Positions 1 to 64,000 of a DNA stretch of 64,000 bases are shown one piece after another. Where the stretch lies: assembly GCA_965207095.1 (NCBI GenBank), contig CBDBMC010000001.1, positions 4,625,575 to 4,689,574 on the forward strand, given 5' to 3'. Origin of the DNA: Candidatus Poribacteria bacterium (GTDB lineage Bacteria > Poribacteria > WGA-4E > PCPOR2b). The notes under the pieces were generated by a model. It did no database searches. It had not been told where the DNA came from and saw nothing but the letters and a program-made list of their open reading frames with translations. The translations under genes were made by a program, and so were the position numbers. Within the stretch, counting starts at the first letter, position 1. Each line of letters opens with the position of its first letter.

Positions 1-559
1 CCGCATCGACGATCACCGGAATATCGTGGGCATGGGCAATGCTAATCACCTCTTCCAACGATACAACCCCTGCACCGCCCCCGGGTGCAACGTAATGGAT
101 AGCAGCAGTGTTCTCGTTGATGGTAGCTTCCACCTGCTTCGCGGTGGTATGCTCGTCGCCAGCCTCGATCATTTTGGCACCAAAAACGGTTATACACCGG
201 TCATAATGATATCGCTGTGATTTTTGGATGATGATTTCGTTCTTCATGCCGGTCGTATCCGGGAGTTGCTGAATCTTGTCGGGATCATTTCCAGCCATGC
301 AGGTTGCCGAACTCAGCGCAAGTGCAGCCGCACAACCGGGCGTCACCAAAGCTGCTTCGCCTTCCAGCAGATCGGCGATAATGTCGCCCGTTTTCTTGAG
401 CAGATCCTCCATGTCAGCGAAGTATCGGCTGGCATGATTCATCGCCGCTTGAACCCCCGGTGACGGACGGGAACCGCCATATACTGTCATGAAACCCATT
501 GCATTGATAACAGGCTTGACGCCCAAATCTCGGTAAACCGTAAGACCGTCGTTACTCAT
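1..559 (-). CDS. PLP-dependent aminotransferase, SelA-like / DgaE-like (N-terminal part; gene runs off the window start)
   Basis: The minus-strand reading frame is open from the ATG at 559 down to position 1 (M S N D G L T V Y R D L G V K P V I N A M G F M T V Y G G S R P S P G V Q A A M N H A S R Y F A D M E D L L K K T G D I I A D L L E G E A A L V T P G C A A A L A L S S A T C M A G N D P D K I Q Q L P D T T G M K N E I I I Q K S Q R Y H Y D R C I T V F G A K M I E A G D E H T T A K Q V E A T I N E N T A A I H Y V A P G G G A G V V S L E E V I S I A H A H D I P V I V D A). This matches SelA/DgaE family architecture. It is not in the ORF track because it has no stop inside the window. Confidence 0.55.
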   Translation of the reverse strand, partial: MSNDGLTVYRDLGVKPVINAMGFMTVYGGSRPSPGVQAAMNHASRYFADMEDLLKKTGDIIADLLEGEAALVTPGCAAALALSSATCMAGNDPDKIQQLPDTTGMKNEIIIQKSQRYHYDRCITVFGAKMIEAGDEHTTAKQVEATINENTAAIHYVAPGGGAGVVSLEEVISIAHAHDIPVIVDA

Positions 560-1655
560 TGGTGTCCTCCTTACCCTGTATCAACAGGGGAATAAATTTA
601 TGGTTAGAACGTGGAAAAGGAAATTGATCAATTTGATCAACCGTAATCCAGCGATAATCTACAGCATCGTTCAGAACAACCTCGCCGGATTGGTAATGAC
701 AACGAAAAACATCCATCACAGTTTTAAAGTGGGTGTAGGCATGCTTGACGCGGGTCAGGTACTCGATTGGTTCAACAAGAAGGTTCGTCTCTTCTCGAAT
801 TGCGCGAATACAAGCTTTTTCAGGGGTTTCTTTGCCCCGGATTTTTGCGCCGGGGAACTCCCACAACCCACCAAGTAAACCATCCGGTTTACGTTGAGTA
901 ATTAAAATCGAGTCCTTTTTGTGGACGACTCCTGCAACGATATGATATTCGGGTAAGGGTTTTGATTTCTTCCTTACCGGAAACCCCTCTTGTTGAGCGG
1001 TTCTAAATGCACGACAAGCCGTATTCACTGGACAAACAATACAGGTTGGCGATTTCGGACGGCAAACGGTTGCCCCCAATTCCATCATCGCCTGATTGAA
1101 AATCCCCGGTACGTTGTGGTTGAGCAGCAGATCCGCTTTCTCTTGAAAAACCTTTGCCGACGCGGATTGATTAGTCGGCGTCTCAATCAGAAACAGTCGC
1201 GCAAGGACCCGTTTCACATTGCCATCCACGACGGCGTAGGGAGCATTAAACGCAATGCTTTGTACCGCGGCGGCGATGTACTCTCCTACCCCGGGCAGTT
1301 TTCGGAATGTCCCGTAATCGGTGGGTATCTCACCTTTCAGATCTTTTACGACAATTCGAGCGGCTTTGTGGAGATTCCGCGCTCGGGCATAGTACCCCAA
1401 CCCTTCCCACGTTTTCAGCAGATCCTGTAGTGCAGCACTTGCCAGACTTTCTACATCGGGGAACCTATTCAGAAAATCCTGATAGTACTCCAGCACCTTT
1501 TTCACCTGCGTCTGTTGCAGCATCACCTCCGAAACCCAGATACAATAGGGATTTTCTGTTTCACGCCAAGGGAGTTGGCGCTGATGGGTACCAAACCACG
1601 CGAGAAGGTTTTTGCGGAATAGACTAATCTCTTTGGAGGTCATCATACCGACCAC
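552..1655 (-). CDS. mutY: A/G-specific adenine DNA glycosylase MutY with C-terminal NUDIX-like domain
   Basis: 367 aa. HhH-GPD region (LPGVGEYIAAAV) and the 4Fe-4S cysteine cluster C-x6-C-x2-C-x5-C (CRPKSPTCIVCPVNTAC). C-terminal MutT-like domain (GLWEFPGAKIRGKE). The stop overlaps the start of the downstream gene (ATGAGTAA). Confidence 0.85.
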   Translation of the reverse strand: MVGMMTSKEISLFRKNLLAWFGTHQRQLPWRETENPYCIWVSEVMLQQTQVKKVLEYYQDFLNRFPDVESLASAALQDLLKTWEGLGYYARARNLHKAARIVVKDLKGEIPTDYGTFRKLPGVGEYIAAAVQSIAFNAPYAVVDGNVKRVLARLFLIETPTNQSASAKVFQEKADLLLNHNVPGIFNQAMMELGATVCRPKSPTCIVCPVNTACRAFRTAQQEGFPVRKKSKPLPEYHIVAGVVHKKDSILITQRKPDGLLGGLWEFPGAKIRGKETPEKACIRAIREETNLLVEPIEYLTRVKHAYTHFKTVMDVFRCHYQSGEVVLNDAVDYRWITVDQIDQFPFPRSNHKFIPLLIQGKEDTNE

Positions 1656-1674
1656 TGAATGACTCAGGAGTTAA

Positions 1675-2670
1675 TCATACATGAAATTCCAGAACATCGC
1701 CGTCGTAGACCACATCGTCGCGACTGACAGTCTGTCCATCGTACCAGTTATCGCCCCAAATCCGTGCAGACTTAAAATCTTGAGCGAACTCTTTGTGCAA
1801 TGCCATCGCTGCCTCAATAACCCTGCTCCCATTCGGAAGTACGATAGGATCTTCGTAATCAACGGGTTTGGCTGGAGACTTTGTGTAAACGCGGGAGATA
1901 CTGAGTTGTTGATAAACCACTTCTTGCAATTGATCGAGTCCTTCGCCGGTGATAGCAGAGAGCGGGTGGATCTGGAAATCGTCAGAATAGAATTCGCGCA
2001 ATATGTCTAATCGATCCTCAGCACCGTCTTCGTCCACCTGGTTAGCAATGAGCAGGGTTGTTTTGGTGAAATTCGCGCTAAACCCTTCCTCCGCATCATC
2101 TAGCGGTTCTTTGATTCCCGCAATTTGAATCTTTGCTTCGGTCAACCTTGATTTAATGATTTCCACTTGATCTAGGAGTTCATCGCTAGCAAGACTTACA
2201 ACGAGGAAGACGAGATCCGCATTCCTCACAATATCAAATACCCACGGCTGTACGAAGTCTTGTGTGATTGGCGGTGTGTCAACCAGTTGGAATTGGATGT
2301 TCTCATAAGCCAACATCCCGACGCTGGGTTCTTGAGTCGTATACGGCGTTGGGGAGACAACCGGTTTTGCTTTCGTGAAGCTGGCGATAATTTGTGACTT
2401 ACCGACGTTAGGAGTGCCAGTTAGCACCAGTTGGCCCGCACCTTGCTTGGGCACGTGATAACTGTGTCCTTTCTTCGACTGTTTCTTTCCGGAGGCTTTC
2501 CTGAGTTTTGAAATGCGAGAACGAAGATCCGCGCGAACCTTTTCGGTGCCCTTATGCTTGGGCGTGATTCGCGTCATTTCCTCCAATAACTGGAGTCGCT
2601 CCTCGTCGGTCCCTGCGGCCTCGAGTTCATGTTTCAGTTTATAGTATTCGGGAGGGAGATTTGCTGGCAT
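1675..2670 (-). CDS. Obg/DRG-family GTPase with TGS domain
   Basis: 331 aa. P-loop G1 motif GTPNVGKSQ, a DTPP-type G3 region (LVDTPPI), and a C-terminal TGS-like region ending ...GDVLEFHV. Confidence 0.7.
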   Translation of the reverse strand: MPANLPPEYYKLKHELEAAGTDEERLQLLEEMTRITPKHKGTEKVRADLRSRISKLRKASGKKQSKKGHSYHVPKQGAGQLVLTGTPNVGKSQIIASFTKAKPVVSPTPYTTQEPSVGMLAYENIQFQLVDTPPITQDFVQPWVFDIVRNADLVFLVVSLASDELLDQVEIIKSRLTEAKIQIAGIKEPLDDAEEGFSANFTKTTLLIANQVDEDGAEDRLDILREFYSDDFQIHPLSAITGEGLDQLQEVVYQQLSISRVYTKSPAKPVDYEDPIVLPNGSRVIEAAMALHKEFAQDFKSARIWGDNWYDGQTVSRDDVVYDGDVLEFHV

Positions 2671-3116
2671 AATCGTCTCCGTACATAGGGGAATTTTGGG
2701 GATTTGGACCTATCTCTTTTTCCTATCTGTAAGTGTTCCTATACCCCACAGCCATAAGGAGATTATAAGGGATATAAAAAGGAAGATCAAGGAAAAAATC
2801 AGAGTGTAGACCCCGCGCCAATAGGGAGAAAAATTCCCTCTTTTCCTTTACAGAGGCGCGGTGAAATGCTATACTAGGTTAAGTATTTTATACACATGTG
2901 GCGGCGCTGGGATTATGTTTATCTAATAGTTCGTTGGCGAGGAAACCCCGCCCCTGCGTGAGCCCGGTGGGTTCTTGACGACCGGCAGCTTGCACTATGA
3001 ATAACCGTGCATGTCGCCCCGCTGGGACTTTGCGTGGCAGCTTGAATAATACGATTATCGAGTGTACATCCCACATTAGATCTCTCATAAGTTGACACAA
3101 CCCAATATGGTGGTAC

Positions 3117-4061
3117 TTGATGAATTTTTTAATCTACCCCGCAGTCGGTGAAGATGAATTACGAGCCATTCAATCAGTTTCAAGTACAGTTGACGTGCAA
3201 AACATTGAAAACGAAACAGAGGTACTTGAAATCATTAGCGAAGTCGATGCCATGTACGGTCGAATCACCCCAGAGCTGTTAGCGCGGGCGAAAAAACTGC
3301 GCTGGATTCAAACCCCGATGGCAGGTCTTGAGCACTATATGTTCCCTGCACTGGCAGAGAGTGACGTAACGCTGTCCAATATGCAGGGCATTTACAGTGA
3401 CAACATCGCAGACCATGTGATGGGATATATCCTGATGTTCTCGCGCGGCTTTCATATCTTTCTACGCCAACAACTTGAAAGAAACTGGTCAAGTAATGTC
3501 CCCGTCCTTCACCTCGCGGATCAGACGCTTGGAGTCATCGGGCTTGGCGGGATTGGGGCTGCGGTGGCAAAACGGGGCGCGGCGGCTGAGATGCGAGTCA
3601 TCGCAACCAACGCAGTAGAAGTCGAAAAACCTGACCACGTTGACGCATTATGGGGTATTGACCGGTTGGACGACCTCCTAACGGAAGCCGATTTCGTGGT
3701 TAGTTGCGTACCCCACACGCCCGAAACCTTTAAGCTGCTTAACACTGACCAGTTTACGCAGATGAAAAAAACAGCATATCTGATCAATATCTCGCGGGGC
3801 GTTGTCGTAGATCTTGCAGCCTTGACAAGTGCTTTACAGGCGGGTGAGATCGCCGGTGCCGGACTCGATGTGTTTGAGACCGAACCGCTTCCCGCTGATC
3901 ATCCACTTTGGGATATGGAGAATGTTATTATCACACCACATACTGCGGGATCAGGACCCCATACGGCAAAACGACGCATCGAGGTGGTAACTGCAAACCT
4001 TCGCCGATACGTCGCAGGTGAACCGGTGGAGAACGTAGTTGACAAGAATCGCTGGTGCTGA
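3117..4061 (+). CDS. D-isomer-specific 2-hydroxyacid dehydrogenase (phosphoglycerate dehydrogenase-like)
   Basis: 314 aa. NAD-binding fingerprint GVIGLGGIGAAVAKRG. The catalytic-domain layout is typical of the D-2-hydroxyacid dehydrogenase family (ITPHTAGS near the C-terminus). Confidence 0.8.
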   Translation: MMNFLIYPAVGEDELRAIQSVSSTVDVQNIENETEVLEIISEVDAMYGRITPELLARAKKLRWIQTPMAGLEHYMFPALAESDVTLSNMQGIYSDNIADHVMGYILMFSRGFHIFLRQQLERNWSSNVPVLHLADQTLGVIGLGGIGAAVAKRGAAAEMRVIATNAVEVEKPDHVDALWGIDRLDDLLTEADFVVSCVPHTPETFKLLNTDQFTQMKKTAYLINISRGVVVDLAALTSALQAGEIAGAGLDVFETEPLPADHPLWDMENVIITPHTAGSGPHTAKRRIEVVTANLRRYVAGEPVENVVDKNRWC

Positions 4062-4079
4062 TGTATAACTGTTCGCAAC

Positions 4080-5012
4080 TTGGGGGATATATCTATGGAA
4101 TGGATTTACAAGAAAAGTGGGGCGATATTTAAGCGCAAGCAAGTCCATCTTCGGGAGCAGGGACCGGTAAGTGCATCTCAGACACAGTTGTCGCGCCGAG
4201 CGTTTCTCAAGGGTGCGACAGGGATTGCAGCGGCCGCTCTTACCGTGGATCAATTTACCGGTTGGTGCGAAGCGGCGCCCTTCAGAGAATACATTCCATA
4301 CGATGCCTCACGAGACGCACATTACGGTCACCATTTCGGCTGGATTGAACATCACCGTCCATCGCCTGATTCGATTGGCGAAAAGTTTGTCTTTGTCCGA
4401 CTGAAATATCCGGGCGGAGATTGGTTTACGAACGCGGTGAATTATTATCGGTGGCCCGCTGATACAAAGTTCACAGAGCTCCTCGCAAGATACACATCAA
4501 TTGACGTTGAACTTCACGAGAACCCACAGTATGTTTCGATCGCAGAGGATGACATCGATCATTTATGTAGCTATCCCTTCATTTTTATGACAGGGCATTT
4601 AGGTGTTCGCTTTTCCGATGATGATATCCGAAAATTACGGGAATATTTGGAACGCGGCGGTTTCCTCCATGTGGAAGATTGTGACATCCGCGTCAACCGG
4701 ATGCGCCCTGCGGTGTATCGCCTGATGCAGCAGGTTTTTCCAGACAAAAGGTTTGAACGGCTTGATATGAGCCATCCAATCTATCACACCCTCTATGATC
4801 ACGATGAGTATCTCGGCGGTGACAAGCTGGTCACACCGGATGCAGATTTCGATGAAGCGATCATGATTGATGACCGGGTTGCAGTTTATTTTTGTCCAAG
4901 CGATCTTAACTGTGCGTGGGAGGGACGGGTGTGTGAACCGGGCGGTGAAGAACAGCGGCGATGGGCATTTGAGCAGGGCATGAACGTTGTTACGTACGCT
5001 CTCACACACTAA
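4080..5012 (+). CDS. Tat-signal secreted protein of unknown function (possibly DUF4159-like)
   Basis: 310 aa. Twin-arginine motif SRRAFLKGATGIAAAAL. No recognisable catalytic motif. The true start may be the internal Met at about 4095. Confidence 0.6.
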   Translation: MGDISMEWIYKKSGAIFKRKQVHLREQGPVSASQTQLSRRAFLKGATGIAAAALTVDQFTGWCEAAPFREYIPYDASRDAHYGHHFGWIEHHRPSPDSIGEKFVFVRLKYPGGDWFTNAVNYYRWPADTKFTELLARYTSIDVELHENPQYVSIAEDDIDHLCSYPFIFMTGHLGVRFSDDDIRKLREYLERGGFLHVEDCDIRVNRMRPAVYRLMQQVFPDKRFERLDMSHPIYHTLYDHDEYLGGDKLVTPDADFDEAIMIDDRVAVYFCPSDLNCAWEGRVCEPGGEEQRRWAFEQGMNVVTYALTH

Positions 5013-5023
5013 AGGAATTAATT

Positions 5024-6316
5024 ATGATAAGTTTCGATCAATCGAAGAAGCGGCTTGCTGATTTTGCGAAGTATCTACCCGGCGGAGTCAATAGCAACTT
5101 TCGGCTGGGCATGTCCCCGACTCCACTTGTCTTCGAACGAGCCGAAGGACCTTACCTCTACGATGTCGATGGCAACAGACTAATCGATTACTATCTGGGG
5201 ATGGGGCCGATGATCTTAGGGCATAATCCTGAACCAGTACTCAACGCGGTGAGGGCGCAGCTTGAACACGGGATTCTATATGCCGGTCAGAGCGACATTG
5301 AGTTTGAAGCGGCGCGGCTGTTTTGCGAAATTGTACCGTGTGCGGAGATGGTGCGCTTCAACTGTTCGGGGAGTGAGGTGGTTCAGGCAGCTTTGCGACT
5401 GGCTCGTGCTGCCACGGACCGTTCCATCATCATCAAGTTTGAAGGTCATTACCACGGCTGGCTCGACAATGTACTGTGGAGCATCGCCCCTACACCCGAT
5501 CAATTTGGTCATGAAGACTCACCGACCCCAATTCCTGCGAGCGCGGGACAGGATTTGGCAGCTGGCCAGCACATTGAGGTGCTTCCTTGGAACAACCTCC
5601 CTTTATTGACAGATCGTTTACGACGTGGCGATGTGGCGGGGGTGATTATGGAACCGGCGATGTGCAACACGAGTGCGATTGCGCCCGCACAAGGATATCT
5701 GGAGGGGGTGCGCAAGGTTTGTAATGAGACAGGGACCGTTCTCATCTTTGATGAAATCATTACCGGTTTCCGACTTGCTCCCGGGGGCGCGCAGGAGTAT
5801 TTCGGGGTTACCCCGGACCTAGCAACTTTTGGCAAAGCGATCGCGAACGGTTTTCCGGTCTCGGCGTTCGCAGGACGGGCGGATTTGATGGAGCAGATGG
5901 CAACCGGTGGTGTCTTGCACGGTGGTAGCTATAACGCATTACCGGCGGCGATGGCAGCTGTCGTTGCAACGCTGAACGAAGTAAAAAGACCAGAGACCTC
6001 CAACCTCCTCGAATTACAGGGCAAAAAACTGATGACTGGGATTAAGGATGCTTTGGCTGATGCGGGTGTCGAAGCACAGGTGCAAGGTTTCCCCCAAATC
6101 TTCCACGTTGCTTTGGGTGCTGGTTCGCCGTTTTCTAACTACCGCGATTCCTTAGCGGCAGACAAAGCGCGTTACGTTAATTTTACAACGGTTCTACTCT
6201 CTCACGGGGTCCGCGCGCTCGAACGCGGGGCTTGGTTCCTCTCTGCCGCGCACGACGATGGGGTGATTGACGAGACCATTAATGCTGTTGCAGCAGCAGC
6301 CAAGGAATTATCGTAA
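5024..6316 (+). CDS. Class III PLP-dependent aminotransferase (glutamate-1-semialdehyde 2,1-aminomutase-like)
   Basis: 430 aa. N-terminal LPGGVNS, the FDEIITGFR motif, and the Lys-containing TFGKAIANGFP segment typical of the HemL / aminotransferase class III family. Confidence 0.8.
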   Translation: MISFDQSKKRLADFAKYLPGGVNSNFRLGMSPTPLVFERAEGPYLYDVDGNRLIDYYLGMGPMILGHNPEPVLNAVRAQLEHGILYAGQSDIEFEAARLFCEIVPCAEMVRFNCSGSEVVQAALRLARAATDRSIIIKFEGHYHGWLDNVLWSIAPTPDQFGHEDSPTPIPASAGQDLAAGQHIEVLPWNNLPLLTDRLRRGDVAGVIMEPAMCNTSAIAPAQGYLEGVRKVCNETGTVLIFDEIITGFRLAPGGAQEYFGVTPDLATFGKAIANGFPVSAFAGRADLMEQMATGGVLHGGSYNALPAAMAAVVATLNEVKRPETSNLLELQGKKLMTGIKDALADAGVEAQVQGFPQIFHVALGAGSPFSNYRDSLAADKARYVNFTTVLLSHGVRALERGAWFLSAAHDDGVIDETINAVAAAAKELS

Positions 6317-6365
6317 GAGGAGCAGTAGAGTTTCGAATGGTGTGTGATAGATAAGGACAGGCTCC

Positions 6366-7946
6366 ATGAACGTTGGCACCCACAAACAACTCTTTATCGA
6401 CGAACGCTTCTTTCAGACTCGCGAGGGTATCGAGTTGTGCATGAATCCACCTGTTCAGGATCCCACACCTGTGCTCATAGCGGACCAACCGTGGGAGGCA
6501 AAGGGCATAGGTGCTTACAGCACAGCCTTCCGCGAACCCGACGGCAGATTTCGCCTCTGGTATGATGCGCTTCTCGGCGTTGGGACGCCTCAAGAGAGTG
6601 CCCGCCGCCTGTGTTACGCCGAATCAGAGGATGGCCTCCACTGGGAGAAACCGTCGCTCGGTCTTGTCCCCTTTCGTGGTTCCACTGCAAATAACATCGT
6701 TGCTCCTCTCCTTGAACGCCAGAGCATGCAGGGAGCCACTGTGTATCGCGACGAACGCGCCTCGGCTGATGAACGTTACAAGTTGTGGAGCAAGTTCCGT
6801 CCTACTGACTCTCAGATCGCAGCGGATATTCGGAGCGGACTCTGGGCGATGCACTCGCCCGACGGTATTCACTGGCAGGCGTATCCCAACCAGCCTAACC
6901 CACCTAACCAGTCGTGTGATACTCAGAATATGTTTTTCTGGGACGATACCATCAAATGCTACGTCGGCTACACACGAGTTAGAGAGACCCAAAGCTCCGA
7001 AGAAGCTGCCCTCGCCGGCAAAGTCGCTTACCGGAGTATCGGCCGCATCACCTCGCCCGATTTCCGCAGTTGGTCGAGCACTCAGATTGTTCTGGAGGCA
7101 GATACAGAGGATTTAGCTATCCCCGTGCCTTCACAGTCTGATGACCAGCGTCCGAGCATCGACTACTACACCAGTTGTGCAATGAAATACGAAAGTGTCC
7201 AAGATGTGTATCTGATGTTTCCCTCAGTCTACTACCACTGGGGTGAGAATGGTTTTCCCGCAACCATGGATACACAGCTATTGACCAGCCGCGATGGCAT
7301 TAATTGGCGGCGTCAGGGCAACCGCCGTCCTTTCCTGCGACACGGGCTGGACGACGCGGTTTACAGCGGGATGCTTTTCGCCAATCCGTGGCTCATCCCT
7401 GTGGACGACGAACTGTGGCTGTACTATGCTGGCATGGCTCACAACCACGGTGCGGATCCTGACGATGTCGGGCGTTCCAGCAGCCTTTTTCGTGCACGCA
7501 TACGCCAGGATGGATTCGTCTCTGTGGATGCGGGTTTTGGCGGCGGTGAGTTCATCACGCCGGTGCTCCAGTTTGGCGGCAATCGCCTTGAGCTAAATCT
7601 CGATGGAAGTGCCGGCGGCTGGCTCCAAGTCGAAATTCAGAACGCGGATGGACAGCCGTTGCCCGGCTTTAGGCTCACAGAGGCAGATCCAATGGTGGGA
7701 AACGCGATCGGTAAAACTGTGACATGGCAAGGCAAAGACGACCTGAGCGAACTTGTTGGTCAAACGACCCGGCTGCGCTTCGTTCTGCGCGATATGAAAC
7801 TTTACGCCTTTCTTATAGTGAATTCGTACTCTCCAAAAATTAAGAAACCGTACTCAAGAATTATTACCCACGACCAAGATAGGGCTGCTCCACCGGCACC
7901 ACCTTCGCTTCAAGCATATTCACATTCGGCGGTAAGGTCGCCATAA
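6366..7946 (+). CDS. Hypothetical protein, putative glycoside-hydrolase-like beta-propeller fold
   Basis: 526 aa with an N-terminal KQLFIDERF motif. The family-like sequence ends around ...RLRFVLRDMKLYAF. The last roughly 48 codons overlap the convergent SDR gene and may be a read-through artefact. Confidence 0.4.
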   Translation: MNVGTHKQLFIDERFFQTREGIELCMNPPVQDPTPVLIADQPWEAKGIGAYSTAFREPDGRFRLWYDALLGVGTPQESARRLCYAESEDGLHWEKPSLGLVPFRGSTANNIVAPLLERQSMQGATVYRDERASADERYKLWSKFRPTDSQIAADIRSGLWAMHSPDGIHWQAYPNQPNPPNQSCDTQNMFFWDDTIKCYVGYTRVRETQSSEEAALAGKVAYRSIGRITSPDFRSWSSTQIVLEADTEDLAIPVPSQSDDQRPSIDYYTSCAMKYESVQDVYLMFPSVYYHWGENGFPATMDTQLLTSRDGINWRRQGNRRPFLRHGLDDAVYSGMLFANPWLIPVDDELWLYYAGMAHNHGADPDDVGRSSSLFRARIRQDGFVSVDAGFGGGEFITPVLQFGGNRLELNLDGSAGGWLQVEIQNADGQPLPGFRLTEADPMVGNAIGKTVTWQGKDDLSELVGQTTRLRFVLRDMKLYAFLIVNSYSPKIKKPYSRIITHDQDRAAPPAPPSLQAYSHSAVRSP

Positions 7947-8586
7947 GTACCGCCGCTTGAGCCAATTCCTCCACCTGCATCAGATCTGTTCGTTCATCGC
8001 CCTCTGGTAACTCCCTGACCTGTGTGGCACCCGGGTGCAGACAACTCGCAACGATTCCATGCGGACGTCCCTCCAAGGCTGTCACCTGCGTCAGTCCCCA
8101 AATACCAAATTTAGAGGCGCAGTAAGGTCCCGCTCCGGGTCGAACCCGCTGTGCGGATATACTACCGATGTTGATAATACGTCCGCCGCCCTGCTGCTTC
8201 ATAATCTGCATTGCTGCGCGCGTACACAGGAATGGCGCACGGAGATTGACCGAAAGCACGTTATCTAAGGCTTCCGTCGAAAGCTCGTCAAGCGGACCAC
8301 CATCAAACGCCCCCGAATTGTTGACCAAAATATCTAAGCGTTTGAACGCTTCCATCGTGTGCTCAAACAGCGCTTCGATTTGTGCCTCATCGGTGACATC
8401 GGTCGGTACGGCAAGCACCGTCGTGCCACCCTCCCTTAGTTCATCGGCTGTCTGATTCAATTCTTGAACACCCCGCGCAGCTAACACAAGGGTTGCTCCT
8501 TCGTCTGCCAAGCCGCGTGCGATGCCCTTGCCAATTCCTCTGTTACCTCCTGTGATGAGCGCAACCTTATCATCTAGCTTACCCAT
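7864..8586 (-). CDS. Short-chain dehydrogenase/reductase (SDR) family oxidoreductase
   Basis: 240 aa. TGGNRGIGKGIA cofactor-binding motif, the NNSG motif, and a catalytic YxxxK (YCASK). Confidence 0.85.
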   Translation of the reverse strand: MGKLDDKVALITGGNRGIGKGIARGLADEGATLVLAARGVQELNQTADELREGGTTVLAVPTDVTDEAQIEALFEHTMEAFKRLDILVNNSGAFDGGPLDELSTEALDNVLSVNLRAPFLCTRAAMQIMKQQGGGRIINIGSISAQRVRPGAGPYCASKFGIWGLTQVTALEGRPHGIVASCLHPGATQVRELPEGDERTDLMQVEELAQAAVLMATLPPNVNMLEAKVVPVEQPYLGRG

Positions 8587-8630
8587 TAGATACTCCTTTC
8601 GTTTTCCTCCGATGCTACGAAGTCATTATA

Positions 8631-8775
8631 GTAGATCTCAGAATTAATGAAACACTCCAAATTGGTAGGCGCTGTTTCCAACTGCGCCGTTTCAACTCAA
8701 CCAACGGTGTGTATGCGGTGCGGTTAGAAACCGCACCTACCGGGGAGCGAAAGTGTCTCTTTATTTTTAGAATTC
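8631..8775 (+). mobile_element. MITE-like element, family 1, copy A
   Basis: About 145 bp. Imperfect terminal inverted repeats TAGAATTAATGAAACAC ... GTGTCTCTTTATTTTTAGAATTC. Flanked by the direct repeat CATTATA (8624-8630 and 8776-8782). Contains two inverted copies of the 25-nt module GYGCRGTTGGAAACMGCRCCTACC. Near-identical copies at 11392-11511 (inverted) and 19991-20084. Confidence 0.7.
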
Positions 8776-8830
8776 ATTATAAACTGGATTGTTTACGCTC
8801 CACCAAGACTTGATGCTATTGATGTCCATG

Positions 8831-9376
8831 TTAAGGTGCTTGCAACTGCTCTTGAAGCACCCCCATCTCTTTTTTATTCAATCCTAACAGATAAATTGGG
8901 AGCGGCAACATCCAATCTGCGTGCATGTAGCGGTCGATCTTCATCTTCAGATCAGTGTTCTTGTGCATTAGTTCCAAGTGAAGTTCAGTAGAACGCGTAC
9001 GCTCCGCTATGGGTTCCGAAATTTCCTTTGCATAGCGAGTGAGTTGTTTTATGCGCTTCTTCCTCGACACTCCCTCTTGGCGTAGCTTTTCATTCCGTTC
9101 AATCACTTGGGTTAGAATTTCTTGATAGCTTTCGACTGTAGCCTTGACCGCGGGCACGTCGGGAAATTCATTGAGAAAATCTTCGCTCCACTCTTCTAGC
9201 TGCACCTTTTTTTGCGCTAGGTCTGCTTCCAACTGGTCCTCTTGGGTTGTCCAGCGCGTTCCGAAATAGAAACCAGCCGTGATGAGCATAACTACGAGAA
9301 CCGACACAATTAATCTCATTCTCGGTTTGGTAGATAGGATATCCATTAGCTCCAACTCCTTTAATAGTTCCAACAC
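8831..9376 (-). CDS. Hypothetical membrane-anchored coiled-coil protein
   Basis: 181 aa. One N-terminal TM helix (LIVSVLVVMLITAGFYF) followed by charged heptad-like sequence. Its stop lies 22 bp upstream of the neighbouring membrane-protein gene. Confidence 0.5.
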   Translation of the reverse strand: MLELLKELELMDILSTKPRMRLIVSVLVVMLITAGFYFGTRWTTQEDQLEADLAQKKVQLEEWSEDFLNEFPDVPAVKATVESYQEILTQVIERNEKLRQEGVSRKKRIKQLTRYAKEISEPIAERTRSTELHLELMHKNTDLKMKIDRYMHADWMLPLPIYLLGLNKKEMGVLQEQLQAP

Positions 9377-9397
9377 CTTTTTCCTAACACCGGTTTA

Positions 9398-11311
9398 CTA
9401 GGGGAAGAAGCTATACAGCGGGGTGTTGGTTAGAATACTCAAGATGCTCCAGATAAACCCGACAATATAGTCCCCGAGCGCGACGCCCAGAAAGAAAGGC
9501 ACCGCCCGGCGAAAGGAACCAAGCCCACCATATCGCAATATAATTGACTTAATCACCCAAGCGACAAAGATACAGGACCATAGGTTGAACATCCCCCAGC
9601 TATCCGCTGTCACATAGCCGAGCGGGTGGAGGGGCCACCATAGAAACCGTGTCCGTAAGAACATCAGCACCGCTGTCAATCCAAATCCACCGGCCATAAA
9701 CGCAAGGGCGGGACCGTCAGCCTCCCGCGGGTAGTTCAGCCAATTTTCGAGTTGACCGTACGCCATACGTCCGTACCACAACGAATGTGGGTGGAAATGT
9801 GCGGAGTCATGCCCATGTCGGTAGAATGCGTCTAATAGAAACCAAAAACTGACAACCACTCCGATTGCCGTTGCAAGTAGAATAGCGATCGATGTATGAC
9901 GCAGGTTGATATTGCGTCTTTCCGACATCTTGAACGCTTCCAGATGTTCCGGCATCGGATTAACCCAATAGGCACGATTGAAAAACATATACATCGAAAA
10001 GACGGTAAGCGTATTGGTAGTAAGTTGCCACGTGCCAAACCCGGTAACAATCATGGTGTGTGGATCGATACCCGGACGGTAACCGTGCCCGTGAACGATG
10101 AAGCCGAGCTCCGCACGCAATCGGGTAATCATAATCGATAGCAAAAAATAAATCGCAAAGAAAATAGGTATTACCCACAACGACATACCGGCTTTGTAAG
10201 AGAAGACGGTCAAGAAGATTATACCAAACACAATGCCTATCACCGCCAAACGATATGGCATCGGCTCACGGCGGTCATCCAGCTGAAAGCGGGAGTTAGA
10301 AGATGTGAATAGATGACGGACTAACCCGATGAAATGCGATCTACCGATCCAGAGCGCAAAAACCAGCAATCCCATATACACGCCGAAGCCTTGTTCAGCT
10401 GCATACGGAAAACGCGGAAGGTTCTGCCACCCCATCATATCGCCGATCATTAATTCGATCTTGTAGAGCCAGAAAAACGCCCAACATGAAAATAGGAGAT
10501 CTCGCGGCATCATAAAACTCATGCCGATAACGAATGGGTAGAAAGAGACCCGGATTCCACCCCCGATCCCCTGTCGTTTGACAGGGATATACGGAATAAC
10601 AGGGTAGACAGAATGGAGTAGATTAACGATACTAATCAGCGCGGCGATACTGAAACCGATCCACATAAGCCGATTCCTGAAGAAACGCAACCGCGGATTG
10701 GTCATCTCTAAGGGTAGTTGCGTCAGCGGGTAACTTAACCGTTCATGCTCAGTCCACTGAATCCGCAATAGTGTGTTGATGCAGAGGAGTACAAGCATCA
10801 AGACAAAGATGAACGCACTCCACGCGGCGATTGGAGTGAGCCATGCCTTCAGAAAACGGGCATTATATAGGCTTGAATCCCCTTCATAGTAGCCGAGTAG
10901 GGTTTTTTCGTCTGAAACGGTGAGCCACTCTGGTATATTCCGCCAAAAAAGATTGCGCCAGTCGTTTTCCGGGGTGGCAAACTGAAATGGATAGCTCATG
11001 ATTGGCATTAAAATCTGCAGCATATCCCACGAACAGAGACAGGAAACGATGCACAACATGAAATGGACGGTCAACAGTTCCTGCTGAGAGATACCAAGTT
11101 TTGGAGAGAGCTTGTGGAGTACATATCCAATCAGCAAAAGCCAAAAAATGATAAAAATGACATTCGCCTGAGGATGGATGATTGTTGGGTAGCCAACGCG
11201 AACTACTTCGAGTTCAATAAGCCACCAAACATTGAAGGGAATGAGCACAAGGGCAAGTAGGAGGGACTTAAGCGTTAGACCGCTCTGGTAAGTGCCGGGC
11301 GTGTTTTGCAT
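9398..11311 (-). CDS. Large polytopic integral membrane protein of unknown function
   Basis: 637 aa with more than 12 predicted hydrophobic helices rich in aromatics. No family recognisable by eye. Confidence 0.6.
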   Translation of the reverse strand: MQNTPGTYQSGLTLKSLLLALVLIPFNVWWLIELEVVRVGYPTIIHPQANVIFIIFWLLLIGYVLHKLSPKLGISQQELLTVHFMLCIVSCLCSWDMLQILMPIMSYPFQFATPENDWRNLFWRNIPEWLTVSDEKTLLGYYEGDSSLYNARFLKAWLTPIAAWSAFIFVLMLVLLCINTLLRIQWTEHERLSYPLTQLPLEMTNPRLRFFRNRLMWIGFSIAALISIVNLLHSVYPVIPYIPVKRQGIGGGIRVSFYPFVIGMSFMMPRDLLFSCWAFFWLYKIELMIGDMMGWQNLPRFPYAAEQGFGVYMGLLVFALWIGRSHFIGLVRHLFTSSNSRFQLDDRREPMPYRLAVIGIVFGIIFLTVFSYKAGMSLWVIPIFFAIYFLLSIMITRLRAELGFIVHGHGYRPGIDPHTMIVTGFGTWQLTTNTLTVFSMYMFFNRAYWVNPMPEHLEAFKMSERRNINLRHTSIAILLATAIGVVVSFWFLLDAFYRHGHDSAHFHPHSLWYGRMAYGQLENWLNYPREADGPALAFMAGGFGLTAVLMFLRTRFLWWPLHPLGYVTADSWGMFNLWSCIFVAWVIKSIILRYGGLGSFRRAVPFFLGVALGDYIVGFIWSILSILTNTPLYSFFP

Positions 11312-11391
11312 AAGGTCAATTCAGTTGGTCATTTTAGACGGTTGGGGTTCAACCTTCCAACCGGATTCGTCTGGGTTATCAATGTTATGGT

Positions 11392-11511
11392 GGATTCTAA
11401 AAATAAATGAACACTTTTGCCCCCGGTAGGTGCCGTGGTAGGTTGAAACGGCGCAGTTGGAAACAGCGCCTACCAATTTGGAGTGTCTCATTAATTCTAA
11501 AATTTACTATA
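11392..11511 (-). mobile_element. MITE-like element, family 1, copy B (inverted relative to copy A)
   Basis: Reverse complement aligns with copy A end to end, with an internal deletion of about 30 bp. Together with copy A it brackets the two membrane-protein genes. Confidence 0.7.
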
Positions 11512-11631
11512 AATTCTATTGCGGGGCAAGATGCCCTGCCTACAGGACAGCGTCTGCAACGGCTGACAGATAGGACAATGACAGTCGGAAGTGCGTAAGT
11601 CCTATTCTGGCTAGGATTCACAAGGGTCTCT

Positions 11632-14600
11632 TTAATCCTGATTAGGTGTGACGATAACGCGTGTACCGTCAGAGCGACCTCGGACCGTTTCTCTGTACAT
11701 CATCTCTGCCTTTGCTGGCGGATGGACGAAACTCCCCGCAATACTCACCTTCAGCCGGAAGTAAAAGTCATAGGTTCCCTTGGGGAGCGTGTCGTAATAA
11801 AAAATTACCTCGTCATCTTTATACTGTGCGTAGGCAGGCATTCGTGTCATCGTCCCCGCAGGTTTGGCTGCTTTCGAAGCGGTGGCAAGATTGGGATTCA
11901 TCGGCTCAAAACCGGCGGCAAAGGGTGCGGACACTGCGACATAGTGCCTCCGTTCCGGGTTTACTACGCGGATGTGTTCCTCCACGATAGTCCCGATCTC
12001 CAGCTCAAGAACTTCTCCCGCCTTGACAGGACGCACGATGGGTGGTTCGTCTTCGTTTTGGATAATCTGAATCCGCCGTTCGACGACAAATCCTTCGTTT
12101 TTCCCGGCGACCTGATCGCCGCTCGCTGCTGGCATGTAGTCGAGTGTTAACCGTGCATAGGGCATGTTATCGGTGGGTCCCGATTGCCACATCACGCCAC
12201 CGGGAGTAGAAGCAACCGTTTCATACTGACTGACGTTTTTTCCGTGGGTGTCAAACTCCATAGACTCCGACCCGAATTGCAAGATTAGCTGATGCCCCGT
12301 TGACGGCGGTGGTTGTAGGCTCAATACTTCGCTCAAAGCGAGCAGGGCGGCGGCATTGGCGTTTGTGTTGCCCCAGCCGTTTGTATCTCCCCGAGAAATC
12401 AGTTCGTTAATTAGCAACTGCGTTTTCGGCTCTTGCGGAGAGGCGGTGTAGAGCGATCTGGCGACGCTCGCAAGCGTCTTGACCTCACTGGAATTGATTA
12501 ATCCGCCCCAGCTTCGCGCCCGATACTGTAGCCCTTGATAGACTTCTTCCCCGGTCTGGAGCGCGAAAATCAAACTTTTTGAGAGATCGTCACGGATCCG
12601 ATTAATCGACTCGGTTTCATCTGATGCCTCTGTGAGAAAGGCGTATAGAACTTTAGCCTCGCTGTAGAGGTCCAGCGTCAATGCGTGAGCGAGTAGGTCG
12701 TGCGCGTATGCATCTTGGAAGTCACCGGCCATGGCTAAGGCATGGAGCGCTTCGGCACGCTCGACATACGATTGACCATCGATAAAATTGGTGTAGTCCG
12801 AGTGTAGAGAAGCTTTCAACGCGTCAAGCCCTCTTTCCAAGAGCTTCTCGTCAAATTCATACCCTTGTGCCTTTGCCATCAACAAGAATTCCACCACATA
12901 GGCGGTTAGGCTGACGTAACTGTCGGAGCCGGGCCAATAGCTGTAAAGCCCGTTGGGTTGGAGCACAGTCTCCAGATAGTTAAAGTTCTCGCGGATTGAC
13001 AGATCAATAGCTTCCGCGCGATCACCCCGACCAATCTGATCGAGCAGGTTTTTGAGTGCCAATTCAGGCATCAACTGGCTGATGCGCTGTTCAGTACAGT
13101 TATATGGGTAACGCGCCAAGTAATCGAGTCCTGATAACATCTTCACCAGCGCGGGTTGATAGGTCAACAATACAGACTGACGAACTGTTCCCGGTCTTGG
13201 CTCGTCTTCAAGGGAGGGAAAGGAGATTGTTTCCTCCGGTTTCACCTGCACAAAGGTTTCCAACCGACGTTTCTCGCGGTCGTCCCTGACTGGAAGTGTT
13301 ACTTCAAACGCGTCAGTTGCTCCATCAATTTCTCTCATGACGGCAAGCCGTACCTTCATTCGATTAGTTTCGTCATTAATGAGCACGACTGTAGGAACTT
13401 TCATTGGAAAGTAGAGTTGTTCAGGTTTATCCTTCATCCAGTCCACTTGGCGGCGCGTCTCACCGCTCACCTCCAATCCTTCCACCTGAAGTTCGACGAG
13501 TCCCGGTCCACCTTCACCCTCAACGACCCGACCGATACCACCTGCGACAAAACTATCGCCCGGACGCACAAAGCGCGGCAGTGCAGACTGAACAATCAAT
13601 GGCAGACGGATGGAAAGAACAGATCTGGCGAAACCGAAACGGGCAGCGCCATCGGTGGCTACAGCTCGGACAGCAAAATCGGTCAGATTATCGGGCAGGT
13701 CAATGCTAAGTGTTGCAATACCGTCAACCACCTGCACACGGGGATTGTAATACGGAACGGGCTGAAAGTTTTTCCGTACCGTTACCTCACCAAACAATCC
13801 GCCCTCTGCGGAATACGATAAAAGTATTCCATCCCCGCCGGGGGTTTCGTTCACGGTCAGATTGCCGACAACTTCGTTTCGGGTGTCGCGAATGCGGAGG
13901 TGCGCTTTCACCTCGTCAATGAAGGAAGGCACAGGATCAAGCCGTTTCTCTCGGCCGAGGGCAAGGACGGCCCGGTCTACGAGCCAGAGGGTGACTTCGC
14001 CGTTTAATGGAGCTCCATCTGGATCACTGAGCCTGACGGTCATCGGCATAGATACACCGGGGAGATTTTGGGCGGGATGATCCAATTCAACCTTGATTTG
14101 GTTATCCCGCGGGTTCACCTGAATCCAAGCGGTGCTTGCCATTGTTATCGGTTTGGCAGCATCGACCGTAGCTCCATCAGGCATCTGCATTCCTTCGAGC
14201 CGTCCACGCAGCAGCAGCGCATGTACGGGCACACGCGGGGTCATGTCTCCGCTGATTGGAAGAGGGAAAACCCCCTGACCGTTTTCTATCTCAACCCAAT
14301 GGTACTGGTTGGCCTTTGGTCCTTCCACGATAATCAGAGCATGTGCCTGCTGAAACGGACTCTTTAGGAGCAGGTTGGCTGTCTCGCCCGGATCGTATAC
14401 GGTTTTATCGGGTGTTGTTTCAAAGACGTTTGCCTTGGGTTTCTCCCACGCCACGGGGGTATCGCCCGCGACATAAAGATCAGCAGACACGCTTTGCCGT
14501 CTGCCGAGTCTGTCTTGGGCTTCAATTTCAACGACGTAAACGCCTGCTGCTTCGACAGGCAATGATAGTCCCGTCGGTTCAGCGGTTGAAATCAGAGTTT

Positions 14601-15810
14601 GTTGAATCAGGGGAACATCTACTACGTCGGTTACGTACTCCGCTTTTCCGGTGGTAAAATCGCTTTCCTTGAGATACGAATGCCACTGACGGTGCATCAG
14701 CCGCAGCTGGAATTCCAGCCCTTCCAGCGATTTAGCTTCATGATCGAGCACCAAAACTTCTGGGTTGATGATTAGTGTATCTTTGAGAAACCGCTCCAGT
14801 TTCAATCCGAGAATGAAAGCCGGTACAGCTAATACGCGCTTTGAAGCTGTGACGGTTTGCTCATCGGCGCCCCACACCGTCGTTTGCACCAAGTAACGGC
14901 GAGCTCTACCATCTGGATCCAAGGCGGGGTTCAGTTCCAGCGTTGCTGAACCTTTTTCGTCCGTGACCTCTTGTTTAGAGCTGCCTGTTCTGCGGAACGG
15001 AGTGCTGTCGCTAAACCGCTGATCGGTCGAAAACAGAAAACCTGGATATTCATCCGGAGTTTTGAAGGTATGAGGAAATTGCGCAACGTCCCAATGCACT
15101 TGCTGCCCGACCACCCTGCCGCCCGCATAATAATCAGCGGTCATGGTCAGCGTGAATGCCCTATCGGTCGGCACCGTATCCGGTCCAAACAGTTGAACTT
15201 CAAATCGAGGGATACGATAACTTTCTTTTGAGAAATCGACAGAGGCAAGATTCTGCTGATCGGCATCATCAAAAATGATTGCCCGATACGTTCCTGTAGG
15301 CAACTCGGTCTCATCAAATTTGTGATAAAAACTGCCGTGCTGCGTAAAGGTAAGTGGATACCTCCACTTTTTGTCTCCCGGTCCTTCCACCACCAGACTT
15401 CTTCTCCGATCTGGCTCATATCTGAGGTCTCCCCTTTGCCGCAGACGTAGATACCCCTTGATGTGGACGGGTTCTTCTGGGCGATACACCGGACGTTCTG
15501 TAAAAATATGTGCTTTCTGCACTGGTATGTCTTTGATTTGCCGTGGCTCGCTCCTCAACCAAGCGAGCCAACCCCTACGTGATCCATACCAGTGGTTATC
15601 CAGAAAGTGTGGAGGTGGTTTCGCAGGATTGATTGTCAACACATCCCCTTTGTGACTGATCACGATGCGGCGTAGATGGCCTTCAACCTTGCCGGTATGC
15701 AGATAACGATACTGGCCCGTGCTGTCAGTGACGCCTGAAATAATTGGCTTCCAAGCCTGGTCCGAATCTCTATAATCTCGTCCTTCCACGAGCACCTGTG
15801 CTCCACCCAC
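11632..15810 (-). CDS. Alpha-2-macroglobulin family protein, C-terminal 1392-aa segment (thioester-containing)
   Basis: Contains the thioester motif in YPYNCTEQRISQ (CxEQ). It follows directly from the ORF at 15770-17377, in a different frame. Confidence 0.75.
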   Translation of the reverse strand: MGGAQVLVEGRDYRDSDQAWKPIISGVTDSTGQYRYLHTGKVEGHLRRIVISHKGDVLTINPAKPPPHFLDNHWYGSRRGWLAWLRSEPRQIKDIPVQKAHIFTERPVYRPEEPVHIKGYLRLRQRGDLRYEPDRRRSLVVEGPGDKKWRYPLTFTQHGSFYHKFDETELPTGTYRAIIFDDADQQNLASVDFSKESYRIPRFEVQLFGPDTVPTDRAFTLTMTADYYAGGRVVGQQVHWDVAQFPHTFKTPDEYPGFLFSTDQRFSDSTPFRRTGSSKQEVTDEKGSATLELNPALDPDGRARRYLVQTTVWGADEQTVTASKRVLAVPAFILGLKLERFLKDTLIINPEVLVLDHEAKSLEGLEFQLRLMHRQWHSYLKESDFTTGKAEYVTDVVDVPLIQQTLISTAEPTGLSLPVEAAGVYVVEIEAQDRLGRRQSVSADLYVAGDTPVAWEKPKANVFETTPDKTVYDPGETANLLLKSPFQQAHALIIVEGPKANQYHWVEIENGQGVFPLPISGDMTPRVPVHALLLRGRLEGMQMPDGATVDAAKPITMASTAWIQVNPRDNQIKVELDHPAQNLPGVSMPMTVRLSDPDGAPLNGEVTLWLVDRAVLALGREKRLDPVPSFIDEVKAHLRIRDTRNEVVGNLTVNETPGGDGILLSYSAEGGLFGEVTVRKNFQPVPYYNPRVQVVDGIATLSIDLPDNLTDFAVRAVATDGAARFGFARSVLSIRLPLIVQSALPRFVRPGDSFVAGGIGRVVEGEGGPGLVELQVEGLEVSGETRRQVDWMKDKPEQLYFPMKVPTVVLINDETNRMKVRLAVMREIDGATDAFEVTLPVRDDREKRRLETFVQVKPEETISFPSLEDEPRPGTVRQSVLLTYQPALVKMLSGLDYLARYPYNCTEQRISQLMPELALKNLLDQIGRGDRAEAIDLSIRENFNYLETVLQPNGLYSYWPGSDSYVSLTAYVVEFLLMAKAQGYEFDEKLLERGLDALKASLHSDYTNFIDGQSYVERAEALHALAMAGDFQDAYAHDLLAHALTLDLYSEAKVLYAFLTEASDETESINRIRDDLSKSLIFALQTGEEVYQGLQYRARSWGGLINSSEVKTLASVARSLYTASPQEPKTQLLINELISRGDTNGWGNTNANAAALLALSEVLSLQPPPSTGHQLILQFGSESMEFDTHGKNVSQYETVASTPGGVMWQSGPTDNMPYARLTLDYMPAASGDQVAGKNEGFVVERRIQIIQNEDEPPIVRPVKAGEVLELEIGTIVEEHIRVVNPERRHYVAVSAPFAAGFEPMNPNLATASKAAKPAGTMTRMPAYAQYKDDEVIFYYDTLPKGTYDFYFRLKVSIAGSFVHPPAKAEMMYRETVRGRSDGTRVIVTPNQD

Positions 15811-17377
15811 AGGCGCTACCGGTGCTCAGAGAGGTCACGACAAAGTTAACTGCTGAATCCTCCTCAACCGTGCTGAGACTCAAATCGGTTACCTGAATCC
15901 GCGCGTAATCTCGGTGAGTGCTGCTGCCTATTTTACGGTAACCGAGAAGGTATGTTCCCGGCTGGTCTGCACCGGAAATTTTCGTCAATAACGTTTTCAG
16001 CTCGATACCAAATCGGAGATTGCCCGCTCGGTCTTTCATGGGTAGAGGGATTAGCCGGGAGACGATTGGACTGCCGAGCAGCTGGATGTGTTTTGGCATA
16101 TTTGTATCGAACTTGGGCTCCTCTCCGGGTCCCGGTGGACGCGCTTCTTCATTGACTCTCACAGGTTTGTCTGGAAAGGGCCAAAAATTCCTATCTAGGG
16201 GATTCAGTTTATATATCCGGAGATCGAGTTGTTCTTCACCGCGTCCTTCCATGGGGAATTTCTGCGCGCCGTACCGTTCAAGAATCCCTCTGCTCTGCCC
16301 CCACCGCAGATAGGGATCGGCATGTCTATAATAAAAATAGAGAGCGGTATCCCCGAAGCTCGATAGATCTCTGCCGTTTCTGTCCGTCAAATTCGTTTGC
16401 TGAAGTGTAAATCGGTAGGTCTGATCTCTTTCAGGGCTAAAGTGGAGATTGAGGCGCTTCCCAGAAACCGAAAAACGGAAGTTCTTCACGGCGGGCTCAA
16501 ATCGTACCAGTTGCTTCACTGCCGCCATTGAAATGGAGCCCAGCTCATGGCTGAATTCGAGGAAGAGCGGCTCACTGCCTCCTCCGCCTTCGAGTGGTTG
16601 CTCTATCGGATAAACGCTACCTCTGGCGGCAACGGGAAAGACGACGCGCCCGCAACCGATGCCGGTCAACCTAAAGGTAGTTTGCGTTGCAAAAGTGTAC
16701 CGAATGAGTGCCCCTTTTAGACGCTCGTCCAATGAGAGCTGCAACGTCATAGTCACCACTCTACCGTAAGGAATAGGATTGTCAAAAGTAATCTGGTACT
16801 GGACGGCATCTTGAATTGATTTTCGTTCGACCTCCTTTACAGTGAAGTTTTCCCTCATTAGCCTCACAGACGCCGGCATTTTCGTATCATTGATGGCTGC
16901 TAGTCCCGGAGCTTGGCGCACTTCAAAACGAAGCATCGCACTCAACTCATCAACGTTCAACCGGTCTGCAAAGGATAGCAGTATCTCCTGAATGGGTTCC
17001 AGTTCTCGACTGCCACTGGCTGGTGAGATACTTGTCGGGGTTGCCATCAACGTAACAAGGGTGTGTACTACACCGTTGGCGGTTAGCGTGAATCGTCGGA
17101 GGGCGGGCCAACGCACGGTGGGAAGGAACTGTAGGGTTTTGTCGTCTAACCATCGATACTCACCGGGATGGTCGGGCTCAATTTGAAGCAGCTCACCGGG
17201 ATCATCTGCCGACTGGCTGTCGTTCGGTCCAACAGTTTCAGGGAAAAAGATGGTAACAGGATCGTAGCCTCTCAGGAAGATTTCGGGAACAACGGTCACT
17301 GTCTTCTGACCGAATGCGCCCCCAACCATATTCAGCATAAGGACTAAACTGGCGATAAATGTAGCTTTCGTTATCAT
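15770..17377 (-). CDS. Alpha-2-macroglobulin family protein, N-terminal 535-aa segment with signal peptide
   Basis: Signal peptide MITKATFIASLVLMLNMVGGAFGQ and MG-domain-like repeats. It overlaps the downstream ORF by 41 nt in another frame, consistent with a single gene of about 1915 aa split by a 1-nt frameshift near 15790-15830. Confidence 0.7.
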   Translation of the reverse strand: MITKATFIASLVLMLNMVGGAFGQKTVTVVPEIFLRGYDPVTIFFPETVGPNDSQSADDPGELLQIEPDHPGEYRWLDDKTLQFLPTVRWPALRRFTLTANGVVHTLVTLMATPTSISPASGSRELEPIQEILLSFADRLNVDELSAMLRFEVRQAPGLAAINDTKMPASVRLMRENFTVKEVERKSIQDAVQYQITFDNPIPYGRVVTMTLQLSLDERLKGALIRYTFATQTTFRLTGIGCGRVVFPVAARGSVYPIEQPLEGGGGSEPLFLEFSHELGSISMAAVKQLVRFEPAVKNFRFSVSGKRLNLHFSPERDQTYRFTLQQTNLTDRNGRDLSSFGDTALYFYYRHADPYLRWGQSRGILERYGAQKFPMEGRGEEQLDLRIYKLNPLDRNFWPFPDKPVRVNEEARPPGPGEEPKFDTNMPKHIQLLGSPIVSRLIPLPMKDRAGNLRFGIELKTLLTKISGADQPGTYLLGYRKIGSSTHRDYARIQVTDLSLSTVEEDSAVNFVVTSLSTGSACGWSTGARGRTRL

Positions 17378-17431
17378 GGCTTTTCTCTTCCTTTCAGCTA
17401 CTCAAAGTTCTTCTGCCCATTCTAAAAACGG

Positions 17432-18298
17432 TTAATGGTGGCTACTATCTGGGCGGCTTCGACCCAATAGGTTCAACAGGCGATCATCGGCGGCCTGTAG
17501 GTAATCCTCAGGAACAGGCACTTGATTGCATAAATTAAAGCGCCAATATGCCCATCGCGCAGCGTACTGCGATTGTAAGATATAGCGCGTTCGATCCGAT
17601 CGGTTGGGGGCACCGCGGTGCCAGCACTGGGGATCTTGGAAGTAGATGTCTCCAGCCTTACAGAAGATCGACGTTGGACCGCGACCTTCAAACTCCGGAT
17701 TTTCCTGATCATTCGGCCCGCGCCCGGAATAGTGGCTGCCGGCGACATATTGTGTTGGTCCCTGCTCGATTGTCTCAATGTCGGTCAGTGCCATCTGGAC
17801 GGTAATCCATAAGACCTGCATCTGAATCCGTGGATCGAAGCGCGGCACATCGTCGGGAAGCGGGAAATGGACTTGACCATCGACATGCCACCGCTCAATT
17901 GACAGACCGGGCAGGTTTCGCAGTACATTTTGACCGCAGAACTTACAGCCCTCACCCACAATGGCTTCCGCCAAACTGAGAATCGGCTCCCGGAGGAGCA
18001 TCTCCCGAAAGATCGGGTCAAGCTCGATTGTATTCCTTAAGATAAACGGGAGTTCTTCTCCCGATTCATCGTGGGGCCTCATTTGGATGTATCTCGTATC
18101 AGCAAGGTGCGGATTCGTCCTCTCGGCGAGAGTTGTGTCCGCAAAGAGCCTATCGCTTGTGTCGCGCAGCGCGGCGGTCTCCGTAGGCGTTAGCACACCG
18201 GGGATGTGCACAAACCCGTCACGGTGGAACTGTTTGACAATCTGTTCGGTCTTCTCTTTGCTGAGCGGCTCACCCGATAAAATTGGACTGGTGTTCAT
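17432..18298 (-). CDS. Phytanoyl-CoA dioxygenase (PhyH) family Fe(II)/2-oxoglutarate oxygenase
   Basis: Start chosen at MNTSPILS, preceded by AAAGGA. The PhyH-like region HRDGFVHIPGVL and the His/Asp facial-triad context (WHVDG) support the call. Confidence 0.7.
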   Translation of the reverse strand: MNTSPILSGEPLSKEKTEQIVKQFHRDGFVHIPGVLTPTETAALRDTSDRLFADTTLAERTNPHLADTRYIQMRPHDESGEELPFILRNTIELDPIFREMLLREPILSLAEAIVGEGCKFCGQNVLRNLPGLSIERWHVDGQVHFPLPDDVPRFDPRIQMQVLWITVQMALTDIETIEQGPTQYVAGSHYSGRGPNDQENPEFEGRGPTSIFCKAGDIYFQDPQCWHRGAPNRSDRTRYILQSQYAARWAYWRFNLCNQVPVPEDYLQAADDRLLNLLGRSRPDSSHH

Positions 18299-18698
18299 GA
18301 TAATCCTTTCTTCACGTAGGTTGGATTGAAGGAAATCTACGAAACATATCACACAGCATACCTAGATCGCGGGGAAGATTCTATATCGAATCTCAGAATT
18401 AGAGTGAAACCCAACATAATTAGGACTTACGCACTTGCACGCTCAAAGCCTGATGAATCCCCGATTTATCGCCTGTTCCGAAACCAGGGGGATAGGCGCG
18501 CAACCACAAGGGTTGCCCCTACGGTCAGATCTTAGGTTTATAGGCGGACGCGCCTGTTGGGACGCGCAATGAATTGCATTACTACAAACCGAGCTGCCTA
18601 AATCCTAATAGAAAATGTCGACCCGCTGGTATAGAATCACGCCTCACGTTTCACGTAGCATATCGCCAAAGGTGGAACAGACCATGCGCATGAATCTT

Positions 18699-19856
18699 CT
18701 AGCTGTTAGTAATCGATCCATCGCGCCGGCGGAGGAAACGTCTGCCCTCACTCTGCGCAGGGTTGGCAAGTGCAAATTCCTCATTGAACTCAACTCCAAG
18801 CCCCGGCAATTCAGGGACTGGAAACCGCGACCCTTCAAGTTGAGGTTGAACCGGAAACAGGTCCGTATTATACCGTTTCGTACTTTCGGTCGGCGATTGC
18901 CTTATCTCCATCCAGGCGAAATTTGGCACCGCCGCCGCCAAGTGAATCGTCGCCGCGGTACAAACTGTCCCCAGAGGATTGTGCGGCATGAGGTCAATAT
19001 AGTGTGCTTCTGCCAAACTGGCGACCTTCGCTGCCTCCGTCAAACCACCGACATTGCAGACATCCAACCGGACGAAATTGGTGATACCCCGTTCAATATA
19101 GGGCAGAAAATCCCATTTGTTCGAAATCTCCTCCCCAATTGCGAAGGGCACATCCACCATCGTCCGCAACGATTCATACGCCTCCGGTGTCTCATCTCGG
19201 ATCGGCTCCTCCAAAAAGTCAAGTGTTCCGGGAGGCATCCGTTGACAGAATGAAGCCGCTTCCGCAACATTGAGACGGTGATGATAGTCGATACCAAGTA
19301 CAGGCTCGGAACCAATCGCCTCGCGCAACTGCGTCAACCACTCCGCGGTCAATGCGATTGATTCACGTGGCTCGAAAATATTTTCCTCGCTTTTGGGCGC
19401 TGACCGTGCCATCCCTGTCCGGATGACGTTCCAACCGTTGTCAATCAGAAGCTTGGCATCAGCAATCAACTGTTCCGCTGATTGAACCTGTGTTGTTGCA
19501 AAGCAGGGAACATAGTCGCGTTGTTTCCCGCCAAGCAGCTGATACACCGGAACCCCCAAAGCTTTACCGGCAATGTCATGCAGTGCAATGTCAATCCCAG
19601 AAATAGCGGCTGTGAGGATACGTCCGCCCTCGAAATATTGGCTACGATACATCTCCTGCCACAGTGCACCGATACGCATCGGGTCCTTACCCAGCAGAAA
19701 TTCACGAAAATGCTGAACTGCTCCAATCACAGCCAAGGCACGTTTTGCAAGTCCTGTCTCACCGACTCCATAAATACCCACATCGGTTTCCACTTTCACA
19801 AAAAGCTGGTTGCCATCCGCCGCCACCGGAAACGTTTTTATATCAGCAATCTTCAT
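18699..19856 (-). CDS. Enolase-superfamily enzyme (mandelate racemase / muconate lactonizing enzyme, D-galactonate dehydratase-like)
   Basis: Start MKIADIKTF, preceded by a strong AGGAGG RBS. The N-terminal capping domain and the barrel-domain acidic metal ligands (IDYHHRL ... EEP) are typical of MR/MLE enzymes. Confidence 0.8.
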   Translation of the reverse strand: MKIADIKTFPVAADGNQLFVKVETDVGIYGVGETGLAKRALAVIGAVQHFREFLLGKDPMRIGALWQEMYRSQYFEGGRILTAAISGIDIALHDIAGKALGVPVYQLLGGKQRDYVPCFATTQVQSAEQLIADAKLLIDNGWNVIRTGMARSAPKSEENIFEPRESIALTAEWLTQLREAIGSEPVLGIDYHHRLNVAEAASFCQRMPPGTLDFLEEPIRDETPEAYESLRTMVDVPFAIGEEISNKWDFLPYIERGITNFVRLDVCNVGGLTEAAKVASLAEAHYIDLMPHNPLGTVCTAATIHLAAAVPNFAWMEIRQSPTESTKRYNTDLFPVQPQLEGSRFPVPELPGLGVEFNEEFALANPAQSEGRRFLRRRDGSITNS

Positions 19857-19990
19857 GAAGTGTCCTCCTGTATAACTTCGATATTTCAATTGACTCAATT
19901 TATCCATCGTGGTATATTTTTTATTGTACCCAGTTTCGGTGATTTGCTCAACACAATTAATCATTCGGTGCTAACCTACCACAATATTAT

Positions 19991-20084
19991 AGTAGATCTT
20001 AGAATTAATGAGACATGCCAAATCGGTACGGTTAGAAACGGCACCTACCGGACGACGAAAGTGTCTATTTATTCTTAGAATTCA
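19991..20084 (+). mobile_element. MITE-like element, family 1, copy C (shortened)
   Basis: Keeps both termini (TAGAATTAATGAGACA ... GTGTCTATTTATTCTTAGAATTCA) and one GGTACGGTTAGAAACGGCACCTACCGG module. Lies in the divergent promoter region between the racemase-family gene and the Sel1 gene. Confidence 0.65.
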
Positions 20085-20193
20085 CCATAAATAAAACGAA
20101 GGCGACCCACAATGACCGAACATGTGTGGAGGATTGAGGCCGCGAAACAGGGCGTACAAAATATCGAATCCTATAGATACTGGGGGGCAAATT

Positions 20194-21678
20194 ATGTGCC
20201 ATCCAGCTCAGCGAGTTATTCTCTCGGTTTTGATGATGTGCCTACTCACCACTGCATCCGTGTGGGCGGATTATCAGGCGGGTATGGATGCTTATGAACA
20301 AGGGGATTACGAAACTGCATTACAAGAATTTGAACCACTCGCCGAGAGCGGGAACACGAAGGCTCAGTTTTATCTTGGGCGGATGTATGCAAGGGGCAAT
20401 GGCGTCCCTAAAGACGACGCGAAGGCGGCAAAACTATACAAGGAAGCCGCTGAGGGCGGTGATACTATAGCCCAATTTGTTCTTGGGATCTGGTATGAAG
20501 ATGGTAGAGGGCTGCCTAAGGATAAGGGAGAGGCAGTCAAGTGGTACTATAAAGCCGCTCAACAAGGTTCTGATCTGGCGCGGTATAAATTGAGCCGGAT
20601 GTTTGCCAGTAGCGCGAACATCCTTCAGAACGACGATGAGAAGACCAATCTATACAGAGTAGCCGCCGAACAGGGCTACGCCAAGGCACAGTTCCCTCTT
20701 GGCATGATGTATCAATACGGTTGGGGCATTCCGCAGGACGGCGGGGAAGCGATCAGATGGTTTCAAAGGGCCGCCGAACACAACAACCCTTTTGCCCAGT
20801 TTGAACTTAGCCTGAGATACAAATACGGTTGGAATGTCCCTCAAGATGATGAGGAGCAAAACAGATGGCACAGCGAAGCCTTGTCTCAATTCCATGTCCT
20901 GGCTTGGAATAAACAATTTGACCGGATGCTCCGCAATTACGAGGAAACCGCTCAAGAGATTGAAGAAACACTCGAATGGTATCGAACAGCCGCCGAACAC
21001 GGTTACGCCAAAGCACAGTTCCGCCTTGCCAAGCTGTATGAATACGGCTGGGGTGTTCCCCAAGATGACGAAAAGGCAGCTAGGTGGTATCGCGCAGCAG
21101 CAAAACAGGGTGATGTATATGCCCAGTTTGAACTCGGCGTGAGATATGAATATGGCTGGGGGGTTTCGACGAACAACGAGGAGGCAGCTAAATTCTACCG
21201 CAAAGCTGCCCAACAAGGCTACCCCCAAGCCCAGTACAGACTTGGCATGAAGTATAAATTCGGTAGAGGCGTTACAGCGAGCAATATTGAGGCAGTCAAA
21301 TGGCTTCTCAAGGCTGCTGAACAGGGCTATGCCGATGCCCAATATGCGCTTGCTCGGATGTATTACAGGGGTGAGGGTGTCCCTCAAAACTATAGCGAAG
21401 CAGTTAAATGGTTGCACCATGTCGTTCCACAATGCCATGCTCCCGCACAACTTTACCTTGGCTGGCTGTATGAAAATGGTCAGGGTGTCCCTCAAGACTA
21501 CGTAACCGCCCACATGTGGTACAATCTCGCTGGGGCACACGGTTACGAGAAAGCCCGCGAATACCGGGATCGAATTGCGGAGAAGATGACTCCCGCCCAA
21601 ATTGCTGAAGCCCAGCGTCGGGCGCGTGAATGGAAACCAGAGAAGACTGACTCACAGACAAACGCCAACGAGAAGTAG
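20194..21678 (+). CDS. Sel1-repeat (TPR-like) protein with signal peptide
   Basis: Signal peptide MCHPAQRVILSVLMMCLLTTASVWA followed by at least 10 Sel1 units (AQFxLGxMYxxGxGVPQDxxEAxKWYRKAAEQG). The overlapping minus-strand ORF 20650-21600 is a mirror artefact. Confidence 0.85.
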   Translation: MCHPAQRVILSVLMMCLLTTASVWADYQAGMDAYEQGDYETALQEFEPLAESGNTKAQFYLGRMYARGNGVPKDDAKAAKLYKEAAEGGDTIAQFVLGIWYEDGRGLPKDKGEAVKWYYKAAQQGSDLARYKLSRMFASSANILQNDDEKTNLYRVAAEQGYAKAQFPLGMMYQYGWGIPQDGGEAIRWFQRAAEHNNPFAQFELSLRYKYGWNVPQDDEEQNRWHSEALSQFHVLAWNKQFDRMLRNYEETAQEIEETLEWYRTAAEHGYAKAQFRLAKLYEYGWGVPQDDEKAARWYRAAAKQGDVYAQFELGVRYEYGWGVSTNNEEAAKFYRKAAQQGYPQAQYRLGMKYKFGRGVTASNIEAVKWLLKAAEQGYADAQYALARMYYRGEGVPQNYSEAVKWLHHVVPQCHAPAQLYLGWLYENGQGVPQDYVTAHMWYNLAGAHGYEKAREYRDRIAEKMTPAQIAEAQRRAREWKPEKTDSQTNANEK

Positions 21679-21691
21679 AAAGGAAGGTTGA

Positions 21692-22675
21692 ATGAAACGA
21701 GTCGCGAAGCCAGAAGGGAAATTTAACGTTGTTGTCGAAGACGCTCCGATGCCTGAACCGGGTGCTGGCGAGGTCCGTGTCAAAGCGGTGCGGAGTCTCA
21801 TCAGTCGCGGCTCAGAGATGGGAGGACGGTATACCCGCGAATATGCGGTCAACCCCGAAAGCATGGGGTATTCGCTGGCAGGCATCGTCGACGCTGTCGG
21901 TGATGATGTTGAACACTACGCTGTCGGCGACCGGGTCGTCGCTTCAGCGCCCCACGCACAATACACCGTCCGTCCAGTCCAGTTGAGCTCGCCCAACGAC
22001 CAAGCCCAAGTCGTCCCCATGCTACCGTCGGTGAATTTCGACCAAGCCCCCTACTATCCGTTGACCTCCGGTGCCGTATCTTGGATAGATATTGAGGATA
22101 TCCAACCTTATGATACGGTTGTCATTATCGGGCAAGGGTTGGTCGGCAGCCTCCTGATGCAGGTCGCAAAAGCGAATGGACGTGGGCGCATCATCACGGT
22201 GGATGCGCTTGATAGCCGATGCGCGCTCTCCGAGGAATTAGGAGCAGACGCCGTCATCAACGCTAGCGACGAGGATCCGGTCCGCGCCGTAAAAAAACTC
22301 ACCAACGGAGTCGGCGCGCACATTGTAGCGTACGCTGTCGGAGGACCAGCGGGACCGAAAGCATTTGATCAGGCGTTGGACATGGTAGCGGTCGGTGGGC
22401 TGCTGCATCTGATCGGCTTATACGAACATCAACCGTTGCCGCTCATGTCGGGTAAGATTCAGCGGCGGAAACTTCTGGGTGGCTATTATGGTCAGGTAGT
22501 GCCCGCTGGCGTTGCGCTGCGCGCGATGCAGCTGCTTGGTTCGGGCGCTATCCAAACGAAAAAAATGACGACCCATCGCTTCCCCTATACTGAGGCCGCT
22601 GCTGCATTTGACCTGCTCTACACCCGAATGAATGAGGCATTGGGTGTCCTACTGGATTGGGAAGTAGATGCTTGA
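21692..22675 (+). CDS. Medium-chain dehydrogenase/reductase (zinc-ADH-like) family oxidoreductase
   Basis: 327 aa. GroES-like N-terminal part and a Rossmann motif IIGQGLVGSLLMQVA. It lacks the full set of structural-zinc cysteines. Confidence 0.7.
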   Translation: MKRVAKPEGKFNVVVEDAPMPEPGAGEVRVKAVRSLISRGSEMGGRYTREYAVNPESMGYSLAGIVDAVGDDVEHYAVGDRVVASAPHAQYTVRPVQLSSPNDQAQVVPMLPSVNFDQAPYYPLTSGAVSWIDIEDIQPYDTVVIIGQGLVGSLLMQVAKANGRGRIITVDALDSRCALSEELGADAVINASDEDPVRAVKKLTNGVGAHIVAYAVGGPAGPKAFDQALDMVAVGGLLHLIGLYEHQPLPLMSGKIQRRKLLGGYYGQVVPAGVALRAMQLLGSGAIQTKKMTTHRFPYTEAAAAFDLLYTRMNEALGVLLDWEVDA

Positions 22676-22828
22676 TTATTCCTAAAAGTCCCATGGGATA
22701 TAATTTTCCATACGCTTTCTGAACCGTGAGATATGCCTATAGAGTGCGTGAAACGTAAAACGTGATGCGTGAATCCAAGGAAAATCGTCCATTAGTTCAA
22801 TGAACTTGTTGAGAGAGGAGAAATACCG

Positions 22829-24565
22829 ATGCCAAACAGTCACCGCCCTTCAGTACGGGGGAAACGTTATGTTGTCTCATCGCTTCACTATCTTGCAACG
22901 ATGGCGGGGGTTCGCATCCTCGAAAGCGGAGGCAACGCCGCCGACGCCGGTGTCGCAACCGGCATCTGTATCAATGTCCTGCAGCCTGGATCCGCTCAGT
23001 TTGGTGGCGTCGCACCGATTATTTACTGTCCTGCTTCGGGCGAACCCGTTGAAACGATTAGTGGCCTCGGACGCTGGCCCAAAGCTGCGACAATGGACTA
23101 CTTTCACCAACATCACAACGGCGATCTGCCCGCCGGAATCCTCCGCACGGTCATGCCCGCAGCACCCGATGGGTGGCTGACGGCACTTGCGCGATTCGGC
23201 ACGATGAGGTTTGAAGAGGTCATCCAACCCGCCTTAGACCTCGTCGAAAACGGGAGACCTGTGGATGATCAGTTTCACGGACTTGTGAGCGGAGATGGCA
23301 TCAGAAATTGCCCCACAACCGCCGCATCCTACAACCCCGGTGGGCATGTGCCACAAATTGGAGAGATCTTCGTCCAGAAAGACCTCGCAGAAACCTTCAA
23401 ACGGATGATCGAAGCCGAGCGCAAAGCAGGTGGAGATCGACACGCCGGTCTCCGTGCGGCACGGGACCTAATCTATAAGGGTGAAATCGCCCACGAAATC
23501 GCAGATTTCTATCGGGCGGAGGGTGGTTTGTTGACTTATGAGGATCTGGCGGCATTTTCGGTGCGCGTCGAGCCACCGGAGCATATTACCTACAAAGGGT
23601 ATGATGTGTACACGTGCGGTCCTTGGTGTCAAGGTCCCACGCTAAACATGGCGCTGAAAATTGTCGAGGGCTTTGATCTGAAGGGGATCGGACACAACAC
23701 CGCGGACTATCTCCATAGCGTGATTGAATCCCTTAAACTTGCCTTTGCAGACAGGCACGCATACTTCGGCGACCCCGATTTTGTGCAGGTGCCGATGGCG
23801 GGATTGTTAGATGGAAGATATGCTGCCGAGAGACGCGCAGCTATTGACCCACAGCACGCCACGCCCGATATGCCCGCCCCCGGCAATCCGTGGAGTTTCC
23901 ATCCGGAACCCCGTCGCGAAAATGGACCGTTCCCGAGTTTGAATCCGGATCGTCCCAAGCCGGAATACACATCAGAATGGGAGACAGATACCAGCTACAT
24001 CTGTGTCGTTGATGAAGCGGGCAACGCCTTTTCCGCGACACCGTCGGACGGCGTCGGCAGCACCCCAGTCGTTCCCGGCTTGGGCTTTGCAATCTCGTCG
24101 CGTGGCACACAGACGTGGCTTGACCCGGAACATCCGTGTTGCTTGCAGCCGTGGAAACGACCGCGACTCACGCCGAACCCTGCATTGGCCCTCAAAGACG
24201 GAAAACCGTTTATGCCGTTTGGCTGTCCCGGCGGTGATGCACAGGTCCAGGGAATGTTACAGGTTTTTCTGAATATCGTTGAGTTCGGGATGGAACCGCA
24301 GGAGGCTATCGAAGCGCCCCGTGCCATTACACATAGTTTTCCTAACTCGTTCTGGCCCCACGGTATTCAGCCGGGTGAGGTAACCGTTGAAGCGCGTGTT
24401 GAGCCACAGGTGCGAGAGATTTTAAGAGAACGCGGACATATCGTCCACGACAGCCAAGAGTGGGGATCGGTCAGTTGTGTCTGTGCGATCACAGTCGATC
24501 CGGATACCGGTGTTCGTGCCGGTGGGGCCGACCCAAGATCAACATCGTACGCAATCGGATGGTAG
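22829..24565 (+). CDS. ggt: Gamma-glutamyltransferase
   Basis: 578 aa. Architecture matches the GGT family, with the autoprocessing nucleophile Thr in the TSYICVVD context. The stop lies 3 nt before the hemY start. Confidence 0.8.
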   Translation: MPNSHRPSVRGKRYVVSSLHYLATMAGVRILESGGNAADAGVATGICINVLQPGSAQFGGVAPIIYCPASGEPVETISGLGRWPKAATMDYFHQHHNGDLPAGILRTVMPAAPDGWLTALARFGTMRFEEVIQPALDLVENGRPVDDQFHGLVSGDGIRNCPTTAASYNPGGHVPQIGEIFVQKDLAETFKRMIEAERKAGGDRHAGLRAARDLIYKGEIAHEIADFYRAEGGLLTYEDLAAFSVRVEPPEHITYKGYDVYTCGPWCQGPTLNMALKIVEGFDLKGIGHNTADYLHSVIESLKLAFADRHAYFGDPDFVQVPMAGLLDGRYAAERRAAIDPQHATPDMPAPGNPWSFHPEPRRENGPFPSLNPDRPKPEYTSEWETDTSYICVVDEAGNAFSATPSDGVGSTPVVPGLGFAISSRGTQTWLDPEHPCCLQPWKRPRLTPNPALALKDGKPFMPFGCPGGDAQVQGMLQVFLNIVEFGMEPQEAIEAPRAITHSFPNSFWPHGIQPGEVTVEARVEPQVREILRERGHIVHDSQEWGSVSCVCAITVDPDTGVRAGGADPRSTSYAIGW

Positions 24566-24568
24566 GAA

Positions 24569-26008
24569 ATGACAGACAGTTCAAGTCGAAAGCGGGCTAT
24601 TGTTATCGGTGGCGGAATTGCGGGCATGACGACCTGTTACCGTTTGGTCACTGAATCAGCCACGCGTGGTATTCCCCTCGACGTAAAACTGCTCGAAGCA
24701 GGGGATCGCGTCGGGGGTGCAATCCATACGTCGAAACAGGATGGCTTTATCATCGAACACGGTCCCGATGTTTTCATCTCCACAAAGCCGTGGGCAAAGG
24801 CTTTGTCCGAAGAGTTGGGGATCGCTGATCAGTTTCTCGGCACAAACCCGAAGGAACGCCGCAGCTTCGTGCTACGAAAAGGAAAGCTCTATCCCGTTCC
24901 CGATGGCTTCTACCTGATGGCACCGGCTTCCTTTATGCCCTTCGTGAAAACGCCCATCTTCAGTTGGGGCGGAAAACTGCGGATGGGTTTAGATTGGGTT
25001 ATACCCCGCCGTCGGGGCGATGAAGATGAATCGCTGGAAGGTTTCATCACACGACGGTTGGGAAAGGAGGCATTCACACGAATAGCACAGCCGATGATAG
25101 GTGGCATTTACACCGCTGATGGAAAAGACCTCAGCCTCAAGGCTACGATGCCGCAATTTCTTGAGATGGAAAAGAAACACCGCAGCATCATCAAAGCCTT
25201 AGTGGCACGCAAGAAAGAAACTCAAGGCGGGACAAGCGGCACAAGCGGTGCGCGCTACAGCCTGTTCCTCTCTTTCAAGGATGGGATGCAGACGCTGACC
25301 GATACCCTTGCCAAGCGTTTACCCGACGATTGCATCCGACTTGGAACAAAAGTCAGTTCTCTTGATTACCGAACCGAAGAGGAGAAATGGGACGTTCACC
25401 TCGTAAATGGGGAAAGGATGGAGAGCGATTTGGTCTGTGTCGCGCTCCCGGCACACCGTGCGGCAGGTTTGGTTAAAACACTTGCTCCGGTGCTGTCTGA
25501 GTCGCTTGGCTCTATTCCCTACGCTTCATCTGCCATTGTGAACCTCGCTTTTCGCCGCGCAGATATTGAACACCCTCTCAACGGAGCAGGCTTTGTTGTA
25601 CCCGCGGTTGAGGAACGCTCGATCATCGGCTGCACATTCAGCAGCGTCAAGTTTGAACAACGCGCTCCGGAAGATTATGCCCTGTTACGGGGGTATGTAG
25701 GCGGAGCGGGAAGCACGGGAGAGGCGTATTTCAATCGTTCAGAGTCGGAGATAGTCGAATCGGTGCTCAAAGAACTACACGGACTGCTGGGACTCAAAGG
25801 CGATCCACAGTTGAGCCTCGTGTACAAACACCCGAACGCAATGGCTCAATACCATCTGGGGCATCTAGATCTGGTCGCAGAAATTGAGGCACAGGCGAGA
25901 AAACTTCCCGGATTCGCACTCGCTGGAAACGCCTACCACGGCATCGGGATTCCGGACTGTATTAACAGCGGAGAGAGGGCGGCATCCCTTCTTTTGGAGC
26001 AAGGATGA
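24569..26008 (+). CDS. hemY: Protoporphyrinogen oxidase (HemY-type, FAD-dependent)
   Basis: 479 aa. N-terminal dinucleotide-binding motif AIVIGGGIAGMT. Overall PPOX layout, with C-terminal GNAYHGIGIPDCI. Confidence 0.8.
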   Translation: MTDSSSRKRAIVIGGGIAGMTTCYRLVTESATRGIPLDVKLLEAGDRVGGAIHTSKQDGFIIEHGPDVFISTKPWAKALSEELGIADQFLGTNPKERRSFVLRKGKLYPVPDGFYLMAPASFMPFVKTPIFSWGGKLRMGLDWVIPRRRGDEDESLEGFITRRLGKEAFTRIAQPMIGGIYTADGKDLSLKATMPQFLEMEKKHRSIIKALVARKKETQGGTSGTSGARYSLFLSFKDGMQTLTDTLAKRLPDDCIRLGTKVSSLDYRTEEEKWDVHLVNGERMESDLVCVALPAHRAAGLVKTLAPVLSESLGSIPYASSAIVNLAFRRADIEHPLNGAGFVVPAVEERSIIGCTFSSVKFEQRAPEDYALLRGYVGGAGSTGEAYFNRSESEIVESVLKELHGLLGLKGDPQLSLVYKHPNAMAQYHLGHLDLVAEIEAQARKLPGFALAGNAYHGIGIPDCINSGERAASLLLEQG

Positions 26009-27039
26009 AGATTATGTCGGCTTTTATGGTACGGATTGTATTGGTCTGCCTGCTCGTCGAGCTTGCTACTTCCAGCCTACAGGTAGACGCTGTTGACGAA
26101 ATAGATGAGGAATCGTTCTTCACCCCCAGCTATTTAAGCTACGACGACATCTATCGAGATTTCACGACAAAGAAGATGTGTAAGCGGTGTCACCCGGCAA
26201 TATGGCGCGAGTGGGAGCGATCGATGCACGCGAAAGCGTGGGAGGATCCGATCTACCAAGAAGCGGCAAGTAAGGTTCCAGATCGGGAGAAGACGTGCGA
26301 TCCATGTCATGCGCCCGAACCGATTCTTATCACGGGCATCGGCAAGATGCCGACGCTGCGAGCAGAAGATCGAGAGTACGGTGTCTCTTGCATCGTCTGC
26401 CATATCGACGCGCACGGCGCGATGCACGGTCCTCATAAGAGCACCAATCCGATGTATCATGCAAACGTGACTTCCGAAGCTCACGCCAAGCCGACTGAAC
26501 TGTGCGCTACCTGCCACGGTCAACCGAGTGTGCCGGAACACAACCAGGTTGATAGCTTTAGAAATAGCCCCGCTGCAGAAAAAGGGTTGAATTGTGCCAG
26601 CTGCCATATGCCTGCTGTCAAACGGACGTTAAGCGTCCACACCTACGAGACGGTTACCGTTCGGCGGCACACGTGGGCGGGCAGTCGTAGTGTGAGTAAA
26701 CTCAAGAGTGCTGCAAACCTGAAAATCGTCCGTGAGGAGGGCAAAGCAACCGTTCGTCTGACCAATAATGCGGGACATCTCCTTCCGGGTGAAGCCTTGC
26801 GAGCGATTATCCTTGATGTGAGAATCTCCGATGCCGGTGGGATAGTGATTCGCCATGAGCAAATTTTCATTTCGGAGGAATCGGATAAACCTGAACACAG
26901 TCGGATACACCCCGGCGAAACACGGGAATTTGTGTACACATTTAATGATACGGAGAAGATTGAAGCAAAGCTGCGTTATCGTCTAACACCTGCGACACCA
27001 GAAACCGACTGGGTCACGATGGCAGAGGCAAATCAATAG
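26005..27039 (+). CDS. Secreted pentaheme c-type cytochrome
   Basis: Signal peptide plus five CxxCH motifs (CKRCH, CDPCH, CIVCH, CATCH, CASCH), and a roughly 130-aa C-terminal beta-rich domain. Its start overlaps the hemY stop (ATGA). Confidence 0.75.
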   Translation: MKIMSAFMVRIVLVCLLVELATSSLQVDAVDEIDEESFFTPSYLSYDDIYRDFTTKKMCKRCHPAIWREWERSMHAKAWEDPIYQEAASKVPDREKTCDPCHAPEPILITGIGKMPTLRAEDREYGVSCIVCHIDAHGAMHGPHKSTNPMYHANVTSEAHAKPTELCATCHGQPSVPEHNQVDSFRNSPAAEKGLNCASCHMPAVKRTLSVHTYETVTVRRHTWAGSRSVSKLKSAANLKIVREEGKATVRLTNNAGHLLPGEALRAIILDVRISDAGGIVIRHEQIFISEESDKPEHSRIHPGETREFVYTFNDTEKIEAKLRYRLTPATPETDWVTMAEANQ

Positions 27040-27436
27040 GCTTATCATCGCTTCATGTCATACAAATATACTAACTTAGGTTGTTAGAGAATATCGAGGT
27101 CGAGCTGCTATACGCGACGCCCACTAAAAACAGCCAATAAACTGAGCGCCAAACTGTAGGGATCGGGTGCACTTAATCCGATGGGCGAGGGAACCTCGCT
27201 CCTACGATTGGGTATGTGTTTGTGCATTACCGACACATGTCGCCCCGCTGGGGCTTTTGTTACTAGGGGAGTCGCCCGTCTATAAACATGCCGCCCCTCT
27301 GGGGCTATGATGGCGCATGATAAATTGAAGTGTTAAGTTTCACAGTTCTCGTTCAACCCAACCTACGGGCTGTCAAATGTCAACACGCCGTAGCAGCTTA
27401 GGTTATACTAACAATCACAGGAGGTAAACCGACAAG

Positions 27437-27568
27437 ATGAGACTTTCAGAACGTCCCGTTCGACGTAGAGGTTCATGGAAGCGTGTTATAGGGTATGTTA
27501 TTTTGCTAGCAATAATTTTAGTAGTGATGTGGAAGATGTCAGCGATTGTCCGTTGGCTCCCCGTCTAA
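27437..27568 (+). CDS. Candidate small membrane protein (43 aa)
   Basis: ATG preceded by AGGAGGT at a 12-nt spacing. It encodes MRLSERPVRRRGSWKRVIGYVILLAIILVVMWKMSAIVRWLPV, a positively charged N-terminus followed by one TM helix. It is below the ORF-track length cutoff. Confidence 0.3.
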   Translation: MRLSERPVRRRGSWKRVIGYVILLAIILVVMWKMSAIVRWLPV

Positions 27569-27664
27569 CTGTTATGGCGGATTCACCCGATGAAGGTGGA
27601 TCCAAATCCAGACCATTCGTGAAACCCACCTGAATCACAATTTTAACACTAAGGATATATTACT

Positions 27665-29020
27665 ATGCTGAAACTAAAGAATAGATTAGCTTTTACAACC
27701 CTTATCACCCTTTGCAGTGTTATCGCTCTCGTTTGCGCGCAAACCGCTTCTGCCCAAGATAAACTCGTTATCATATCACCACACTGGGAAGGGATCGAAA
27801 CAGAGTTTGATACCGCGTTTAAGGCGTGGTACGTTAAAGAGACGAGCCGGGAAGTCACTGTAGATTGGCTAGATCAGGGCGGATCCTCTTCTGACTTCCG
27901 GTTCATTGAATCAGAATTCAAGCGGCTGCCCGAAGGTATTGGGATAGATCTCTTTTTCGGGGGCGGGACCGACAATTACCTCAAGCTCGCTAATAAGGGG
28001 TTGCTGGCTCCCTACAAACTGCCGGACGCGCATCTGGCACGGATCCCGAAAGAAATTTTTGGAATCCCTGTCTACGATCCAGAATACCGCTGGTACGGCG
28101 CGGCATTGTCAACTTTTGGGATCATGTATAATGAGCAGTTGCGTGCACTTTTTAACCTACCCGAGATTCAGACGTGGAACGATCTCACGCACCCGAAACT
28201 GATTAACCGTGTCGGTGCAGCAGATCCCCGTGAAAGTGGAAGTGCACATATGATGTACGAACTTATCCTACAAGGCTACGGGTGGGAGAAAGGGTTCGAG
28301 CTAATTACGCAGCTCGGCGCGAATGTGAGGGGCTTTTCGGCGGGGTCGAATGCAATTCCCCGAGATGTCGTTGCAGGGCAGGTAATCTACGGCATGGCAA
28401 TTGACTTTTATGCCTACGGGCAGATCGCTGTCATCGGAGCAGACAAGATTAAATATGTTGTGCCGCCTGATGCTGCTGTCGTCAGCCCTGATTCGATTGC
28501 TATCCTTAAGGGTGCCCCCAACATGGCGGTTGCACAGAAATTCCTTGATTTCGTTCTCTCAGATCAAGCCCAAAAACTGTGGGTGTTACGCGACACAGAT
28601 CCCGAGGGACCGAAGTGGAAAGGTGGGTTGAACCGGAGCAGCGTTGTTCCAGCACTGTATCATGAACTTGGGGATCGCAGCGTGGCTGCCAATCCGTTTG
28701 AGTTAGATCTGAACCCTATAGACTACGACGCGGTAAAAGGTGGGATACGGTGGGACATCGTGGGGGATCTCATTGGTGCACTTGTCATTGAGCCACACAA
28801 GGATCTGGTCAGCACATGGAAAGCTATTAACAAGAGCAAAGATCCGGAGAAACGCGCTGCCGCGATTCAGATTTTGGGTCAGGTTCCAATAACGGAAGCG
28901 GAAGCGCTGGAACTGTCTCAGGGGAGTTGGCAAGCACCGGATTTCCGAAACCAGAAGCTGAAGGAATGGAGAGCGTTTGCCAAAGAGAAGTTCAAGGAGG
29001 CGAAAAAAGCGGCGAAGTGA
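27665..29020 (+). CDS. ABC-transporter periplasmic solute-binding protein (family 1, iron/polyamine type), orphan
   Basis: 451 aa. Signal peptide MLKLKNRLAFTTLITLCSVIALVCAQTASA and two-lobe SBP architecture. No permease or ATPase gene is adjacent. Confidence 0.7.
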   Translation: MLKLKNRLAFTTLITLCSVIALVCAQTASAQDKLVIISPHWEGIETEFDTAFKAWYVKETSREVTVDWLDQGGSSSDFRFIESEFKRLPEGIGIDLFFGGGTDNYLKLANKGLLAPYKLPDAHLARIPKEIFGIPVYDPEYRWYGAALSTFGIMYNEQLRALFNLPEIQTWNDLTHPKLINRVGAADPRESGSAHMMYELILQGYGWEKGFELITQLGANVRGFSAGSNAIPRDVVAGQVIYGMAIDFYAYGQIAVIGADKIKYVVPPDAAVVSPDSIAILKGAPNMAVAQKFLDFVLSDQAQKLWVLRDTDPEGPKWKGGLNRSSVVPALYHELGDRSVAANPFELDLNPIDYDAVKGGIRWDIVGDLIGALVIEPHKDLVSTWKAINKSKDPEKRAAAIQILGQVPITEAEALELSQGSWQAPDFRNQKLKEWRAFAKEKFKEAKKAAK

Positions 29021-29301
29021 CGAAGGTATACCGACGTTTCTAGAGCGTTTTGACATTAATGTGGGGTGTGGTCGCAATTCGCCGATAAAATTCTAATCAT
29101 AGCACCAACCTCAACTTACTCAACAGGTTGGGAGACCCAACCCCTACGAATTCAACTCTGTGTTTCTAGGATGTCTGTTGTGCGCTGCCGGTTGTGAAAT
29201 ATGAAACGACCTAACAGAATCTAACACTTTTTCAAGAATCAAGGCGTCTAGTCGTTTTTTACGTGTCGCACCTCTGGGACTTTGGTGGTACATTTATCCC
29301 C

Positions 29302-30381
29302 TCAGGCCTCCCAAAGCAGATTGATCGCACTTGCCTTAATAATAAAATAACACACCGTCCCCTCCGCAAGTCCAAGCTGCTCACGGGCATCGCTCGTAAC
29401 CTCCACCGACAGCAGATGCCCCTCGATATCGACCGATAGCATCACACGCCCCGCTTGAACGGCAACCACCCGGATTGTCCCACGCAAAATATTCCGTGCA
29501 CTCATCCGTAGATCCGGATCCATCGCAACGATGATATCCCGTGCCCTGATGGCAATCGGCATCGTTGAACCGGGTTCTGTTTCCGTATACGACACCATCA
29601 GTCTCTGTTCTCCCAGTGCCAACTCCGTCACACCGCGCTCCTCCGACGCAACCACCACCGGTAAAGCGAGGATGTTCTCCACGCCCGTCATCTGAGCAAC
29701 AGGCAACGCTGCGGGAGAAGTCAATAGTTGGTGAGGTTCTCCACGCGCTGTAACCTGACCTTCGGAGAGTAAGAACGCTTCGTCTGCGAGTGCCATCACC
29801 TCTGAGATGGAATGGGTGACGTAGAGGATAGGGATGTCAAATGCCCCCTTGATGTGATAGAGGTAGGGCAGGATGCGGTTTTTCAAACCGGTATCCAGAG
29901 ATGTAAGCGGTTCGTCCATTAATAGCAGGCGTGGCGACATTCCCAAAGCGCGCGCAATAGCGACCCGCTGCCGTTGACCGCCGGAGAGTTGACTTGGATA
30001 CCGATCCAACAATTCCCCGATTTCAAGGATATCGATAATTGTATCCGTGTCAATCTGTGTTCCACTGTCGAGTCGCCGAGAACGACCGTAGGAGATATTT
30101 TGTCGAACCTTCAGGTGCGGAAAAAGATACCCTTCTTGAAAGACATATCCAAAATGACGTTTTTCCGGTGGTAGGCTCTTTTTCTGTTGGGAGGAATACA
30201 ACGTTTGATCGGACAACAGGAGTTCTCCCTCGTCGGGATGTAGGATGCCACTGATACAATTGAGCAGTGTACTTTTTCCGCTTCCCGACGGTCCCAGAAA
30301 TGCCGTTACTTTCTCGGTGATGGTGTGATCAATCTCAAGCTGAAAATTGCCAAGCTGCTTGCGAAAACTGAGCTTTAACAT
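29302..30381 (-). CDS. modC: Molybdate ABC transporter ATP-binding protein with C-terminal TOBE/MOP domain
   Basis: 359 aa. Walker A GPSGSGKST, ABC signature LSGGQRQR, Walker B LLLMDEP. The C-terminal roughly 120 aa resemble a TOBE domain. Confidence 0.85.
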   Translation of the reverse strand: MLKLSFRKQLGNFQLEIDHTITEKVTAFLGPSGSGKSTLLNCISGILHPDEGELLLSDQTLYSSQQKKSLPPEKRHFGYVFQEGYLFPHLKVRQNISYGRSRRLDSGTQIDTDTIIDILEIGELLDRYPSQLSGGQRQRVAIARALGMSPRLLLMDEPLTSLDTGLKNRILPYLYHIKGAFDIPILYVTHSISEVMALADEAFLLSEGQVTARGEPHQLLTSPAALPVAQMTGVENILALPVVVASEERGVTELALGEQRLMVSYTETEPGSTMPIAIRARDIIVAMDPDLRMSARNILRGTIRVVAVQAGRVMLSVDIEGHLLSVEVTSDAREQLGLAEGTVCYFIIKASAINLLWEA

Positions 30382-30483
30382 GGGCCGTAATCCTTAACAT
30401 TCATGTAAAGAAATCGTGCCGCAGAAACCGAGTTTTTTCTTAATAACCCGGTTTCTCTTTGTGCTTTGCGCTTTCTTTTGTAA

Positions 30484-30952
30484 CCTAAGTTGCTAGTTAG
30501 CCTGTATGCCGTCTTTCCACATTCGCCAACGATACACATGTCGAAAATACCCGGAGTGTTGCATAAGGTGCTAGGCTCAATGAGCCAAGAATTGACGGAT
30601 AACCCACTGGGTATTTGGGACTTGGGTGTATGGGTGATATCCACATTCTATAAACATGTCGCCCCGCTGGGGCTAAAAAACGGGGAAAGTCCTCAAACTA
30701 AAGACATTGCGCTCCGCATGAAGATTAATTTATTAATTGGGTAATTTCCGAGCGATGTCCGGTGCGGTTGGAAACCGCACCTACCGGGTCTGGGGGAAAT
30801 ATAGAATTACCCGTTTAATTTCTTAAAACCCATCTGGAGCGCAGGCATTGACCGCATCGCCGTTCTATAGACATATCGCTCCTCCGGAGCGAAAGATAGA
30901 ATCCCTCAATCTTAACGACAAACCGATGGATGCTCAACACTAGCAACTTGCG
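30484..30952 (+). mobile_element. MITE-like element, family 2, copy a (composite, 469 bp) inserted between modB and modC
   Basis: Terminal inverted repeats CCTAAGTTGCTAG ... CTAGCAACTTGCG. Internal modules include the ACATGTCGCCCCGCTGGGGCT hairpin, the GGTGCGGTTGGAAACCGCACCTACCGG hairpin, and a roughly 175-bp block (30706-30880) nearly identical to 57209-57385. Confidence 0.75.
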
Positions 30953-31003
30953 TTTTGATATGAGCGGGCCCTAAAATGCAACAGCGGATTGGGTGGAGCT
31001 ACT

Positions 31004-31669
31004 TCATCTCTTGATATACAACCGTTCCGCTACCCACAGTGTCGCAAAAGCGATTAAGGTAGACAGAAACACCAGACGATATGCACTTAGATCCTGACCA
31101 ACTTGAACAAAGTTATAGATTGCCAAAGGCAATGTCTGCGTTTTTCCCGGAATATTTCCCGCCACCATCATCGTCGCCCCGAATTCGCCGAGACTCCGAG
31201 AAAATCCCATGATTGCTCCCCCGATAATCCCACGATACGACAGGGGCAGGGTAACGGTAAAAAACACCTTCAATGGTGATGCACCGAGCGTCCTTGCGGC
31301 ATTCTCCAGTTGTGGGTTCACCGTCTCTATCGCTGTAACGACACCGCGTACCAACAGCGGAAACGACAGCACAGAGATTGCCAGCACTACTGCCAGCCAT
31401 GAAAAGACTATTTCGAGGCCGAAAAGACGGAAGAGCAGTCCACCGATTGGACCACGCTTGCTGAGGAGGATCAGAAGAAAAAAACCGCTGACAACTGGTG
31501 GCAAAACCATCGGTAGCATAACAACGGTATTGAGGAGCGATTTGCCGGGGAATGAGAACTTGGCGAGTAGCCAACCGGTTAGGAGTCCCGGCGGCAGGAT
31601 GAGAAGTAGACTCAACGAGGCAGCTTTGATAGATAGAACTAACGCGCTGATTTCCGCTGCTGTTAACAT
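31004..31669 (-). CDS. modB: Molybdate ABC transporter permease
   Basis: 221 aa. ABC permease EAA-like loop region. Position and strand are consistent with a modA-modB-modC operon. Confidence 0.85.
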   Translation of the reverse strand: MLTAAEISALVLSIKAASLSLLLILPPGLLTGWLLAKFSFPGKSLLNTVVMLPMVLPPVVSGFFLLILLSKRGPIGGLLFRLFGLEIVFSWLAVVLAISVLSFPLLVRGVVTAIETVNPQLENAARTLGASPLKVFFTVTLPLSYRGIIGGAIMGFSRSLGEFGATMMVAGNIPGKTQTLPLAIYNFVQVGQDLSAYRLVFLSTLIAFATLWVAERLYIKR

Positions 31670-32445
31670 TATTTCACCACAGAGAAACCGTGTTTTTCAA
31701 AGATTGATGCAGCTTCGGGAGCTTGTAGGTACTGCAAGAACGCTTGGGCGAAAACTTTATGTCCCGTGTTTCGGAGTACCGCTGCGGGATACACAATTGG
31801 AGAATGGCTCGAACTAGGAAACTGATAGATAATGCTGGTCTTCTTACTGATCGCTGCGTCTGTTTGATAGACAACCCCAACATCGACCTCACCAGATTCA
31901 ACATACGCCAGCGTAGCTCGAACATCTGCACTTGGAATCAGCTTCGACTGTATGGTGGTCCAGACTCCCAAGTGGGTCAAAGCCTCTCTCCCATAGATAC
32001 CAGCGGGGACTGAATTCGGTTCACCGATAGCGATACGTCGGATAGCATTTTGGGCGAGCAGCTCCACGTTAGTCATAGTAAGTGGGCTATTGATGGGCAC
32101 AACCAACACCAACCGGTTCTTTAGGATCGCTCTACGCGAGTCCTCATAAAGCAGTCCCTTCCCTTGTAACGCGTCCATATGCTTGGGACTGGCAGAAATA
32201 AACACATCGGCTGGTGCACCTTTTTCGATTTGGCGCTGTAGGGTTGAAGAACCGGCAAAATTACAATATACCTTGACATTCTGCACTGTGCCAAAACGTT
32301 GGCTGACCTCTGTGAGCGCGTCTGTCAAGCTCGTCGCGCCAAAGATGACCAACTCCTCGCTTGAGCATCCGATGAACAGACATGCAAAACTCAGAAGAAT
32401 AAGAAGACATGGTTTCATCAATTGCAGGTAACCTAGAGATAGCAA
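31669..32445 (-). CDS. modA: Molybdate-binding periplasmic protein (lipoprotein-type signal)
   Basis: 258 aa. Lipobox LFIGC. ModA-family motifs FGATSLTDAL and ADVFISAS. The true start is possibly the internal Met (MKPCLLIL) at 32418. Confidence 0.8.
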   Translation of the reverse strand: MLSLGYLQLMKPCLLILLSFACLFIGCSSEELVIFGATSLTDALTEVSQRFGTVQNVKVYCNFAGSSTLQRQIEKGAPADVFISASPKHMDALQGKGLLYEDSRRAILKNRLVLVVPINSPLTMTNVELLAQNAIRRIAIGEPNSVPAGIYGREALTHLGVWTTIQSKLIPSADVRATLAYVESGEVDVGVVYQTDAAISKKTSIIYQFPSSSHSPIVYPAAVLRNTGHKVFAQAFLQYLQAPEAASIFEKHGFSVVK

Positions 32446-32746
32446 AATTTACGAAGATTAAGTTTGCTAAACGACGACAGGAATTTTCTCGATTTGTTGT
32501 GTATTAATCTAACACAAGTTGCTAGGGCGTGTTGACATTTGTAAAGCTATTTGCAATCGTAGGGACGAGGTTACCTCGCCCATTGAACAATACAGGTGAG
32601 CCATCCCAAACCGTACAGGTTGAATTGGTTGTAGATTGTCCGGATTCATCGGGATGCTCCCCGATAGATCGGGACAGGCGGAACGGCATAGGTCGAGATT
32701 CACATCTCGACGCTGAAACGTCGATTTTGGAAAATCGACCTACAGC

Positions 32747-32872
32747 AAGCCCGAAATCGGCTCTGACGTGTGAACAAAGGGTTGGGAGACCCAACCCCTA
32801 CGGAGAATCATGCGTCTGCACACCCTCTTGATTGTCTGGTTACAATGAGATGTCAACAGAGCCTAGTTAGCC
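32747..32872 (+). repeat. Conserved roughly 125-bp intergenic block, paralogous to 42555-42680
   Basis: AAGCCCGAAATCGGCTCTGACGTGTGAACAAAGGGTTGGGAGACCCAACCCCTACGG ... CCTAGTTAG, containing the hairpin GGTTGGGAGACCCAACC. The same hairpin also occurs at 29126-29148. Confidence 0.65.
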
Positions 32873-33250
32873 CGTAGGTCGCCTTTCCTCATTCGCCACT
32901 AATTAGACTAACTAAAGTAACGATACACATGTCGAAAATACCCGGAATGTTGCATAAGGTGCTAGGCTCAATGAGCCAAGAATTGACGGATAACCCACTG
33001 GGTATTTGGGGCTTGGGTGTATGGGTGCTAGCCACATTCTATAAACGTGTCGCCCCGTTGGGGCTAAAAAATGTGAACAAGTTCTCAAGCTATACACGTA
33101 GCACTCCTCTGGAGCGCAGGGATTGACCTCATCGCCGTTCTATAGACATATCGCTCCGCCCCGATGAATCGGGATTCAAAACTGGAGCGAAAGGGAGATT
33201 CCTCAATCTTAACGAAAGACCGATGAATTTTCAACACTAGCAGCTTACGC
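32862..33250 (+). mobile_element. MITE-like element, family 2, copy b (389 bp)
   Basis: Termini CCTAGTTAGCC ... CACTAGCAGCTTACGC. Its internal content parallels copy a, including the small spurious ORF 32929-33126. Confidence 0.7.
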
Positions 33251-33650
33251 TAATCTAGTGAATATCGTTGGGTTTCACTGTATCTGTCTATCCGTACACG
33301 TTGAAAAAAGTCATAATGTATTTATGTGAGAAATATAGATCCGCCTTCAACCGTTTAACCCAACGTACGTGTTATACATGTTGCTCCTCATGAACATTAA
33401 AAAAACAGTTCGGCAATTTGCTATTGGCACCAGCGCGGTTGGAAACCGCGCCTACCGTGTGTTTCAAGGAAAATCGAGATTGCCGATTTAAATACTTAAA
33501 CTTCATCTGGAGCGAAAAGTTCTCGGACCACATATTGAAGTAGGACGACAGGCTTTATACAACTTCGCTTTTTGTATTGCTTAACTTGCAATATTATGCT
33601 ATCTTGCTTGAAATGACCGCCATAACTGAAAGCTCTACGGAGGACTTGAC

Positions 33651-34442
33651 ATGACCAACCCAAACAGAAATAGCACTCCGATCTCAGAAGCAGAAATTGA
33701 GCAATATCATCGTGACGGCTACCTGCTCGTTTCTGGGTTGATTCCTGAGGACATCGCTGCAAAAGCGGAGGCTGCGATGTGGCGATGCGTGGGAATTGAT
33801 TCCGATCATCCACCGTCGTCTTGGGAGGAGGTCCAAGGAGGGATCTGCTTATACAACAGCGGGGATCTGGTCGATTGCTTCACCCCGGAATGCCTTGCCG
33901 CTGCGGCGCAATTGACCGGTGAGGATCCAGCTACATTTAGCAAGCTGCATCGGCATCCGAAAACCTATTGTGCACCGGACTTCCTCGCAGCGCAGGAAGC
34001 AAAGGCAGATGTTTCCAAGTTCTTCAGATGGGACTGTGCTTACACCATCAATATCTATCCAACCTTGGATGAGTGGGAGAGTCCAACGATTACGACGGGC
34101 GGACACCTAGACCACTCCCTTGAGGAACACTATCACAAGACGTTCCCACCGGTCTTTCGCATCGGTGCGCTGATTTACCTGAACGACATTGGGCAGAATG
34201 GCGGTGGAACGTTTGTCTGGCCCGGATCTCATCACGCGTTAGAGCGTGAGGCTCGAAAAAATCCAACTCGTTACGAGTACCGAACCGTGCTGAACGCAGA
34301 CCTTCCCGATCTCGATCTCGGTGATCCTGTTGGCATGCCCCTTCATCGCGGCGATATACTATTCTTGCACAATCTGTGCATCCATTCGGGGAGTAAGAAT
34401 GTGAGCAATCAACCGCGATTTGCGCTGAATATGAAATGGTAG
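33651..34442 (+). CDS. Phytanoyl-CoA dioxygenase (PhyH) family protein
   Basis: 263 aa. Motif QYHRDGYLLVSGLI, and a metal-binding His in HNLCIHSGSKN near the C-terminus. This is the second PhyH paralog in the window. Confidence 0.7.
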   Translation: MTNPNRNSTPISEAEIEQYHRDGYLLVSGLIPEDIAAKAEAAMWRCVGIDSDHPPSSWEEVQGGICLYNSGDLVDCFTPECLAAAAQLTGEDPATFSKLHRHPKTYCAPDFLAAQEAKADVSKFFRWDCAYTINIYPTLDEWESPTITTGGHLDHSLEEHYHKTFPPVFRIGALIYLNDIGQNGGGTFVWPGSHHALEREARKNPTRYEYRTVLNADLPDLDLGDPVGMPLHRGDILFLHNLCIHSGSKNVSNQPRFALNMKW

Positions 34443-34482
34443 CGCAGCTCTTCAGGACTGACGGTGCAAGGGGCTTGCGGAA

Positions 34483-35673
34483 TTACCCCTCCTCTTGGTA
34501 AAACTTCATCAGGATTTCCGCAACTTCAGGGCGCGCAAACTCCGGCGGCAACATCTCGCCCGCTGCTAACATATCCCTGACCTTAGTTCCCGACAGGAAT
34601 AGATAATCTTCCGGTCCGTGCGGACAGTCACGTAGCATCACAATCTTACCGCACCGGTGAGACCAAACAGTATGATCCCCTCGAAAGATTTCGATTTCGA
34701 GTGCACCTTCAGGGATCTCATCAAAAATCGTCTGCGCATCAAATGGACCGTAGTAATCCCCGACCCCCGCGTGATCACGACCAACAATCAGATGTGTGGA
34801 TCCACAATTCTGACGGAACACTGCGTGCAACACAGCCTCGCGTGGACCGGCGTAGAGCATATCAAAGCCGTAACCGGTAATTGAAACGGTATTTTCAGGG
34901 AAATACAACTCGACCATTTTGCGGATGGAGGCGTCGCGGACATCGGCAGGGATATCTCCCGGCTTCAGCTTGCCAAGCAGCATGTGAATCAGAATTCCAT
35001 CAGCACCAACCTCATTTTGTGCAATTTTGCATAACTCCTCATGTGCACGGTGCATCGGGTTCCGTGTCTGAAAGGCAACAACCGTATTCCACCCCCGCTC
35101 CTCAATATCCTCTCGGATCTCAGAGGCGGTGCGGAAGGTGTCAGGGAAATCAGATCTGAAATAGGAATAGTTGAGAACCTGGATAGAGCCAGAAATCACC
35201 TGATCTCCCATCTCAGTAAAGGCTTCCACACCGGGGTGCGCCGGATCCGTCGTCCGAAAAATCTGTTCAATCAGGTACGTTCTCTGGTCATCAGAGATCT
35301 CTTCAATCCCTGATACCTCCATGACAGCGATAGGCGGCTGCCCGTCTACATTTGGATCGAGCAACGCAATTCGATTAGCGTTTTTAATGGTATCGGTAAC
35401 CTGTTCTGATTTGACAATATTCATGACTGGGACGGGCCAGAACAGACCGTTCGGCAGCGTCATATTTTGAGCGACACCCATCGCTTCGGCGAGGTTCATA
35501 TAACCAGTGAGTGGATTAAAATAGCCCGAACCGAGCATGACCGCAGATCCAGCAGCGCCCGAAGAAATTAGAATAGCAGGTAAGTTCTCAGCCTCTTTAA
35601 TCAACGCTGCACGCTCGGCATCGTCGGCAACGTAAAGTGGATTCAAAGTATCAGAACCGTGTGGTTTAATCAT
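34483..35673 (-). CDS. sat: Sulfate adenylyltransferase (ATP sulfurylase)
   Basis: 396 aa. Hallmark motifs QTRNPMHRAHEEL and GRDHAG. No fused APS kinase domain. Confidence 0.9.
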   Translation of the reverse strand: MIKPHGSDTLNPLYVADDAERAALIKEAENLPAILISSGAAGSAVMLGSGYFNPLTGYMNLAEAMGVAQNMTLPNGLFWPVPVMNIVKSEQVTDTIKNANRIALLDPNVDGQPPIAVMEVSGIEEISDDQRTYLIEQIFRTTDPAHPGVEAFTEMGDQVISGSIQVLNYSYFRSDFPDTFRTASEIREDIEERGWNTVVAFQTRNPMHRAHEELCKIAQNEVGADGILIHMLLGKLKPGDIPADVRDASIRKMVELYFPENTVSITGYGFDMLYAGPREAVLHAVFRQNCGSTHLIVGRDHAGVGDYYGPFDAQTIFDEIPEGALEIEIFRGDHTVWSHRCGKIVMLRDCPHGPEDYLFLSGTKVRDMLAAGEMLPPEFARPEVAEILMKFYQEEG

Positions 35674-36047
35674 TCAGTGCTCCTTTTATAGGCAATAGAA
35701 TGTTTCAGTTGTTATTTTATTTACTTCAAGAGATTTTAGGGGTACTCTCTTGATAATAATAATAGCGAATTTATGCTGTATTGTCAATCGGTTTCTGGAC
35801 TTCATTTGGTCTAACGCGCTATGAGTTAATGTTTGACCGTTCCTCAACTCAATTGTCATGCTCCATCTCCGTTGCCTTTCTTGAACAAAGATCTCAAATA
35901 TTGACCAGTAAAGCCACATCAAGCTAAACGTATGAAAAAAGAAAACAGGTATTTTTTTTCTACACTTTGCCCTTGATACTTAACACCTGTTATGGTAAAA
36001 TAAAATTTGTTACTTCATTATTGAGGGCGCTGTGATCTATAGTAATC

Positions 36048-36324
36048 CAAGTTGCTAGTTAGTCTATAGTCCGAGTTTCCATACTCGACACTCAGTTAGA
36101 AATAACCAGAGTGATACACATGTCGCCCCGCTGGGGCTTGGAGTTGTAGGAATGTGCTTTTCTATATACATGTCGCCCCGCTGGGGCTAAAAAACGGGGC
36201 AAGTTCTGGAGCTATACACATAACACTCCTCCCCGATAAGAGCGGGATTCAAAACTGGAGCGACAGGTTGGACAAATCAACTATAACAACCAACCAATAG
36301 ATTTTCAACGACTAGCAACTTACG
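36048..36324 (+). mobile_element. MITE-like element, family 2, copy c (277 bp) with 10-bp target-site duplication
   Basis: Termini CAAGTTGCTAGTT ... ACTAGCAACTTACG, flanked by the direct repeats TATAGTAATC (36038-36047) and TATAGTAATC (36326-36335). Contains two ACATGTCGCCCCGCTGGGGCT hairpins. Confidence 0.75.
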
Positions 36325-36390
36325 TTATAGTAATCTAAGCGATTGAATTATAGTCATGAAACAGTATATCACCAGAAAAGGAAATAACGC

Positions 36391-38124
36391 ATGGCAACTC
36401 AAGAAGCACAATGGACAAAATTGGCGGATTTGAGCGACGTTCCTGTTGGAGAAGCCAAGGCAGTGCAGATAGGGGAAGGACGGAGCATCGCGCTGTTCCA
36501 CGTTGACGGTAAACTCTATGCAACCGATAATCAATGCCCCCACATGGGATATCCGCTGACCCGGGGCCGTGTTCGGCACGGAATCCTTACGTGCGATTGG
36601 CACGAGCGGAGTTTCGACCTTGACGGCGGCGGTTGCTTTAATGTCGAGTGCGATGACCTACAGACCTTCCCCGCCGAAGTACGAGACGGCGAAATCTGGG
36701 TGCAGCTCGGTGATTGGACCTACAAACGGAAGGCGGAGCATCTCAGTCTGCTCTGGGAGGGACTTCTAAGTGGAGATCGCTGGACGATGTCCAAGGCGAT
36801 TGCCCTACTCCTCAAAGGAGGCGTAGCGGAAGTAGAGATTGTGGAGTTGATCCTACAACATCTTGGCAGACACATTGCTAGCTCGCACGGATCGGAAGCC
36901 GGTTGGGATATTGCTCGACTGATGAATGGACTTGCCGTAGGACGACGCTACAAAGACGCAGATCGCCTGATAGCGATGACGACTGCGGCAAGTGCGTCCT
37001 CCGGTGGCGCCGCAGAACGTCTCGAGGTTGTGCCGTTACCGGAGCCGGTGGCTTGGGAGAATATCGAGCCGTGGGTGCGCAGCTTTTCACGCGATGGACA
37101 TTCTGGACGGATCGAACGTTGTCTGTTCACCGCCTATACACTCGGCGATGCTGATAAAATTCTGCCGCTGCTGTTTGAATGTACAGTTGAGCCACATTTT
37201 CTTGGCTTCTCGGACAACCTTATTTCGCTTGGTTATCTCTCCGAAGCGGTTGACGAGTTCGGCTGGAAGAAAGCCTATGAGCTGGTCTTCAATCTCGGCT
37301 CTATGCTGGTCGGTCGTGGGCGTGGTGAACCTCAGCGGTTCCGTCGAGACGCGATCGGGATCATGAGAGAAAAACTCGGTGAATTGGAGGGGGCAGAAAA
37401 AACATCAGGTAATTATGACGAAGAGGCATTCGTGAACGCACTGTCAAGCGTAGATATTCAAAGGTCGTTCGACGCTGTCGGGGGTGCTCTGAAAGGTGGC
37501 GTTCCAATGGACGCACTCATTTCAACGTTGGTAATACTCGCCGCTGACCGGATGGCACGCACACCGGTCAACGTGGACGCCGGTTGGGAGTGCTTGACAA
37601 CGGAACTTAACCTCGCTGCTTCACTTCGCACGGTGCAACGCATCGCTGGTGATGATGCTGCGGCGAAAGGCATCTTCCACTCAGCGTGGCTTACTTTCGA
37701 TAACCGTTGGCTCAACATTCCGTCACGCACACTGACTGCACCACCGGTAGAGGAGGGATTCAACGCCTGCGACGAGGAGGAAGGCATTCAGCAGATAACT
37801 AACGCTATCGAAACTCTCAACGTGCAGGCAATCGGTGGACAGGTGCTGGGGTATCTCAATGCTGGATATTCTAGTGAAACCTTGCTCCATGCGCTCGGAA
37901 GAGCCATCCTTTGGGATGATACGGGCATGGAAATACTCCCCACACTCCGCACGGTTCTCGACGAATGGAACAATTGCGCGGGACATCCTGCTCGCGACCA
38001 ACTTATCGTTGCACTTGCGCGCTACGCCACCGATATCCGCACGAACAAGGACAGTGAATCCGCCACAACCACGGCGATGCGCTTTGCGGAAGGCAGGACC
38101 ACGGTCGAGATCTTTGACGATTAA
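36391..38124 (+). CDS. Rieske [2Fe-2S] domain fusion protein, paralog 1 (N-terminal Rieske plus roughly 470-aa uncharacterised domain)
   Basis: 577 aa. Rieske motif CPHMGYPL...x17...CDWH in the first 100 aa. The remaining sequence is unrecognised but conserved with paralog 2 (for example LGADRMARTP and WLNIxxxxLxAP). Confidence 0.8.
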   Translation: MATQEAQWTKLADLSDVPVGEAKAVQIGEGRSIALFHVDGKLYATDNQCPHMGYPLTRGRVRHGILTCDWHERSFDLDGGGCFNVECDDLQTFPAEVRDGEIWVQLGDWTYKRKAEHLSLLWEGLLSGDRWTMSKAIALLLKGGVAEVEIVELILQHLGRHIASSHGSEAGWDIARLMNGLAVGRRYKDADRLIAMTTAASASSGGAAERLEVVPLPEPVAWENIEPWVRSFSRDGHSGRIERCLFTAYTLGDADKILPLLFECTVEPHFLGFSDNLISLGYLSEAVDEFGWKKAYELVFNLGSMLVGRGRGEPQRFRRDAIGIMREKLGELEGAEKTSGNYDEEAFVNALSSVDIQRSFDAVGGALKGGVPMDALISTLVILAADRMARTPVNVDAGWECLTTELNLAASLRTVQRIAGDDAAAKGIFHSAWLTFDNRWLNIPSRTLTAPPVEEGFNACDEEEGIQQITNAIETLNVQAIGGQVLGYLNAGYSSETLLHALGRAILWDDTGMEILPTLRTVLDEWNNCAGHPARDQLIVALARYATDIRTNKDSESATTTAMRFAEGRTTVEIFDD

Positions 38125-38223
38125 CCAGCTTCCTAATACAGATCCCTAGTTGGGATTAAGCGTTCAAACCGTTATAGCATTGATTCAGACAGATATCAAA
38201 CAGAATAACAATGGAGGTTTATC

Positions 38224-39972
38224 ATGTTAAGCACATCATCTAACTTCGTCAAAGTCGCAACACTGGACGAACTCGCGGAAGGGAAGCCGAGAGCTATTAA
38301 GGCTGAGGGGCAGAGCATCGCCCTGTTTAAGCACAACGGAGATATTTATGCCACTGATAATCAATGTCCCCACATGGGTTATCCACTAACGAGAGGTCGC
38401 GTCCGAGGCGGTGTTCTCACGTGTGACTGGCACGGATGGAGCTACGACATGCGGGGTGGTGGCTGTTTTACCGGCGGTTGCGATGATCTAGCGACGTTCC
38501 CGGTCGAAATTCGTGAGAACGACATCTATATTGATATTGCTGGTGGTGGCAACAAGCGGGATGATGCCCACTTCCTTCTGCTCCAAGAAGGACTGCTATT
38601 TGGAGACAATTGGACACTGTCGAAAGCTGTCGCAATTATACTCGCCAGGGGCGTTTCCGAAAGTGATGTCCTGAATCGATTGGTGCGGCACGCAGGTCGA
38701 CATTTTGTGACCGAGCTTGACGCGAGAGAGGGCGGATGGCAACTGGCTAATCTGGTAAACGGCGTGAAGGTTGCCAGCCAATATGAACCGGAGGATCGAC
38801 TTATCCCACTCATGATGGCAGCATCAGGCGCATCGGGACGGGCAGGTGACCGACCGGCTGTTGCCCCCTTGCCCGGCGATATTACATGGGAGAAATTAGA
38901 GCGATGGATTCGCGTGTTCTCGGCAGACCGAGAATGGGAAGGTATAGAAAAATGCCTCATCACCGCCCGACGGCTCGGAGAGCATGACGATAAAATTATC
39001 CCGTTAGCTTATGAATGTATTGTTGAGCCGTTCTTCTTGGGACATGGTGATAGCTTGCTCCATATCGGGTATCTCGCAGAGTTGCTTGAACAGTTCGGTT
39101 GGGAGGTGTCCGAAGAACTGGTGTGTGGTCTCACTGCGAAGATACTTGGTCGGGGGCGTGGTGCGCCGGACGAAATCCGGCGCGAGGCGATCGGGAAGCT
39201 GGAGTCGCTGGAGGATTTTGTAGCAGATATAGCTGCGAATCCACCCAATCAATCATCTGATTTTAACGAGGATGCATTTGCAGCCGGGTTGGTAAGCGGC
39301 GATCTCGACGACACCTTTGATACAATCACCGATGCACTAAAGAGCGGTGTTGGAGTAAATCGAATCGTTCAAACAATGGTGCTTCTGGGTGCAGACCGGA
39401 TGGCACGCACACCCGCGAGCATGAGTCCAGGCTGGTGGGAGTTGGGTCAGGAAATCACTCTTGCCTCGTCCGTTCGCACAGCGTTACGATTTGGTGGTTT
39501 TCAGGTTGCCGCCAAGGCGCTCTACCATGTAGCGTGGGAATTCTTCAGCAACCGGTGGCTTAACATTCGGCAAATGCCCCTAAGCGCGCCGAGAAGCACG
39601 ACCCCTTCGGCTGCACCAGACGAAAAAGCGGGGATTGCGGATGTCATCAACACTATTGAAACGGTGCAGATCCAGGAGGTCGGGCGGATAACGCGACAAT
39701 ACCTAAACAGCGACTTCTCCGGCGACCGGTTACTGTCCGAATTAGGGCAGTGCATCCTCAGGGATGATAACGGTTGGGGTATCCTCAATACTTTACGGGC
39801 AGCTTTTGACGAATGGAAACTGTGCGAAGACCATCCGGGTCGGAATCAGTTGCTTGTTGGACTGGCGCGTTGGACGACCGACGAACGCAAAAACAGCAAC
39901 AGCGATTCTGCCGCAAAGACAGCGCTACGATTCGCGAAAGGTGAGACAGCGGTTGACCTGTATGAACAGTAG
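38224..39972 (+). CDS. Rieske [2Fe-2S] domain fusion protein, paralog 2
   Basis: 582 aa. Same architecture (CPHMGYPL...CDWH plus the long C-terminal domain). Good GGAGG RBS. Collinear with paralog 1 over its full length. Confidence 0.8.
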   Translation: MLSTSSNFVKVATLDELAEGKPRAIKAEGQSIALFKHNGDIYATDNQCPHMGYPLTRGRVRGGVLTCDWHGWSYDMRGGGCFTGGCDDLATFPVEIRENDIYIDIAGGGNKRDDAHFLLLQEGLLFGDNWTLSKAVAIILARGVSESDVLNRLVRHAGRHFVTELDAREGGWQLANLVNGVKVASQYEPEDRLIPLMMAASGASGRAGDRPAVAPLPGDITWEKLERWIRVFSADREWEGIEKCLITARRLGEHDDKIIPLAYECIVEPFFLGHGDSLLHIGYLAELLEQFGWEVSEELVCGLTAKILGRGRGAPDEIRREAIGKLESLEDFVADIAANPPNQSSDFNEDAFAAGLVSGDLDDTFDTITDALKSGVGVNRIVQTMVLLGADRMARTPASMSPGWWELGQEITLASSVRTALRFGGFQVAAKALYHVAWEFFSNRWLNIRQMPLSAPRSTTPSAAPDEKAGIADVINTIETVQIQEVGRITRQYLNSDFSGDRLLSELGQCILRDDNGWGILNTLRAAFDEWKLCEDHPGRNQLLVGLARWTTDERKNSNSDSAAKTALRFAKGETAVDLYEQ

Positions 39973-40360
39973 AGATACTGGTTTGAGATGCGCTGCTCCT
40001 ACCCGAACGGTGCATTTCAAACCGATAACAAAACTTACATGCTACCTCGTGGTGGCCGTTTTATTGCTGAGTCCCGTGTCAAGTGCCCATAGCATTAGTG
40101 TGAAAACACAGGGTAAACTGGCACTTGCAGTAATTTTAGGTGGCGTCGCGATTTTGACGAAATATCTGGTTGAACGCGATCAACAGGCTGCGGAGAACCT
40201 CCATGTCGAACTCGGTCCCCCAGAACGCATCACTAAGTTTGAGCGTGGTTTTGATCGGTGGCGAATCGAATGGTATGGCAATCGAAGGTATGTATTCCGA
40301 AACAATATCCTGCAGAAAGAGACCGACACAGAGTCGGCTTCGACCTCCGACACATTTTGA
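39968..40360 (+). CDS. Hypothetical small secreted protein
   Basis: Frame open from 39764. The first ATG is at 39968 (MNSRDTGLR...), followed by a hydrophobic signal-like segment KLTCYLVVAVLLLSPVSSAHS. Weak start context. Confidence 0.3.
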   Translation, partial: SRDTGLRCAAPTRTVHFKPITKLTCYLVVAVLLLSPVSSAHSISVKTQGKLALAVILGGVAILTKYLVERDQQAAENLHVELGPPERITKFERGFDRWRIEWYGNRRYVFRNNILQKETDTESASTSDTF

Positions 40361-41105
40361 CCTGTATAACCGCCGGATACCGCTCTTAGTGAGCGGTATA
40401 TTCATTTTGATGCTAATCGGCTGCGATACAGATCAAATAGTAACCCCTCCAATACGGCATACTGTCGGCATCAGCAAACTACACCTGACAGACCTAACGG
40501 TAGAGCCGGGCGGCACCACAACGATTACAGCAACCTTTGATTATTCGGGAGACAAAGCCGACTTAATCTTCGGATGGGACGCGAGCGGTGGAGAGATTGT
40601 TGGGGAGGCATCAAGCGTTGCCTACGTTGCTCCAGACACTCCCGGTATACATACAATCACCTTACAATTGACCGATGGGTTTGCAATGGCTGAACACACG
40701 GTCACGGTTGAGGTTATTTCCCCGCAGTCACTTTTAGTAGATTCTGATGCCTATTGGACAGGTGACGGGGAAACGCTTGTATTGAGATATCAGGTCGATG
40801 TTACACAGATTATTCATCAGCCGGTGATATTGCGATATGATATCGTTCAGGACGAAGCAAAAACTGGGGCGTTTTTGAACGTTGATGTCAATGGAGTTCT
40901 GCTTGTTGAAGAAGAAGCAGTAGGAGAGGTAGATCCCGCTGAAGGGATAAGCATCATAGGAGAGGTAGACGCCTCCAAAATTATCACGGGATTAGGAACG
41001 TATGAAATTACACTGACATTAGTTGTTGTGCACCCCGTGGAGCGTGGATGGCTTCTACGAAAAGCGGAGTTAATCGGCGCAGCGGGATCGGCGGTTCGAC
41101 TGTGA
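40290..41105 (+). CDS. Hypothetical lipoprotein with Ig-like (PKD/BIG-like) domain
   Basis: Lipobox ILMLIGCDTD. Ig-like beta-sandwich sequence (TTTITATFDYSGD...HTITLQLTDG). Start is uncertain; the ORF is open from 40170. Confidence 0.5.
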   Translation: MYSETISCRKRPTQSRLRPPTHFDLYNRRIPLLVSGIFILMLIGCDTDQIVTPPIRHTVGISKLHLTDLTVEPGGTTTITATFDYSGDKADLIFGWDASGGEIVGEASSVAYVAPDTPGIHTITLQLTDGFAMAEHTVTVEVISPQSLLVDSDAYWTGDGETLVLRYQVDVTQIIHQPVILRYDIVQDEAKTGAFLNVDVNGVLLVEEEAVGEVDPAEGISIIGEVDASKIITGLGTYEITLTLVVVHPVERGWLLRKAELIGAAGSAVRL

Positions 41106-41210
41106 TAGGATCGGTGATATCACCCCAATACCTTTGGGTGGGCACTGCCCCTACAATGAATTGATTCGTGTGGGGGCAACCCTTGGGGCTGTTTAGTTTT
41201 TTGAATTGCT

Positions 41211-42251
41211 CTACGGAAGGACGAGAACCTTGACTGAACCGTGTGCCTCGCGTCCGTCCGCGACGGCAAAAGCCTGCTCAATATCATCAAGTGGAAAACG
41301 ATGGGTAATTAGCGGCGTGGGATCGAGTTTGCCGGCACCCATCAAGTTCAAGGCGATCTGGAACTCCTTCTCCCCATCACGGCGTCCATAACAGAAAGCC
41401 CAAGTAACTGTCAATTCACGACTTCGGGCGTATCGGGCATCGAGTGTAAAGGGCGCCACATGACCGCCGACCATGCAGATTCTCCCACGTTTGGCGGCAA
41501 TTTCAGTTGCCTGCATCAGCGTGTTTGCCCGACCGCCCACCGCTTCAAAGACAACAGTCGCACCCCTACCGTCGGTCCATGCCGTGACCTCCTCCACCGG
41601 ATCCATAGTATCAACATTTATGGGAATCGCGCCAATTGCTTGTTGCGCAATCTGCAATGGACGATCGGGTTTGCCCAACACAGCAACAGACTCCGCACCT
41701 GCCACATGTGCCATCTGAGCGATAGTCAGTCCGATAGGTCCGCTGCCAATTACGGCAACCTGATCGCCTGGTTTTACTGGAACCATTGACAATGCGTGCA
41801 CAGCTACGGCGTAGACTTCAGCCAACGCACCGGCTTCAAAAGAGACAGCGTCCGGGAGAGTATAAACGTTATCCTCAGGAGCTATCATGTATTGGGCAAA
41901 TCCACCGGCACGAGCGGTGCCCCCAATATGCACCAATTTAGAACAGATATTATAGTTTCCGCTGAAGCATTCGGGACATTCGTTACAGGGGATGGTCGGT
42001 TCGATGGCGACACGGTCACCTATCTTCTGTTTGACATCTCCCGATCCGAGGGCTACCACCTGACCGGTCAATTCGTGGCCCGCGGTGCGAGGTGAAAGCG
42101 ACTTTGGGTTTTCCGCATGGTAGCCGTGCAGATCGCTGCCACAGATGCCTGTCGCCTCCACCTGAACCAACACTTCACCTTGCTCTGGCACTGGATCGGG
42201 CAGTGTTTCAAGTCGTATATCTTTCCCACCATAGAATCGTGCGGCTTTCAT
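41211..42251 (-). CDS. Zinc-dependent alcohol dehydrogenase (sorbitol / threonine dehydrogenase family)
   Basis: Start MKAARFYGG, preceded by AGGAGG. Catalytic zinc ligands GICGSDLH and the structural-zinc cysteines CNECPEC...C. Rossmann motif VIGSGPIGL. Confidence 0.85.
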   Translation of the reverse strand: MKAARFYGGKDIRLETLPDPVPEQGEVLVQVEATGICGSDLHGYHAENPKSLSPRTAGHELTGQVVALGSGDVKQKIGDRVAIEPTIPCNECPECFSGNYNICSKLVHIGGTARAGGFAQYMIAPEDNVYTLPDAVSFEAGALAEVYAVAVHALSMVPVKPGDQVAVIGSGPIGLTIAQMAHVAGAESVAVLGKPDRPLQIAQQAIGAIPINVDTMDPVEEVTAWTDGRGATVVFEAVGGRANTLMQATEIAAKRGRICMVGGHVAPFTLDARYARSRELTVTWAFCYGRRDGEKEFQIALNLMGAGKLDPTPLITHRFPLDDIEQAFAVADGREAHGSVKVLVLP

Positions 42252-42554
42252 CGTGTCCTCCTGAGTCGATTCCACTTCACCTAAGTTGATAGATAACTTT
42301 TAAGGCGTGTTAGGCCAGGTCTCCCCGCTGCGGTTATTCTGGTTCATTAGTTCATCTGTTTATTGGTTCAGTAACCTGATGAATCACACACATACCGCTC
42401 CGCAGGTTAGGAAACCTATGCTACGTTGACTAAGGCGTGTTGACATTTTGCTATTGCTGATTCAGCAAATGCTGGAATCATCAGGCAATCTGCCATAAGT
42501 AGCGCAAACTGTTAGTTGGCAGGCTGGGATCACAATCTAACAGATCGTGGTACA

Positions 42555-42680
42555 AAAGCCCGAAATGGTCTCTGACGTGCGAACAAAGGGTTGGGAAACC
42601 CAACCCCTACGAAGGATTATGCGTTTGTGCTCCCTCTTGATGGTCTGGTTGCGATGAAAGATCAACAGAACCTAGTTAGT
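42555..42680 (+). repeat. Conserved roughly 125-bp intergenic block, paralogous to 32747-32872
   Basis: Same block including the hairpin GGTTGGGAAACCCAACC and the terminal CCTAGTTAG. Sits in the divergent region between the ADH and the lactonase-like gene. Confidence 0.65.
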
Positions 42681-42977
42681 GTCGGGCAAATCCGATCCCG
42701 TTTCGAGGACTCCCCCTATTTCATCAAGAAGCCTTGGCTTCGCCGGGACGAGGAATCGGAGGAAGGTCCGCCCGTTGCCCCCAAATCCCCGGTACATCGG
42801 GACAGGCGAGACCAGACGCAACCGGGGATGCCCGATCTACGGCTGCGGCGCGTAGAAGTCCATCTAAAAACCCTTGACAGGTCACCGAGGATTGAGTAAA
42901 ATCCCACCAATCTCTTTCTGGATTATCACCATATCAACTTGCCAAGATGGCACACGTCTGGACTAACGAGGAACAGA

Positions 42978-44009
42978 ATGGATCCAACACGGTCGAATCT
43001 ATATGTGTATGTTTCTATCGCAGGTGAGAACAAAATTTCGATCTTCAAGATGTCGCCTGAAACGGGGGAACTTACTCCCCATGGGGAGGTCCCGGTCTAC
43101 AGTCCTCCGAGCATACTCACTGTCCCTCCGGCGCGGGATGTCCTTTACGCCGCAATTAGAGCTACGGGAGATATTATCAGTTTTCAGATCGACAGAAGCA
43201 CAGGGCAGCTTGAACTGATGGACACAACCGTGACAGGTTGGGAGGATCCAGCATATCTCGAGATCGACAAGACGGGCAATTTCTTGATAATACCTTACTA
43301 CGTTCCCGGTAAAGTAACGGTTTATCCAATTCGGGAGGATGGTAGGCTTAGAGATGAACCGAGTGATACGCATTCGACTGGTGAACACGCCCATGGAGTT
43401 GCCATCGATCCGTCAAACAGATCGGTCTTTGTATCCCACACATGCCCGACTAATTCAATCTTTCAGTTCCAGTTTGATTCCGATTCTGGCACCCTCTCGC
43501 CCAACACGACACCCCAAGTTATCCCGGAAGGCGAAGATGGCCCCCGTCACATCTGTTTCCATCCGAACCACCCCTTCGTCTATGCGGACAACGAGCAGGG
43601 CAGCAGCGTAACCGCCTATAAGTTCAACGCCTCCGATGGCACACTTCGCCCCTTCCAAACGCTCTCAACGCTGCCTGAGGGTTATAGCGGCAGTAATTCC
43701 TGCGCCCGCTTGGAGATGCATCCATCAGGAAAATTTCTATATGCTGCGAACCGTGGCCATGATAGTATCGCTGGCTACGCCCTCAGTTCCGATGGTTCGC
43801 TGCAATCTGTCGGTTATTTCCCGACGGAGAAGACGCCCCGTTCTTTTAGGATTGACCCCAATGGCAAATTTCTAATTAGTGCTGGAGAGTCTGCTGACCG
43901 GCTAGCCTCGTATCGCATTGATGCGGATGCCGGTTATCTTTATCCTTTGGACACCTATGATGTAGGCAATATGCCGTGGTGGGTGCTTATCGTGCAGGGG
44001 CCGCGGTAG
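42978..44009 (+). CDS. 6-phosphogluconolactonase-like 7-bladed beta-propeller lactonase (Pgl/YbhE family)
   Basis: Start at MDPTRSNLYVYVS. Repeated blade motifs (HGVAIDPSNRSVFV, HICFHPNHPFVYA, FLYAANRGHDSI) typical of lactonase/cycloisomerase propellers. Confidence 0.7.
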   Translation: MDPTRSNLYVYVSIAGENKISIFKMSPETGELTPHGEVPVYSPPSILTVPPARDVLYAAIRATGDIISFQIDRSTGQLELMDTTVTGWEDPAYLEIDKTGNFLIIPYYVPGKVTVYPIREDGRLRDEPSDTHSTGEHAHGVAIDPSNRSVFVSHTCPTNSIFQFQFDSDSGTLSPNTTPQVIPEGEDGPRHICFHPNHPFVYADNEQGSSVTAYKFNASDGTLRPFQTLSTLPEGYSGSNSCARLEMHPSGKFLYAANRGHDSIAGYALSSDGSLQSVGYFPTEKTPRSFRIDPNGKFLISAGESADRLASYRIDADAGYLYPLDTYDVGNMPWWVLIVQGPR

Positions 44010-44091
44010 GCGTCACACCGTATGTTACTGCCCGATTTACAGAGGTTGGGAGAGTGCGCTGCTCGTGAAGCGTAATGCACGGACAGTAGAT

Positions 44092-44997
44092 TCAGAACAG
44101 GGCGGCTTCGTATAGTTGATGATAGCGGTCTTCAATCTCAGGTCGTGTCAGTCGACGTTGACGGTTCAAACTAAAATCTTCAACATTGAACGAAGCAATC
44201 ACTGTTCCGTAGATAATTGCTTTTCGGACTGCTGGTTCCGAGGTTTCCCCGGCAGAAGCAAGATAGCCCAAAAATCCGCCAGCGAAACTGTCACCTGCAC
44301 CGGTGGGGTCTGATACTGATTCCAAGGGATAAGCAGGAGCAGCAAAGAATGTGGAATCGGTCAGGGTAATCGCGCCGTGTTCCCCTTTTTTGATCACAAC
44401 CCGATCTGGACCGTAGGTGAGAATCTGTTTCCCAGCACGAATTAGGTTGCTTTCTCCCGTCAACAGGCGAGCTTCCCCGTCATTGAGGATTAAGATGTCC
44501 ACCTCGCTCAACGTTAGCATCAGCGCGTCAAGACTGTTATTGATCCAGAGATTCATCGTATCGCATACGATTAGCTTTGGCGTTGTCGCTTGCCGAAGCA
44601 CATTCAGTTGCAATTCAGGATTGATGTTAGCTAAGAAAACGTAGGGAGTATCTTTATAGGTTTCCGGTAATTTCGGCTCGAAGTCACCGTAGACATTCAG
44701 ATCGGTAAAGAGCGTTGTCGCGGCGTTGAGATCATCGGTGTAGTCACCTCCCCAACGGAAGGTTTTTCCACCTTGGATCTGTTCCAAACCTTCAAGTCCA
44801 ATGCCTCGTGCCTCCAAGAAATCGAGATGTTCTTGGGGAAAATCATCTCCAACCACAGCGACCAACCGGATGGAACCGTAGAAGAAACTTGCCGCTGTCG
44901 AGAAGTAGATCGCCGATCCGCCCAGTGCGTTTTCGACTTTGCCGGCGTGGGTTTTAACATCGTCCATCCCTACGGATCCGACGACTAGAATACTCAT
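44092..44997 (-). CDS. PfkB-family carbohydrate kinase (ribokinase / adenosine kinase-like)
   Basis: 301 aa. N-terminal GG motif (VGSVGMDD ... ALGGSA) and the C-terminal anion-hole motif DPTGAGDSFAGGF. Confidence 0.8.
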   Translation of the reverse strand: MSILVVGSVGMDDVKTHAGKVENALGGSAIYFSTAASFFYGSIRLVAVVGDDFPQEHLDFLEARGIGLEGLEQIQGGKTFRWGGDYTDDLNAATTLFTDLNVYGDFEPKLPETYKDTPYVFLANINPELQLNVLRQATTPKLIVCDTMNLWINNSLDALMLTLSEVDILILNDGEARLLTGESNLIRAGKQILTYGPDRVVIKKGEHGAITLTDSTFFAAPAYPLESVSDPTGAGDSFAGGFLGYLASAGETSEPAVRKAIIYGTVIASFNVEDFSLNRQRRLTRPEIEDRYHQLYEAALF

Positions 44998-45053
44998 GTA
45001 TCAACCTCGCAACCATATCTGCTAGGAACGGGGTCTAGCATGTAAAAGTAGAT

Positions 45054-45290
45054 TTAGGAAGGAAAGGGTCCCTGACGGTTTTTGTTTTCGCGTAGTGCTG
45101 TAATGACACGACGCAGGCGCCTAACCAAGATAGTAACAAGGACGACGACTAATACCACTTGCAGTATCTGATAAAATTTGAACATTCCGTCAGATAGTTG
45201 CGATGGATTGGATTTGTACATCCAGATTGGCACGAGTAAGATCGCCGACACAAGCAGAATGATGCTTTCCCAGAGATCCGATTTTTTCAT
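45054..45290 (-). CDS. Small membrane protein (2 predicted TM helices)
   Basis: 78 aa. Two hydrophobic segments separated by a short loop. Its end lies 18 bp downstream of ahcY on the same strand. Confidence 0.45.
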   Translation of the reverse strand: MKKSDLWESIILLVSAILLVPIWMYKSNPSQLSDGMFKFYQILQVVLVVVLVTILVRRLRRVITALRENKNRQGPFPS

Positions 45291-45307
45291 GAGTCACTCC
45301 CTCTGCA

Positions 45308-46570
45308 TTAAGTTCCCATCGTCCAAGAATTGAGATAAGTCTCCTGTTCCTCCGTCAATTCATCAATCGAGACACCGAGCGCTTGGAGTTTCAGCGTTGC
45401 GATAGAGTCATCCAGTTCCACTGGCACGTCATACACGCGGTTTTGCATCTCTTCATGGTTTTTAACAACATACTCCGCAGACAACGCTTGGTTGGCAAAA
45501 CTCATATCCATGACGCTGGCGGGATGCCCTTCAGCTGAAGCGAGATTGATGAGTCTTCCTTCGCCAAGCAGATATAGCTTACGTCCATCCTTAAGAGCAT
45601 ACTCCTCAACTAATTCCCGTGTCGTTCTTACCTCGGTGCTTAAATCTTTGAGATCTGGGATATTAATTTCAACATTGAAATGCCCCGAATTACAGATAAT
45701 CGCGCCATCCTTCATTGCTTCAAAATGCTCACGGCGTAATACATGCATATTGCCTGTCAACGTAACGACAACATCTGCTTCAGCGACGGCTTGAACCATG
45801 GGCAAGACGCGGAAGCCATCCATCACTGCTTCCAATGCGTTCAACGGATTGACCTCCGTGACGATGACGTTTGCGCCTAAGCCTCGCGCCCGATCAGCAA
45901 AACCGCGACCACACCACCCGTAGCCCGCCACAACGACGGTAGTTCCAGCAATGAGTAGATTGGTTGCACGAATAATCCCGTCCAGTGTGCTCTGTCCCGT
46001 TCCGTAACGATTATCAAAGAAATGCTTAGTTTTGGCATCGTTCACAGCGATGATTGGGTATCTGAGCACGCCTTCGGCCGCCATGCTTTTGAGACGGATA
46101 ACCCCCGTTGTTGTCTCCTCTGTTCCAGCTAAGACATTCTCCACGTAAGAAGGGTTTGCATCCTCTGCGTGCAGCCGAGAGACGAGATCTGCACCATCAT
46201 CCATGGTGATTGCCGGTTTGAAGTTAACTGCTTCATCAATATGCTGGTAATAGGTGTCAGTGTCCTCCCCTTTGATTGCAAAAATGGGGATCCCATCGTG
46301 TGCCACAAGCGACGCGGCAACATCGTCCTGCGTACTGAGCGGGTTAGAAGCGCATAGAAGCACTTCGGCTCCACCAGCTTTCAGTGCACGGGCGAGGTTC
46401 GCCGTTTCCGTCGTAACGTGCAAACAGGCAGAAATCCGCACCCCTTCGAGTGGACGTTCCCGCTCAAATCGTTGGCGAATCAGACGGAGGACAGGCATGA
46501 ACCGGTCTGCCCAGTCAATCCGCCGCTTTCCATCGTCTGCGAGTTCTCGGTCTTTAATGTCGTAATTCAT
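45308..46570 (-). CDS. ahcY: Adenosylhomocysteinase
   Basis: Start MNYDIKD, preceded by GGAGG. Classic SAHH sequence throughout, with NAD-binding GYGWCGRG. Confidence 0.9.
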
Positions 46571-46581
46571 AGCTTTGCCTC

Positions 46582-47736
46582 CTACACGCCTGCTTCTGAC
46601 TTCAGCAAGTCTGCATAGTCCGTTAATTCCCATGTGAAGCCCGGTTCTTCACGTCCGAAATGCCCATAAGCGGCTGTCGCTGAGTAGATCGGTTTCCGGA
46701 GTTCAAGTCGTTCGATAATCCCGGCTGGCGTCAGATCGAAATGCTTCTCTACAAGCTGGGTCAACTTTTGATCGGGAACCGCCCCTGTGCCAAACGTATC
46801 AAGCATAATCGAAATTGGTTCAACAACACCGATGGCATAAGAGAGTTGGACTTCACATCGATCCGCCAATGCGGCGGCGACAATGTTTTTTGCAACATGC
46901 CGTGCGGCATACGCAGCGCTTCGATCAACTTTTGTTGGATCCTTGCCAGAGAATGCGCCACCCCCGTGTCGCCCCATACCCCCGTAAGTGTCTGCGATAA
47001 TCTTTCGCCCCGTTAATCCACAATCACCCTGCGGTCCACCGACCACAAAACGCCCTGTCGGGTTGACATGGTAGGTGATGTCAGACTGCTTTTGACGTAG
47101 TTCTTCAGGAATAGTGGGTTTGATGATTTCTTCGATAACAGCTTCTTTCAATTCGTCGTTGGTAACCTCCGGCGCATGTTGGGTCGAAATCACGACGGTA
47201 TTAACGGCTACCGGTTGTCCATCAACATATTCAATAGTTACCTGCGATTTTCCATCAGGTCGCAGGAAGTCCAATATCCCGTTTTTCCTGACCTGTGCCA
47301 ACCGGCGCGTCAGTTTATGCGCCAATATAATCGGCATCGGCATCAGCTCCGGCGTCTCCCGGCATGCATAGCCGAACATCATTCCTTGATCGCCTGCACC
47401 GAGCCGATCCACTCCCATTGCAATATCCGCTGATTGCTCATCAATCGCAGTCAACAGAGCGCAATGTTCATAGTCGAACCCATAGGTCGCCTTAACATAT
47501 CCAACCTGTTGAATAGTGTGACGGACCAGTGCGGGAATATCAATGAAATTTGCGCCGGTTGTCATTTCACCGGTGATGAGCGCGAGCCCGGTTGTGACCA
47601 ACGTTTCGCAGGCGACACGCCCCATTGGGTCCTCTGCCATGACCGCATCAAGCACGGCGTCAGAGATCTGATCTGCAAGTTTATCGGGGTGTCCTTCGGT
47701 TACAGATTCAGAGGTAAATACATAGTTTTGAGCCAA
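46582..47736 (-). CDS. metK: S-adenosylmethionine synthetase
   Basis: MetK signature motifs (GHPDK, GAGDQG, a GGGAFSGKD-like motif). Probable TTG start at 47736 with AGGAGA 7 nt upstream; the ORF track places a GTG start at 47769. Confidence 0.9.
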
Positions 47737-48820
47737 TTGAGTTTCTCCTGATTTAATGCCTCTATACACTAAAGAGCAAGATAACTTGGGACAGGATTTT
47801 AGACTACTATTGTGAACGCAAATCTTGTCCTAAACCCAACTAAGGGAACTTTTTCAGTGTATAAAGAATTCTTTAAAACCCCTGTTTTTAAGCAGCACAA
47901 ACCTTCAAACTAACCATGAGTGTTTGCCTTTGCCACATGTATCCCTTCCTCTCTCCGATCAGGCAGCATTAGCAATCCTTATCAGTTATTAGGGATCTCC
48001 GAGAGTTTGATCGGGTATTGCTGGGGGTAGTACCCTAGCGAAGAGATGAGAACCACTTGTCATTAGCCACGAAAGGCTTTAGGTTACACGGGAGGGATAA
48101 TGGTAAGGTCTTGGATACATATACGAAAACATATTGTACTACCACATAACCTGTGCACAGTTGGACAACCACCACAGCCATAAATGGAATATGAGGCGGG
48201 ACACGCGAAAAATCAGACCTCACGCCTCATACTCACTGCTGAACGGCAGATTGACATTATCAAAGTCGTTTATAGAGATTAAGCGATAGCAATTTTTGAC
48301 ATACTCCGCAAACCTAAAGGATTGGGATTCTTACGAGTCCATTTCCATCAGGAGAGCTAATTGTGCGGTCAAACAGGGCTGCGAACCGAAGTCCGCCTTA
48401 CATACCGCTAACGCAATGGACAACGCCCTGCCCACTGCCTCATGGAATCGGGAGCTGTAAAGTTTGACAACTCGCGACTCCTTGAAGGGGAATTTTGGCG
48501 CGGTTTATTGAGGAGCCCTATATCCGTCGGTATATCCTAACTGTTGCGGATTTTACCCCTGCTAAGAGTTAACCGAACCGCTAACCTCTAAGAACAAGCA
48601 TACCATATTTAGCCTGCAAATTTAAGAAAACGGGCTAAAGCAGTCTGTATAGGCTGCGTCCCAACCGCTCCAAACATAAATGTTTGGGTTTTAGACCTAA
48701 AGGTGTGTTCGATAATTTAGAATGATACGCAAGTTCAATATTAAGTAAGCGCTCAATTTCACAATGGAGGGCAGTCTATCCTTCCTGAACGCCTACATGT
48801 TAATTTTCTTTGGAAGCCTC

Positions 48821-50917
48821 TTAAGAAGTTTCCTCGGAAGCTTCCTCAGACGTCTCTTCAGAACCAGATCTATTTAGTTCTTCCTTTAATAATCCTCCAA
48901 AGGCTGTCAGTTCTTCCCGATCTTTTTCTTGATCCTGGACGCGTTCTTCCTGTTGTTGTTCGTATTGAGTGATGGTTGCACGATCCTGTTCAGCCTGCGC
49001 AGCTTTCAGGGACAAGCCGATTCGGCGTTCGGTTGGATCTAAGTGAATCACTTTCAGATCCAATTCCTGACTGACCGACACGACGTCTTCCGGCTTTTCA
49101 ATGCGTTGTTCAGCTAATTCAGAGATGTGGATTAGCCCTTCGATATCATCTTCAAGCTGTGCAAATACACCAAAGCTGGTTATGTTCACAACCTTACCCC
49201 GGACGACAGATCCAATTTTGTATTTAGTGGGAACCTCTATCCATGGATCAGGTTCAATCTGCTTCAATCCTAAAGAAATTTTCTGCTGTGCTGGGTCAAT
49301 ACTTAGCACCATGACCTCAACTTCATCACCTTCCTTTAGGACCTCGCGCGGATCAACAATTCGTTTCAGCCAAGACAGGTCGGAAATATGGATTAGGCCA
49401 TCGATACCCTCTTCAATTTCGACGAAGGCGCCAAAATTGGTCAGATTGCGCACACGGCCTGTGAGTTTCGTACCGACAGGATATTTTGTCTCCAACAGTT
49501 CCCAAGGATTGGGGTGCAGCTGCTTCAATCCGAGAGATAGCTTCTGATTATCTTTGTCGATATCCAGCACAACTGCGTCAATGACATCGTCCTTTGCAAC
49601 CACCTTTGACGGCGCAATGTTTCGCCGTGTCCACGACATCTCCGAAATATGGATGAGTCCTTCAACTCCCTCTTCTAACTCCAGAAATGCCCCATAGTTG
49701 ACAATGCCTACCACTTTTCCTGTAACGGTGGAGCTAATAGGGTATTTATCTTCAACCGATTCCCATGGATCGACTGTTTTTTGCTTTAATCCGAGAGAGA
49801 CCTTCTCCGTATCGCGGTCAACAGAGATAACCATCACGTCTATCTCATCTCCGACTGCAACGACTTCGGATGGATGATTCACTCGACGCCATGACATATC
49901 TGTTTTGTGGAGCAATCCATCAATCCCACCAAGATCGACAAATGCACCAAAGGTTGTAATACTCTTTACGACTCCGGACCGAATTTGTCTCGTTTCGATG
50001 TTCTCAAAGAGAGCGGTTTTTTGTGCAGCTAGCTCCTCCTCGAGAATCACACGACGCGACAAGACGATGTTGCGGCGACGCTTACTCAGTTTAACAACTT
50101 TCGCTTCGAGTGTCTGGCCGATATATTGTTCAAAATCTTGTGGGGGCCGCAATTCAACCTGAGACGCCGGCAGGAAAGCGCGTAACTTACCAAGGTCTAT
50201 TTGCAAGCCACCCTTGATGCGCTGCACGACGGTTCCAGTCACAAGCCGTCCCGCTTCGTAAGCCTCGGTAATCTCGTCCCAAACCAGTTTCTGGTCAGCA
50301 ATCTCCTTGGATAAGACAAGTTGACCTTCGGAGTCTTCTCTCCGGACGATGTACACATCAATCTGGTCACCGAGATTTACAGGAGGTGTGCTCTCATCGC
50401 CAACCGGAAATTCCGACACCGGGATATACCCTTCTGACTTGAACCCAATATCCACCATAACTTCGTCATGATCGACATTAATTACCGTTCCCTTGACAAT
50501 CTCGCCTTCCGAGAAAGCTTTGAGGGAATTATCATACGCCTCTTCAAGAGATTCAATTTCCGCAAGCTCCGGTGTCGCTTCCGGCGCATCGGCGGATTCC
50601 TCTACTGTTGTAGGTTCATCAACAGAGACGGCTTGATCGGTCGCATCGGCTTCGCCCGATTCACCTTCAGACAGAGAAACTTCCTCGCCATTTTCCTCTG
50701 TCTCCTCCGTTGGCTGTGCCCCTTGTTCTTCATCTTGTGGCTGATCTGCTTCCGCAGGCTGTTCCTCCGCCTGAGTGTCATCGTCACTCACTGAAGAGGA
50801 GTCCAACTCCTCCTCAGTTTCAGCGGCATCAGTATCTTCCACTTCGACCGTGGGCTGATCTGTTGTTTCTTGTTCCTTTTTTGAATCCTCGTTCATCACG
50901 TGACTGGCTCTATTCAA
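48821..50917 (-). CDS. rpsA: 30S ribosomal protein S1 with roughly 125-aa acidic N-terminal extension
   Basis: Six S1 domains (repeated G.V. and F.G.H.S motifs). The N-terminus is extremely D/E-rich, with no alternative ATG before S1 domain 1. Confidence 0.85.
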   Translation of the reverse strand: MNRASHVMNEDSKKEQETTDQPTVEVEDTDAAETEEELDSSSVSDDDTQAEEQPAEADQPQDEEQGAQPTEETEENGEEVSLSEGESGEADATDQAVSVDEPTTVEESADAPEATPELAEIESLEEAYDNSLKAFSEGEIVKGTVINVDHDEVMVDIGFKSEGYIPVSEFPVGDESTPPVNLGDQIDVYIVRREDSEGQLVLSKEIADQKLVWDEITEAYEAGRLVTGTVVQRIKGGLQIDLGKLRAFLPASQVELRPPQDFEQYIGQTLEAKVVKLSKRRRNIVLSRRVILEEELAAQKTALFENIETRQIRSGVVKSITTFGAFVDLGGIDGLLHKTDMSWRRVNHPSEVVAVGDEIDVMVISVDRDTEKVSLGLKQKTVDPWESVEDKYPISSTVTGKVVGIVNYGAFLELEEGVEGLIHISEMSWTRRNIAPSKVVAKDDVIDAVVLDIDKDNQKLSLGLKQLHPNPWELLETKYPVGTKLTGRVRNLTNFGAFVEIEEGIDGLIHISDLSWLKRIVDPREVLKEGDEVEVMVLSIDPAQQKISLGLKQIEPDPWIEVPTKYKIGSVVRGKVVNITSFGVFAQLEDDIEGLIHISELAEQRIEKPEDVVSVSQELDLKVIHLDPTERRIGLSLKAAQAEQDRATITQYEQQQEERVQDQEKDREELTAFGGLLKEELNRSGSEETSEEASEETS

Positions 50918-51190
50918 AACTCAATAACGGCACTAGATTTGATAGATTTAATTCACCAGCTCCTCCTTTTCTAAGGTCACCAACGACCTGTATGGGTCAA
51001 ACTTTTGGCACAGGTTAAGCATATATAGTATAGCACAAATACGCAGAAAGACGCAACGGAATTTCTAAATAGATATTTTTTCATTGCAGAGGGGGTAAAT
51101 GTGCGCTAAAATTTGAATGACTGCCATCTGCAGCAATCTCCGTTTCTCGCGGAGTCTTATCTGACTAAGCAACGGCTTGGAAGCCTATCT

Positions 51191-52345
51191 ATGACTATAC
51201 CAATCCGCAATATACATACAAATAGACGTGTAATTATCGTCGGTGGCGGGGTAATCGGACTCGGCATCGGCTGGCAGCTGGCAAAAGCAGGTTGCACTGT
51301 CTCCATCTATGAACGCGATCAAGCTGGACGTGCTGCGTCCTGGGCAGCTGCAGGGATGTTAGCACCGCACGCGGAGGTCCATTTTGAGGAACGTGAACTG
51401 CTTCGATTGGGCGTTCAGAGTTGTCGGATGTATCCTGAGTGGATTGCCGAGTTAGAGACTGATAGCCAGATGAGCGCTGGATATCGCGCAGAAGGCACAC
51501 TTATCGTCGGGGTAGATCGGGACGATGCACGCGAGTTGGAACACCTCTACGAATCTCAAAAACTTTTGGATTTGAAAGTGGAGTGGATCCCCGGCATAGA
51601 GGCGCGGGAAATAGAGCCGCTACTCTCTCCTAAAATTACCGCAGCGATTTGGAGCAAGGATGATCATCAGGTTGACAACCGCGCGATGGTTGAGGCGCTG
51701 ATTGAGGCATTTCGCCGAGCGGGCGGTATAGTGCACGAAGAGACCCCTGTTGATAAAATTGAGATTGTGAACGGAAAAGCAGAAGGAATTTGGGTCAAGG
51801 ACAATTTAGAAGAAGCTGATGTCATTGTGTTGGCGGCAGGATGCTGGTCGAGCGATATTAACGGCTTACCTAAAGGACTGCAACCACCTGTTCGTCCTGT
51901 CAAAGGACAGATGCTCGCGTTGCAGATGGAGGAAGGAATTGTTCTGGAAAAGGTTATCCGCGCACCGCGTGCCAAGTATCCAACGGATGTCTATTTGGTC
52001 CCAAAGGATGATGGTCGCTTGGTAATTGGCGCGACGAGCGAAGAGATGGGTTTCGACACACGATTGACCGCGGGAGGGTTATTTGAACTTCTCAGAGGCA
52101 CTTGGGAGGCTGTTCCGGGCATATACGATCTCCCTGTTTTGGAAACTTGGGCAGGCCTGCGTCCGGGCAGTCGAGACAATGCGCCGATTCTGGGTGAGAC
52201 GGGAGTTGAAAATCTCATCATGGCAACGGGCCACTATCGGAACGGGATATTGCTCACACCCATCACCGCCCGTGAAATCGCTTCGCTTATTTTAACAGGC
52301 GAAACACCGGAACCTATCGCACCTTTTAACTTGTCTCGGTTTTAA
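51191..52345 (+). CDS. thiO: Glycine oxidase (FAD-dependent), thiazole biosynthesis
   Basis: Start chosen at MTIPIRN so that the FAD motif VIIVGGGVIGLGIGWQLA sits near the N-terminus. DAO-family layout, located immediately upstream of thiS-thiG. Confidence 0.75.
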   Translation: MTIPIRNIHTNRRVIIVGGGVIGLGIGWQLAKAGCTVSIYERDQAGRAASWAAAGMLAPHAEVHFEERELLRLGVQSCRMYPEWIAELETDSQMSAGYRAEGTLIVGVDRDDARELEHLYESQKLLDLKVEWIPGIEAREIEPLLSPKITAAIWSKDDHQVDNRAMVEALIEAFRRAGGIVHEETPVDKIEIVNGKAEGIWVKDNLEEADVIVLAAGCWSSDINGLPKGLQPPVRPVKGQMLALQMEEGIVLEKVIRAPRAKYPTDVYLVPKDDGRLVIGATSEEMGFDTRLTAGGLFELLRGTWEAVPGIYDLPVLETWAGLRPGSRDNAPILGETGVENLIMATGHYRNGILLTPITAREIASLILTGETPEPIAPFNLSRF

Positions 52346-52364
52346 TGGTTAGGGAGGGGAGGAC

Positions 52365-52571
52365 ATGAACATAAAAGTGAACGGCGAAACCAAATCAGTT
52401 TCATCGGGATTAACCCTCCAACAACTGCTTTTACACCTGGAAATCGATCCCTCCCGACCGGGGATTGCTATTGCAATCAACCAGGAGGTAGTTTTCAGAA
52501 CGGAGTGGGAGGAAACAGAAATTCAGCCGGACAACGAGATTGAGATTATTCGGGCAGCACAGGGAGGATAA
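52365..52571 (+). CDS. thiS: Thiamine-biosynthesis sulfur carrier protein
   Basis: 68 aa ending in GG, located between thiO and thiG. Confidence 0.8.
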   Translation: MNIKVNGETKSVSSGLTLQQLLLHLEIDPSRPGIAIAINQEVVFRTEWEETEIQPDNEIEIIRAAQGG

Positions 52572-52666
52572 GTGTTCAGACGTAGATAAGAATTGATTTG
52601 GTAACACGCTGCGAAAATATATACCATACGAACAAAGATTAAAATTAGACCGAAAAAGAGGAAAAA

Positions 52667-53437
52667 ATGGACGGAATCAAAATTGGTGATAGCGCTTATC
52701 AGTCACGACTGTTAATCGGTACCGCCGGTTACCCCAACTTTGACGTAATGATCAGGTCGCTCGAAGCGAGCGGCGCGGAAATTGCCACTGTCGCCATGCG
52801 TCGGGTAAAACTCGGGGATGGTTCAGGGGAAAATCTATTCGACCTCCTCCGCGAGAAGGGATATACAATTTTACCAAACACTTCAGGCTGCTTCACAGCA
52901 AAGGATGCTGTGTTGACAGCGCAGCTTGCACGTGAGGCGCTCGGCACCTCCCTTGTCAAGCTTGAAGTCATCGGTGATGATCAGACCCTGTTTCCCGATG
53001 TTGAACAGCTGTTACCGGCAGCCGCGACGCTGGTTAAAGATGGGTTCACCGTGATGCCGTACTGCAACGATGATACGTGTAAGAAGTTGGAAGACATCGG
53101 GTGTGCAACGGTGATGCCGTTGGGTGCACCTATTGGATCGGGCATGGGTATCCGCAATCCGTACAATATCCAGATCATTCGCGACACTGTCAGCGTTCCT
53201 GTCATCGTTGATGCAGGGGTGGGAACAGCCTCTGACGCAGCAATTGCGATGGAACTGGGCTGTGACGGTGTTCTACTCAGCACGGCGGTTGCCAAAGCCC
53301 GGCAGCCGGTACTGATGGCAAGTGCTATGCGGAAGGCGGTTGAGGCGGGTAGGGAGGCGTTTTTGGCGGGACGGATTCCGAGAAAACTTTACGCGACAGC
53401 TTCGAGCCCTTTGGAAGGTATGATTGGTCAGGAATAA
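52667..53437 (+). CDS. thiG: Thiazole synthase
   Basis: 256 aa. Typical ThiG sequence ([10 protein letters not shown], the Schiff-base Lys region, [14 protein letters not shown]). Confidence 0.9.
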
Positions 53438-53455
53438 TTGAGGACAATTTTCTAT

Positions 53456-54470
53456 GCCAGATGATGAGAAATCATCAGCACATCAACGGCTTGAAGCCGA
53501 GGGACAAACACCGGAAACAGAGACATTAGGGCAACTGCGACAACTCGCCGAGGGCGGTGATCCAAGATAACCTTACTGGATGTATCAAAATGGCATCCCT
53601 CATAATGATGCAGAAGTACATTCAAGATGTTGAGAGCACCATTAATTTAGAAGGTCACAGAAACCTAACATGGGTCCCGAAGATATAGTGGTAGAGAAAG
53701 TTGTTGCATTACTTTCGAAAAGCAGTTATCTGCTCAGAATGACCTCGGCTGGCTGCACCAAAATGGTCGAGGAGTCCCCCAAGACGATGTGAAGGCAGTC
53801 GAATGGTATAGAAGAGCTGCTGAAGGTGATTATGCCATAGCCCAAGATAACTTAGGTTGGATGTATCAACATGGCAGAGGCGTCCCTCAAGATGATGTGG
53901 AGGCAGTCAAATGGTATCGAAAAGCTGCCGAAGGTGGCTCTCTTGCAAAAGCCCAAGACAACTTAGGCTGGATGTATCAGCACGGCAGAGGTGTTCCGCA
54001 AAGTGATGTGGAAGCAATTAAGTGGTATTGTAAAGCCGCTGAAGGTGGCTATTCCGCAGCCCAAGATAATCTTGATTGGATATATCAAAATGGTAGGGGC
54101 GTTGAGTAGATCAAGTGTAATTTACGCTGGCCTACTCCCACTTCCGAATATCGACAAAATGCCCGGCGATCGCAGCGCCTGCAGCCATCTGTGGACTGAC
54201 GAGATGCGTACGTCCTCCCTTGCAATGAAAAGGTTGAAAGCGCCCAACAGAAAATTGATGGACTATCAAGACAACAACAGGAAATTCAAATAAAAAGGCA
54301 AAAACTCCAATTGAGGTTCAAATTGCTGTCTTAAAAGCTGAATGGAAAACTTACAAGACGAGATTAGCCAACTCAATGAGAAAGTTAAGAACTCAACGGG
54401 AGATAGGCCAAAGCCAAGAAAAAATTGAGGATTTGTCAGCGCGACGGTAATAAAATGGAATCGCAGGTCA
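53456..54470 (+). pseudogene. Decayed gene remnants: Sel1-repeat gene fragments and a coiled-coil fragment
   Basis: Sel1 units (NLGWMYQHGRGVPQDDVEAVKWYRKAAEGG) are spread over three frames with no intact start. The frame carrying 53789-54109 is open back to the stop at 53666, with no ATG. A separate short heptad-like fragment follows. Confidence 0.45.
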
Positions 54471-54573
54471 ACAATTCTTGAATGGATGGTGAAGTTTGTT
54501 GCTCATAGTGCAGATGGAACAACTGACGTATCCGCTCAAATCAACAGAATTAGACAAGTTGCATACGAGACGC

Positions 54574-55890
54574 TCAACCCTGTCTGCCCTCGAAATTTCG
54601 GTTCGACGTGCTGGCACAGCGTTCACCCGGCATTAGGATATCGGGATTCATGCCGAGGCACATGCTACAGCCGGACTCACGCCATTCAAAGCCCGCCTGA
54701 CGGAAAACTTCGTCCAAACCTTCCGCTTCCGCCTGTCGCTTGATCGCCTGTGACCCCGGTACGACGAGCGCATTCACCGCCGGAGCAACCTTGCGTCCCT
54801 TGGCAACTTCAGCAGCAACGCGGAGGTCATCGATTCGAGAATTGGTACAACTCCCGATGAACACCTTATCGATCTGAATCTCCTCAATCGGCGTCAGGGG
54901 CTTTAAGTCCATATATGTCAGTGCATGCTCCGCTGCCTGTTTCTCATCCTGCGTCGGCATTTTATCTGGATCCGGCACATGTCCCGTTACCTCAGTCACC
55001 ATCCCCGGATTCGTTCCCCACGTCACCTGAGGTGCCAGCGTTGCAGCATCAATGGCGATTGACTTGTCGTAGACCGCCCCCTCATCTGTCGGCAACTGTT
55101 TCCACTGCTCGACTGCTTGGTCAAACGCCTCACCCTGCGGGCAGAACTCCCGCCCTGCGAGATATTCATAGGTCTTATCATCAGGCGCAATCATACCAGC
55201 GCGGGCACCCGCTTCAATCGACATATTGCAAACCGTCATCCGCTCCTCAACGCTCAACGCCCGGATGGCAGAGCCAGTGTATTCAATGACACAGCCGGTG
55301 CCGCCAGCGGTTCCGATTCTGCCGATAATCCCCAGAATGATATCCTTTGCAGTAACGCCACGTCCTAGTTGCCCATCAATCTCGATTTTGAAAGTTTGGG
55401 GACGTTGCTGCAAGAGGCACTGGGTCGCCAAGACATGCTCTACCTCACTGGTCCCGATGCCGATGGCGAGTGCCCCGAGCGCTCCATGGGTAGAGGTGTG
55501 ACTGTCGCCGCAAACGATCGTCTTCCCCGGTTGGGAGATACCGAGTTCAGGACCAATTACATGTACGATCCCTTGATTGGGGCTATGCAGGTCATATAGG
55601 GTGATGCCAGTTTCGGCGCAATTCTGAGCCAATACCTCCATCTGTTTGGCAGCAATCTCATCTTGGATTGGGAGCAATCGATCGGTGGTCGGCACATTGT
55701 GGTCCATAGTGGCAAAGGTCAGATCCGGCCGGCGCACCTTTCGTCCCGCGAGCCGGAGTCCCTCAAATGCCTGTGCAGATGTAATTTCGTGAACAAGGTG
55801 TGTATCAATATAAAGGATTGTCGTTTCGCCCGGTATTTCGTGGACGATGTGCGCGTCCCAAATTTTTTCAAACATCGTTTTCGGTGTCAT
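54574..55890 (-). CDS. leuC: 3-isopropylmalate dehydratase large subunit (aconitase family), apparently 3'-truncated
   Basis: 438 aa. Aconitase-family Fe-S ligand cysteines ([14 protein letters not shown]). The ORF stops directly after ...NRNFEGRQG, without the roughly 28 C-terminal residues normally present. No leuD is adjacent. Confidence 0.75.
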
Positions 55891-56177
55891 CTATCTCTCC
55901 TGCCTATCAATAGCTTACAGAATTTATCTTAATTTCGATATTATTTAGTATACCCGATTCCTGCTCTCCTGTGCAATATCATAAGCAGATTCTACACATT
56001 GTCACCTCTCCTGGCCGCTTCATACTTGTCCAATACACTGGACTATGGTAAAATGAAAGAATGCAAAAGGTAAATCTACCATCCTGCAACCTGTAATGAA
56101 AAAGGCAATCAAATAACGATTGGGATAAAATCTAAAAGAAGCGAAAACATTGATAGTTACAGTCAAAGCAATCTACA

Positions 56178-56936
56178 ATGAAAATAACCTTTGATTCAAA
56201 CGTCTGGGAAAGGGTGATTAACGAAGAAGAGCATCACCTTGTAAAAATCAACAACAAGATCCGCGAAGGCAAAATTCAGGCATATATCTGTGAAATAGCT
56301 TTAGATTTAGAAGCGGTTCAGAAGGCAAAGAGGGCTGAGCTCTTTGGAAACTATGAGCCCTGTATAACAGTGGAACACTTGCCGCCTAAAAATGGAACGT
56401 TCTTTATGCAAGTACGTGTGAAGCCAAATACAGAACAGCACCCCGGCATCCCTCCCCAGCTGTGGGACAAACTTTTGAAAGCTCACGATCTCGGATTCAA
56501 GGTACTCGGAATGACAGATGGTCAGAGAACAGTCCGCACCGAAGAAATCTCTGATGATATGTATGAACGACAGGACGATATTGAGGAATTCTGGACGTAT
56601 GCTGAATTGCTTGACAATTGCAGTAATTTTATAACGGGACTGGGTTGCGGACAAGCAGCGTACAATCAATTTGAAGAACAATTTAATCTGGTTGGTTCAG
56701 GTGGTCCGAACATGCCCAGTGAACAGGAACAGAAATTCTCTAAAGCGATTGCCGAGTGGGTCGACGGTAATTCACTTTCGGCACACTACGCAGCGGGTAA
56801 TGACTTCTTTTGTACAGACGACAGGGCTGGAAATTCGGGAACTAGATCCATATTTCATGTGGAAAATAGGGCGCAACTGGAAAAAGCGTTTGGTATCAAA
56901 ATCATTTCCAGTTGTGAGGCTGCTCAACTCTGTTAA
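56178..56936 (+). CDS. Hypothetical cytoplasmic protein, no recognisable family
   Basis: 252 aa. No signal peptide and no motif recognisable by eye. Its stop abuts the family-2 MITE copy d. Confidence 0.5.
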   Translation: MKITFDSNVWERVINEEEHHLVKINNKIREGKIQAYICEIALDLEAVQKAKRAELFGNYEPCITVEHLPPKNGTFFMQVRVKPNTEQHPGIPPQLWDKLLKAHDLGFKVLGMTDGQRTVRTEEISDDMYERQDDIEEFWTYAELLDNCSNFITGLGCGQAAYNQFEEQFNLVGSGGPNMPSEQEQKFSKAIAEWVDGNSLSAHYAAGNDFFCTDDRAGNSGTRSIFHVENRAQLEKAFGIKIISSCEAAQLC

Positions 56937-56941
56937 TCTAA

Positions 56942-57556
56942 CCTAAGTTGCTAATTAGCCTGTAGGTCGCGTTTCCGCAGTCGCCACGAATTAGACTCAC
57001 TGAAGTAAGGATACACATGTCGCCCCGCTGGGGCTTGGGTGTATGGGTGCTATCCACATTCTATAAACATGTCGCCCCGCTGGGGCTATAAGTCGGGCAA
57101 GATGCCCGACCTACAGGTATTGGGGTTTGACTTTTACTGCGTCGCACATAATTGGGGGGTGTGCATGTGTAGCAGTCTTAGTAGATTAACCGTATTGCTT
57201 GCATACACATTGCGCTCCGCATGAAGATTAATTTATTAATTGGGTAATTTCCGAGCGATGTCCGGTGCGGTTGGAAACCGCACCTACCGGGTCTGGGGGA
57301 AATATAGAATTACCCGTTTTATTTCTTAAAACTCATCTGGAGCGCAGGCATTGACCTTATCGCCGTTCTATAGACATATCGCTCCGCTGGAGCGCAGGTC
57401 TCTGTCGGATCATCAGGACTTTCGCGTGTTCGGCTTGCTGAAAGAACGTGAATCTAGTAGCAGTTTTGTTCGCTTATCGATATTTCCTGCGTAATCAGCT
57501 GCCTCCGCGATTCAAACAATAATGATGCACACCCCTCACATAATTAGCAACTTGCG
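56942..57556 (+). mobile_element. MITE-like element, family 2, copy d (615 bp composite)
   Basis: Termini CCTAAGTTGCTAATTAGCC ... TAATTAGCAACTTGCG, a roughly 17-bp inverted match. Contains two ACATGTCGCCCCGCTGGGGCT hairpins and the 175-bp block 57209-57385 shared with copy a. Confidence 0.75.
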
Positions 57557-57610
57557 TTATTACACGATAATCCAGAACCCGTACGAGTACCCAACAAAAC
57601 GAGGAAATTC

Positions 57611-58885
57611 ATGACAAGGATTGGTATTGCCAGTATCGACATAACCCCTCAACATCCAGTTTGGCTAACGGGCTATGGGAACCGTGACCACAGATCGGAA
57701 GGCGTCTATCAGCCGCTTATCGCCGGGGCTATCTCTATTGCTGGTGACACAGACGAGGTATTGATCTTAACCGCGGACCTTATCGGATATGACCTTGCCT
57801 ACGCGGCGGCAGCAAAGAACCGGATTGCAGAATCCACTGGCTTGCTACCGCGTCAGGTCGTTTTGACGGCGACACATACCCACTGTGCTCCGTTCTTCTA
57901 TCCGATGGCGATGCCGGGTGAGGTAGAGAAGGGGTATGCAGAATTTCTCTTGGACCAGCTTGTTCAGGTTGCAGTTTCGGCGAAAAATCAACAGGTCGAA
58001 GGAGCAGTTGCATTTTCGAGGGGACGCTCCGACTTTGGCGTCAGCCGCCGCCTGCCCGATGGGCGAGGAGGTGTGCTGTTCGCCCCAAATCCGGATGGTC
58101 CGATGGATCGGGATCTCGATACGCTCTGGTTTAACAACGCAGATGGAGAATTGATTGGCAGCCTTACTGTTTTCGGGTGCCACCCAACGAGTCGAGGTGG
58201 GTATCTAATTGGCGGGGATTATCCGGGATTTCTGTGCCGTGCGTTGAGCGAGCAGACAGGAGCTCCATCGTTTTTTTCGACTGGCTGCGCGGGAAATATT
58301 CGCCCATGGTTTAAGGGTGAGAATAACGGGTTTAATACGCCAACCCTCGAAGAGCTGGAAGTCGCCTCCCGACGGATAGCGACAGAGGTGATGCAGTCCG
58401 GAAAAGACACAACCCCGGTGAACACTGAAGGGCTGTGTATCACGAGCGAATTTCATCACTTACCTTATGCCGAACTGCCCGATGCCGCTGCGCTCCGCGA
58501 TCAGGCAGAAAACCACAGCAATTCGTTCATTAGACATTGGGCATCAGAAATGCTGCAACTATCTGAGGCCGGCGGATTGCCCCAGAGCTGTCCACAAGAG
58601 GTGCAGGTGTTGCAATTCAACGAAACGATACGCGCAATTTTCCTCGGTGGCGAGGTATTAGCAGAAATAGGCCTGCACATCAAAAGCGTGCTTCAGCCTG
58701 CAACGACGATTACAGTCGCTTATAGTAATGGCTTAATCGCTTATGTACCGAGTAAGGAAACATACGACCTCGGCGGATACGAGGTAGACCGTTCACACTT
58801 CTACTTTTTGCGCCCTGCCCCGTTTTCGAAGGGCACTGAAGACTTGATTGTTACCAAAACAGTAGCTATAGTTGAGAGGCTATAA
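57611..58885 (+). CDS. Neutral/alkaline ceramidase-like hydrolase (putative)
   Basis: 424 aa. N-terminal IGIASIDITP...GYG resembles the ceramidase N-terminal domain. No signal peptide. Functional assignment is tentative. Confidence 0.45.
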   Translation: MTRIGIASIDITPQHPVWLTGYGNRDHRSEGVYQPLIAGAISIAGDTDEVLILTADLIGYDLAYAAAAKNRIAESTGLLPRQVVLTATHTHCAPFFYPMAMPGEVEKGYAEFLLDQLVQVAVSAKNQQVEGAVAFSRGRSDFGVSRRLPDGRGGVLFAPNPDGPMDRDLDTLWFNNADGELIGSLTVFGCHPTSRGGYLIGGDYPGFLCRALSEQTGAPSFFSTGCAGNIRPWFKGENNGFNTPTLEELEVASRRIATEVMQSGKDTTPVNTEGLCITSEFHHLPYAELPDAAALRDQAENHSNSFIRHWASEMLQLSEAGGLPQSCPQEVQVLQFNETIRAIFLGGEVLAEIGLHIKSVLQPATTITVAYSNGLIAYVPSKETYDLGGYEVDRSHFYFLRPAPFSKGTEDLIVTKTVAIVERL

Positions 58886-58975
58886 CAGAGAATGTACTGG
58901 CTCGAAGTCAAGCATCGATTGGGGTGCGTCTCCGCACCCACATACCACTTCTGAGGATTTTTTCGGAAAAAGTCT

Positions 58976-60316
58976 ATGAAGAATCTTAAAATCGCAACTT
59001 TCATTATTGCCTATCTGCCCCTGATCTGCGGCTGCCAGCCAACACTCCAACAGGTTTTTACTGACGCGAGTGAAATAGACAAACAGCTTGTCAACTATGC
59101 CCTTCCCGAAAATGGAGGTATGATTTATGTGTCTCAAGATAACCCTGATCATCCCGCTTCAACCTTGACCAACGGAATTGTTAGTTCCGAAAACTGGAAT
59201 AAAGGTGAGGGGTGGGAATCGCCTTTTGATGGTGAATACGAATATGGGGGATACATGGAGGTTGGAGAACGTGAGCAGTTAGCTACCTTCGGTATGGGAA
59301 GCGGTGCAACACGGCCGCGCCAAAATAGGAATCAGAGAGATTACGGAAGCGTAGATCTTTACGGCTCTGGGATAGACAGCACTGGTTCTTCGGCGGTGGG
59401 GTGGGCTGTTATCCGGTTTGCGGAGGAAGAGTTAGTAACCCGTGTTATCGTTCACAGCGTCGATTCAGATAAGTATCCTGCCAGCCAGTACGGACTCAGC
59501 GATTTTGCTGTGCAATATTGGACACCCCATGCAAACAGCTGGAAGCACGTCGATCGGATCGGGAAGAAAATTGGAGAGCAACATAACAGTATCCGTAACA
59601 ACAAGCAGGGACGAGTTGTCGTGCGTTTTAAGCCGGTACGGACGTCACGGATCCGCCTGCTTATTCGGTTGACAAACGATACCGAAACCTACAATAAGAG
59701 GCGTTCCGTTGGCTTCGTCCGCGGGATATACAGCCGCATCAGTCTGCATTCCATGCGCGGGACTATTCGGCTCACCGAAATCGAGATTTATGGACTTGAA
59801 AAGAGAGACGAAGCGTCATCAACCGCATCAAGGCAGGATACAACTGACGAACAGATGCTTGATGCGATTTTCTCAGAAGAATTGACTGCGCCCATGTCCT
59901 CGGGGGCAGCTACAGCCGTCTCCGAGGATCTTCTGTCTGTGGAGATGGGGGCAGCGGTCGGTCCACAAGGATCTATTGAAGCCGTTATCCGCCGGTATGC
60001 GTCTGCTTATTCGAATCGCGATCTGCCTGCATTGATGGCCACTATATCACCTAACTATTTGAGAGATGGTGAGAATTACGATCAGTTACGCAAAAAGATG
60101 GCGGATGTGTTCCGAAGATTTACGCAAATTGATTTTTCATTGCAAGACTTGCACATTGAAGACGAAACCGGGACAGCAACAGTTGATGCAGATTACACGG
60201 TCCTCCTAATTCCGGCAGGAAGCTCGCCTTCAACGCTCTCAGGCAAGCTGTTTTTTGGACTGACTGAGTCTGAAAATGGGTGGCGTATCTCAAGAATCGA
60301 CACCCAAGAACGGTGA
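58976..60316 (+). CDS. Lipoprotein with galactose-binding-like (F5/8 type C-like) domain and C-terminal NTF2/SnoaL-like domain
   Basis: Lipobox LICGC. The middle beta-sandwich-like region ends with the RLTEIEIYG motif. The C-terminal roughly 120 aa have an NTF2-like pattern. Confidence 0.5.
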   Translation: MKNLKIATFIIAYLPLICGCQPTLQQVFTDASEIDKQLVNYALPENGGMIYVSQDNPDHPASTLTNGIVSSENWNKGEGWESPFDGEYEYGGYMEVGEREQLATFGMGSGATRPRQNRNQRDYGSVDLYGSGIDSTGSSAVGWAVIRFAEEELVTRVIVHSVDSDKYPASQYGLSDFAVQYWTPHANSWKHVDRIGKKIGEQHNSIRNNKQGRVVVRFKPVRTSRIRLLIRLTNDTETYNKRRSVGFVRGIYSRISLHSMRGTIRLTEIEIYGLEKRDEASSTASRQDTTDEQMLDAIFSEELTAPMSSGAATAVSEDLLSVEMGAAVGPQGSIEAVIRRYASAYSNRDLPALMATISPNYLRDGENYDQLRKKMADVFRRFTQIDFSLQDLHIEDETGTATVDADYTVLLIPAGSSPSTLSGKLFFGLTESENGWRISRIDTQER

Positions 60317-60390
60317 TATGAATTGTAGACTTCCATGTTAGATGCTTTACACTTCCCGACTCTCTTGCGTACTCTCACGGATCGGAATTC

Positions 60391-61254
60391 ATGATGCTAT
60401 ACAATAGTTCTTTAAAGCCAACCGCCAAGGGTTTAATATCGTGCTTCTTAGTCATCGCTTTTTGCCTTCTGATAGCACTGACTGGATGCGGAGGTTCGGC
60501 TGCAAATTTTCAGTTATCCCCCGCTGATGCCGAGAAATTGAATCCAATTCTCGCGGAACTTCAACTGAGTTACGATTTGACTTCGACTTTAAGAATTCTG
60601 CAGCTGATAGTAACTATAGAGGAAGAGGGCAAAAAAGAAGAGGTCCGAGAGTCGCTCTGGTACAAGAGGTCCGAGACAGATGGCGATATGCTGCACATTC
60701 AAGCGATGGGTCCACTGAATGAGCCACGAGTGGTTGCTATCGCCGCGCAAGACCAATTCTTGCTTTACCTTGTCAATGAAGAAGAGGTGATTTTTGAACC
60801 GTTGGAAGATCAGGTGCTCCAAGAAATTTTCGGAGTAGATCTTCGGGTTTCCGATGTGCGTAGTGCGATTTTCGCCAACCCCTTCCTCGATGGACGCACA
60901 CACGAGTTATCTTTAGCACATTCCGGCGCAAAATATGTGGTGACACGTCGCGGCGTCGTTTCCGGTCAGATTGAGCAGATAACCATCTTTATGCGCGATT
61001 CGGAGCCGCAAGTCAGCGATTGGGAAGTACGCAATAGCAGTGGCACCACTGTTCAACGGGCAAAGTTTTCAGACTATCGAGAAGTCGGTGGTATCCTCCG
61101 ACCACACAAGATTGAGATTGAGCGTCCCATCGAACAGACGCGGGTTATGCTGAAGATTGTGAAGCCTGAGATCAACCTCGACATCAGTGACAGCAAGTTT
61201 GAGTTTGAGCGATTCTTGCAGCAGGGCAGAAAGCGCCGAATTATGGGGAAATAG
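60391..61254 (+). CDS. Outer-membrane lipoprotein, LolB-like (by position upstream of ispE)
   Basis: Lipobox LTGCGGS. Size and location match lolB in the conserved lolB-ispE cluster. Sequence similarity was not verifiable by eye. Confidence 0.45.
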   Translation: MMLYNSSLKPTAKGLISCFLVIAFCLLIALTGCGGSAANFQLSPADAEKLNPILAELQLSYDLTSTLRILQLIVTIEEEGKKEEVRESLWYKRSETDGDMLHIQAMGPLNEPRVVAIAAQDQFLLYLVNEEEVIFEPLEDQVLQEIFGVDLRVSDVRSAIFANPFLDGRTHELSLAHSGAKYVVTRRGVVSGQIEQITIFMRDSEPQVSDWEVRNSSGTTVQRAKFSDYREVGGILRPHKIEIERPIEQTRVMLKIVKPEINLDISDSKFEFERFLQQGRKRRIMGK

Positions 61255-61255
61255 C

Positions 61256-62140
61256 ATGGCAGATTTCGACTTGCGCGTCCATGCACACGCAAAGGTTAAC
61301 CTGTACCTCGATGTCCTTGGAAAACGTCCAGATGGATATCACGAAATTGAAACAATCTTTCATTCTGTCGGACTGCATGACGACATCTACCTCCGCAAAC
61401 GCACAGACAGACAGATTACAGTGCACTGCGAACACCCACATGTGCCATCCGACCCACGCAATCTTGCTTATCGAGCTGCTAAGCTGCTGCTGGACGATAT
61501 ACCTGAGCTGGCCGGGGTGGATATTAAGATTCAGAAACGGATACCGGTTGCAGCAGGACTTGGCGGAGGCAGCGCGGATGCGGCTGCAGTGCTTTGCGGA
61601 ATGAACGCCCTTTTCGACCTGGGTTTGACACAGACAGATTTGATACGCTTGGGCTTACAACTCGGGGCGGATGTGCCGTTCTGCATACTGGGTGGCGCTG
61701 CAGTCGGACGCGGTATCGGTGAAATTTTAACGCCGCTACCGCCTTTTGGAGAGACGTGGATTTTGCTTGCAAACCCCGGCTTTGAAATTTCCACCGCTTG
61801 GGCTTATCAGCAAATCAATTTATCATTGACTCACCCTAAAAAAAATGTTACAATTTTGACTCGTTGTTTTCGGAATGGCGAGTTGACCCAGGTCGTGCGC
61901 CATCTCTATAACGGCTTAGAAGTACCTGTTCTCTCGAAATACCCCGTTATTGCGGAAATAAAAATGAAACTCAATAAATACCCAAGTAGCAGCGGGGTGC
62001 TCATGTCAGGCAGCGGTGCAACGGTATTTGCGTTCCTGCAAAACCACGTTCAAGCGAAACGTGCTGCCGCACATTTCGAGAGCGATTTTGCTTTTTGCAG
62101 TGCAACCCCCATGAGTAGCGTGGGCGTGTGTATCTCTTGA
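61256..62140 (+). CDS. ispE: 4-diphosphocytidyl-2-C-methyl-D-erythritol kinase
   Basis: Start MADFDLRVHAHAKVNLYLDV. GHMP-kinase motif PVAAGLGGGSADAAA. Confidence 0.9.
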   Translation: MADFDLRVHAHAKVNLYLDVLGKRPDGYHEIETIFHSVGLHDDIYLRKRTDRQITVHCEHPHVPSDPRNLAYRAAKLLLDDIPELAGVDIKIQKRIPVAAGLGGGSADAAAVLCGMNALFDLGLTQTDLIRLGLQLGADVPFCILGGAAVGRGIGEILTPLPPFGETWILLANPGFEISTAWAYQQINLSLTHPKKNVTILTRCFRNGELTQVVRHLYNGLEVPVLSKYPVIAEIKMKLNKYPSSSGVLMSGSGATVFAFLQNHVQAKRAAAHFESDFAFCSATPMSSVGVCIS

Positions 62141-62212
62141 TGGGCGGTCGCCAAGCGGTAAGGCACGGGTCTTTGGCACCCGCATGCGTAGGTTCGATCC
62201 CTACCCGCCCAG
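62141..62212 (+). tRNA. tRNA-Gln (anticodon UUG)
   Basis: Cloverleaf drawn by hand. Acceptor TGGGCGG/CCGCCCA with the U1:A72 pair typical of bacterial tRNA-Gln. D arm GCC-AAGCGGTAA-GGC. Anticodon stem CGGGT/ACCCG with loop CTTTGGC. T arm GTAGG-TTCGATC-CCTAC. Discriminator G. CCA is not encoded. Confidence 0.8.
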
Positions 62213-62222
62213 CATTTTCATA

Positions 62223-62262
62223 AGCCGTAGCTATTGTCACAGCTACGGCTTTCTTATGTTTT
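62223..62262 (+). terminator. Intrinsic terminator downstream of tRNA-Gln
   Basis: Perfect 10-bp stem AGCCGTAGCT / AGCTACGGCT with an 8-nt loop, followed by TTCTTATGTTTT. Confidence 0.55.
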
Positions 62263-62275
62263 GGAGGAATACAAT

Positions 62276-62947
62276 ATGCAACAAGCTAAACTTGAAGCTC
62301 AGAAACGGGAAGCGGCTGGCAAAGGGGCCGCGCGTGGCATGCGACGTGCAGGGCATCTTCCTGGCGTGCTGTATGGTCGCAAGAACGAGGTTATCCCGAT
62401 CCAAATCAATACGCGAGGATTTCAGGATTTTCTGCAAAATTACGGGGAGAACGCTTTTATCAATTTGGAAATTGTCGATCATGGCACCGAAAGCGTTATG
62501 GTAAAAGAGATTCAGAGAGATCCGGTGAGTAATCAGCTGCTTCACACCGATCTCCTGCGTATCTCGATGGACGAGCCTATTACGTCGGCGGCAACGATCG
62601 TCTTAGTCGGATCTGCTCCGGGCATCCAAGAGGGTGGCATCCTTGAGTTCCCACACCGACAATTAACGTTACACTGCCTCCCAACACTTTTGCCTGAGGA
62701 AATAGAAGTCGATATCAGCGAATTGGAAATTGACAATAGGCTTTCTGTGGAAGATATTTCTCTGCCTGAAGGGATTGAAATTTTGGATGACCCGCACACA
62801 CGGATCGTCGCCGTTGTCCCGCCAAAAGTGGAGGAAGAACCGACGGCAGATGAAGATATTGAAGGAGAAGAGGAACTAGTCGACGAAGATGCAGAGCCTG
62901 AAGTGATTTCTCGCCGCAGCGATGATGATGAGGAAGATGAAGAATAG
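62276..62947 (+). CDS. rplY: 50S ribosomal protein L25 / general stress protein Ctc
   Basis: Start MQQAKLEA with a GGAGG RBS. L25/Ctc N-terminal beta-barrel domain plus an acidic C-terminal tail. Follows ispE and tRNA-Gln as in many bacteria. Confidence 0.8.
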   Translation: MQQAKLEAQKREAAGKGAARGMRRAGHLPGVLYGRKNEVIPIQINTRGFQDFLQNYGENAFINLEIVDHGTESVMVKEIQRDPVSNQLLHTDLLRISMDEPITSAATIVLVGSAPGIQEGGILEFPHRQLTLHCLPTLLPEEIEVDISELEIDNRLSVEDISLPEGIEILDDPHTRIVAVVPPKVEEEPTADEDIEGEEELVDEDAEPEVISRRSDDDEEDEE

Positions 62948-63130
62948 ACAGGCAAAATCGTGTCTATGCCTTATTCGCTGCCGTAGGATTTCTGATAGGT
63001 AACACAGTTCCTTTGCCTACTATACGGTAGGTCATCAAGATAAACCACGCTAAATTAACCCCGATAGCTCTTGCCAGATATAACCCGAATATCGGAACTA
63101 TTTTACTGCAATCTTGTAGTCAGGTGCTTA

Positions 63131-64000
63131 ATGGTGCGTCAATTTATTCTATCCATTGCAATTCTGTTATCGAGTTGTATCAGCCATAGTTTTGCTCAAT
63201 CCTCGCCGCTTCGTTTTGTTGATGGCAGCGGCAAGACCCTTTTCCAAGCACAGGTTATTGCACAAAGCGGTGGATTGTATCTCCCGGTTCAGACCTTGCG
63301 GGAAGCATTTGATCCGGGGATGAAACAACAATATATCTCCCTAACTAAGCGACTGACCTTAAATCTGAAAGGGAAGCAGCTGCATCTCCAAGTTGAATCA
63401 CTATCTGTTAGTGTCGATCCGGACGAAATGAAATTGTCCCTCTCTCACCCGCCACTGATCATTGATGGACAGTTGATGCTTCCCCTTCCATTTTTCACCG
63501 ATATCCTGCCCAACGTCTACGATTTTGGGGTGACCCATAACCCGTTAATTCAGACGATACACATTACTGAAAAAGATGCACCACTCCCCGATCTTACTCC
63601 CACATTGGTTACGGAGGGGCCGGAAAAATTTCTAGTTATCCTCGATCCTGGACACGGTGGCTCCGATACAGGTTACCTAGGAAGTACAAGGGTGGCGGAG
63701 AAGGATATTGTTCTTGACCTTGCCAAACAGGTTGAGAAAGCGGCTCGTAAGGATCAGCTGGAGGTGGTATTAACACGGGATGCAGATTTTGACCAACGCC
63801 CAAAAGAACGAATCGACATTGCACAGAAAAACCAAGGCAAACTTTTTCTAAGTCTACACTGTAACACCTCCTTTTCAGACCGTGCAGCGGGGATCCATCT
63901 CTACATCAGCAATTCCTTGGGAATCACCCAATTAGATCGCCCGCCAACCGATCCAAACACAGCCCCACAGCAGGGTACAACTATCGAAGCTGTTGCCCAA
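63131..64000 (+). CDS. N-acetylmuramoyl-L-alanine amidase (AMIN domain plus Amidase_3), 3'-partial
   Basis: Signal peptide MVRQFILSIAILLSSCISHSFA. The Amidase_3 start motif is VILDPGHGGSDTGY. The frame is open to the end of the window. Confidence 0.8.
   Translation, partial: MVRQFILSIAILLSSCISHSFAQSSPLRFVDGSGKTLFQAQVIAQSGGLYLPVQTLREAFDPGMKQQYISLTKRLTLNLKGKQLHLQVESLSVSVDPDEMKLSLSHPPLIIDGQLMLPLPFFTDILPNVYDFGVTHNPLIQTIHITEKDAPLPDLTPTLVTEGPEKFLVILDPGHGGSDTGYLGSTRVAEKDIVLDLAKQVEKAARKDQLEVVLTRDADFDQRPKERIDIAQKNQGKLFLSLHCNTSFSDRAAGIHLYISNSLGITQLDRPPTDPNTAPQQGTTIEAVAQ

Follow-up and report, generated by a model that had tools for sequence, protein, structure and literature searches.

Two inverted repeats around a membrane-protein gene pair in Candidatus Poribacteria are very probably independent insertions of an abundant MITE with a REP core

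When two inverted copies of a short repeat enclose a pair of membrane-protein genes, does the arrangement mark a mobile or invertible cassette, or have two insertions simply come to lie on either side of old neighbors? The question is raised by a 64-kb stretch of DNA (the window) from Candidatus Poribacteria, dominant uncultured symbionts of sponges. The initial annotation described two near-identical MITE-like elements in opposite orientation and compared the geometry with that of a composite transposon or of an invertible or excisable cassette. Here, we call the two elements copy A and copy B, and other Poribacteria loci carry L numbers.

The repeats themselves are real. Their inverted arm extends over 71 nt at 94% complementarity, including a perfect stretch of 45 nt, and a 33-mer common to both occurs exactly twice, compared with 0 occurrences in 100 shuffles. 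The annotated limits (8631–8775 and 11392–11511) gave the right places, though not the true ends, which are listed in Table 1. As had been reported, both copies have paired terminal inverted repeats and no transposase; they have no coding capacity and no real ORFs. "Near-identical" goes too far for elements that share 86.4% identity over 125 aligned nt and differ by a 29-nt indel.

Copy A follows the stop codon of the 181-aa gene and precedes the short-chain dehydrogenase (SDR) gene, with 40 bp from the end of the element to the SDR start codon, and can fold into a long hairpin (−50 kcal/mol, z −4.4). Copy B is a member of a 125-bp subfamily and occupies the spacer that separates the stop codon of the alpha-2-macroglobulin-like (A2M) gene from the DUF6785 start codon. 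A third family copy was found in the window using nhmmer with profiles of the two ends, End1 and End2 (E 1e-10 and 9e-10), between divergent enolase-superfamily and Sel1-repeat genes. An Rfam scan of positions 8000–12500 at E values up to 1 matched no family, and a promoter and terminator consensus scan returned counts equal to the shuffled expectation, with nothing inside the elements.

Table 1. Elements and genes at the locus, in window coordinates
Feature	Position	Strand	Size or composition	Remarks
MITE copy A	8627..8781	(-), read End1 to End2	155 bp including both TA duplications	
Copy A, TA duplications	8627-8628 and 8780-8781			Element proper 8629-8779, 151 bp
Copy A, REP units	8664-8688 and 8717-8741	(+) and (-)	Inverted pair	REPIN-like core
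MITE copy B	11386..11511	(+), opposite to copy A	126 bp including both TA duplications	
Copy B, TA duplications	11386-11387 and 11510-11511			Element proper 11388-11509, 122 bp
Copy B, REP units	11450-11474	(-)	One intact unit	Remnant of a second unit
Third family copy	19988..20089	(-)	Short 102-bp class	One REP unit, 20025-20049
SDR gene	7864..8586	(-)		Pfam adh_short, E 4e-54; directly downstream of copy A
181-aa protein gene	8831..9376	(-)	181 aa	N-terminal transmembrane helix and coiled coil
Polytopic membrane protein gene	9398..11311	(-)	637 aa	Pfam DUF6785 (E 7e-142) and DUF6784 (E 8e-36)
A2M-like gene, bacterial	11632..17377	(-)		Pfam bMG10, A2M_BRD, MG2; upstream of copy B

The two copies enclose exactly two ORFs, which are co-directional as annotated. 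Neither product had been given a family. This still holds for the 181-aa protein, whose Pfam and NCBIfam matches are all sub-threshold, whereas the HMM search proposed at the time assigns the 637-aa protein to DUF6785 and DUF6784, the only families that Pfam gives for it. Neither protein scores above the NCBIfam cut-off, and exact-sequence look-ups of both returned no identical record. A PDB sequence search with a profile of 20 transporter sequences gave zero matches. The AlphaFold model of the 637-aa protein (pLDDT 75.9, pTM 0.80) was matched by Foldseek over its full length to barley Yellow Stripe 1 (7wst_A; E 2.8e-7, TM 0.67–0.70). The 637-aa protein is therefore a predicted secondary transporter of the OPT/Yellow-Stripe-like kind, which suggests a provisional placement of the DUF6785/DUF6784 family in that fold. 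Some of its 1114 homologues, which include syntenic orthologues without repeats, have a precomputed match to PF03169 (OPT). The likeness to OPT/Yellow-Stripe-like transporters is one of predicted fold; sequence identity to 7wst_A is 13–15%, and the 637-aa protein itself has no OPT family match. For an OPT-like transporter, peptides or metal chelates would be the expected substrates.

As for the flanking genes, the SDR gene is syntenic in all relatives. In the window, an inserted nucleotide (1 nt) near 15818 breaks the A2M-like gene into parts of 535 and 1392 aa; its orthologues are intact at 1911 aa, and the alignment shows the extra base in the window.

Our set of loci from relatives comprises eight, at 93–97% protein identity, that cover one or both insertion sites: L106, L107, L111, L112, and L113 hold the whole A2M, DUF6785, and SDR block, and the remaining three span only part of it, including the copy B site. 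None of the eight has a match to End1, End2, or the REP unit. In L106, L107, L111, and L112, the enclosed genes lie between the same A2M-like and SDR neighbors with no elements present; the 181-aa gene is found in four of the five syntenic relatives and is absent from L113. Each copy also has its own clean empty site. For copy A, L111 reads CAGTT-TA-ATCAC where the window reads CAGTT-TA-(element)-TA-ATGAC, and for copy B, L112, L116, and L117 read GAATT-TA-ACATTG with a single TA. Two metagenome scans for empty, occupied, or inverted variants, one with the outer flank of A and one with that of B, gave 0 matches each.

These empty sites show TA as the target duplication, although with a fixed TA target this is formally indistinguishable from an element that brings its own terminal TA and inserts without duplication. 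The CATTATA direct repeats annotated at both elements occur only at copy A, where they consist of the 2-bp TA duplication, the terminal TA of the element, and three chance bases of the flank; a 7-bp duplication was accordingly dropped in favor of TA.

The same comparisons refute the composite transposon or MITE-bracketed cassette, in which the copies would be the ends of a unit that brought both genes to the locus, and we give that reading next to no credence. Its appeal lies in the geometry, an inverted pair of one family enclosing exactly two genes, and in a slightly lower overall GC of the segment between the copies. The lower GC was rejected as a sign of foreign origin, since the GC3 of both genes equals that of their neighbors and relatives without the elements show no other pattern. 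An 81%-identical paralogue at another locus (L108–L110) has no such elements either. A and B fall in different sublineages of the family, which again argues against two ends of one unit: copy A is 95.5% identical to L046, and copy B is 97–98% identical to L014, L102, and L069 (96.8–97.6%, at equal length, to the unrelated loci L014 and L102). Both thus have counterparts of 95–98% identity in other Candidatus Poribacteria genomes, at loci unrelated to this one. On this synteny, the DUF6785/DUF6784 transporter gene is to be regarded as an ancestral resident of the locus.

A segment that merely flips in place needs separate consideration. Homologous recombination or a site-specific invertase might invert the 2.6-kb segment and so switch the expression of both genes; the long inverted arm with its perfect stretch could allow rare RecA-dependent inversion, and inversion of Correia elements themselves has been reported in Neisseria (review PMC10969869). 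We consider this very improbable, however, because the orientation of the two genes in the window is the ancestral one in all relatives, no inverted variant appears among the relatives' assembled loci, and the surrounding ~10 kb (552–24565 examined) contains neither a recombinase nor a transposase. Moreover, the copies represent two recent insertions, each independent of the other, and not a conserved switch.

How common is the repeat elsewhere? A 22-mer from the element core was found at more than 105 loci, spread over at least 10 genomes, all of them Poribacteria MAGs among the matches listed, and the flanks of these loci are unrelated unless the loci are orthologous. In 74 of 74 complete elements, End1 is paired with End2. 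Lengths range from 100 to 340 bp with modes at 100–109 bp (28 elements) and 150–159 bp (16 elements). The terminal inverted repeats are imperfect and about 29 bp long, TA followed by TRGTRRATYYTARAAWTAAWKAGACAC (in short form, TA followed by TRGTRRAT...GACAC), and a gapless 29-nt alignment of End1 with End2 has 21 identical positions. The flank logo gives an AT-rich palindromic target, a-w-Y-TA-R-w-t. Only 6 of the 74 elements lie inside open frames of at least 200 codons, though such frames make up 75% of the sequence. The family is an extragenic, high-copy, non-autonomous MITE specific to Candidatus Poribacteria. The annotators' "MITE-like" was well chosen: these short elements encode nothing, occur in many copies, end in inverted repeats, duplicate their target, and are polymorphic for presence or absence.

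The 64-kb window holds three family copies; the bracketing follows from this high density of elements and marks no functional unit. Neighboring MITE pairs at other loci are direct in 10 cases and inverted in 5, so an inverted pair is nothing special. Copies A and B are very probably independent insertions of this MITE, one in the intergenic spacer on each side of a gene pair that is ancestral to the locus and has been stably passed on by vertical descent, and as such they delimit no mobile or invertible cassette. The two observations that the initial annotation had itself named as refuting its reading, the same genes at this locus without repeats and the same repeat at many unrelated loci, were thus both made, and a false lead is removed.

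The interior of the element consists of one or more REP hairpins, in which GTAG precedes a 7-bp stem with a 3-nt loop. The unit GGTAGGYGCKGTTTCYAACYGCRCC occurs seven times in the window, compared with 0 expected. Its variants show compensatory stem changes (CGCTGTT..AACTGCG vs TGCGGTT..AACCGCA), and the units are extragenic and arranged as inverted doublets and clusters. At another Poribacteria locus, outside the window, L073:1179-1652 encodes a RAYT, a REP-associated tyrosine transposase (NCBIfam REP_Tyr_transpos, NF047646; E 4.9e-35, 120.6 bits, cut-off 80) that also matches Pfam Y1_Tnp and is flanked by clusters of this REP unit at 1016–1141 and 1668–1918. Poribacteria therefore carry a REP/RAYT system beside the MITE family. 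The REP unit of the MITE was found, in addition, within another repeat shell unrelated to the first and as arrays with no shell, and so behaves as a separable module.

Could the whole element be a REPIN-type single-strand transposon moved by a RAYT (HUH Y1), its terminal TA belonging to the element or the target and never duplicated? The bona fide REP doublet of the core, the RAYT flanked by matching REPs, and the folding of the full element into a single long hairpin would fit. So would the outcome of the search for a DDE partner: neither an autonomous element nor a DDE transposase with such ends turned up in the ~840 kb of Poribacteria loci, in the window, or in viral contigs, where a degenerate inverted-repeat pattern gave zero matches. 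We nevertheless hold this to be improbable. The conserved 29-bp inverted repeats lie outside the REP units, which are themselves separable; the palindromic target logo and the TA on both sides of both insertions fit a dimeric DDE transposase, and a symmetric target is unlike the asymmetric insertion of the IS200/IS605 type.

Three features, the duplicated TA, the inverted repeats, and the symmetry of the target, are what suggests instead that the shell of the MITE would be moved in trans by a cut-and-paste DDE transposase that targets TA and is of the IS630/Tc1-mariner type. The REP modules would be passengers, and their expansion and contraction within the shell would account for the classes of ~105, 125, and 155 bp.

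Several candidates for an autonomous relative were examined and set aside. Two End1–End2 pairs are long, at 1077 bp in L048 and 1497 bp in L077, and what they enclose is a YgjP-like gene and a family-less 255-aa ORF, with no transposase. The sequences inward of 86 unpaired ends have nothing in common beyond orthology. An all-against-all BLAST of the loci revealed no multi-copy IS-like segment, and the matches of L037 and L082 to L108 proved to be ordinary genes.

At this locus, the elements may be neutral or, at most, modulators of expression. In a minus-strand transcript, they would fold into long hairpins, one 40 bp ahead of the SDR gene and the other 75 bp ahead of the transporter gene, as with Correia elements in Neisseria. 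Researchers assembling Poribacteria genomes should keep in mind that these repeats break short-read assemblies: copy A was also found in a second sample, where scaffold L114 breaks inside it. The insertion polymorphisms can serve as strain markers. No paper among those searched ties Poribacteria to MITEs or reports REP elements in them, and this very abundant Poribacteria MITE family, Correia-like at its termini and built on REP units in its core, is apparently undescribed.

It remains to place the element among known systems. Short gene blocks between two MITE copies are known, and the examples cited in PMC11602168 include the integron mobilisation unit, MITE-flanked blaPER-1, and TIME-based mosaic transposons. 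In those composites, the cargo travels with the MITEs and is absent from empty sites, whereas in the window, the cargo is ancestral and relatives show a separate empty site for each MITE.

The core resembles the REP/REPIN–RAYT systems of E. coli, Pseudomonas, and others in its GTAG and imperfect palindrome, its compensatory stems, its extragenic inverted doublets and clusters, and its units flanking a RAYT gene. It differs in that, in the window, a larger shell surrounds the REP units and has 29-bp terminal inverted repeats and a TA duplication, neither of which classical REPINs possess.

The shell resembles the Correia elements (CREE/NEMIS) of Neisseria. Both target TA, and the Poribacteria modes of 100–109 and 150–159 bp compare with main Correia size classes of 104–108 and 153–157 bp (PMC2649163). 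The Correia terminal repeat begins tatagtggatt (PMC5039591), which agrees with the Poribacteria TATAGTGAATT at 10 of 11 positions, a match reached by 0 of 5000 composition-preserving shuffles; the alignment score of the whole 26-bp repeat is reached by 18 of 5000, and, with a comparator chosen post hoc, both statistics are optimistic. Both families are non-coding, high-copy, and mostly intergenic, have the potential to form long hairpins, and share the circumstance that the mobilising transposase is not known for either. The differences are that the hosts are Betaproteobacteria in one case and the phylum Poribacteria in the other, that the repeats are only loosely similar past the first 11 nt, and that the Poribacteria interior is made of REP hairpins, a feature not known from Correia elements.

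Strict Correia membership is unlikely given the Poribacteria host. A true kinship, through a common TA-targeting transposase family and with the additional capture of REP/RAYT substrates, is a conjecture that we think has some chance, though a minor one. If it held, the element would be a chimera of MITE shell and REPIN core, a substrate for both DDE and HUH-Y1 transposases. Correia-like termini, a TA target, and matching size classes in so distant a phylum may offer a handle on the Correia transposase, and complete Poribacteria genomes could in that case reveal the long-sought enzyme of this type.

The repeat pair is real and its explanation is ordinary: an abundant, lineage-specific MITE inserted twice, independently, on either side of genes already resident there as a pair. 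An inverted repeat search recovers copies A and B at the positions of the initial annotation, as 71-nt arms (8626-8696 and 11442-11512, 94% complementarity) with a second arm pair at 8743-8789 and 11378-11424, and one 33-mer from the core occurs exactly twice in the window versus 0 times in 100 shuffles. Rfam gives no match for the repeat region. With a folding energy of -50.2 kcal/mol (z -4.4), copy A forms a single long hairpin, whereas copy B, in which part of one arm is gone, folds more poorly. Exactly two co-directional ORFs lie between the copies, as had been noted. The further proposal, that the copies are the ends of a composite transposon or invertible cassette, falls on two counts that the initial annotation had itself named as refuting: relatives carry the genes without the repeats, and the repeats are ubiquitous elsewhere.

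Genes and repeats at the locus and at other Poribacteria loci (L handles)
Feature	Location	Strand	Remarks
Short-chain dehydrogenase (SDR) gene	window 7864-8586	minus	
MITE copy A	window 8627-8781	minus	limits include both TA duplications
181-aa ORF (small gene)	window 8831-9376	minus	
637-aa ORF	window 9398-11311	minus	DUF6785/DUF6784
MITE copy B	window 11386-11511	plus	limits include both TA duplications
Alpha-2-macroglobulin-like (A2M-like) gene	window 11632-15810 and onward	minus	
Third MITE family copy	window 19988-20089		102 bp, one REP unit; profile search
Second repeat family	window ~30703-30850, ~57206-57350; diverged copy ~33378-33520		own inverted ends (GCGCTCCGCATGAAGATTAATTTATTAATTGGGTAATT ... 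CATCTGGAGCGC)
RAYT genes, 157 aa	L073:1179-1652, L042:915-1388, L087:4303-4776		REP-unit clusters alongside
REP head-to-tail arrays inside MITE shells	L054:1782-1950, L010:1728-1790, L029:1216-1278		49- or 41-nt period

A homologue search with the 637-aa protein gave 1114 matches at E <1e-20, with identity grading down from 97%, and the locus was compared in the genomic context of eight relatives (L106, L107, L111-L113 and L115-L117). In L111 (97%) the order is A2M-like gene (3' part), DUF6785 gene, small gene, SDR gene, aminotransferase gene and onward; L112 (96%, with PhyH and the A2M-like gene upstream), L106 (95%) and L107 (93%) have the same block, and L115, L116 and L117 (95-96%) are partial, spanning the copy B site. 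L113 (95%) has the block without the small coiled-coil gene, SDR directly following DUF6785 (L113:4354-8709), and two extra genes upstream of DUF6785, where AAA_35 and DUF8371 genes stand between it and the A2M-like gene. Neither End1 nor End2 (the MITE termini) nor the REP unit has a match in any of the eight loci; the gene pair is therefore ancestral at this site and in this orientation, the elements being later arrivals. L114, a short-read scaffold from another sample, encodes an identical SDR and breaks off within copy A, where it differs from the window at one position; this copy is thus no assembly artefact, and the family breaks assemblies.

Nor do the enclosed genes look foreign, or the segment like a switch. 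Their overall GC (0.49 and 0.46) is below that of the neighbours (0.53-0.55), but GC3 is on par (0.57 and 0.53 versus 0.54-0.58) and the same pattern is seen in relatives without the elements, so the difference reflects amino-acid composition. Within ~10 kb either side there are housekeeping-type genes (MutY-like glycosylase, YchF-like GTPase, 2-hydroxyacid dehydrogenase, DUF4159, class-III aminotransferase, PhyH, enolase superfamily, Sel1 repeats and zinc alcohol dehydrogenase), and no recombinase or transposase among them.

Some variation beside the locus should be recorded. A 526-aa ORF (window 6366-7946, plus strand; no Pfam or NCBIfam match) is convergent with the SDR gene, with an 83-nt overlap at the 3' end of the latter; L107, L111 and L114 have a gene of 487-489 aa in this place and L106, L112 and L113 have none, a presence/absence polymorphism. 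The A2M-like gene is split near 15818 by a 1-nt insertion (CCGGTAGCGCC versus CCGGT-GCGCC in L106 and L112) into ORFs of 535 and 1392 aa, where orthologues have an unbroken frame of 1911 aa; the gene has either become a pseudogene or been split by a sequencing indel. An 81%-identical DUF6785 paralogue occurs at a different locus in L108-L110, followed by a 151-aa DDE_Tnp_1 (IS4/IS5-type) transposase fragment (7945-8400) with no TATAGT-type ends there.

The view that neither enclosed gene had a family holds for the 181-aa protein, which has sub-threshold matches only, and not for the 637-aa protein, which matches Pfam DUF6785 (E 7e-142) and DUF6784 (E 8e-36). An AlphaFold model of the latter, built on a 20-sequence alignment (pLDDT 75.9, pTM 0.80), matches barley Yellow Stripe 1 (7wst_A, 7wsr_A) over its full length (E 3e-7, TM 0.66-0.70), the remaining structure matches having E 0.04 or worse, and some homologues have a precomputed OPT (PF03169) match. 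We therefore call it a predicted OPT/YSL-fold secondary transporter; this provisional fold assignment for DUF6785/DUF6784 is a further small gain. The 181-aa protein combines a transmembrane helix at its N-terminus with a coiled coil, and its gene stands beside the transporter gene in four of five syntenic relatives.

The empty sites define both insertions. At copy A, read on the gene strand, CAGTT-TA-ATCAC in L111 corresponds to CAGTT-TA-(TAATGAATTC...ATCTACTA)-TA-ATGAC in the window, and at copy B, GAATT-TA-ACATTG in L112, L116 and L117 corresponds to GAATT-TA-(TAGTAAAT...AATCCACCA)-TA-ACATTG; a single TA when empty and TA on both sides when occupied mean that each insertion duplicated TA. 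At the copy B site L106 alone has an extra TTTA (L106:5909-5937, GAATT-TA-TT-TA-ACATTG), either a 4-bp slippage duplication or an excision footprint. CATTATA, earlier taken for a flanking direct repeat, is thus not a 7-bp target duplication: at copy A, one instance combines CAT from the flank with the duplicated TA and the TA that begins the element, and the other joins the CATTA that ends the element to the duplicated TA.

Copies A and B are also less alike than the "near-identical" first reported, with 86.4% full-length identity and a 29-nt indel. Copy B is closer to the 125-bp copies in L014 and L102 (96.8-97.6%, gap-free) and a longer one in L069 (97.6%), and copy A to those in L046 (95.5%) and L024 (93.5%), all in other genomes at loci unrelated to the window site. 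Because these are closer than A is to B, the 29-nt "deletion" of copy B is a subfamily character and no local event, and the two did not originate as ends of a single unit.

A 22-mer of the core (GGCGCTGTTTCCAACTGCGCCG) matched >105 loci among the matches listed, a lower bound, all in Candidatus Poribacteria MAGs and in at least 10 genomes. Copies read in register consist of End1 (TATAGTGAATTCTAAAAATAAATAGACACTTTCGC), one or more 25-nt units (GGTAGGYGCKGTTTCYAACYGCRCC) and End2 (GGAGTGTCTCATTAATTCTAAGATCTACTATA); End1 aligns gap-free with the reverse complement of End2 over 29 nt, 21 identical, as terminal inverted repeats. Profiles of both ends detected 234 termini. Of the short elements, 74 are complete, and all 74 pair End1 with End2. 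Only six of them lie within open frames of at least 200 codons, although these make up 75% of the sequence. At a density of ~1 element per 10-20 kb, two copies two spacers apart are unremarkable; adjacent pairs at other loci are direct in 10 cases and inverted in five. Inward-facing End2/End1 pairs 1.1 and 1.5 kb apart (L048:1993-3069, with several nested elements in L048, and L077:6156-7652) enclose a YgjP-like metallopeptidase-domain ORF and an unassigned 255-aa ORF, a bracketing geometrically like that in the window. The third window copy is intergenic, with divergent genes on either side, one of the enolase superfamily (18699-19964, minus) and one for a Sel1-repeat protein (20122-21678, plus). 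The literature searched contained no paper tying Poribacteria to MITEs or describing REP elements in them, and the family appears to be undescribed there.

The flank logo over 74 elements is symmetric (a-w-Y-TA / element / TA-R-w-t). Palindromic AT-rich targets are typical of dimeric TA-targeting DDE transposases of the IS630/Tc1-mariner type, and such an enzyme would move the shell, judging from target symmetry and what is known of that family; no gene for one with these ends was found among the Poribacteria loci and viral contigs searched.

The 25-nt unit (GTAG, 7-bp stem, 3-nt loop) occurs in copy A as two variants, CGCTGTT/AACTGCG and TGCGGTT/AACCGCA, whose changes keep or better the pairing; they are inverted, as in the inverted REP doublet of a REPIN. 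A tblastn search with an E. coli RAYT (REP-associated tyrosine transposase) query led to 157-aa ORFs in L073, L042 and L087. The L073 ORF scores 120.6 bits (E 4.9e-35, cut-off 80) against the NCBIfam model "REP-associated tyrosine transposase" (NF047646) and also matches Y1_Tnp of Pfam (E 5e-15), with clusters of exactly the MITE's unit on both sides; the downstream cluster terminates in End1 sequence (~1927-1967). REP is best read as a separable module riding in a MITE shell. Movement of the whole element by a RAYT is less likely, in view of its terminal inverted repeats, a TA at either side and a target that is symmetric. Tandem arrays within some shells suggest that the module expands through slippage or repeated insertion. 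The same unit is central to a different shell with three window copies (~30.7, 33.4 and 57.2 kb), of which those at ~30703 and ~57206 are alike past the aligned 200 nt, their limits being approximate.

The closest described analogue is the Correia element of Neisseria. Both target TA (for Correia, PMC2649163); the length modes of the Poribacteria elements, 100-109 bp (n=28) and 150-159 bp (n=16), compare with main Correia sizes of 104-108 and 153-157 bp (PMC2649163); and the repeats begin TATAGTGAATT and tatagtggatt (PMC5039591), respectively. No transposase is known for the one or was found for the other. The terminal 11 nt have 10 matches, equalled by 0 of 5000 composition-preserving shuffles, and 18 of 5000 score as high over the whole repeat, figures to be read knowing that Correia was picked as comparator only after the likeness was noticed; the likeness is therefore a lead, not membership. 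Correia elements provide promoters as well as IHF sites and give rise to transcripts that RNase III cleaves (review PMC10969869); similar effects here are conjecture. A promoter/terminator scan was at background level. What remains of interest is the family itself, with its Correia-like ends, TA target and REP/RAYT core.

Follow-up and report, generated by a model that had tools for sequence, protein, structure and literature searches.

The molybdate transport genes in the 64,000-nucleotide stretch of a Candidatus Poribacteria genome analyzed herein (the window) do not all lie directly next to one another. The first two genes of the operon, modA and modB, are translationally contiguous, and modC follows only after a spacer of several hundred base pairs. 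What is the DNA that fills this spacer, how did it come to lie within the operon, and what does it mean for modC? Our preferred answer, to which we assign a probability of about 0.75, is that the spacer comprises about 45 bp of ancestral intercistronic DNA and a nest of non-autonomous mobile elements, about 577 bp in all, that is most likely selfish and tolerated.

The mod operon and the state of its genes

The open reading frames of the operon were named with NCBIfam models, and the curated cut-offs were exceeded in all three cases. The gene order and spacing given in a preliminary description of this DNA were right, with the correction that the operon sits on the minus strand:

29302-30381, minus strand: modC, molybdate ABC transporter ATPase, 359 aa, intact (TIGR02142, 368.6 bits against a cut-off of 285, covering positions 1-352 of 353)
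31004-31669, minus strand: modB, permease (TIGR02141, 221.4 bits against a cut-off of 182.6)
31669-32445, minus strand: modA, periplasmic molybdate-binding protein (TIGR01256, 200.9 bits against a cut-off of 62.5)

One base is common to the stop codon of modA and the start codon of modB (TAATG), giving a 1-nt overlap that bears out the contiguity of these two genes as described earlier; likewise, the gap before modC, put at about 620 bp, measures 622 bp (30382-31003).

The separated gene shows no sign of decay. ModC is 90-94% identical to the proteins encoded by modC of close relatives and equal in length in 12 of 13 of them, and its start (MLKLSFRK) is the same as in the orthologues. The dN/dS values are 0.063 for modC pairs that include the window and 0.071 among the relatives, with corresponding values of 0.048 and 0.060 for modB. 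In short, modC is an intact gene under purifying selection, with its own start region retained. As a test of recent change, however, the dN/dS comparison is weak, because pairwise dS between these genomes is about 0.6, far above the 3-25% divergence among copies of the family of elements that makes up most of the spacer (family 2, below), and the insertion may be too young for relaxed selection on modC to be visible.

The best 27 genomic matches to the window's ModB all come from Poribacteria metagenome-assembled genomes (MAGs; 64-95% amino acid identity). Candidatus Poribacteria are sponge symbionts. A look-up of the exact ModB and ModC proteins of the window, in which the same strain with or without the insert was sought, found neither on record.

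The spacer is largely inserted DNA

For comparison, we used 21 loci from related Poribacteria with neighboring modB and modC genes, whose ModC proteins share 78-94% identity with that of the window. The spacer measures only 8-45 bp in 14 of these (L001, L003, L004, L006, L007, L008, L010, L011, L012, and L201-L205), and these short spacers align with both flanks of the window spacer. The preliminary description had named the modB-modC spacing of relatives as a check on the insertion, and none of these 14 loci comes near 620 bp. The other seven loci (L002, L009, and L206-L210) have a different small insert, with spacers of 110-185 bp. When the window was compared with L001 and L204 by BLAST, positions 30398-30969 were left unmatched, facing 3 bp in the relative. 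Specifically, two remnants of the ancestral spacer could be recognized at its ends:

30382-30391, minus strand: retained ancestral spacer by the modC start, GGGCCGTAAT on the plus strand (aligned to the final bases ahead of the modC ATG in L001, L004, L011, and L201-L204)
30969-31003, minus strand: retained ancestral spacer by the modB stop, 35 bp (aligned to spacers of 35-45 bp in L001, L004, L008, L010, and L011)

As judged from these alignments, the ancestral part of the spacer would amount to about 45 bp. Because the short spacers of the relatives align with the ends of the window spacer, the roughly 577 bp between them are inserted DNA. The composite, nested MITE-type insertion that had been proposed between modB and modC is thus supported both by the short spacers of two-thirds of the relatives and by an empty site for its larger element, preserved elsewhere in the phylum in L019 and L020.

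Nested architecture of the insert

The element nearest to modC is a small palindromic MITE of about 90 nt that sits 18 bp upstream of the modC start and is divided by a second insertion:

30392-30399, unstranded: candidate left target duplication of the small MITE, CCTTAACA (6 of 8 bases match CCCTAAAA at 30969-30976)
30400-30476, unstranded: left and central part of the small palindromic MITE, with the hairpin GAAACCGAG...CCCGGTTTC (homologous copies in L018, L019, and L020)
30954-30965, unstranded: right terminus of the small palindromic MITE, TTTGATATGAGC, severed by the 471-bp insertion (alignment with L018, L019, and L020)

The ends of this element read TTCATGT.AAGAA and TTCTTTTGATATGAGC. 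Three more distant Poribacteria have copies with 76-79% identity over about 80 bp, at 2070-2148 in L018, 2074-2153 in L019, and 1476-1557 in L020, and the reconstructed 90-nt element of the window folds into a single long hairpin (-25.2 kcal/mol). Where the window has the 8-bp direct repeat, the relatives have a single CCTAAAA(C); the imperfect repeat is only suggestive of a target duplication made by the small MITE.

The second and larger element is a 471-bp MITE lodged in the right arm of the small palindrome:

30477-30482, unstranded: left target-site duplication TTTG-TA, one base shorter than the right copy (compared with the uninterrupted sequence in L019 and L020)
30483-30953, plus strand: IS982-type MITE (family 2), 471 bp, with terminal inverted repeats (TIRs) ACCTAAGTTGCTAGT at 30483-30497 and ACTAGCAACTTGCGT at 30939-30953
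30646-30676, plus strand: internal module 1, motif TTCTATAAACATGTCG then hairpin GCCCCGCTGGGGC (direct repeat D1)
30863-30894, plus strand: internal module 2, motif TTCTATAGACATATCG then hairpin CGCTCCTCCGGAGCG (direct repeat D1)
30954-30960, unstranded: right target-site duplication TTTGATA of the IS982-type MITE

The uninterrupted right end of the small MITE in L019 and L020 reads CTTTCTTTTGATATGAGC, and the removal of 30483-30953 together with one duplicate restores exactly this sequence. The small palindrome was therefore in place first, and the 471-bp element came second. A family-2 element with terminal inverted repeats had already been noted in the spacer, and this part of the preliminary description stands; its limits, given as 30484-30952, are replaced by our best end model of 30483-30953, and rather than filling the spacer almost entirely, it accounts for 76%, with the second, unrelated MITE of about 90 nt filling most of the rest.

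The 15-nt TIRs of the larger element agree at 13 of 15 positions and end in AC...GT, and an inverted-repeat search returned 16-nt arms at 30482-30497 and 30939-30954. An end model with 3-bp duplications and TAAC...GTTA termini was tried and replaced by AC...GT termini flanked by TA-N(1-3)-TA duplications; with the latter, perfect duplications of 5-7 bp are found in 35 of 63 TIR pairs, and the right junction between modB and modC is exact. MITEs usually measure under about 300-600 bp. The copy herein is long because of its internal modules, the motif of which occurs eight times in the window, every time within a family-2 copy, against 0.06 occurrences expected.

Within the larger element lies a further palindrome, which carries a short hairpin at its apex:

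30717-30832, unstranded: inner palindrome, 116 bp, in the loop of the hairpin GCGCTCC...GGAGCGC
30760-30787, minus strand: REP-like unit CCGGTAGGTGCGGTTTCCAACCGCACCG, 28 nt, GTAG then a stem of 8 bp, forming the apex of the inner palindrome (4 copies in the window, 0 expected)

The family-2 sequence at 32919-33249 is otherwise homologous (91% identical) but lacks the inner palindrome. The palindrome and its flanks recur in 57207-57394 at the corresponding internal position, with 96.8% identity; at 33383-33514 there is another copy of the palindrome, 70% identical. Since the inner piece is shared with a second copy in the window, the palindrome was already aboard when the 471-bp element entered the mod operon. 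At least two elements make up the nest, and this palindrome is probably a third level. The REP-like unit is also found in L007 (twice), L010, and L020, and its hairpin can be written as the search pattern CCGGTAGGTGCGGTTTC.AACCGCACCG. Pfam searches of the open reading frames beside the REP-like copies at 8716 and 20024 identified SDR, DUF6785, enolase-like, and Sel1-repeat proteins and no RAYT.

The insert was built up stepwise. The palindromic MITE of about 90 nt entered first, upstream of the modC start codon at a distance of about 10-18 bp, after which the 471-bp MITE with IS982-type ends entered its right arm, with duplication of the 7-bp target TTTGATA; this second element arrived already bearing the 116-bp inner palindrome and its REP-like GTAG hairpin. 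Its mobilization would presumably have occurred in trans, with an IS982-family DDE transposase supplied from another part of the genome.

Family-2 copies and the link to IS982

The family-2 terminus TAACNTAAGTTGCTAGT, with up to three mismatches allowed, has 11 matches in the window, against 0.17 expected from shuffles, and 10 of these 11 make five left/right pairs:

27072-27405, 30481-30955, 32510-33252, 36043-36327, and 56939-57559: family-2 terminus pairs (terminus scan)

Between their AC...GT ends, the copies measure 281-739 bp, the shortest (281 bp) being that at 36043-36327. Three of the five fall within 6.2 kb around the mod locus. Perfect 7-bp duplications (TATACTA, TAATCTA, and TATAGTA) flank three of the window copies, the syntenic locus L201 is without the copy at 27063-27409 (the first of the pairs above), and further family-2 copies occur in L007, L016, and L025.

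The nature of the family emerged from metagenomes. When metagenome contigs were searched for this terminus, 120 loci were returned, many of which hold elements of 100-240 bp bounded by it. Eight metagenome elements of 914-1026 bp have this same 17-nt terminus at their ends, and each has one open reading frame of 217-294 aa. Two of these were scanned against NF033520 ("IS982 family transposase", cut-off 130 bits), with scores of 198 and 165 bits, and both also match Pfam DDE_Tnp_1_3. Further, the TA-N(1-3)-TA duplications are common to full-length IS copies (L085 and L199) and the window copies. Members of the IS982 family are described in ISfinder with AC ends and duplications of 3-9 bp. Because the same termini bound elements with an IS982 transposase in metagenomes, the 471-bp element is a MITE with IS982-type ends.

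Searches with tblastn using two IS982 transposases found no similarity in the window, consistent with a family-2 element without a transposase, and none was found across the window and 80 related loci (L001-L080, about 0.25 Mb). When the family-2 interior was compared by BLAST with the 120 terminus-bearing metagenome loci, there was no similarity past the TIR. Given this lack of internal homology to the metagenome ISs, our claim extends to IS982-type ends and not to a proven deletion derivative. Similarly, we only infer an autonomous partner within Poribacteria, because the window and related loci contain no transposase and the interior is unlike that of the metagenome elements.

The modB-modC junction across Poribacteria

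The preliminary description took the junction for a hotspot of family 2, a view that our comparison does not support: a family-2 element is absent here from all 21 relatives, and the insert present in seven of them is of another kind and at another position. In L206-L210, a different palindromic insert of about 65 bp lies right after the modB stop and gives a 110-bp spacer. This same insert is enlarged by small hairpin modules in L002 and L009, with spacers of 185 and 160 bp, respectively; an inverted-repeat search with a seed of 8 returned nothing in these two inserts, in which shorter palindromes are visible by eye. In L024, a distant lineage, modules of a similar type take up about 700 bp at the junction, among them a palindrome in a hairpin loop, as in the window. 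Elsewhere, a conserved open reading frame of about 100 aa lies between modB and modC in L023-L027, one of 1071 aa lies there in L013, and nine Poribacteria loci (L014-L016, L018-L022, and others) have no modC within 4 kb of modB. Since different elements occupy the junction in different lineages, it is a permissive, repeatedly altered site, and not a hotspot for one family.

A broader interpretation, which we put forward as doubtful, would give the hairpin modules themselves the leading role. The motif TTCTATARACATRTCG with its variable-stem hairpin, the 116-bp palindrome, and the GTAG apex might together form a Poribacteria-wide, self-nesting system with hairpin loops as its targets, resembling REP/RAYT or IS200/IS605-type PATE elements, that independently colonized the modB-modC junction in the window, in L002, L009, and L206, and in L024. 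Were this so, the IS982-type MITE would merely be the carrier of a self-nesting hairpin-module system.

Consequences for modC expression

Scans of the insert predicted no convincing promoter or terminator. The spacer RNA read in the sense direction has a fold of -196 kcal/mol (z = -2.5 against shuffled controls) and is more structured than the shuffles, an expected outcome for palindromes nested in this way. We propose that modC is probably transcribed by read-through from the modA promoter, which would yield a long, highly structured intercistronic RNA, and that any change in the amount of ModC would arise through RNA structure or processing and not through a dedicated promoter or terminator. 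Overall, we lean toward an insert that is tolerated and read through, with an effect that would be close to neutral.

Two alternatives would give the insert a larger effect on modC. It may uncouple modC from modAB, with a promoter within the nested elements driving modC independently. One promoter-like site on the sense strand, in the inner palindrome at 30826-30798 (TTAAGA-17-TATATT), matches the sigma-70 consensus, which may not be that of Poribacteria, at 9 of 12 positions, and promoters borne on MITEs have been documented, for example in Correia elements (PMC10969869). Separate expression of modC would also fit the phylum, given the nine loci without a nearby modC and the intervening genes in L013 and L023-L027. 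However, the region has no more promoter-like matches (4) than shuffles do (3.6 +/- 1.7), the site lies about 420 nt upstream of modC, and the five family-2 copies have no consistent orientation to neighboring genes, so that we consider uncoupling unlikely. Conversely, the insert may be polar, with modC lowered or abolished by Rho-dependent termination, a weak intrinsic terminator, or RNase cleavage, and with modC either dispensable or not yet decayed. The 622 untranslated nucleotides between modB and modC could cause Rho-dependent polarity: C/G ratios reach 1.3-1.7 in several 78-nt windows of the spacer RNA, with C-rich, G-poor stretches at 30808-30731 and 30691-30536. A lenient scan of the sense strand also found a weak imperfect hairpin (-7.1 kcal/mol) followed by U6 at 30716-30675, its only hit, and in Correia and ERIC elements, MITE hairpins are known to be cut by RNase III or RNase E (PMC10969869). 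Against this, a standard consensus scan of the sense strand of the spacer returned no terminator-like site, and modC is intact, with the length and start seen in relatives and a dN/dS that is not raised. Further, the nesting and the decayed duplications imply that the first insertion is not very recent, yet modC is without lesions. A polar insertion that lowers or abolishes modC expression is, in our estimation, quite improbable.

There is very little room for the notion that the spacer was never inserted, being instead either native regulatory DNA (a Moco riboswitch or small gene, for instance) or the artifact of an assembly that joined repeats. The spacer can accommodate two short open reading frames, of 84 and 89 aa, but neither has a Pfam match, and the sequence is absent from the relatives. 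An Rfam scan of 26500-34000 on both strands, which included the Moco riboswitch family, gave no match at E values up to 1, and hence there is no riboswitch or known sRNA. Repeats can mislead assemblers, but a chimeric join would not be expected to leave target duplications at both junctions or to reconstitute a known element exactly, as is the case here. Nested insertion of mobile DNA, with read-through into modC, thus remains our preferred account of the locus.

Discussion

Our results provide a base-resolved view of stepwise MITE nesting within an essential-transport operon of an uncultivated sponge symbiont, with empty sites kept in relatives, and they tie an abundant Poribacteria repeat to IS982-type transposition. 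A literature search on MITEs in Poribacteria found no description of them. Nests of this kind enlarge the DNA between genes and, in Poribacteria MAGs, can mislead both operon prediction and assembly; the termini and modules defined herein could serve to annotate them. The event itself is of a kind already known, and our results leave the understanding of the MITE mechanism and of molybdate transport unchanged.

Parts of the nest recall known repeats. REP and BIME elements are mobilized by RAYT transposases, and a REP is typified by a conserved GTAG with a short G+C-rich palindrome after it. This pattern is also present in the apex unit at 30760-30787, which occurs in several Poribacteria lineages. 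The unit differs from REP elements in having only four copies in 64 kb, in being embedded in larger palindromes, and in the absence of a RAYT among the open reading frames tested, and we thus describe it as resembling a REP element only.

Correia elements of Neisseria measure about 100-155 bp and duplicate TA. Like the Poribacteria MITE, they are bounded by TIRs and co-transcribed with their neighbors, as the MITE herein presumably is. The long hairpin RNA of Correia elements can be an RNase substrate, and their DNA can carry promoter or IHF sites (PMC10969869). The two are unrelated in sequence, and the promoter, IHF, and RNase sites are features of Correia elements.

In its genomic setting, the insert recalls Chunjie, a Geobacter uraniireducens Rf4 MITE, which, according to the summary in a later article, lies in an ABC-transporter operon and leaves the operon undisturbed (Chen et al. 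2008, cited in PMC10969869). As far as that summary goes, both cases involve MITEs with TIRs and direct repeats in an ABC-transporter uptake operon (for phosphate and molybdate, respectively), the genes of which are intact. Chunjie is summarized there as a single element of 235 bp, whereas the Poribacteria insert comprises two or three nested elements with a total of about 577 bp; the families, hosts, and target duplications also differ.

MITEs derived from the IS982 family have already been described, as MITECca01, related to ISCca4, in the Cardinium endosymbiont of Oedothorax gibbosus shows (PMC9769881). MITECca01 and the Poribacteria MITE are both non-autonomous, with IS982-family inverted-repeat ends, no transposase, and many copies, and both reside in host-associated bacteria with repeat-rich genomes. 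Their termini and interiors are, however, unrelated in sequence. MITECca01 measures about 240 bp and keeps a short stretch of its parent IS, whereas the Poribacteria copies, at 281-739 bp, have only their termini in common with the IS982-type elements found in this analysis. Also unlike MITECca01, the Poribacteria copies are full of secondary hairpin modules, and their parent IS was not found in the window or the related loci.

The BOX, RUP, and SPRITE elements of pneumococci, which insert into one another (PMC10969869), offer a counterpart to the nesting. The BOX modules (A, B, and C) are without IS982-type ends, and their sequences and phylum differ from those of the Poribacteria nest. Nevertheless, these repeats of Streptococcus pneumoniae and the Poribacteria nest have in common a construction from modular short repeats, clustering in intergenic regions, and mutual insertion (PMC10969869).

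Conserved motifs within the window repeats

All five copies in the window of family-2, an IS982-type MITE family, lie in the (+) orientation, irrespective of the direction of the adjoining genes, a bias that is not significant at n=5. Three of the five are grouped at the mod locus, within a span of 6.2 kb. This pattern of orientation and clustering could stem from a replication-strand bias or from local hopping.

Family-2 copies and REP-like units in the window
27072-27405, (+), family-2 copy
30481-30955, (+), family-2 copy
32510-33252, (+), family-2 pair, upstream of modA
36043-36327, (+), family-2 copy
56939-57559, (+), family-2 copy
8716-8743, minus strand, REP-like unit
20024-20051, minus strand, REP-like unit
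30760-30787, minus strand, REP-like unit
57263-57290, minus strand, REP-like unit

Two short elements recur among these repeats and beyond the window. The first is the motif TTCTATARACATRTCG, 16 nt long and conserved, with a short G+C-rich hairpin after it; the stem of this hairpin varies in sequence between copies. The motif occurs eight times in the window (27278, 30646, 30863, 33037, 33138, 36160, 57059 and 57366), against 0.06 expected, every time within a family-2 copy, and it is also present in distant Poribacteria, with occurrences in related loci at L010 5980-5994, L024 4816-4830 and L201 3659-3673. The second is the REP-like unit, in which an 8-bp stem comes after GTAG (GGTAGGTGCGGTTTC.AACCGCACC). 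This unit is kept across Poribacteria lineages (L007 43-66 and 2872-2895; L010 330-353; L020 1646-1669) and sits inside various larger repeats. No RAYT-type gene was found among the tested ORFs neighbouring REP-like units.

Two further repeats in the window are unrelated to the MITEs: a 69%-identical stretch (36475-36697 and 38305-38527) common to two adjacent paralogous genes (36391-38124, with a Rieske domain, and 38224-39972), and an internal tandem repeat at 53739-54103 whose period is ~108 bp.

Insertions at the mod locus of the window and its relatives

The intergenic region upstream of modA (32424-33568) measures 1205 bp, versus 435 bp in the syntenic locus L201, and is itself a composite of repeats, comprising the family-2 pair, another repeat (32747-32870), whose match lies at 42556-42679, and a lone copy of the inner palindrome of the modB-modC insertion (33383-33514). 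This composite could affect the mod promoter.

The close relative L202 (1-1620) keeps modB and modC and carries, in place of modA, an IS605 OrfB/TnpB-type gene (domains HTH_OrfB_IS605, OrfB_IS605 and Cas12f1-like_TNB) that adjoins a DDE_Tnp_1 insertion sequence. In the P0004 lineage (L206-L209, 4294-5413), an IS3-like element separates modC from the solute-binding-protein gene that lies downstream; this element has HTH_Tnp_1, HTH_21 and rve ORFs and is absent from the window.

Between modB and modC, a small ORF, 93-104 aa long, is conserved in one Poribacteria clade (L023-L027; for example, L025 4809-5123); it has an N-terminal hydrophobic segment and a Gly/Asp-rich C-terminal tail (GGFDGGGFE repeats). 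One MAG (L013) has at this place a 1071-aa ORF (4874-8089) with abundant Thr, Gly and Ser repeats. In the distant Poribacterium L024 (4661-5511; ModB identity 66%), the modB-modC spacer contains ~700 bp of hairpin modules, among them a palindrome (5221-5347) that sits in the loop of a motif hairpin, the same architecture as at 30700-30850 of the window. Sister lineages (L206-L210, L002 and L009) have a palindromic insert of a different kind, GGGCAACC...GGGGCAGG...CCTGCCC, immediately past the modB stop.

Spacers with the different palindromic insert
L206-L209, 2391-2500, modB-modC spacer
L002, 4667-4851, modB-modC spacer
L009, 4667-4826, modB-modC spacer

In L002 and L009 this insert is enlarged further by CCCGAT..ATCGGG hairpin modules; nests therefore grow in parallel at the modB-modC junction.

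Follow-up and report, generated by a model that had tools for sequence, protein, structure and literature searches.

What kind of element are the four intergenic copies a, b, c and d (family-2) that recur with the same termini in a poribacterial chromosome, why do they range from 281 to 739 bp in length, and how did two of them, copies a and d, come to share an almost identical block of about 175 bp? The region in question (hereafter the window) is a continuous stretch of 64,000 nucleotides with a GC content of about 50%. In all likelihood, the four copies are non-coding, non-autonomous MITEs derived from insertion sequences (IS) of the IS982 family. Their differences in length would have arisen by the insertion of small elements (Y in copy b; Z in copy d; M117 in copies a and d; ModI in copies a and b; ModIII in copies b and c), by the loss of a hairpin unit in copy c, and by exchange between paralogous hairpin pairs.

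Extent and termini of the family-2 elements

All four copies reported in the earlier note exist where it placed them, although copy b had been mis-delimited, its true extent being 32512-33250 with element Y lying at its left end, and the other ends had to be shifted. The revised boundaries are as follows:

30483-30953, plus strand: family-2 copy a, a putative 471-bp IS982-type MITE between modB and modC
32512-33250, plus strand: family-2 copy b, full extent, 739 bp
36045-36325, plus strand: family-2 copy c, 281 bp, with one REP-A' unit, not two
56941-57557, plus strand: family-2 copy d, 617 bp, in which element Z is nested within a host MITE of about 234 bp

Alignment of the four copies reveals a shared plan: between a left and a right arm lie four REP-like hairpin units, which form two direct pairs. 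Every copy is intergenic and contains only short overlapping ORFs of at most 100 amino acids. Their terminal inverted repeat is imperfect, spans 14-16 bp and reads ACSYAAGTTGCTAG(TT). The terminus ACNNAAGTTGCTAG occurs nine times in the window at no more than one mismatch, against 0.11 occurrences expected from shuffled sequence, which is an enrichment of about 80-fold; none of 100 shuffles reached nine occurrences. The proposal that these are MITE-like, non-coding elements with inverted-repeat termini and target duplications is borne out. The true ends gain four bases per side over those first described, giving ACSY-AAGTTGCTAG...CTAGCAACTT-RSGT.

With these boundaries, the target-site duplication of family-2 is 7 bp long and AT-rich. 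It is perfect in copy b (TAATCTA at 32505-32511 and 33251-33257) and in copy c (TATAGTA at 36038-36044 and 36326-36332), as well as in the related elements from other loci described below. The 7-mers flanking copy a (TTTTGTA and TTTGATA, 5/7 matching) and copy d (TAATCTA and TATTACA, 4/7 matching; the variant CTAATTA is found at both ends of copy d) are degenerate, and because their duplications have decayed to this extent, copies a and d are old. Two further loci carry remnants of the same type:

42279-42941, plus strand: decayed IS982-type ends, with ACCTAAGTTGATAG at 42279
27228-27403, plus strand: fragment of another IS982-type element, with a REP-A hairpin pair at 27228-27308

The former contains a second decayed left end, which a Y-type element interrupts at about 42424-42675 and which then continues as CTAGTTAG; in the latter, the right end GTAGCAGCTTAGGT (27390-27403) is adjoined by a Y-type end.

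Host, relatives and evidence of past mobility

The nearest named homologs of ModB belong to Candidatus Poribacteria, and at least five repeat families of the window recur in three complete genomes bearing that label. Together with the GC content of about 50%, this speaks against a Nostoc-like cyanobacterium as the host. Exact matching of five window proteins gave no result for four of them. Syntenic loci of relatives, with a DNA identity of about 81-83% to the window, were obtained via ModB homologs. Copy a sits inside the molybdate transporter operon modABC, and the two spacers that hold copies a and b compare as follows:

modB-modC spacer: 46-142 bp in relatives, 623 bp in the window, copy a only in the window
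PhyH-modA spacer: 105-386 bp in relatives, 1206 bp in the window, copy b only in the window

Since the spacers of the 81-83%-identical relatives have been remodelled, they yielded no clean empty sites for copies a and b. For copy c, by contrast, two relatives (L112 and L113) possess a clean orthologous empty site, so that one of the checks called for at the outset, namely a search for empty sites in related strains, has been answered positively. The empty site reads ...GCTTAGAT-TACTATA-GATTACGG..., where the window, in the same orientation, has ...GCTTAGAT-TACTATA-[c]-TACTATA-GATCAC.... The 10-bp direct repeat TATAGTAATC that had been put forward as the target-site duplication of copy c is literally present, but because the L112/L113 site reads GAT-TACTATA-GAT, the duplication itself is only 7 bp; the other 3 bp are fortuitous, GAT having stood on either side of the target beforehand and GGAT being the end of the element. 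The converse situation is found in L110, where a fifth family-2 relative of 283 bp (element e), with the duplication TATTATT and carrying ModI, occupies a spacer that is devoid of this element in the window. Presence/absence polymorphism at orthologous sites thus extends to copies a, b and c and to element e. Copy d is also present in the related strains L109 and L130; the former, a contig from a metagenome assembly, is about 99.3% identical to the window and contains the whole of element d, which therefore excludes an assembly artefact.

Assignment to IS982 and the search for a transposase

Which transposase could have mobilized these elements? A contig search across genomes with the 16-mer AAGTTGCTARTTAGYC, an unspecific probe that returned many chance matches, yielded an IS from the cyanobacterium Snowella together with poribacterial MITEs. 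The Snowella contig (L046) contains a 1018-bp element with the same ends as family-2 (ACCCAAGTTGCTAGTTAG and ACCCAAGTTGCGGGTAAT), whose 275-aa ORF scores 168.7 bits against the NCBIfam model of the IS982 family transposase, NF033520 (cut-off 130). Fragments of IS982 genes adjoin the same end in three more loci (L084, L028 and L120, the last one with an IS982 N-terminus). Among the matches listed, the poribacterial sequence OZ241983.1 contributed at least seven short MITEs of 133-136 bp with family-2-type ends, each of which is bounded by an AT-rich duplication of 7 bp without mismatches, such as TATAGTA, TATACTA or TATTATA. The loci sharing the 16-mer define a longer conserved end, (T)AAC-SY-AAGTTGCTAGTT, that is distributed over Poribacteria, many cyanobacteria and some Bacteroidota. 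According to ISfinder, the ends of IS982 elements begin with AC and their target duplications measure 3-9 bp, a description with which AC-initial ends and a duplication of about 7 bp agree. Family-2 combines IS-matching ends and a fixed short duplication with a lack of transposase coding capacity, as expected of IS982-family MITEs, and it is assigned to this type because its ends match those of the Snowella IS982, because IS982 fragments adjoin the same end elsewhere, and because precedents exist.

An IS982-type DDE transposase encoded elsewhere must then move family-2 in trans, a step that we infer, as we do the current mobility of the family in this genome. The earlier proposal of a trans-acting transposase was accordingly a sound inference, and the enzyme can now be named at the level of its family, but the window and about 230 kb of related poribacterial DNA yielded no autonomous partner. 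More specifically, tblastn of the whole window revealed neither an IS982 nor an IS5 transposase, no transposase of any kind was recognized by Pfam among the 30 of 43 gene-sized ORFs scanned, and tblastn against about 230 kb of related poribacterial loci also returned no IS982 partner. Among the best 120 homologs of the Snowella transposase, none of the named ones is poribacterial and all are cyanobacterial, and a metagenome search with the left arm of family-2 gave no match. The suggested search for an autonomous element with the same terminal inverted repeat has therefore succeeded in Snowella, but not in the window or the related poribacterial loci.

Copy b is interrupted by an IS5-type element

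What had been taken for the left terminus of copy b, at position 32862, is only CTAGTTAGCC; the true left end, ACACAAGTTGCTAG, lies at 32512. The two are separated by an insertion:

32525-32863, no strand assigned: element Y, a 339-bp IS5-type MITE with the inverted repeat GGGCGTGTTGACAT / ATGTCAACAGAGCC

Y is inserted at the CTAG of the left inverted repeat of copy b with duplication of TA (CTAG), so that the order of the parts is left end, Y, CTAG and the remainder of the family-2 left arm. Its IS5-matching ends together with the CTAG/TA duplication identify it as an IS5-family MITE. A metagenome search with the junction between Y and the IS982 end of copy b led to L120, in which an 800-bp IS5-family element occupies the same CTAG of an IS982 left end, likewise with a duplication, and is followed by the transposase gene of the host IS982. 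Against NF033580 (cut-off 110), the two ORFs of this IS5-family element reach 117.4 and 115 bits, and its CTAG-flanked ends, GGTTCTGTTGACAT and ATGTCAACAGAACC, match those of Y, the match of the left end being the search pattern itself. This insertion with its duplication rules out that copy b is a fusion of two neighbouring elements at CTAG. In L129, a second autonomous IS5-family relative occupies this CTAG within an IS982-type end. Since Y-type ends repeatedly adjoin IS982-type ends, namely at 27390 and at about 42424-42680 in the window and in L077 and L104, the CTAG of the IS982-type end is a recurrent target of this IS5 group.

Copy d, element Z and the block shared with copy a

Copy d has also been invaded by an element with ends of its own:

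57154-57536, no strand assigned: element Z, a 383-bp nested element with the inverted repeat GGGGGGTGTGCAT / ATGCACACCCCT, matching at 12/13 positions

It is flanked by the 9-bp direct repeat CACATAATT (57145-57153 and 57537-57545), its duplication being given as 8-9 bp, and elements with Z-type ends and the 8-bp duplication AAGTAATT are found in L097. The near-identity of the block common to copies a and d holds as originally described: 30706-30880 and 57209-57383 align gap-free at 97.7% identity, and over a longer stretch of 188 nt (30704-30891 versus 57207-57394) the identity is still 97%. In copy d this block is situated inside Z, and in copy a it is situated directly in the family-2 backbone. 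It consists of the following parts, to which a solitary copy has to be added:

30704-30891, plus strand: REP-A' direct hairpin pair with M117 in copy a, 97% identical to 57207-57394
57207-57394, plus strand: REP-A' hairpin pair with M117 in copy d, inside Z, the counterpart of 30704-30891
30718-30834, plus strand: M117 in copy a, a 117-nt palindrome at the loop apex of a GCGCTCC/GGAGCGC hairpin, identical to that of copy d at 115/117 positions
57221-57337, plus strand: M117 in copy d; these 117 bp are missing in the L130 ortholog, with a 1-nt ambiguity of placement (C)
33390-33507, plus strand: solo M117-type copy, about 70% identical to the copies in a and d, outside any family-2 element

The "175-bp block" is thus a composite of a resident REP-like hairpin pair and M117, and only the 117 bp of the latter represent an insertion. 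The pair has the layout ACAT-TGCGCTCC-loop-GGAGCGC, spacer, ACATATCGCTCC-loop-GGAGCG, with M117 residing in the first loop and itself containing a GTAG-tagged REP, GGTGCGGTTGGAAACCGCACCTAC, at its centre. In copy b, the hairpin pair occupies the corresponding position of the backbone but has no M117. Decisive evidence is provided by L130, which over 11 kb shares 98% identity with the window and whose ortholog of copy d comprises the host, Z and the hairpin pair, minus exactly 117 bp: L130 reads GCGCTCC-GCT-GGAGCGC where the window reads GCGCTCC-GC[ATGAAG...CTCATC]T-GGAGCGC. Copy c retains a single unit, the 5' side of which matches unit 3 and the 3' side unit 4, and since its halves match these two units, a hairpin unit appears to have been deleted between repeated stems. 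The nested insertion that the earlier note had held responsible for the differences in length is indeed a major cause of them, with three nested elements having inverted repeats or duplications of their own and with orthologous empty sites for M117, for a loop insert of about 24 nt and for element c, but part of the variation is of another kind, copy c having lost a hairpin unit.

Insertions into hairpin loops

The solo M117-type copy occupies the loop of an isolated REP-A' hairpin (stems 33383-33387 and 33509-33514) and has a close relative in L088. There, the M117-type copy lies in the loop of a different hairpin, a GTAG-type REP belonging to an IS630-like MITE, and is interrupted at TA by another IS630-like MITE, whereas the window copy is uninterrupted. 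In all four contexts, the insertion point of M117 is the C of an NCT loop of 3 nt, and the duplication does not exceed 1 nt. Smaller elements have entered the hairpin units of copies a, b and c:

30544-30616, plus strand: ModI in copy a, a 73-nt palindrome AAAATACCCGG...CTGGGTATTT standing in place of the first REP-A hairpin's stem and loop
32935-33007, plus strand: ModI in copy b, 98.6% identical to the copy in a
33160-33182, plus strand: ModIII in copy b, a hairpin micro-element of 23 nt, CCCGATGAATCGGGATTCAAAAC, that occupies the loop of the fourth REP-like hairpin
36232-36255, plus strand: ModIII-like insert CCCGATAAGAGCGGGATTCAAAAC of copy c, within the CACTCC/GGAGCG loop

ModI replaces 7-8 nt of its hairpin and does not have the appearance of a clean insertion. 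ModIII follows the pattern of a hairpin of about 24 nt, CCCGAT-n-ATCGGG-ATTCAAArC, and lies in REP-A' loops in copies b and c; it is present in at least three hairpin classes, and among its 21 copies in 198 kb, 12 have complementary stems of at least 5 bp on their flanks, as opposed to 24% of random sites. In relatives, the modB-modC spacer contains two adjoining GTAG-type REPs with reciprocal loop inserts of the ModIII type, in that L110 and L111 have one REP filled and the other empty, with the opposite being true of L112. In the predicted folds of the single strand, M117, ModI and ModIII come to lie within the outer stems (z = -3.8, -3.7, -2.5 and -2.2, the first three values belonging to M117 in copy a, the solo M117-type copy and ModI in copy a, respectively); the REP-A pair by itself does not fold significantly (z = -0.8), and the fold of the empty hairpin of copy b is weak (z = -0.3).

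Could M117 (117 nt) and ModIII (about 24-31 nt) represent a class of their own? It is possible, if rather doubtful, that they are tiny palindromic non-autonomous elements that integrate specifically in the loops of REP-type hairpins, duplicating at most 1 nt, and then spread by gene conversion between paralogous pairs. M117 may in that case land at the central C of the NCT loop, and ModIII may enter directly behind the 5' stem, always in one orientation. Our best guess, held with low confidence, is that the enzyme that first placed M117- and ModIII-type elements in loops was hairpin- or single-strand-directed and resembled those of IS200/IS605 or RAYTs; the Y1_Tnp (RAYT) domain had no match among the 30 window ORFs scanned. 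The GTAG tag is found at the centre of M117 and in several other hairpins (ending in ...CCTAC), and the scaffold units REP-A and REP-A' are without it. The REP-A and REP-A' pairs do not qualify as REPINs either, being direct repeats about 50 nt apart and not inverted ones.

Competing explanations for the mosaic structure

The similarity between the copies is distributed unevenly. Copies a and d agree at 232/239 positions of the core (97%) but only at 80/106 positions of the arms and spacer (75%; Fisher p = 3e-9), and a comparable contrast exists between copies a and b (173/181 versus 97/123; Fisher p = 9e-6). One reading of such a pattern is the original one, that the block of 175-188 bp is a single mobile module that transposed independently into the older elements a and d. 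It would explain why the block is so much more alike than the arms, why it lies in different backbones (Z in copy d, family-2 in copy a), and why the limits of a-d identity coincide exactly with those of the hairpin pair (ACAT...GGAGCG). The unit, however, is framed by neither an inverted repeat nor a duplication, copy b possesses the pair at the same place of the backbone without the 117-bp insert, and the L130 ortholog of copy d has the pair minus exactly those 117 bp, which largely refutes this reading and makes it improbable. Copy d in the window differs from L130 by 10 substitutions, six of which fall within 63 nt of the M117 site on its right-hand side, and at half of these six positions the window agrees with copy a or b and not with its own ortholog; such clustering beside the indel points to exchange between homologous pairs. 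M117 was recently gained in the lineage of the window, or else lost in L130, and from this one cluster it would follow that this probably happened by gene conversion between paralogous hairpin pairs. Judging from the sequences, the near-identity of copies a and d most likely reflects the recent copying of M117 and the flanking sequence of the pair from one paralogous pair to another. Given the decayed duplications of a and d beside their nearly identical block, the family-2 hosts are old and the block is young.

If conversion is at work, might it suffice by itself, the mosaics having arisen solely because diverged MITE subfamilies with common hairpin motifs underwent homologous recombination or gene conversion with one another, with no secondary transposition at all? 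The contrast between arms (75-85%) and hairpin modules (92-98%), the substitution cluster next to M117 and the resemblance of copy c to a deletion between repeated stems would all fit. Yet Y and Z each bring an inverted repeat and a target duplication of their own, there are autonomous IS5 elements related to Y, and ModIII, for which orthologous empty loops exist, is spread over at least three hairpin classes. Moreover, the M117-type copy of L088 sits in a non-homologous hairpin loop, and because M117 is present in non-homologous hairpins, true transposition of M117 must also occur. Recombination acting alone is for these reasons a shade less probable still than the single module. Least credible of all, and to be entertained with strong scepticism, is that the conserved core is not selfish DNA but a selected cis-regulatory or structured RNA element, for instance in the modABC operon. 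The core is better conserved than the arms, its predicted folds are strong, and copy a would be co-transcribed from its place in the modB-modC spacer; against this, the same spacers in relatives are free of the elements, the copies are situated in unrelated gene contexts, and substitutions in the core of copy d accumulate no more slowly than in its flanks. A search of Rfam matched none of the elements at the gathering score or at E <= 1. Nested insertion into IS982-type MITEs, accompanied by conversion between their hairpin pairs, hence remains the preferred reading.

Comparison with known systems

Family-2 is a known kind of nested bacterial MITE, in a phylum without a prior description of such elements. 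The closest precedents within the IS982 family are MITECca01/02 of Cardinium, which derive from ISCca4 and which, similarly to family-2, are short, gene-less elements with IS982-matching terminal inverted repeats that are abundant in a host-associated bacterium (PMC9769881). Unlike them, family-2 occurs in Poribacteria, its parental IS was not found in the window or the related loci covered, and its interior is an invaded array of REP-like hairpins rather than what a deletion left of the IS. The Nezha MITE of Nostocales, of about 130-170 bp, has terminal inverted repeats and direct repeats in common with ISNpu3 (Zhou et al. 2008; PMC3184786) and resembles family-2 in its AT-rich targets and in its filled and empty sites between relatives (PMC3184786). 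Family-2 is longer and composite, and it is likened to Nezha/ISNpu3 by description; elements of 111-136 bp with a ACGTAAGTTGCTAGTTAG end do occur in Stigonema, Iphinoe and Brasilonema loci among the matches listed.

The hairpins themselves recall the GTAG-tagged REPs and BIME mosaics, in which REPs are nested in longer palindromes and loops may be simple or complex and self-complementary (PMC3733652). Several of the hairpins here bear GTAG/CTAC tags (for example, GGTGCGGTTGGAAACCGCACCTAC); the hairpins occur singly, in pairs or in clusters, hold inner hairpins in outer loops and place REPs at the centre of MITE-like palindromes, and ModIII resembles the complex loop variants (PMC3733652). Unlike GTAG REPs, REP-A and REP-A' of family-2 lack the tag and form direct pairs, and the 30 window ORFs scanned included no RAYT gene. 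Short repeats of Nostoc punctiforme, the SDR4-6 of 21-27 nt, were reportedly described by Elhai and colleagues in 2008 as mobile-like insertions inside repeats and conserved sequences, the enzyme being unknown. ModIII resembles these SDRs by description, but belongs to another phylum, targets hairpin loops and has orthologous empty loops. In plants, MITEs of the Tourist and Stowaway groups are preferred targets of other MITEs, which gives rise to layered composites; unlike the elements considered here, these are eukaryotic and rely on other transposase superfamilies. IS1397 and ISKpn1 are autonomous IS3-family elements with 3-4 bp duplications, whereas M117 and ModIII are non-coding palindromes of 24-117 nt with at most 1 nt duplicated. 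IS1397 and ISKpn1 are reported to insert in the loops of palindromic units and REPs to serve as IS targets, an aim at the loop of an extragenic palindrome that M117 and ModIII share (Clement et al. 1999; Tobes and Pareja 2006; PMC3116915).

Implications for Poribacteria

The mobile DNA of the Poribacteria, an uncultured phylum of sponge symbionts, is essentially undescribed, and having the correct boundaries and the family (IS982-type, 7-bp duplication) of one of its repeat classes aids annotation. Layered insertion remodels spacers, from 46-147 bp in relatives to 620-1200 bp here, in one case inside the modABC operon, and both the loops of REP-like hairpins and the CTAG of the IS982-type end act as landing pads for further mini-elements. 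The filled and empty ortholog pairs (M117 in L130; ModIII in L110/L112) render the mechanism of loop-targeted insertion testable. If it is true that M117 and ModIII integrate into loops, this would imply a structure-directed mechanism, probably acting on single-stranded DNA, of a sort not described for bacterial MITEs.

Strain variation around the aconitase gene and copy d

Genes with Sel1/TPR-like repeats of 108-bp period lie at window 20500-21415 and 53742-54102, and occur also in the comparison loci L109 and L131. Relatives have additional HNH and Sel1 genes in the interval from thiG to the aconitase gene, with approximately 3.4 kb extra in L109, a metagenome contig; this interval is a variable island, and it encodes eukaryotic-like repeat proteins of the kind typical for sponge symbionts. 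In the window, the aconitase-family gene is itself interrupted at its 3' end by a stretch of approximately 354 bp (54224-54577), the ORF comprising 438 aa here versus 467 aa in relatives. This stretch, which is missing both in L109 (99.3% identical to the window) and in L130 (98% identical), has neither an inverted repeat nor a duplication, and looks like a coding fragment of a coiled coil. Comparison of the window with L109 shows 25 differences, 16 of them packed into 115 bp of the aconitase gene (window 54718-54832), and this clustering suggests an inter-strain recombination tract.

Upstream of copy d, a family-2 IS982-type MITE, lies a 252-aa gene whose stop codon, TAA, falls within the 7-bp target of the element (window 56934-56940). 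The gene has no Pfam match and is found only in the closest relatives, L109 and L130; L131 and L132 have an ORF of 68-84 aa in its place.

A second MITE family and the GTAG-REP classes

A second MITE family has the termini TATAGTAGATCTCAGAATTAATGAGACA and holds one or two GTAG-type REP hairpins (short hairpin repeats) in its centre.

Copies of the second MITE family
window 8625-8790
window 11400-11520
window 19986-20095
L088 6494-6830

The copy in comparison locus L088 sits inside M117, a 117-nt palindromic insert of hairpin loops, and is flanked by a TA duplication; this nesting, together with the corresponding empty site, GATTTAAATACTT (window 33484-33496), points to an IS630/Tc1-like origin of the family. 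Further hairpin families end in CCTAC (GTAG on the opposite strand), examples being GGTTGGGAGACCCAACCCCTAC and GGGCAAGATGCCC..CCTAC.

Hairpins ending in CCTAC
window 11520-11545
window 27170-27205
window 29121-29150
window 32775-32804
window 42584-42613

Several such families being present, the source genome has multiple GTAG-REP classes; no gene for a REP-associated transposase (RAYT) was seen within the window.

IS5-family elements at IS982-type ends

In the poribacterial genome OZ241983.1 (L104 1080-2300), short IS982-type MITEs form tandem arrays in which they alternate with GTAG REPs and with fragments of the type of Y, an IS5-type MITE; identical units of 150-300 bp are repeated there at least four times. 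Within the IS982-type terminal repeat (AAGTTG-CTAG), the CTAG recurrently holds an IS5-family element or a MITE of that family, with GGnnnTGTTGACAT as its ends.

IS982-type ends with an IS5-family element or MITE at CTAG
window 27376-27403
window 32522-32866
window 42424-42680
L077 4430-4830
L104 1180-2000
L120 1-1289
L129 1098-1925

Both Poribacteria and unrelated metagenome contigs show such occupation, and this CTAG looks like a target hotspot for IS5-family elements. An insertion there would inactivate that end of the host IS982-type element.
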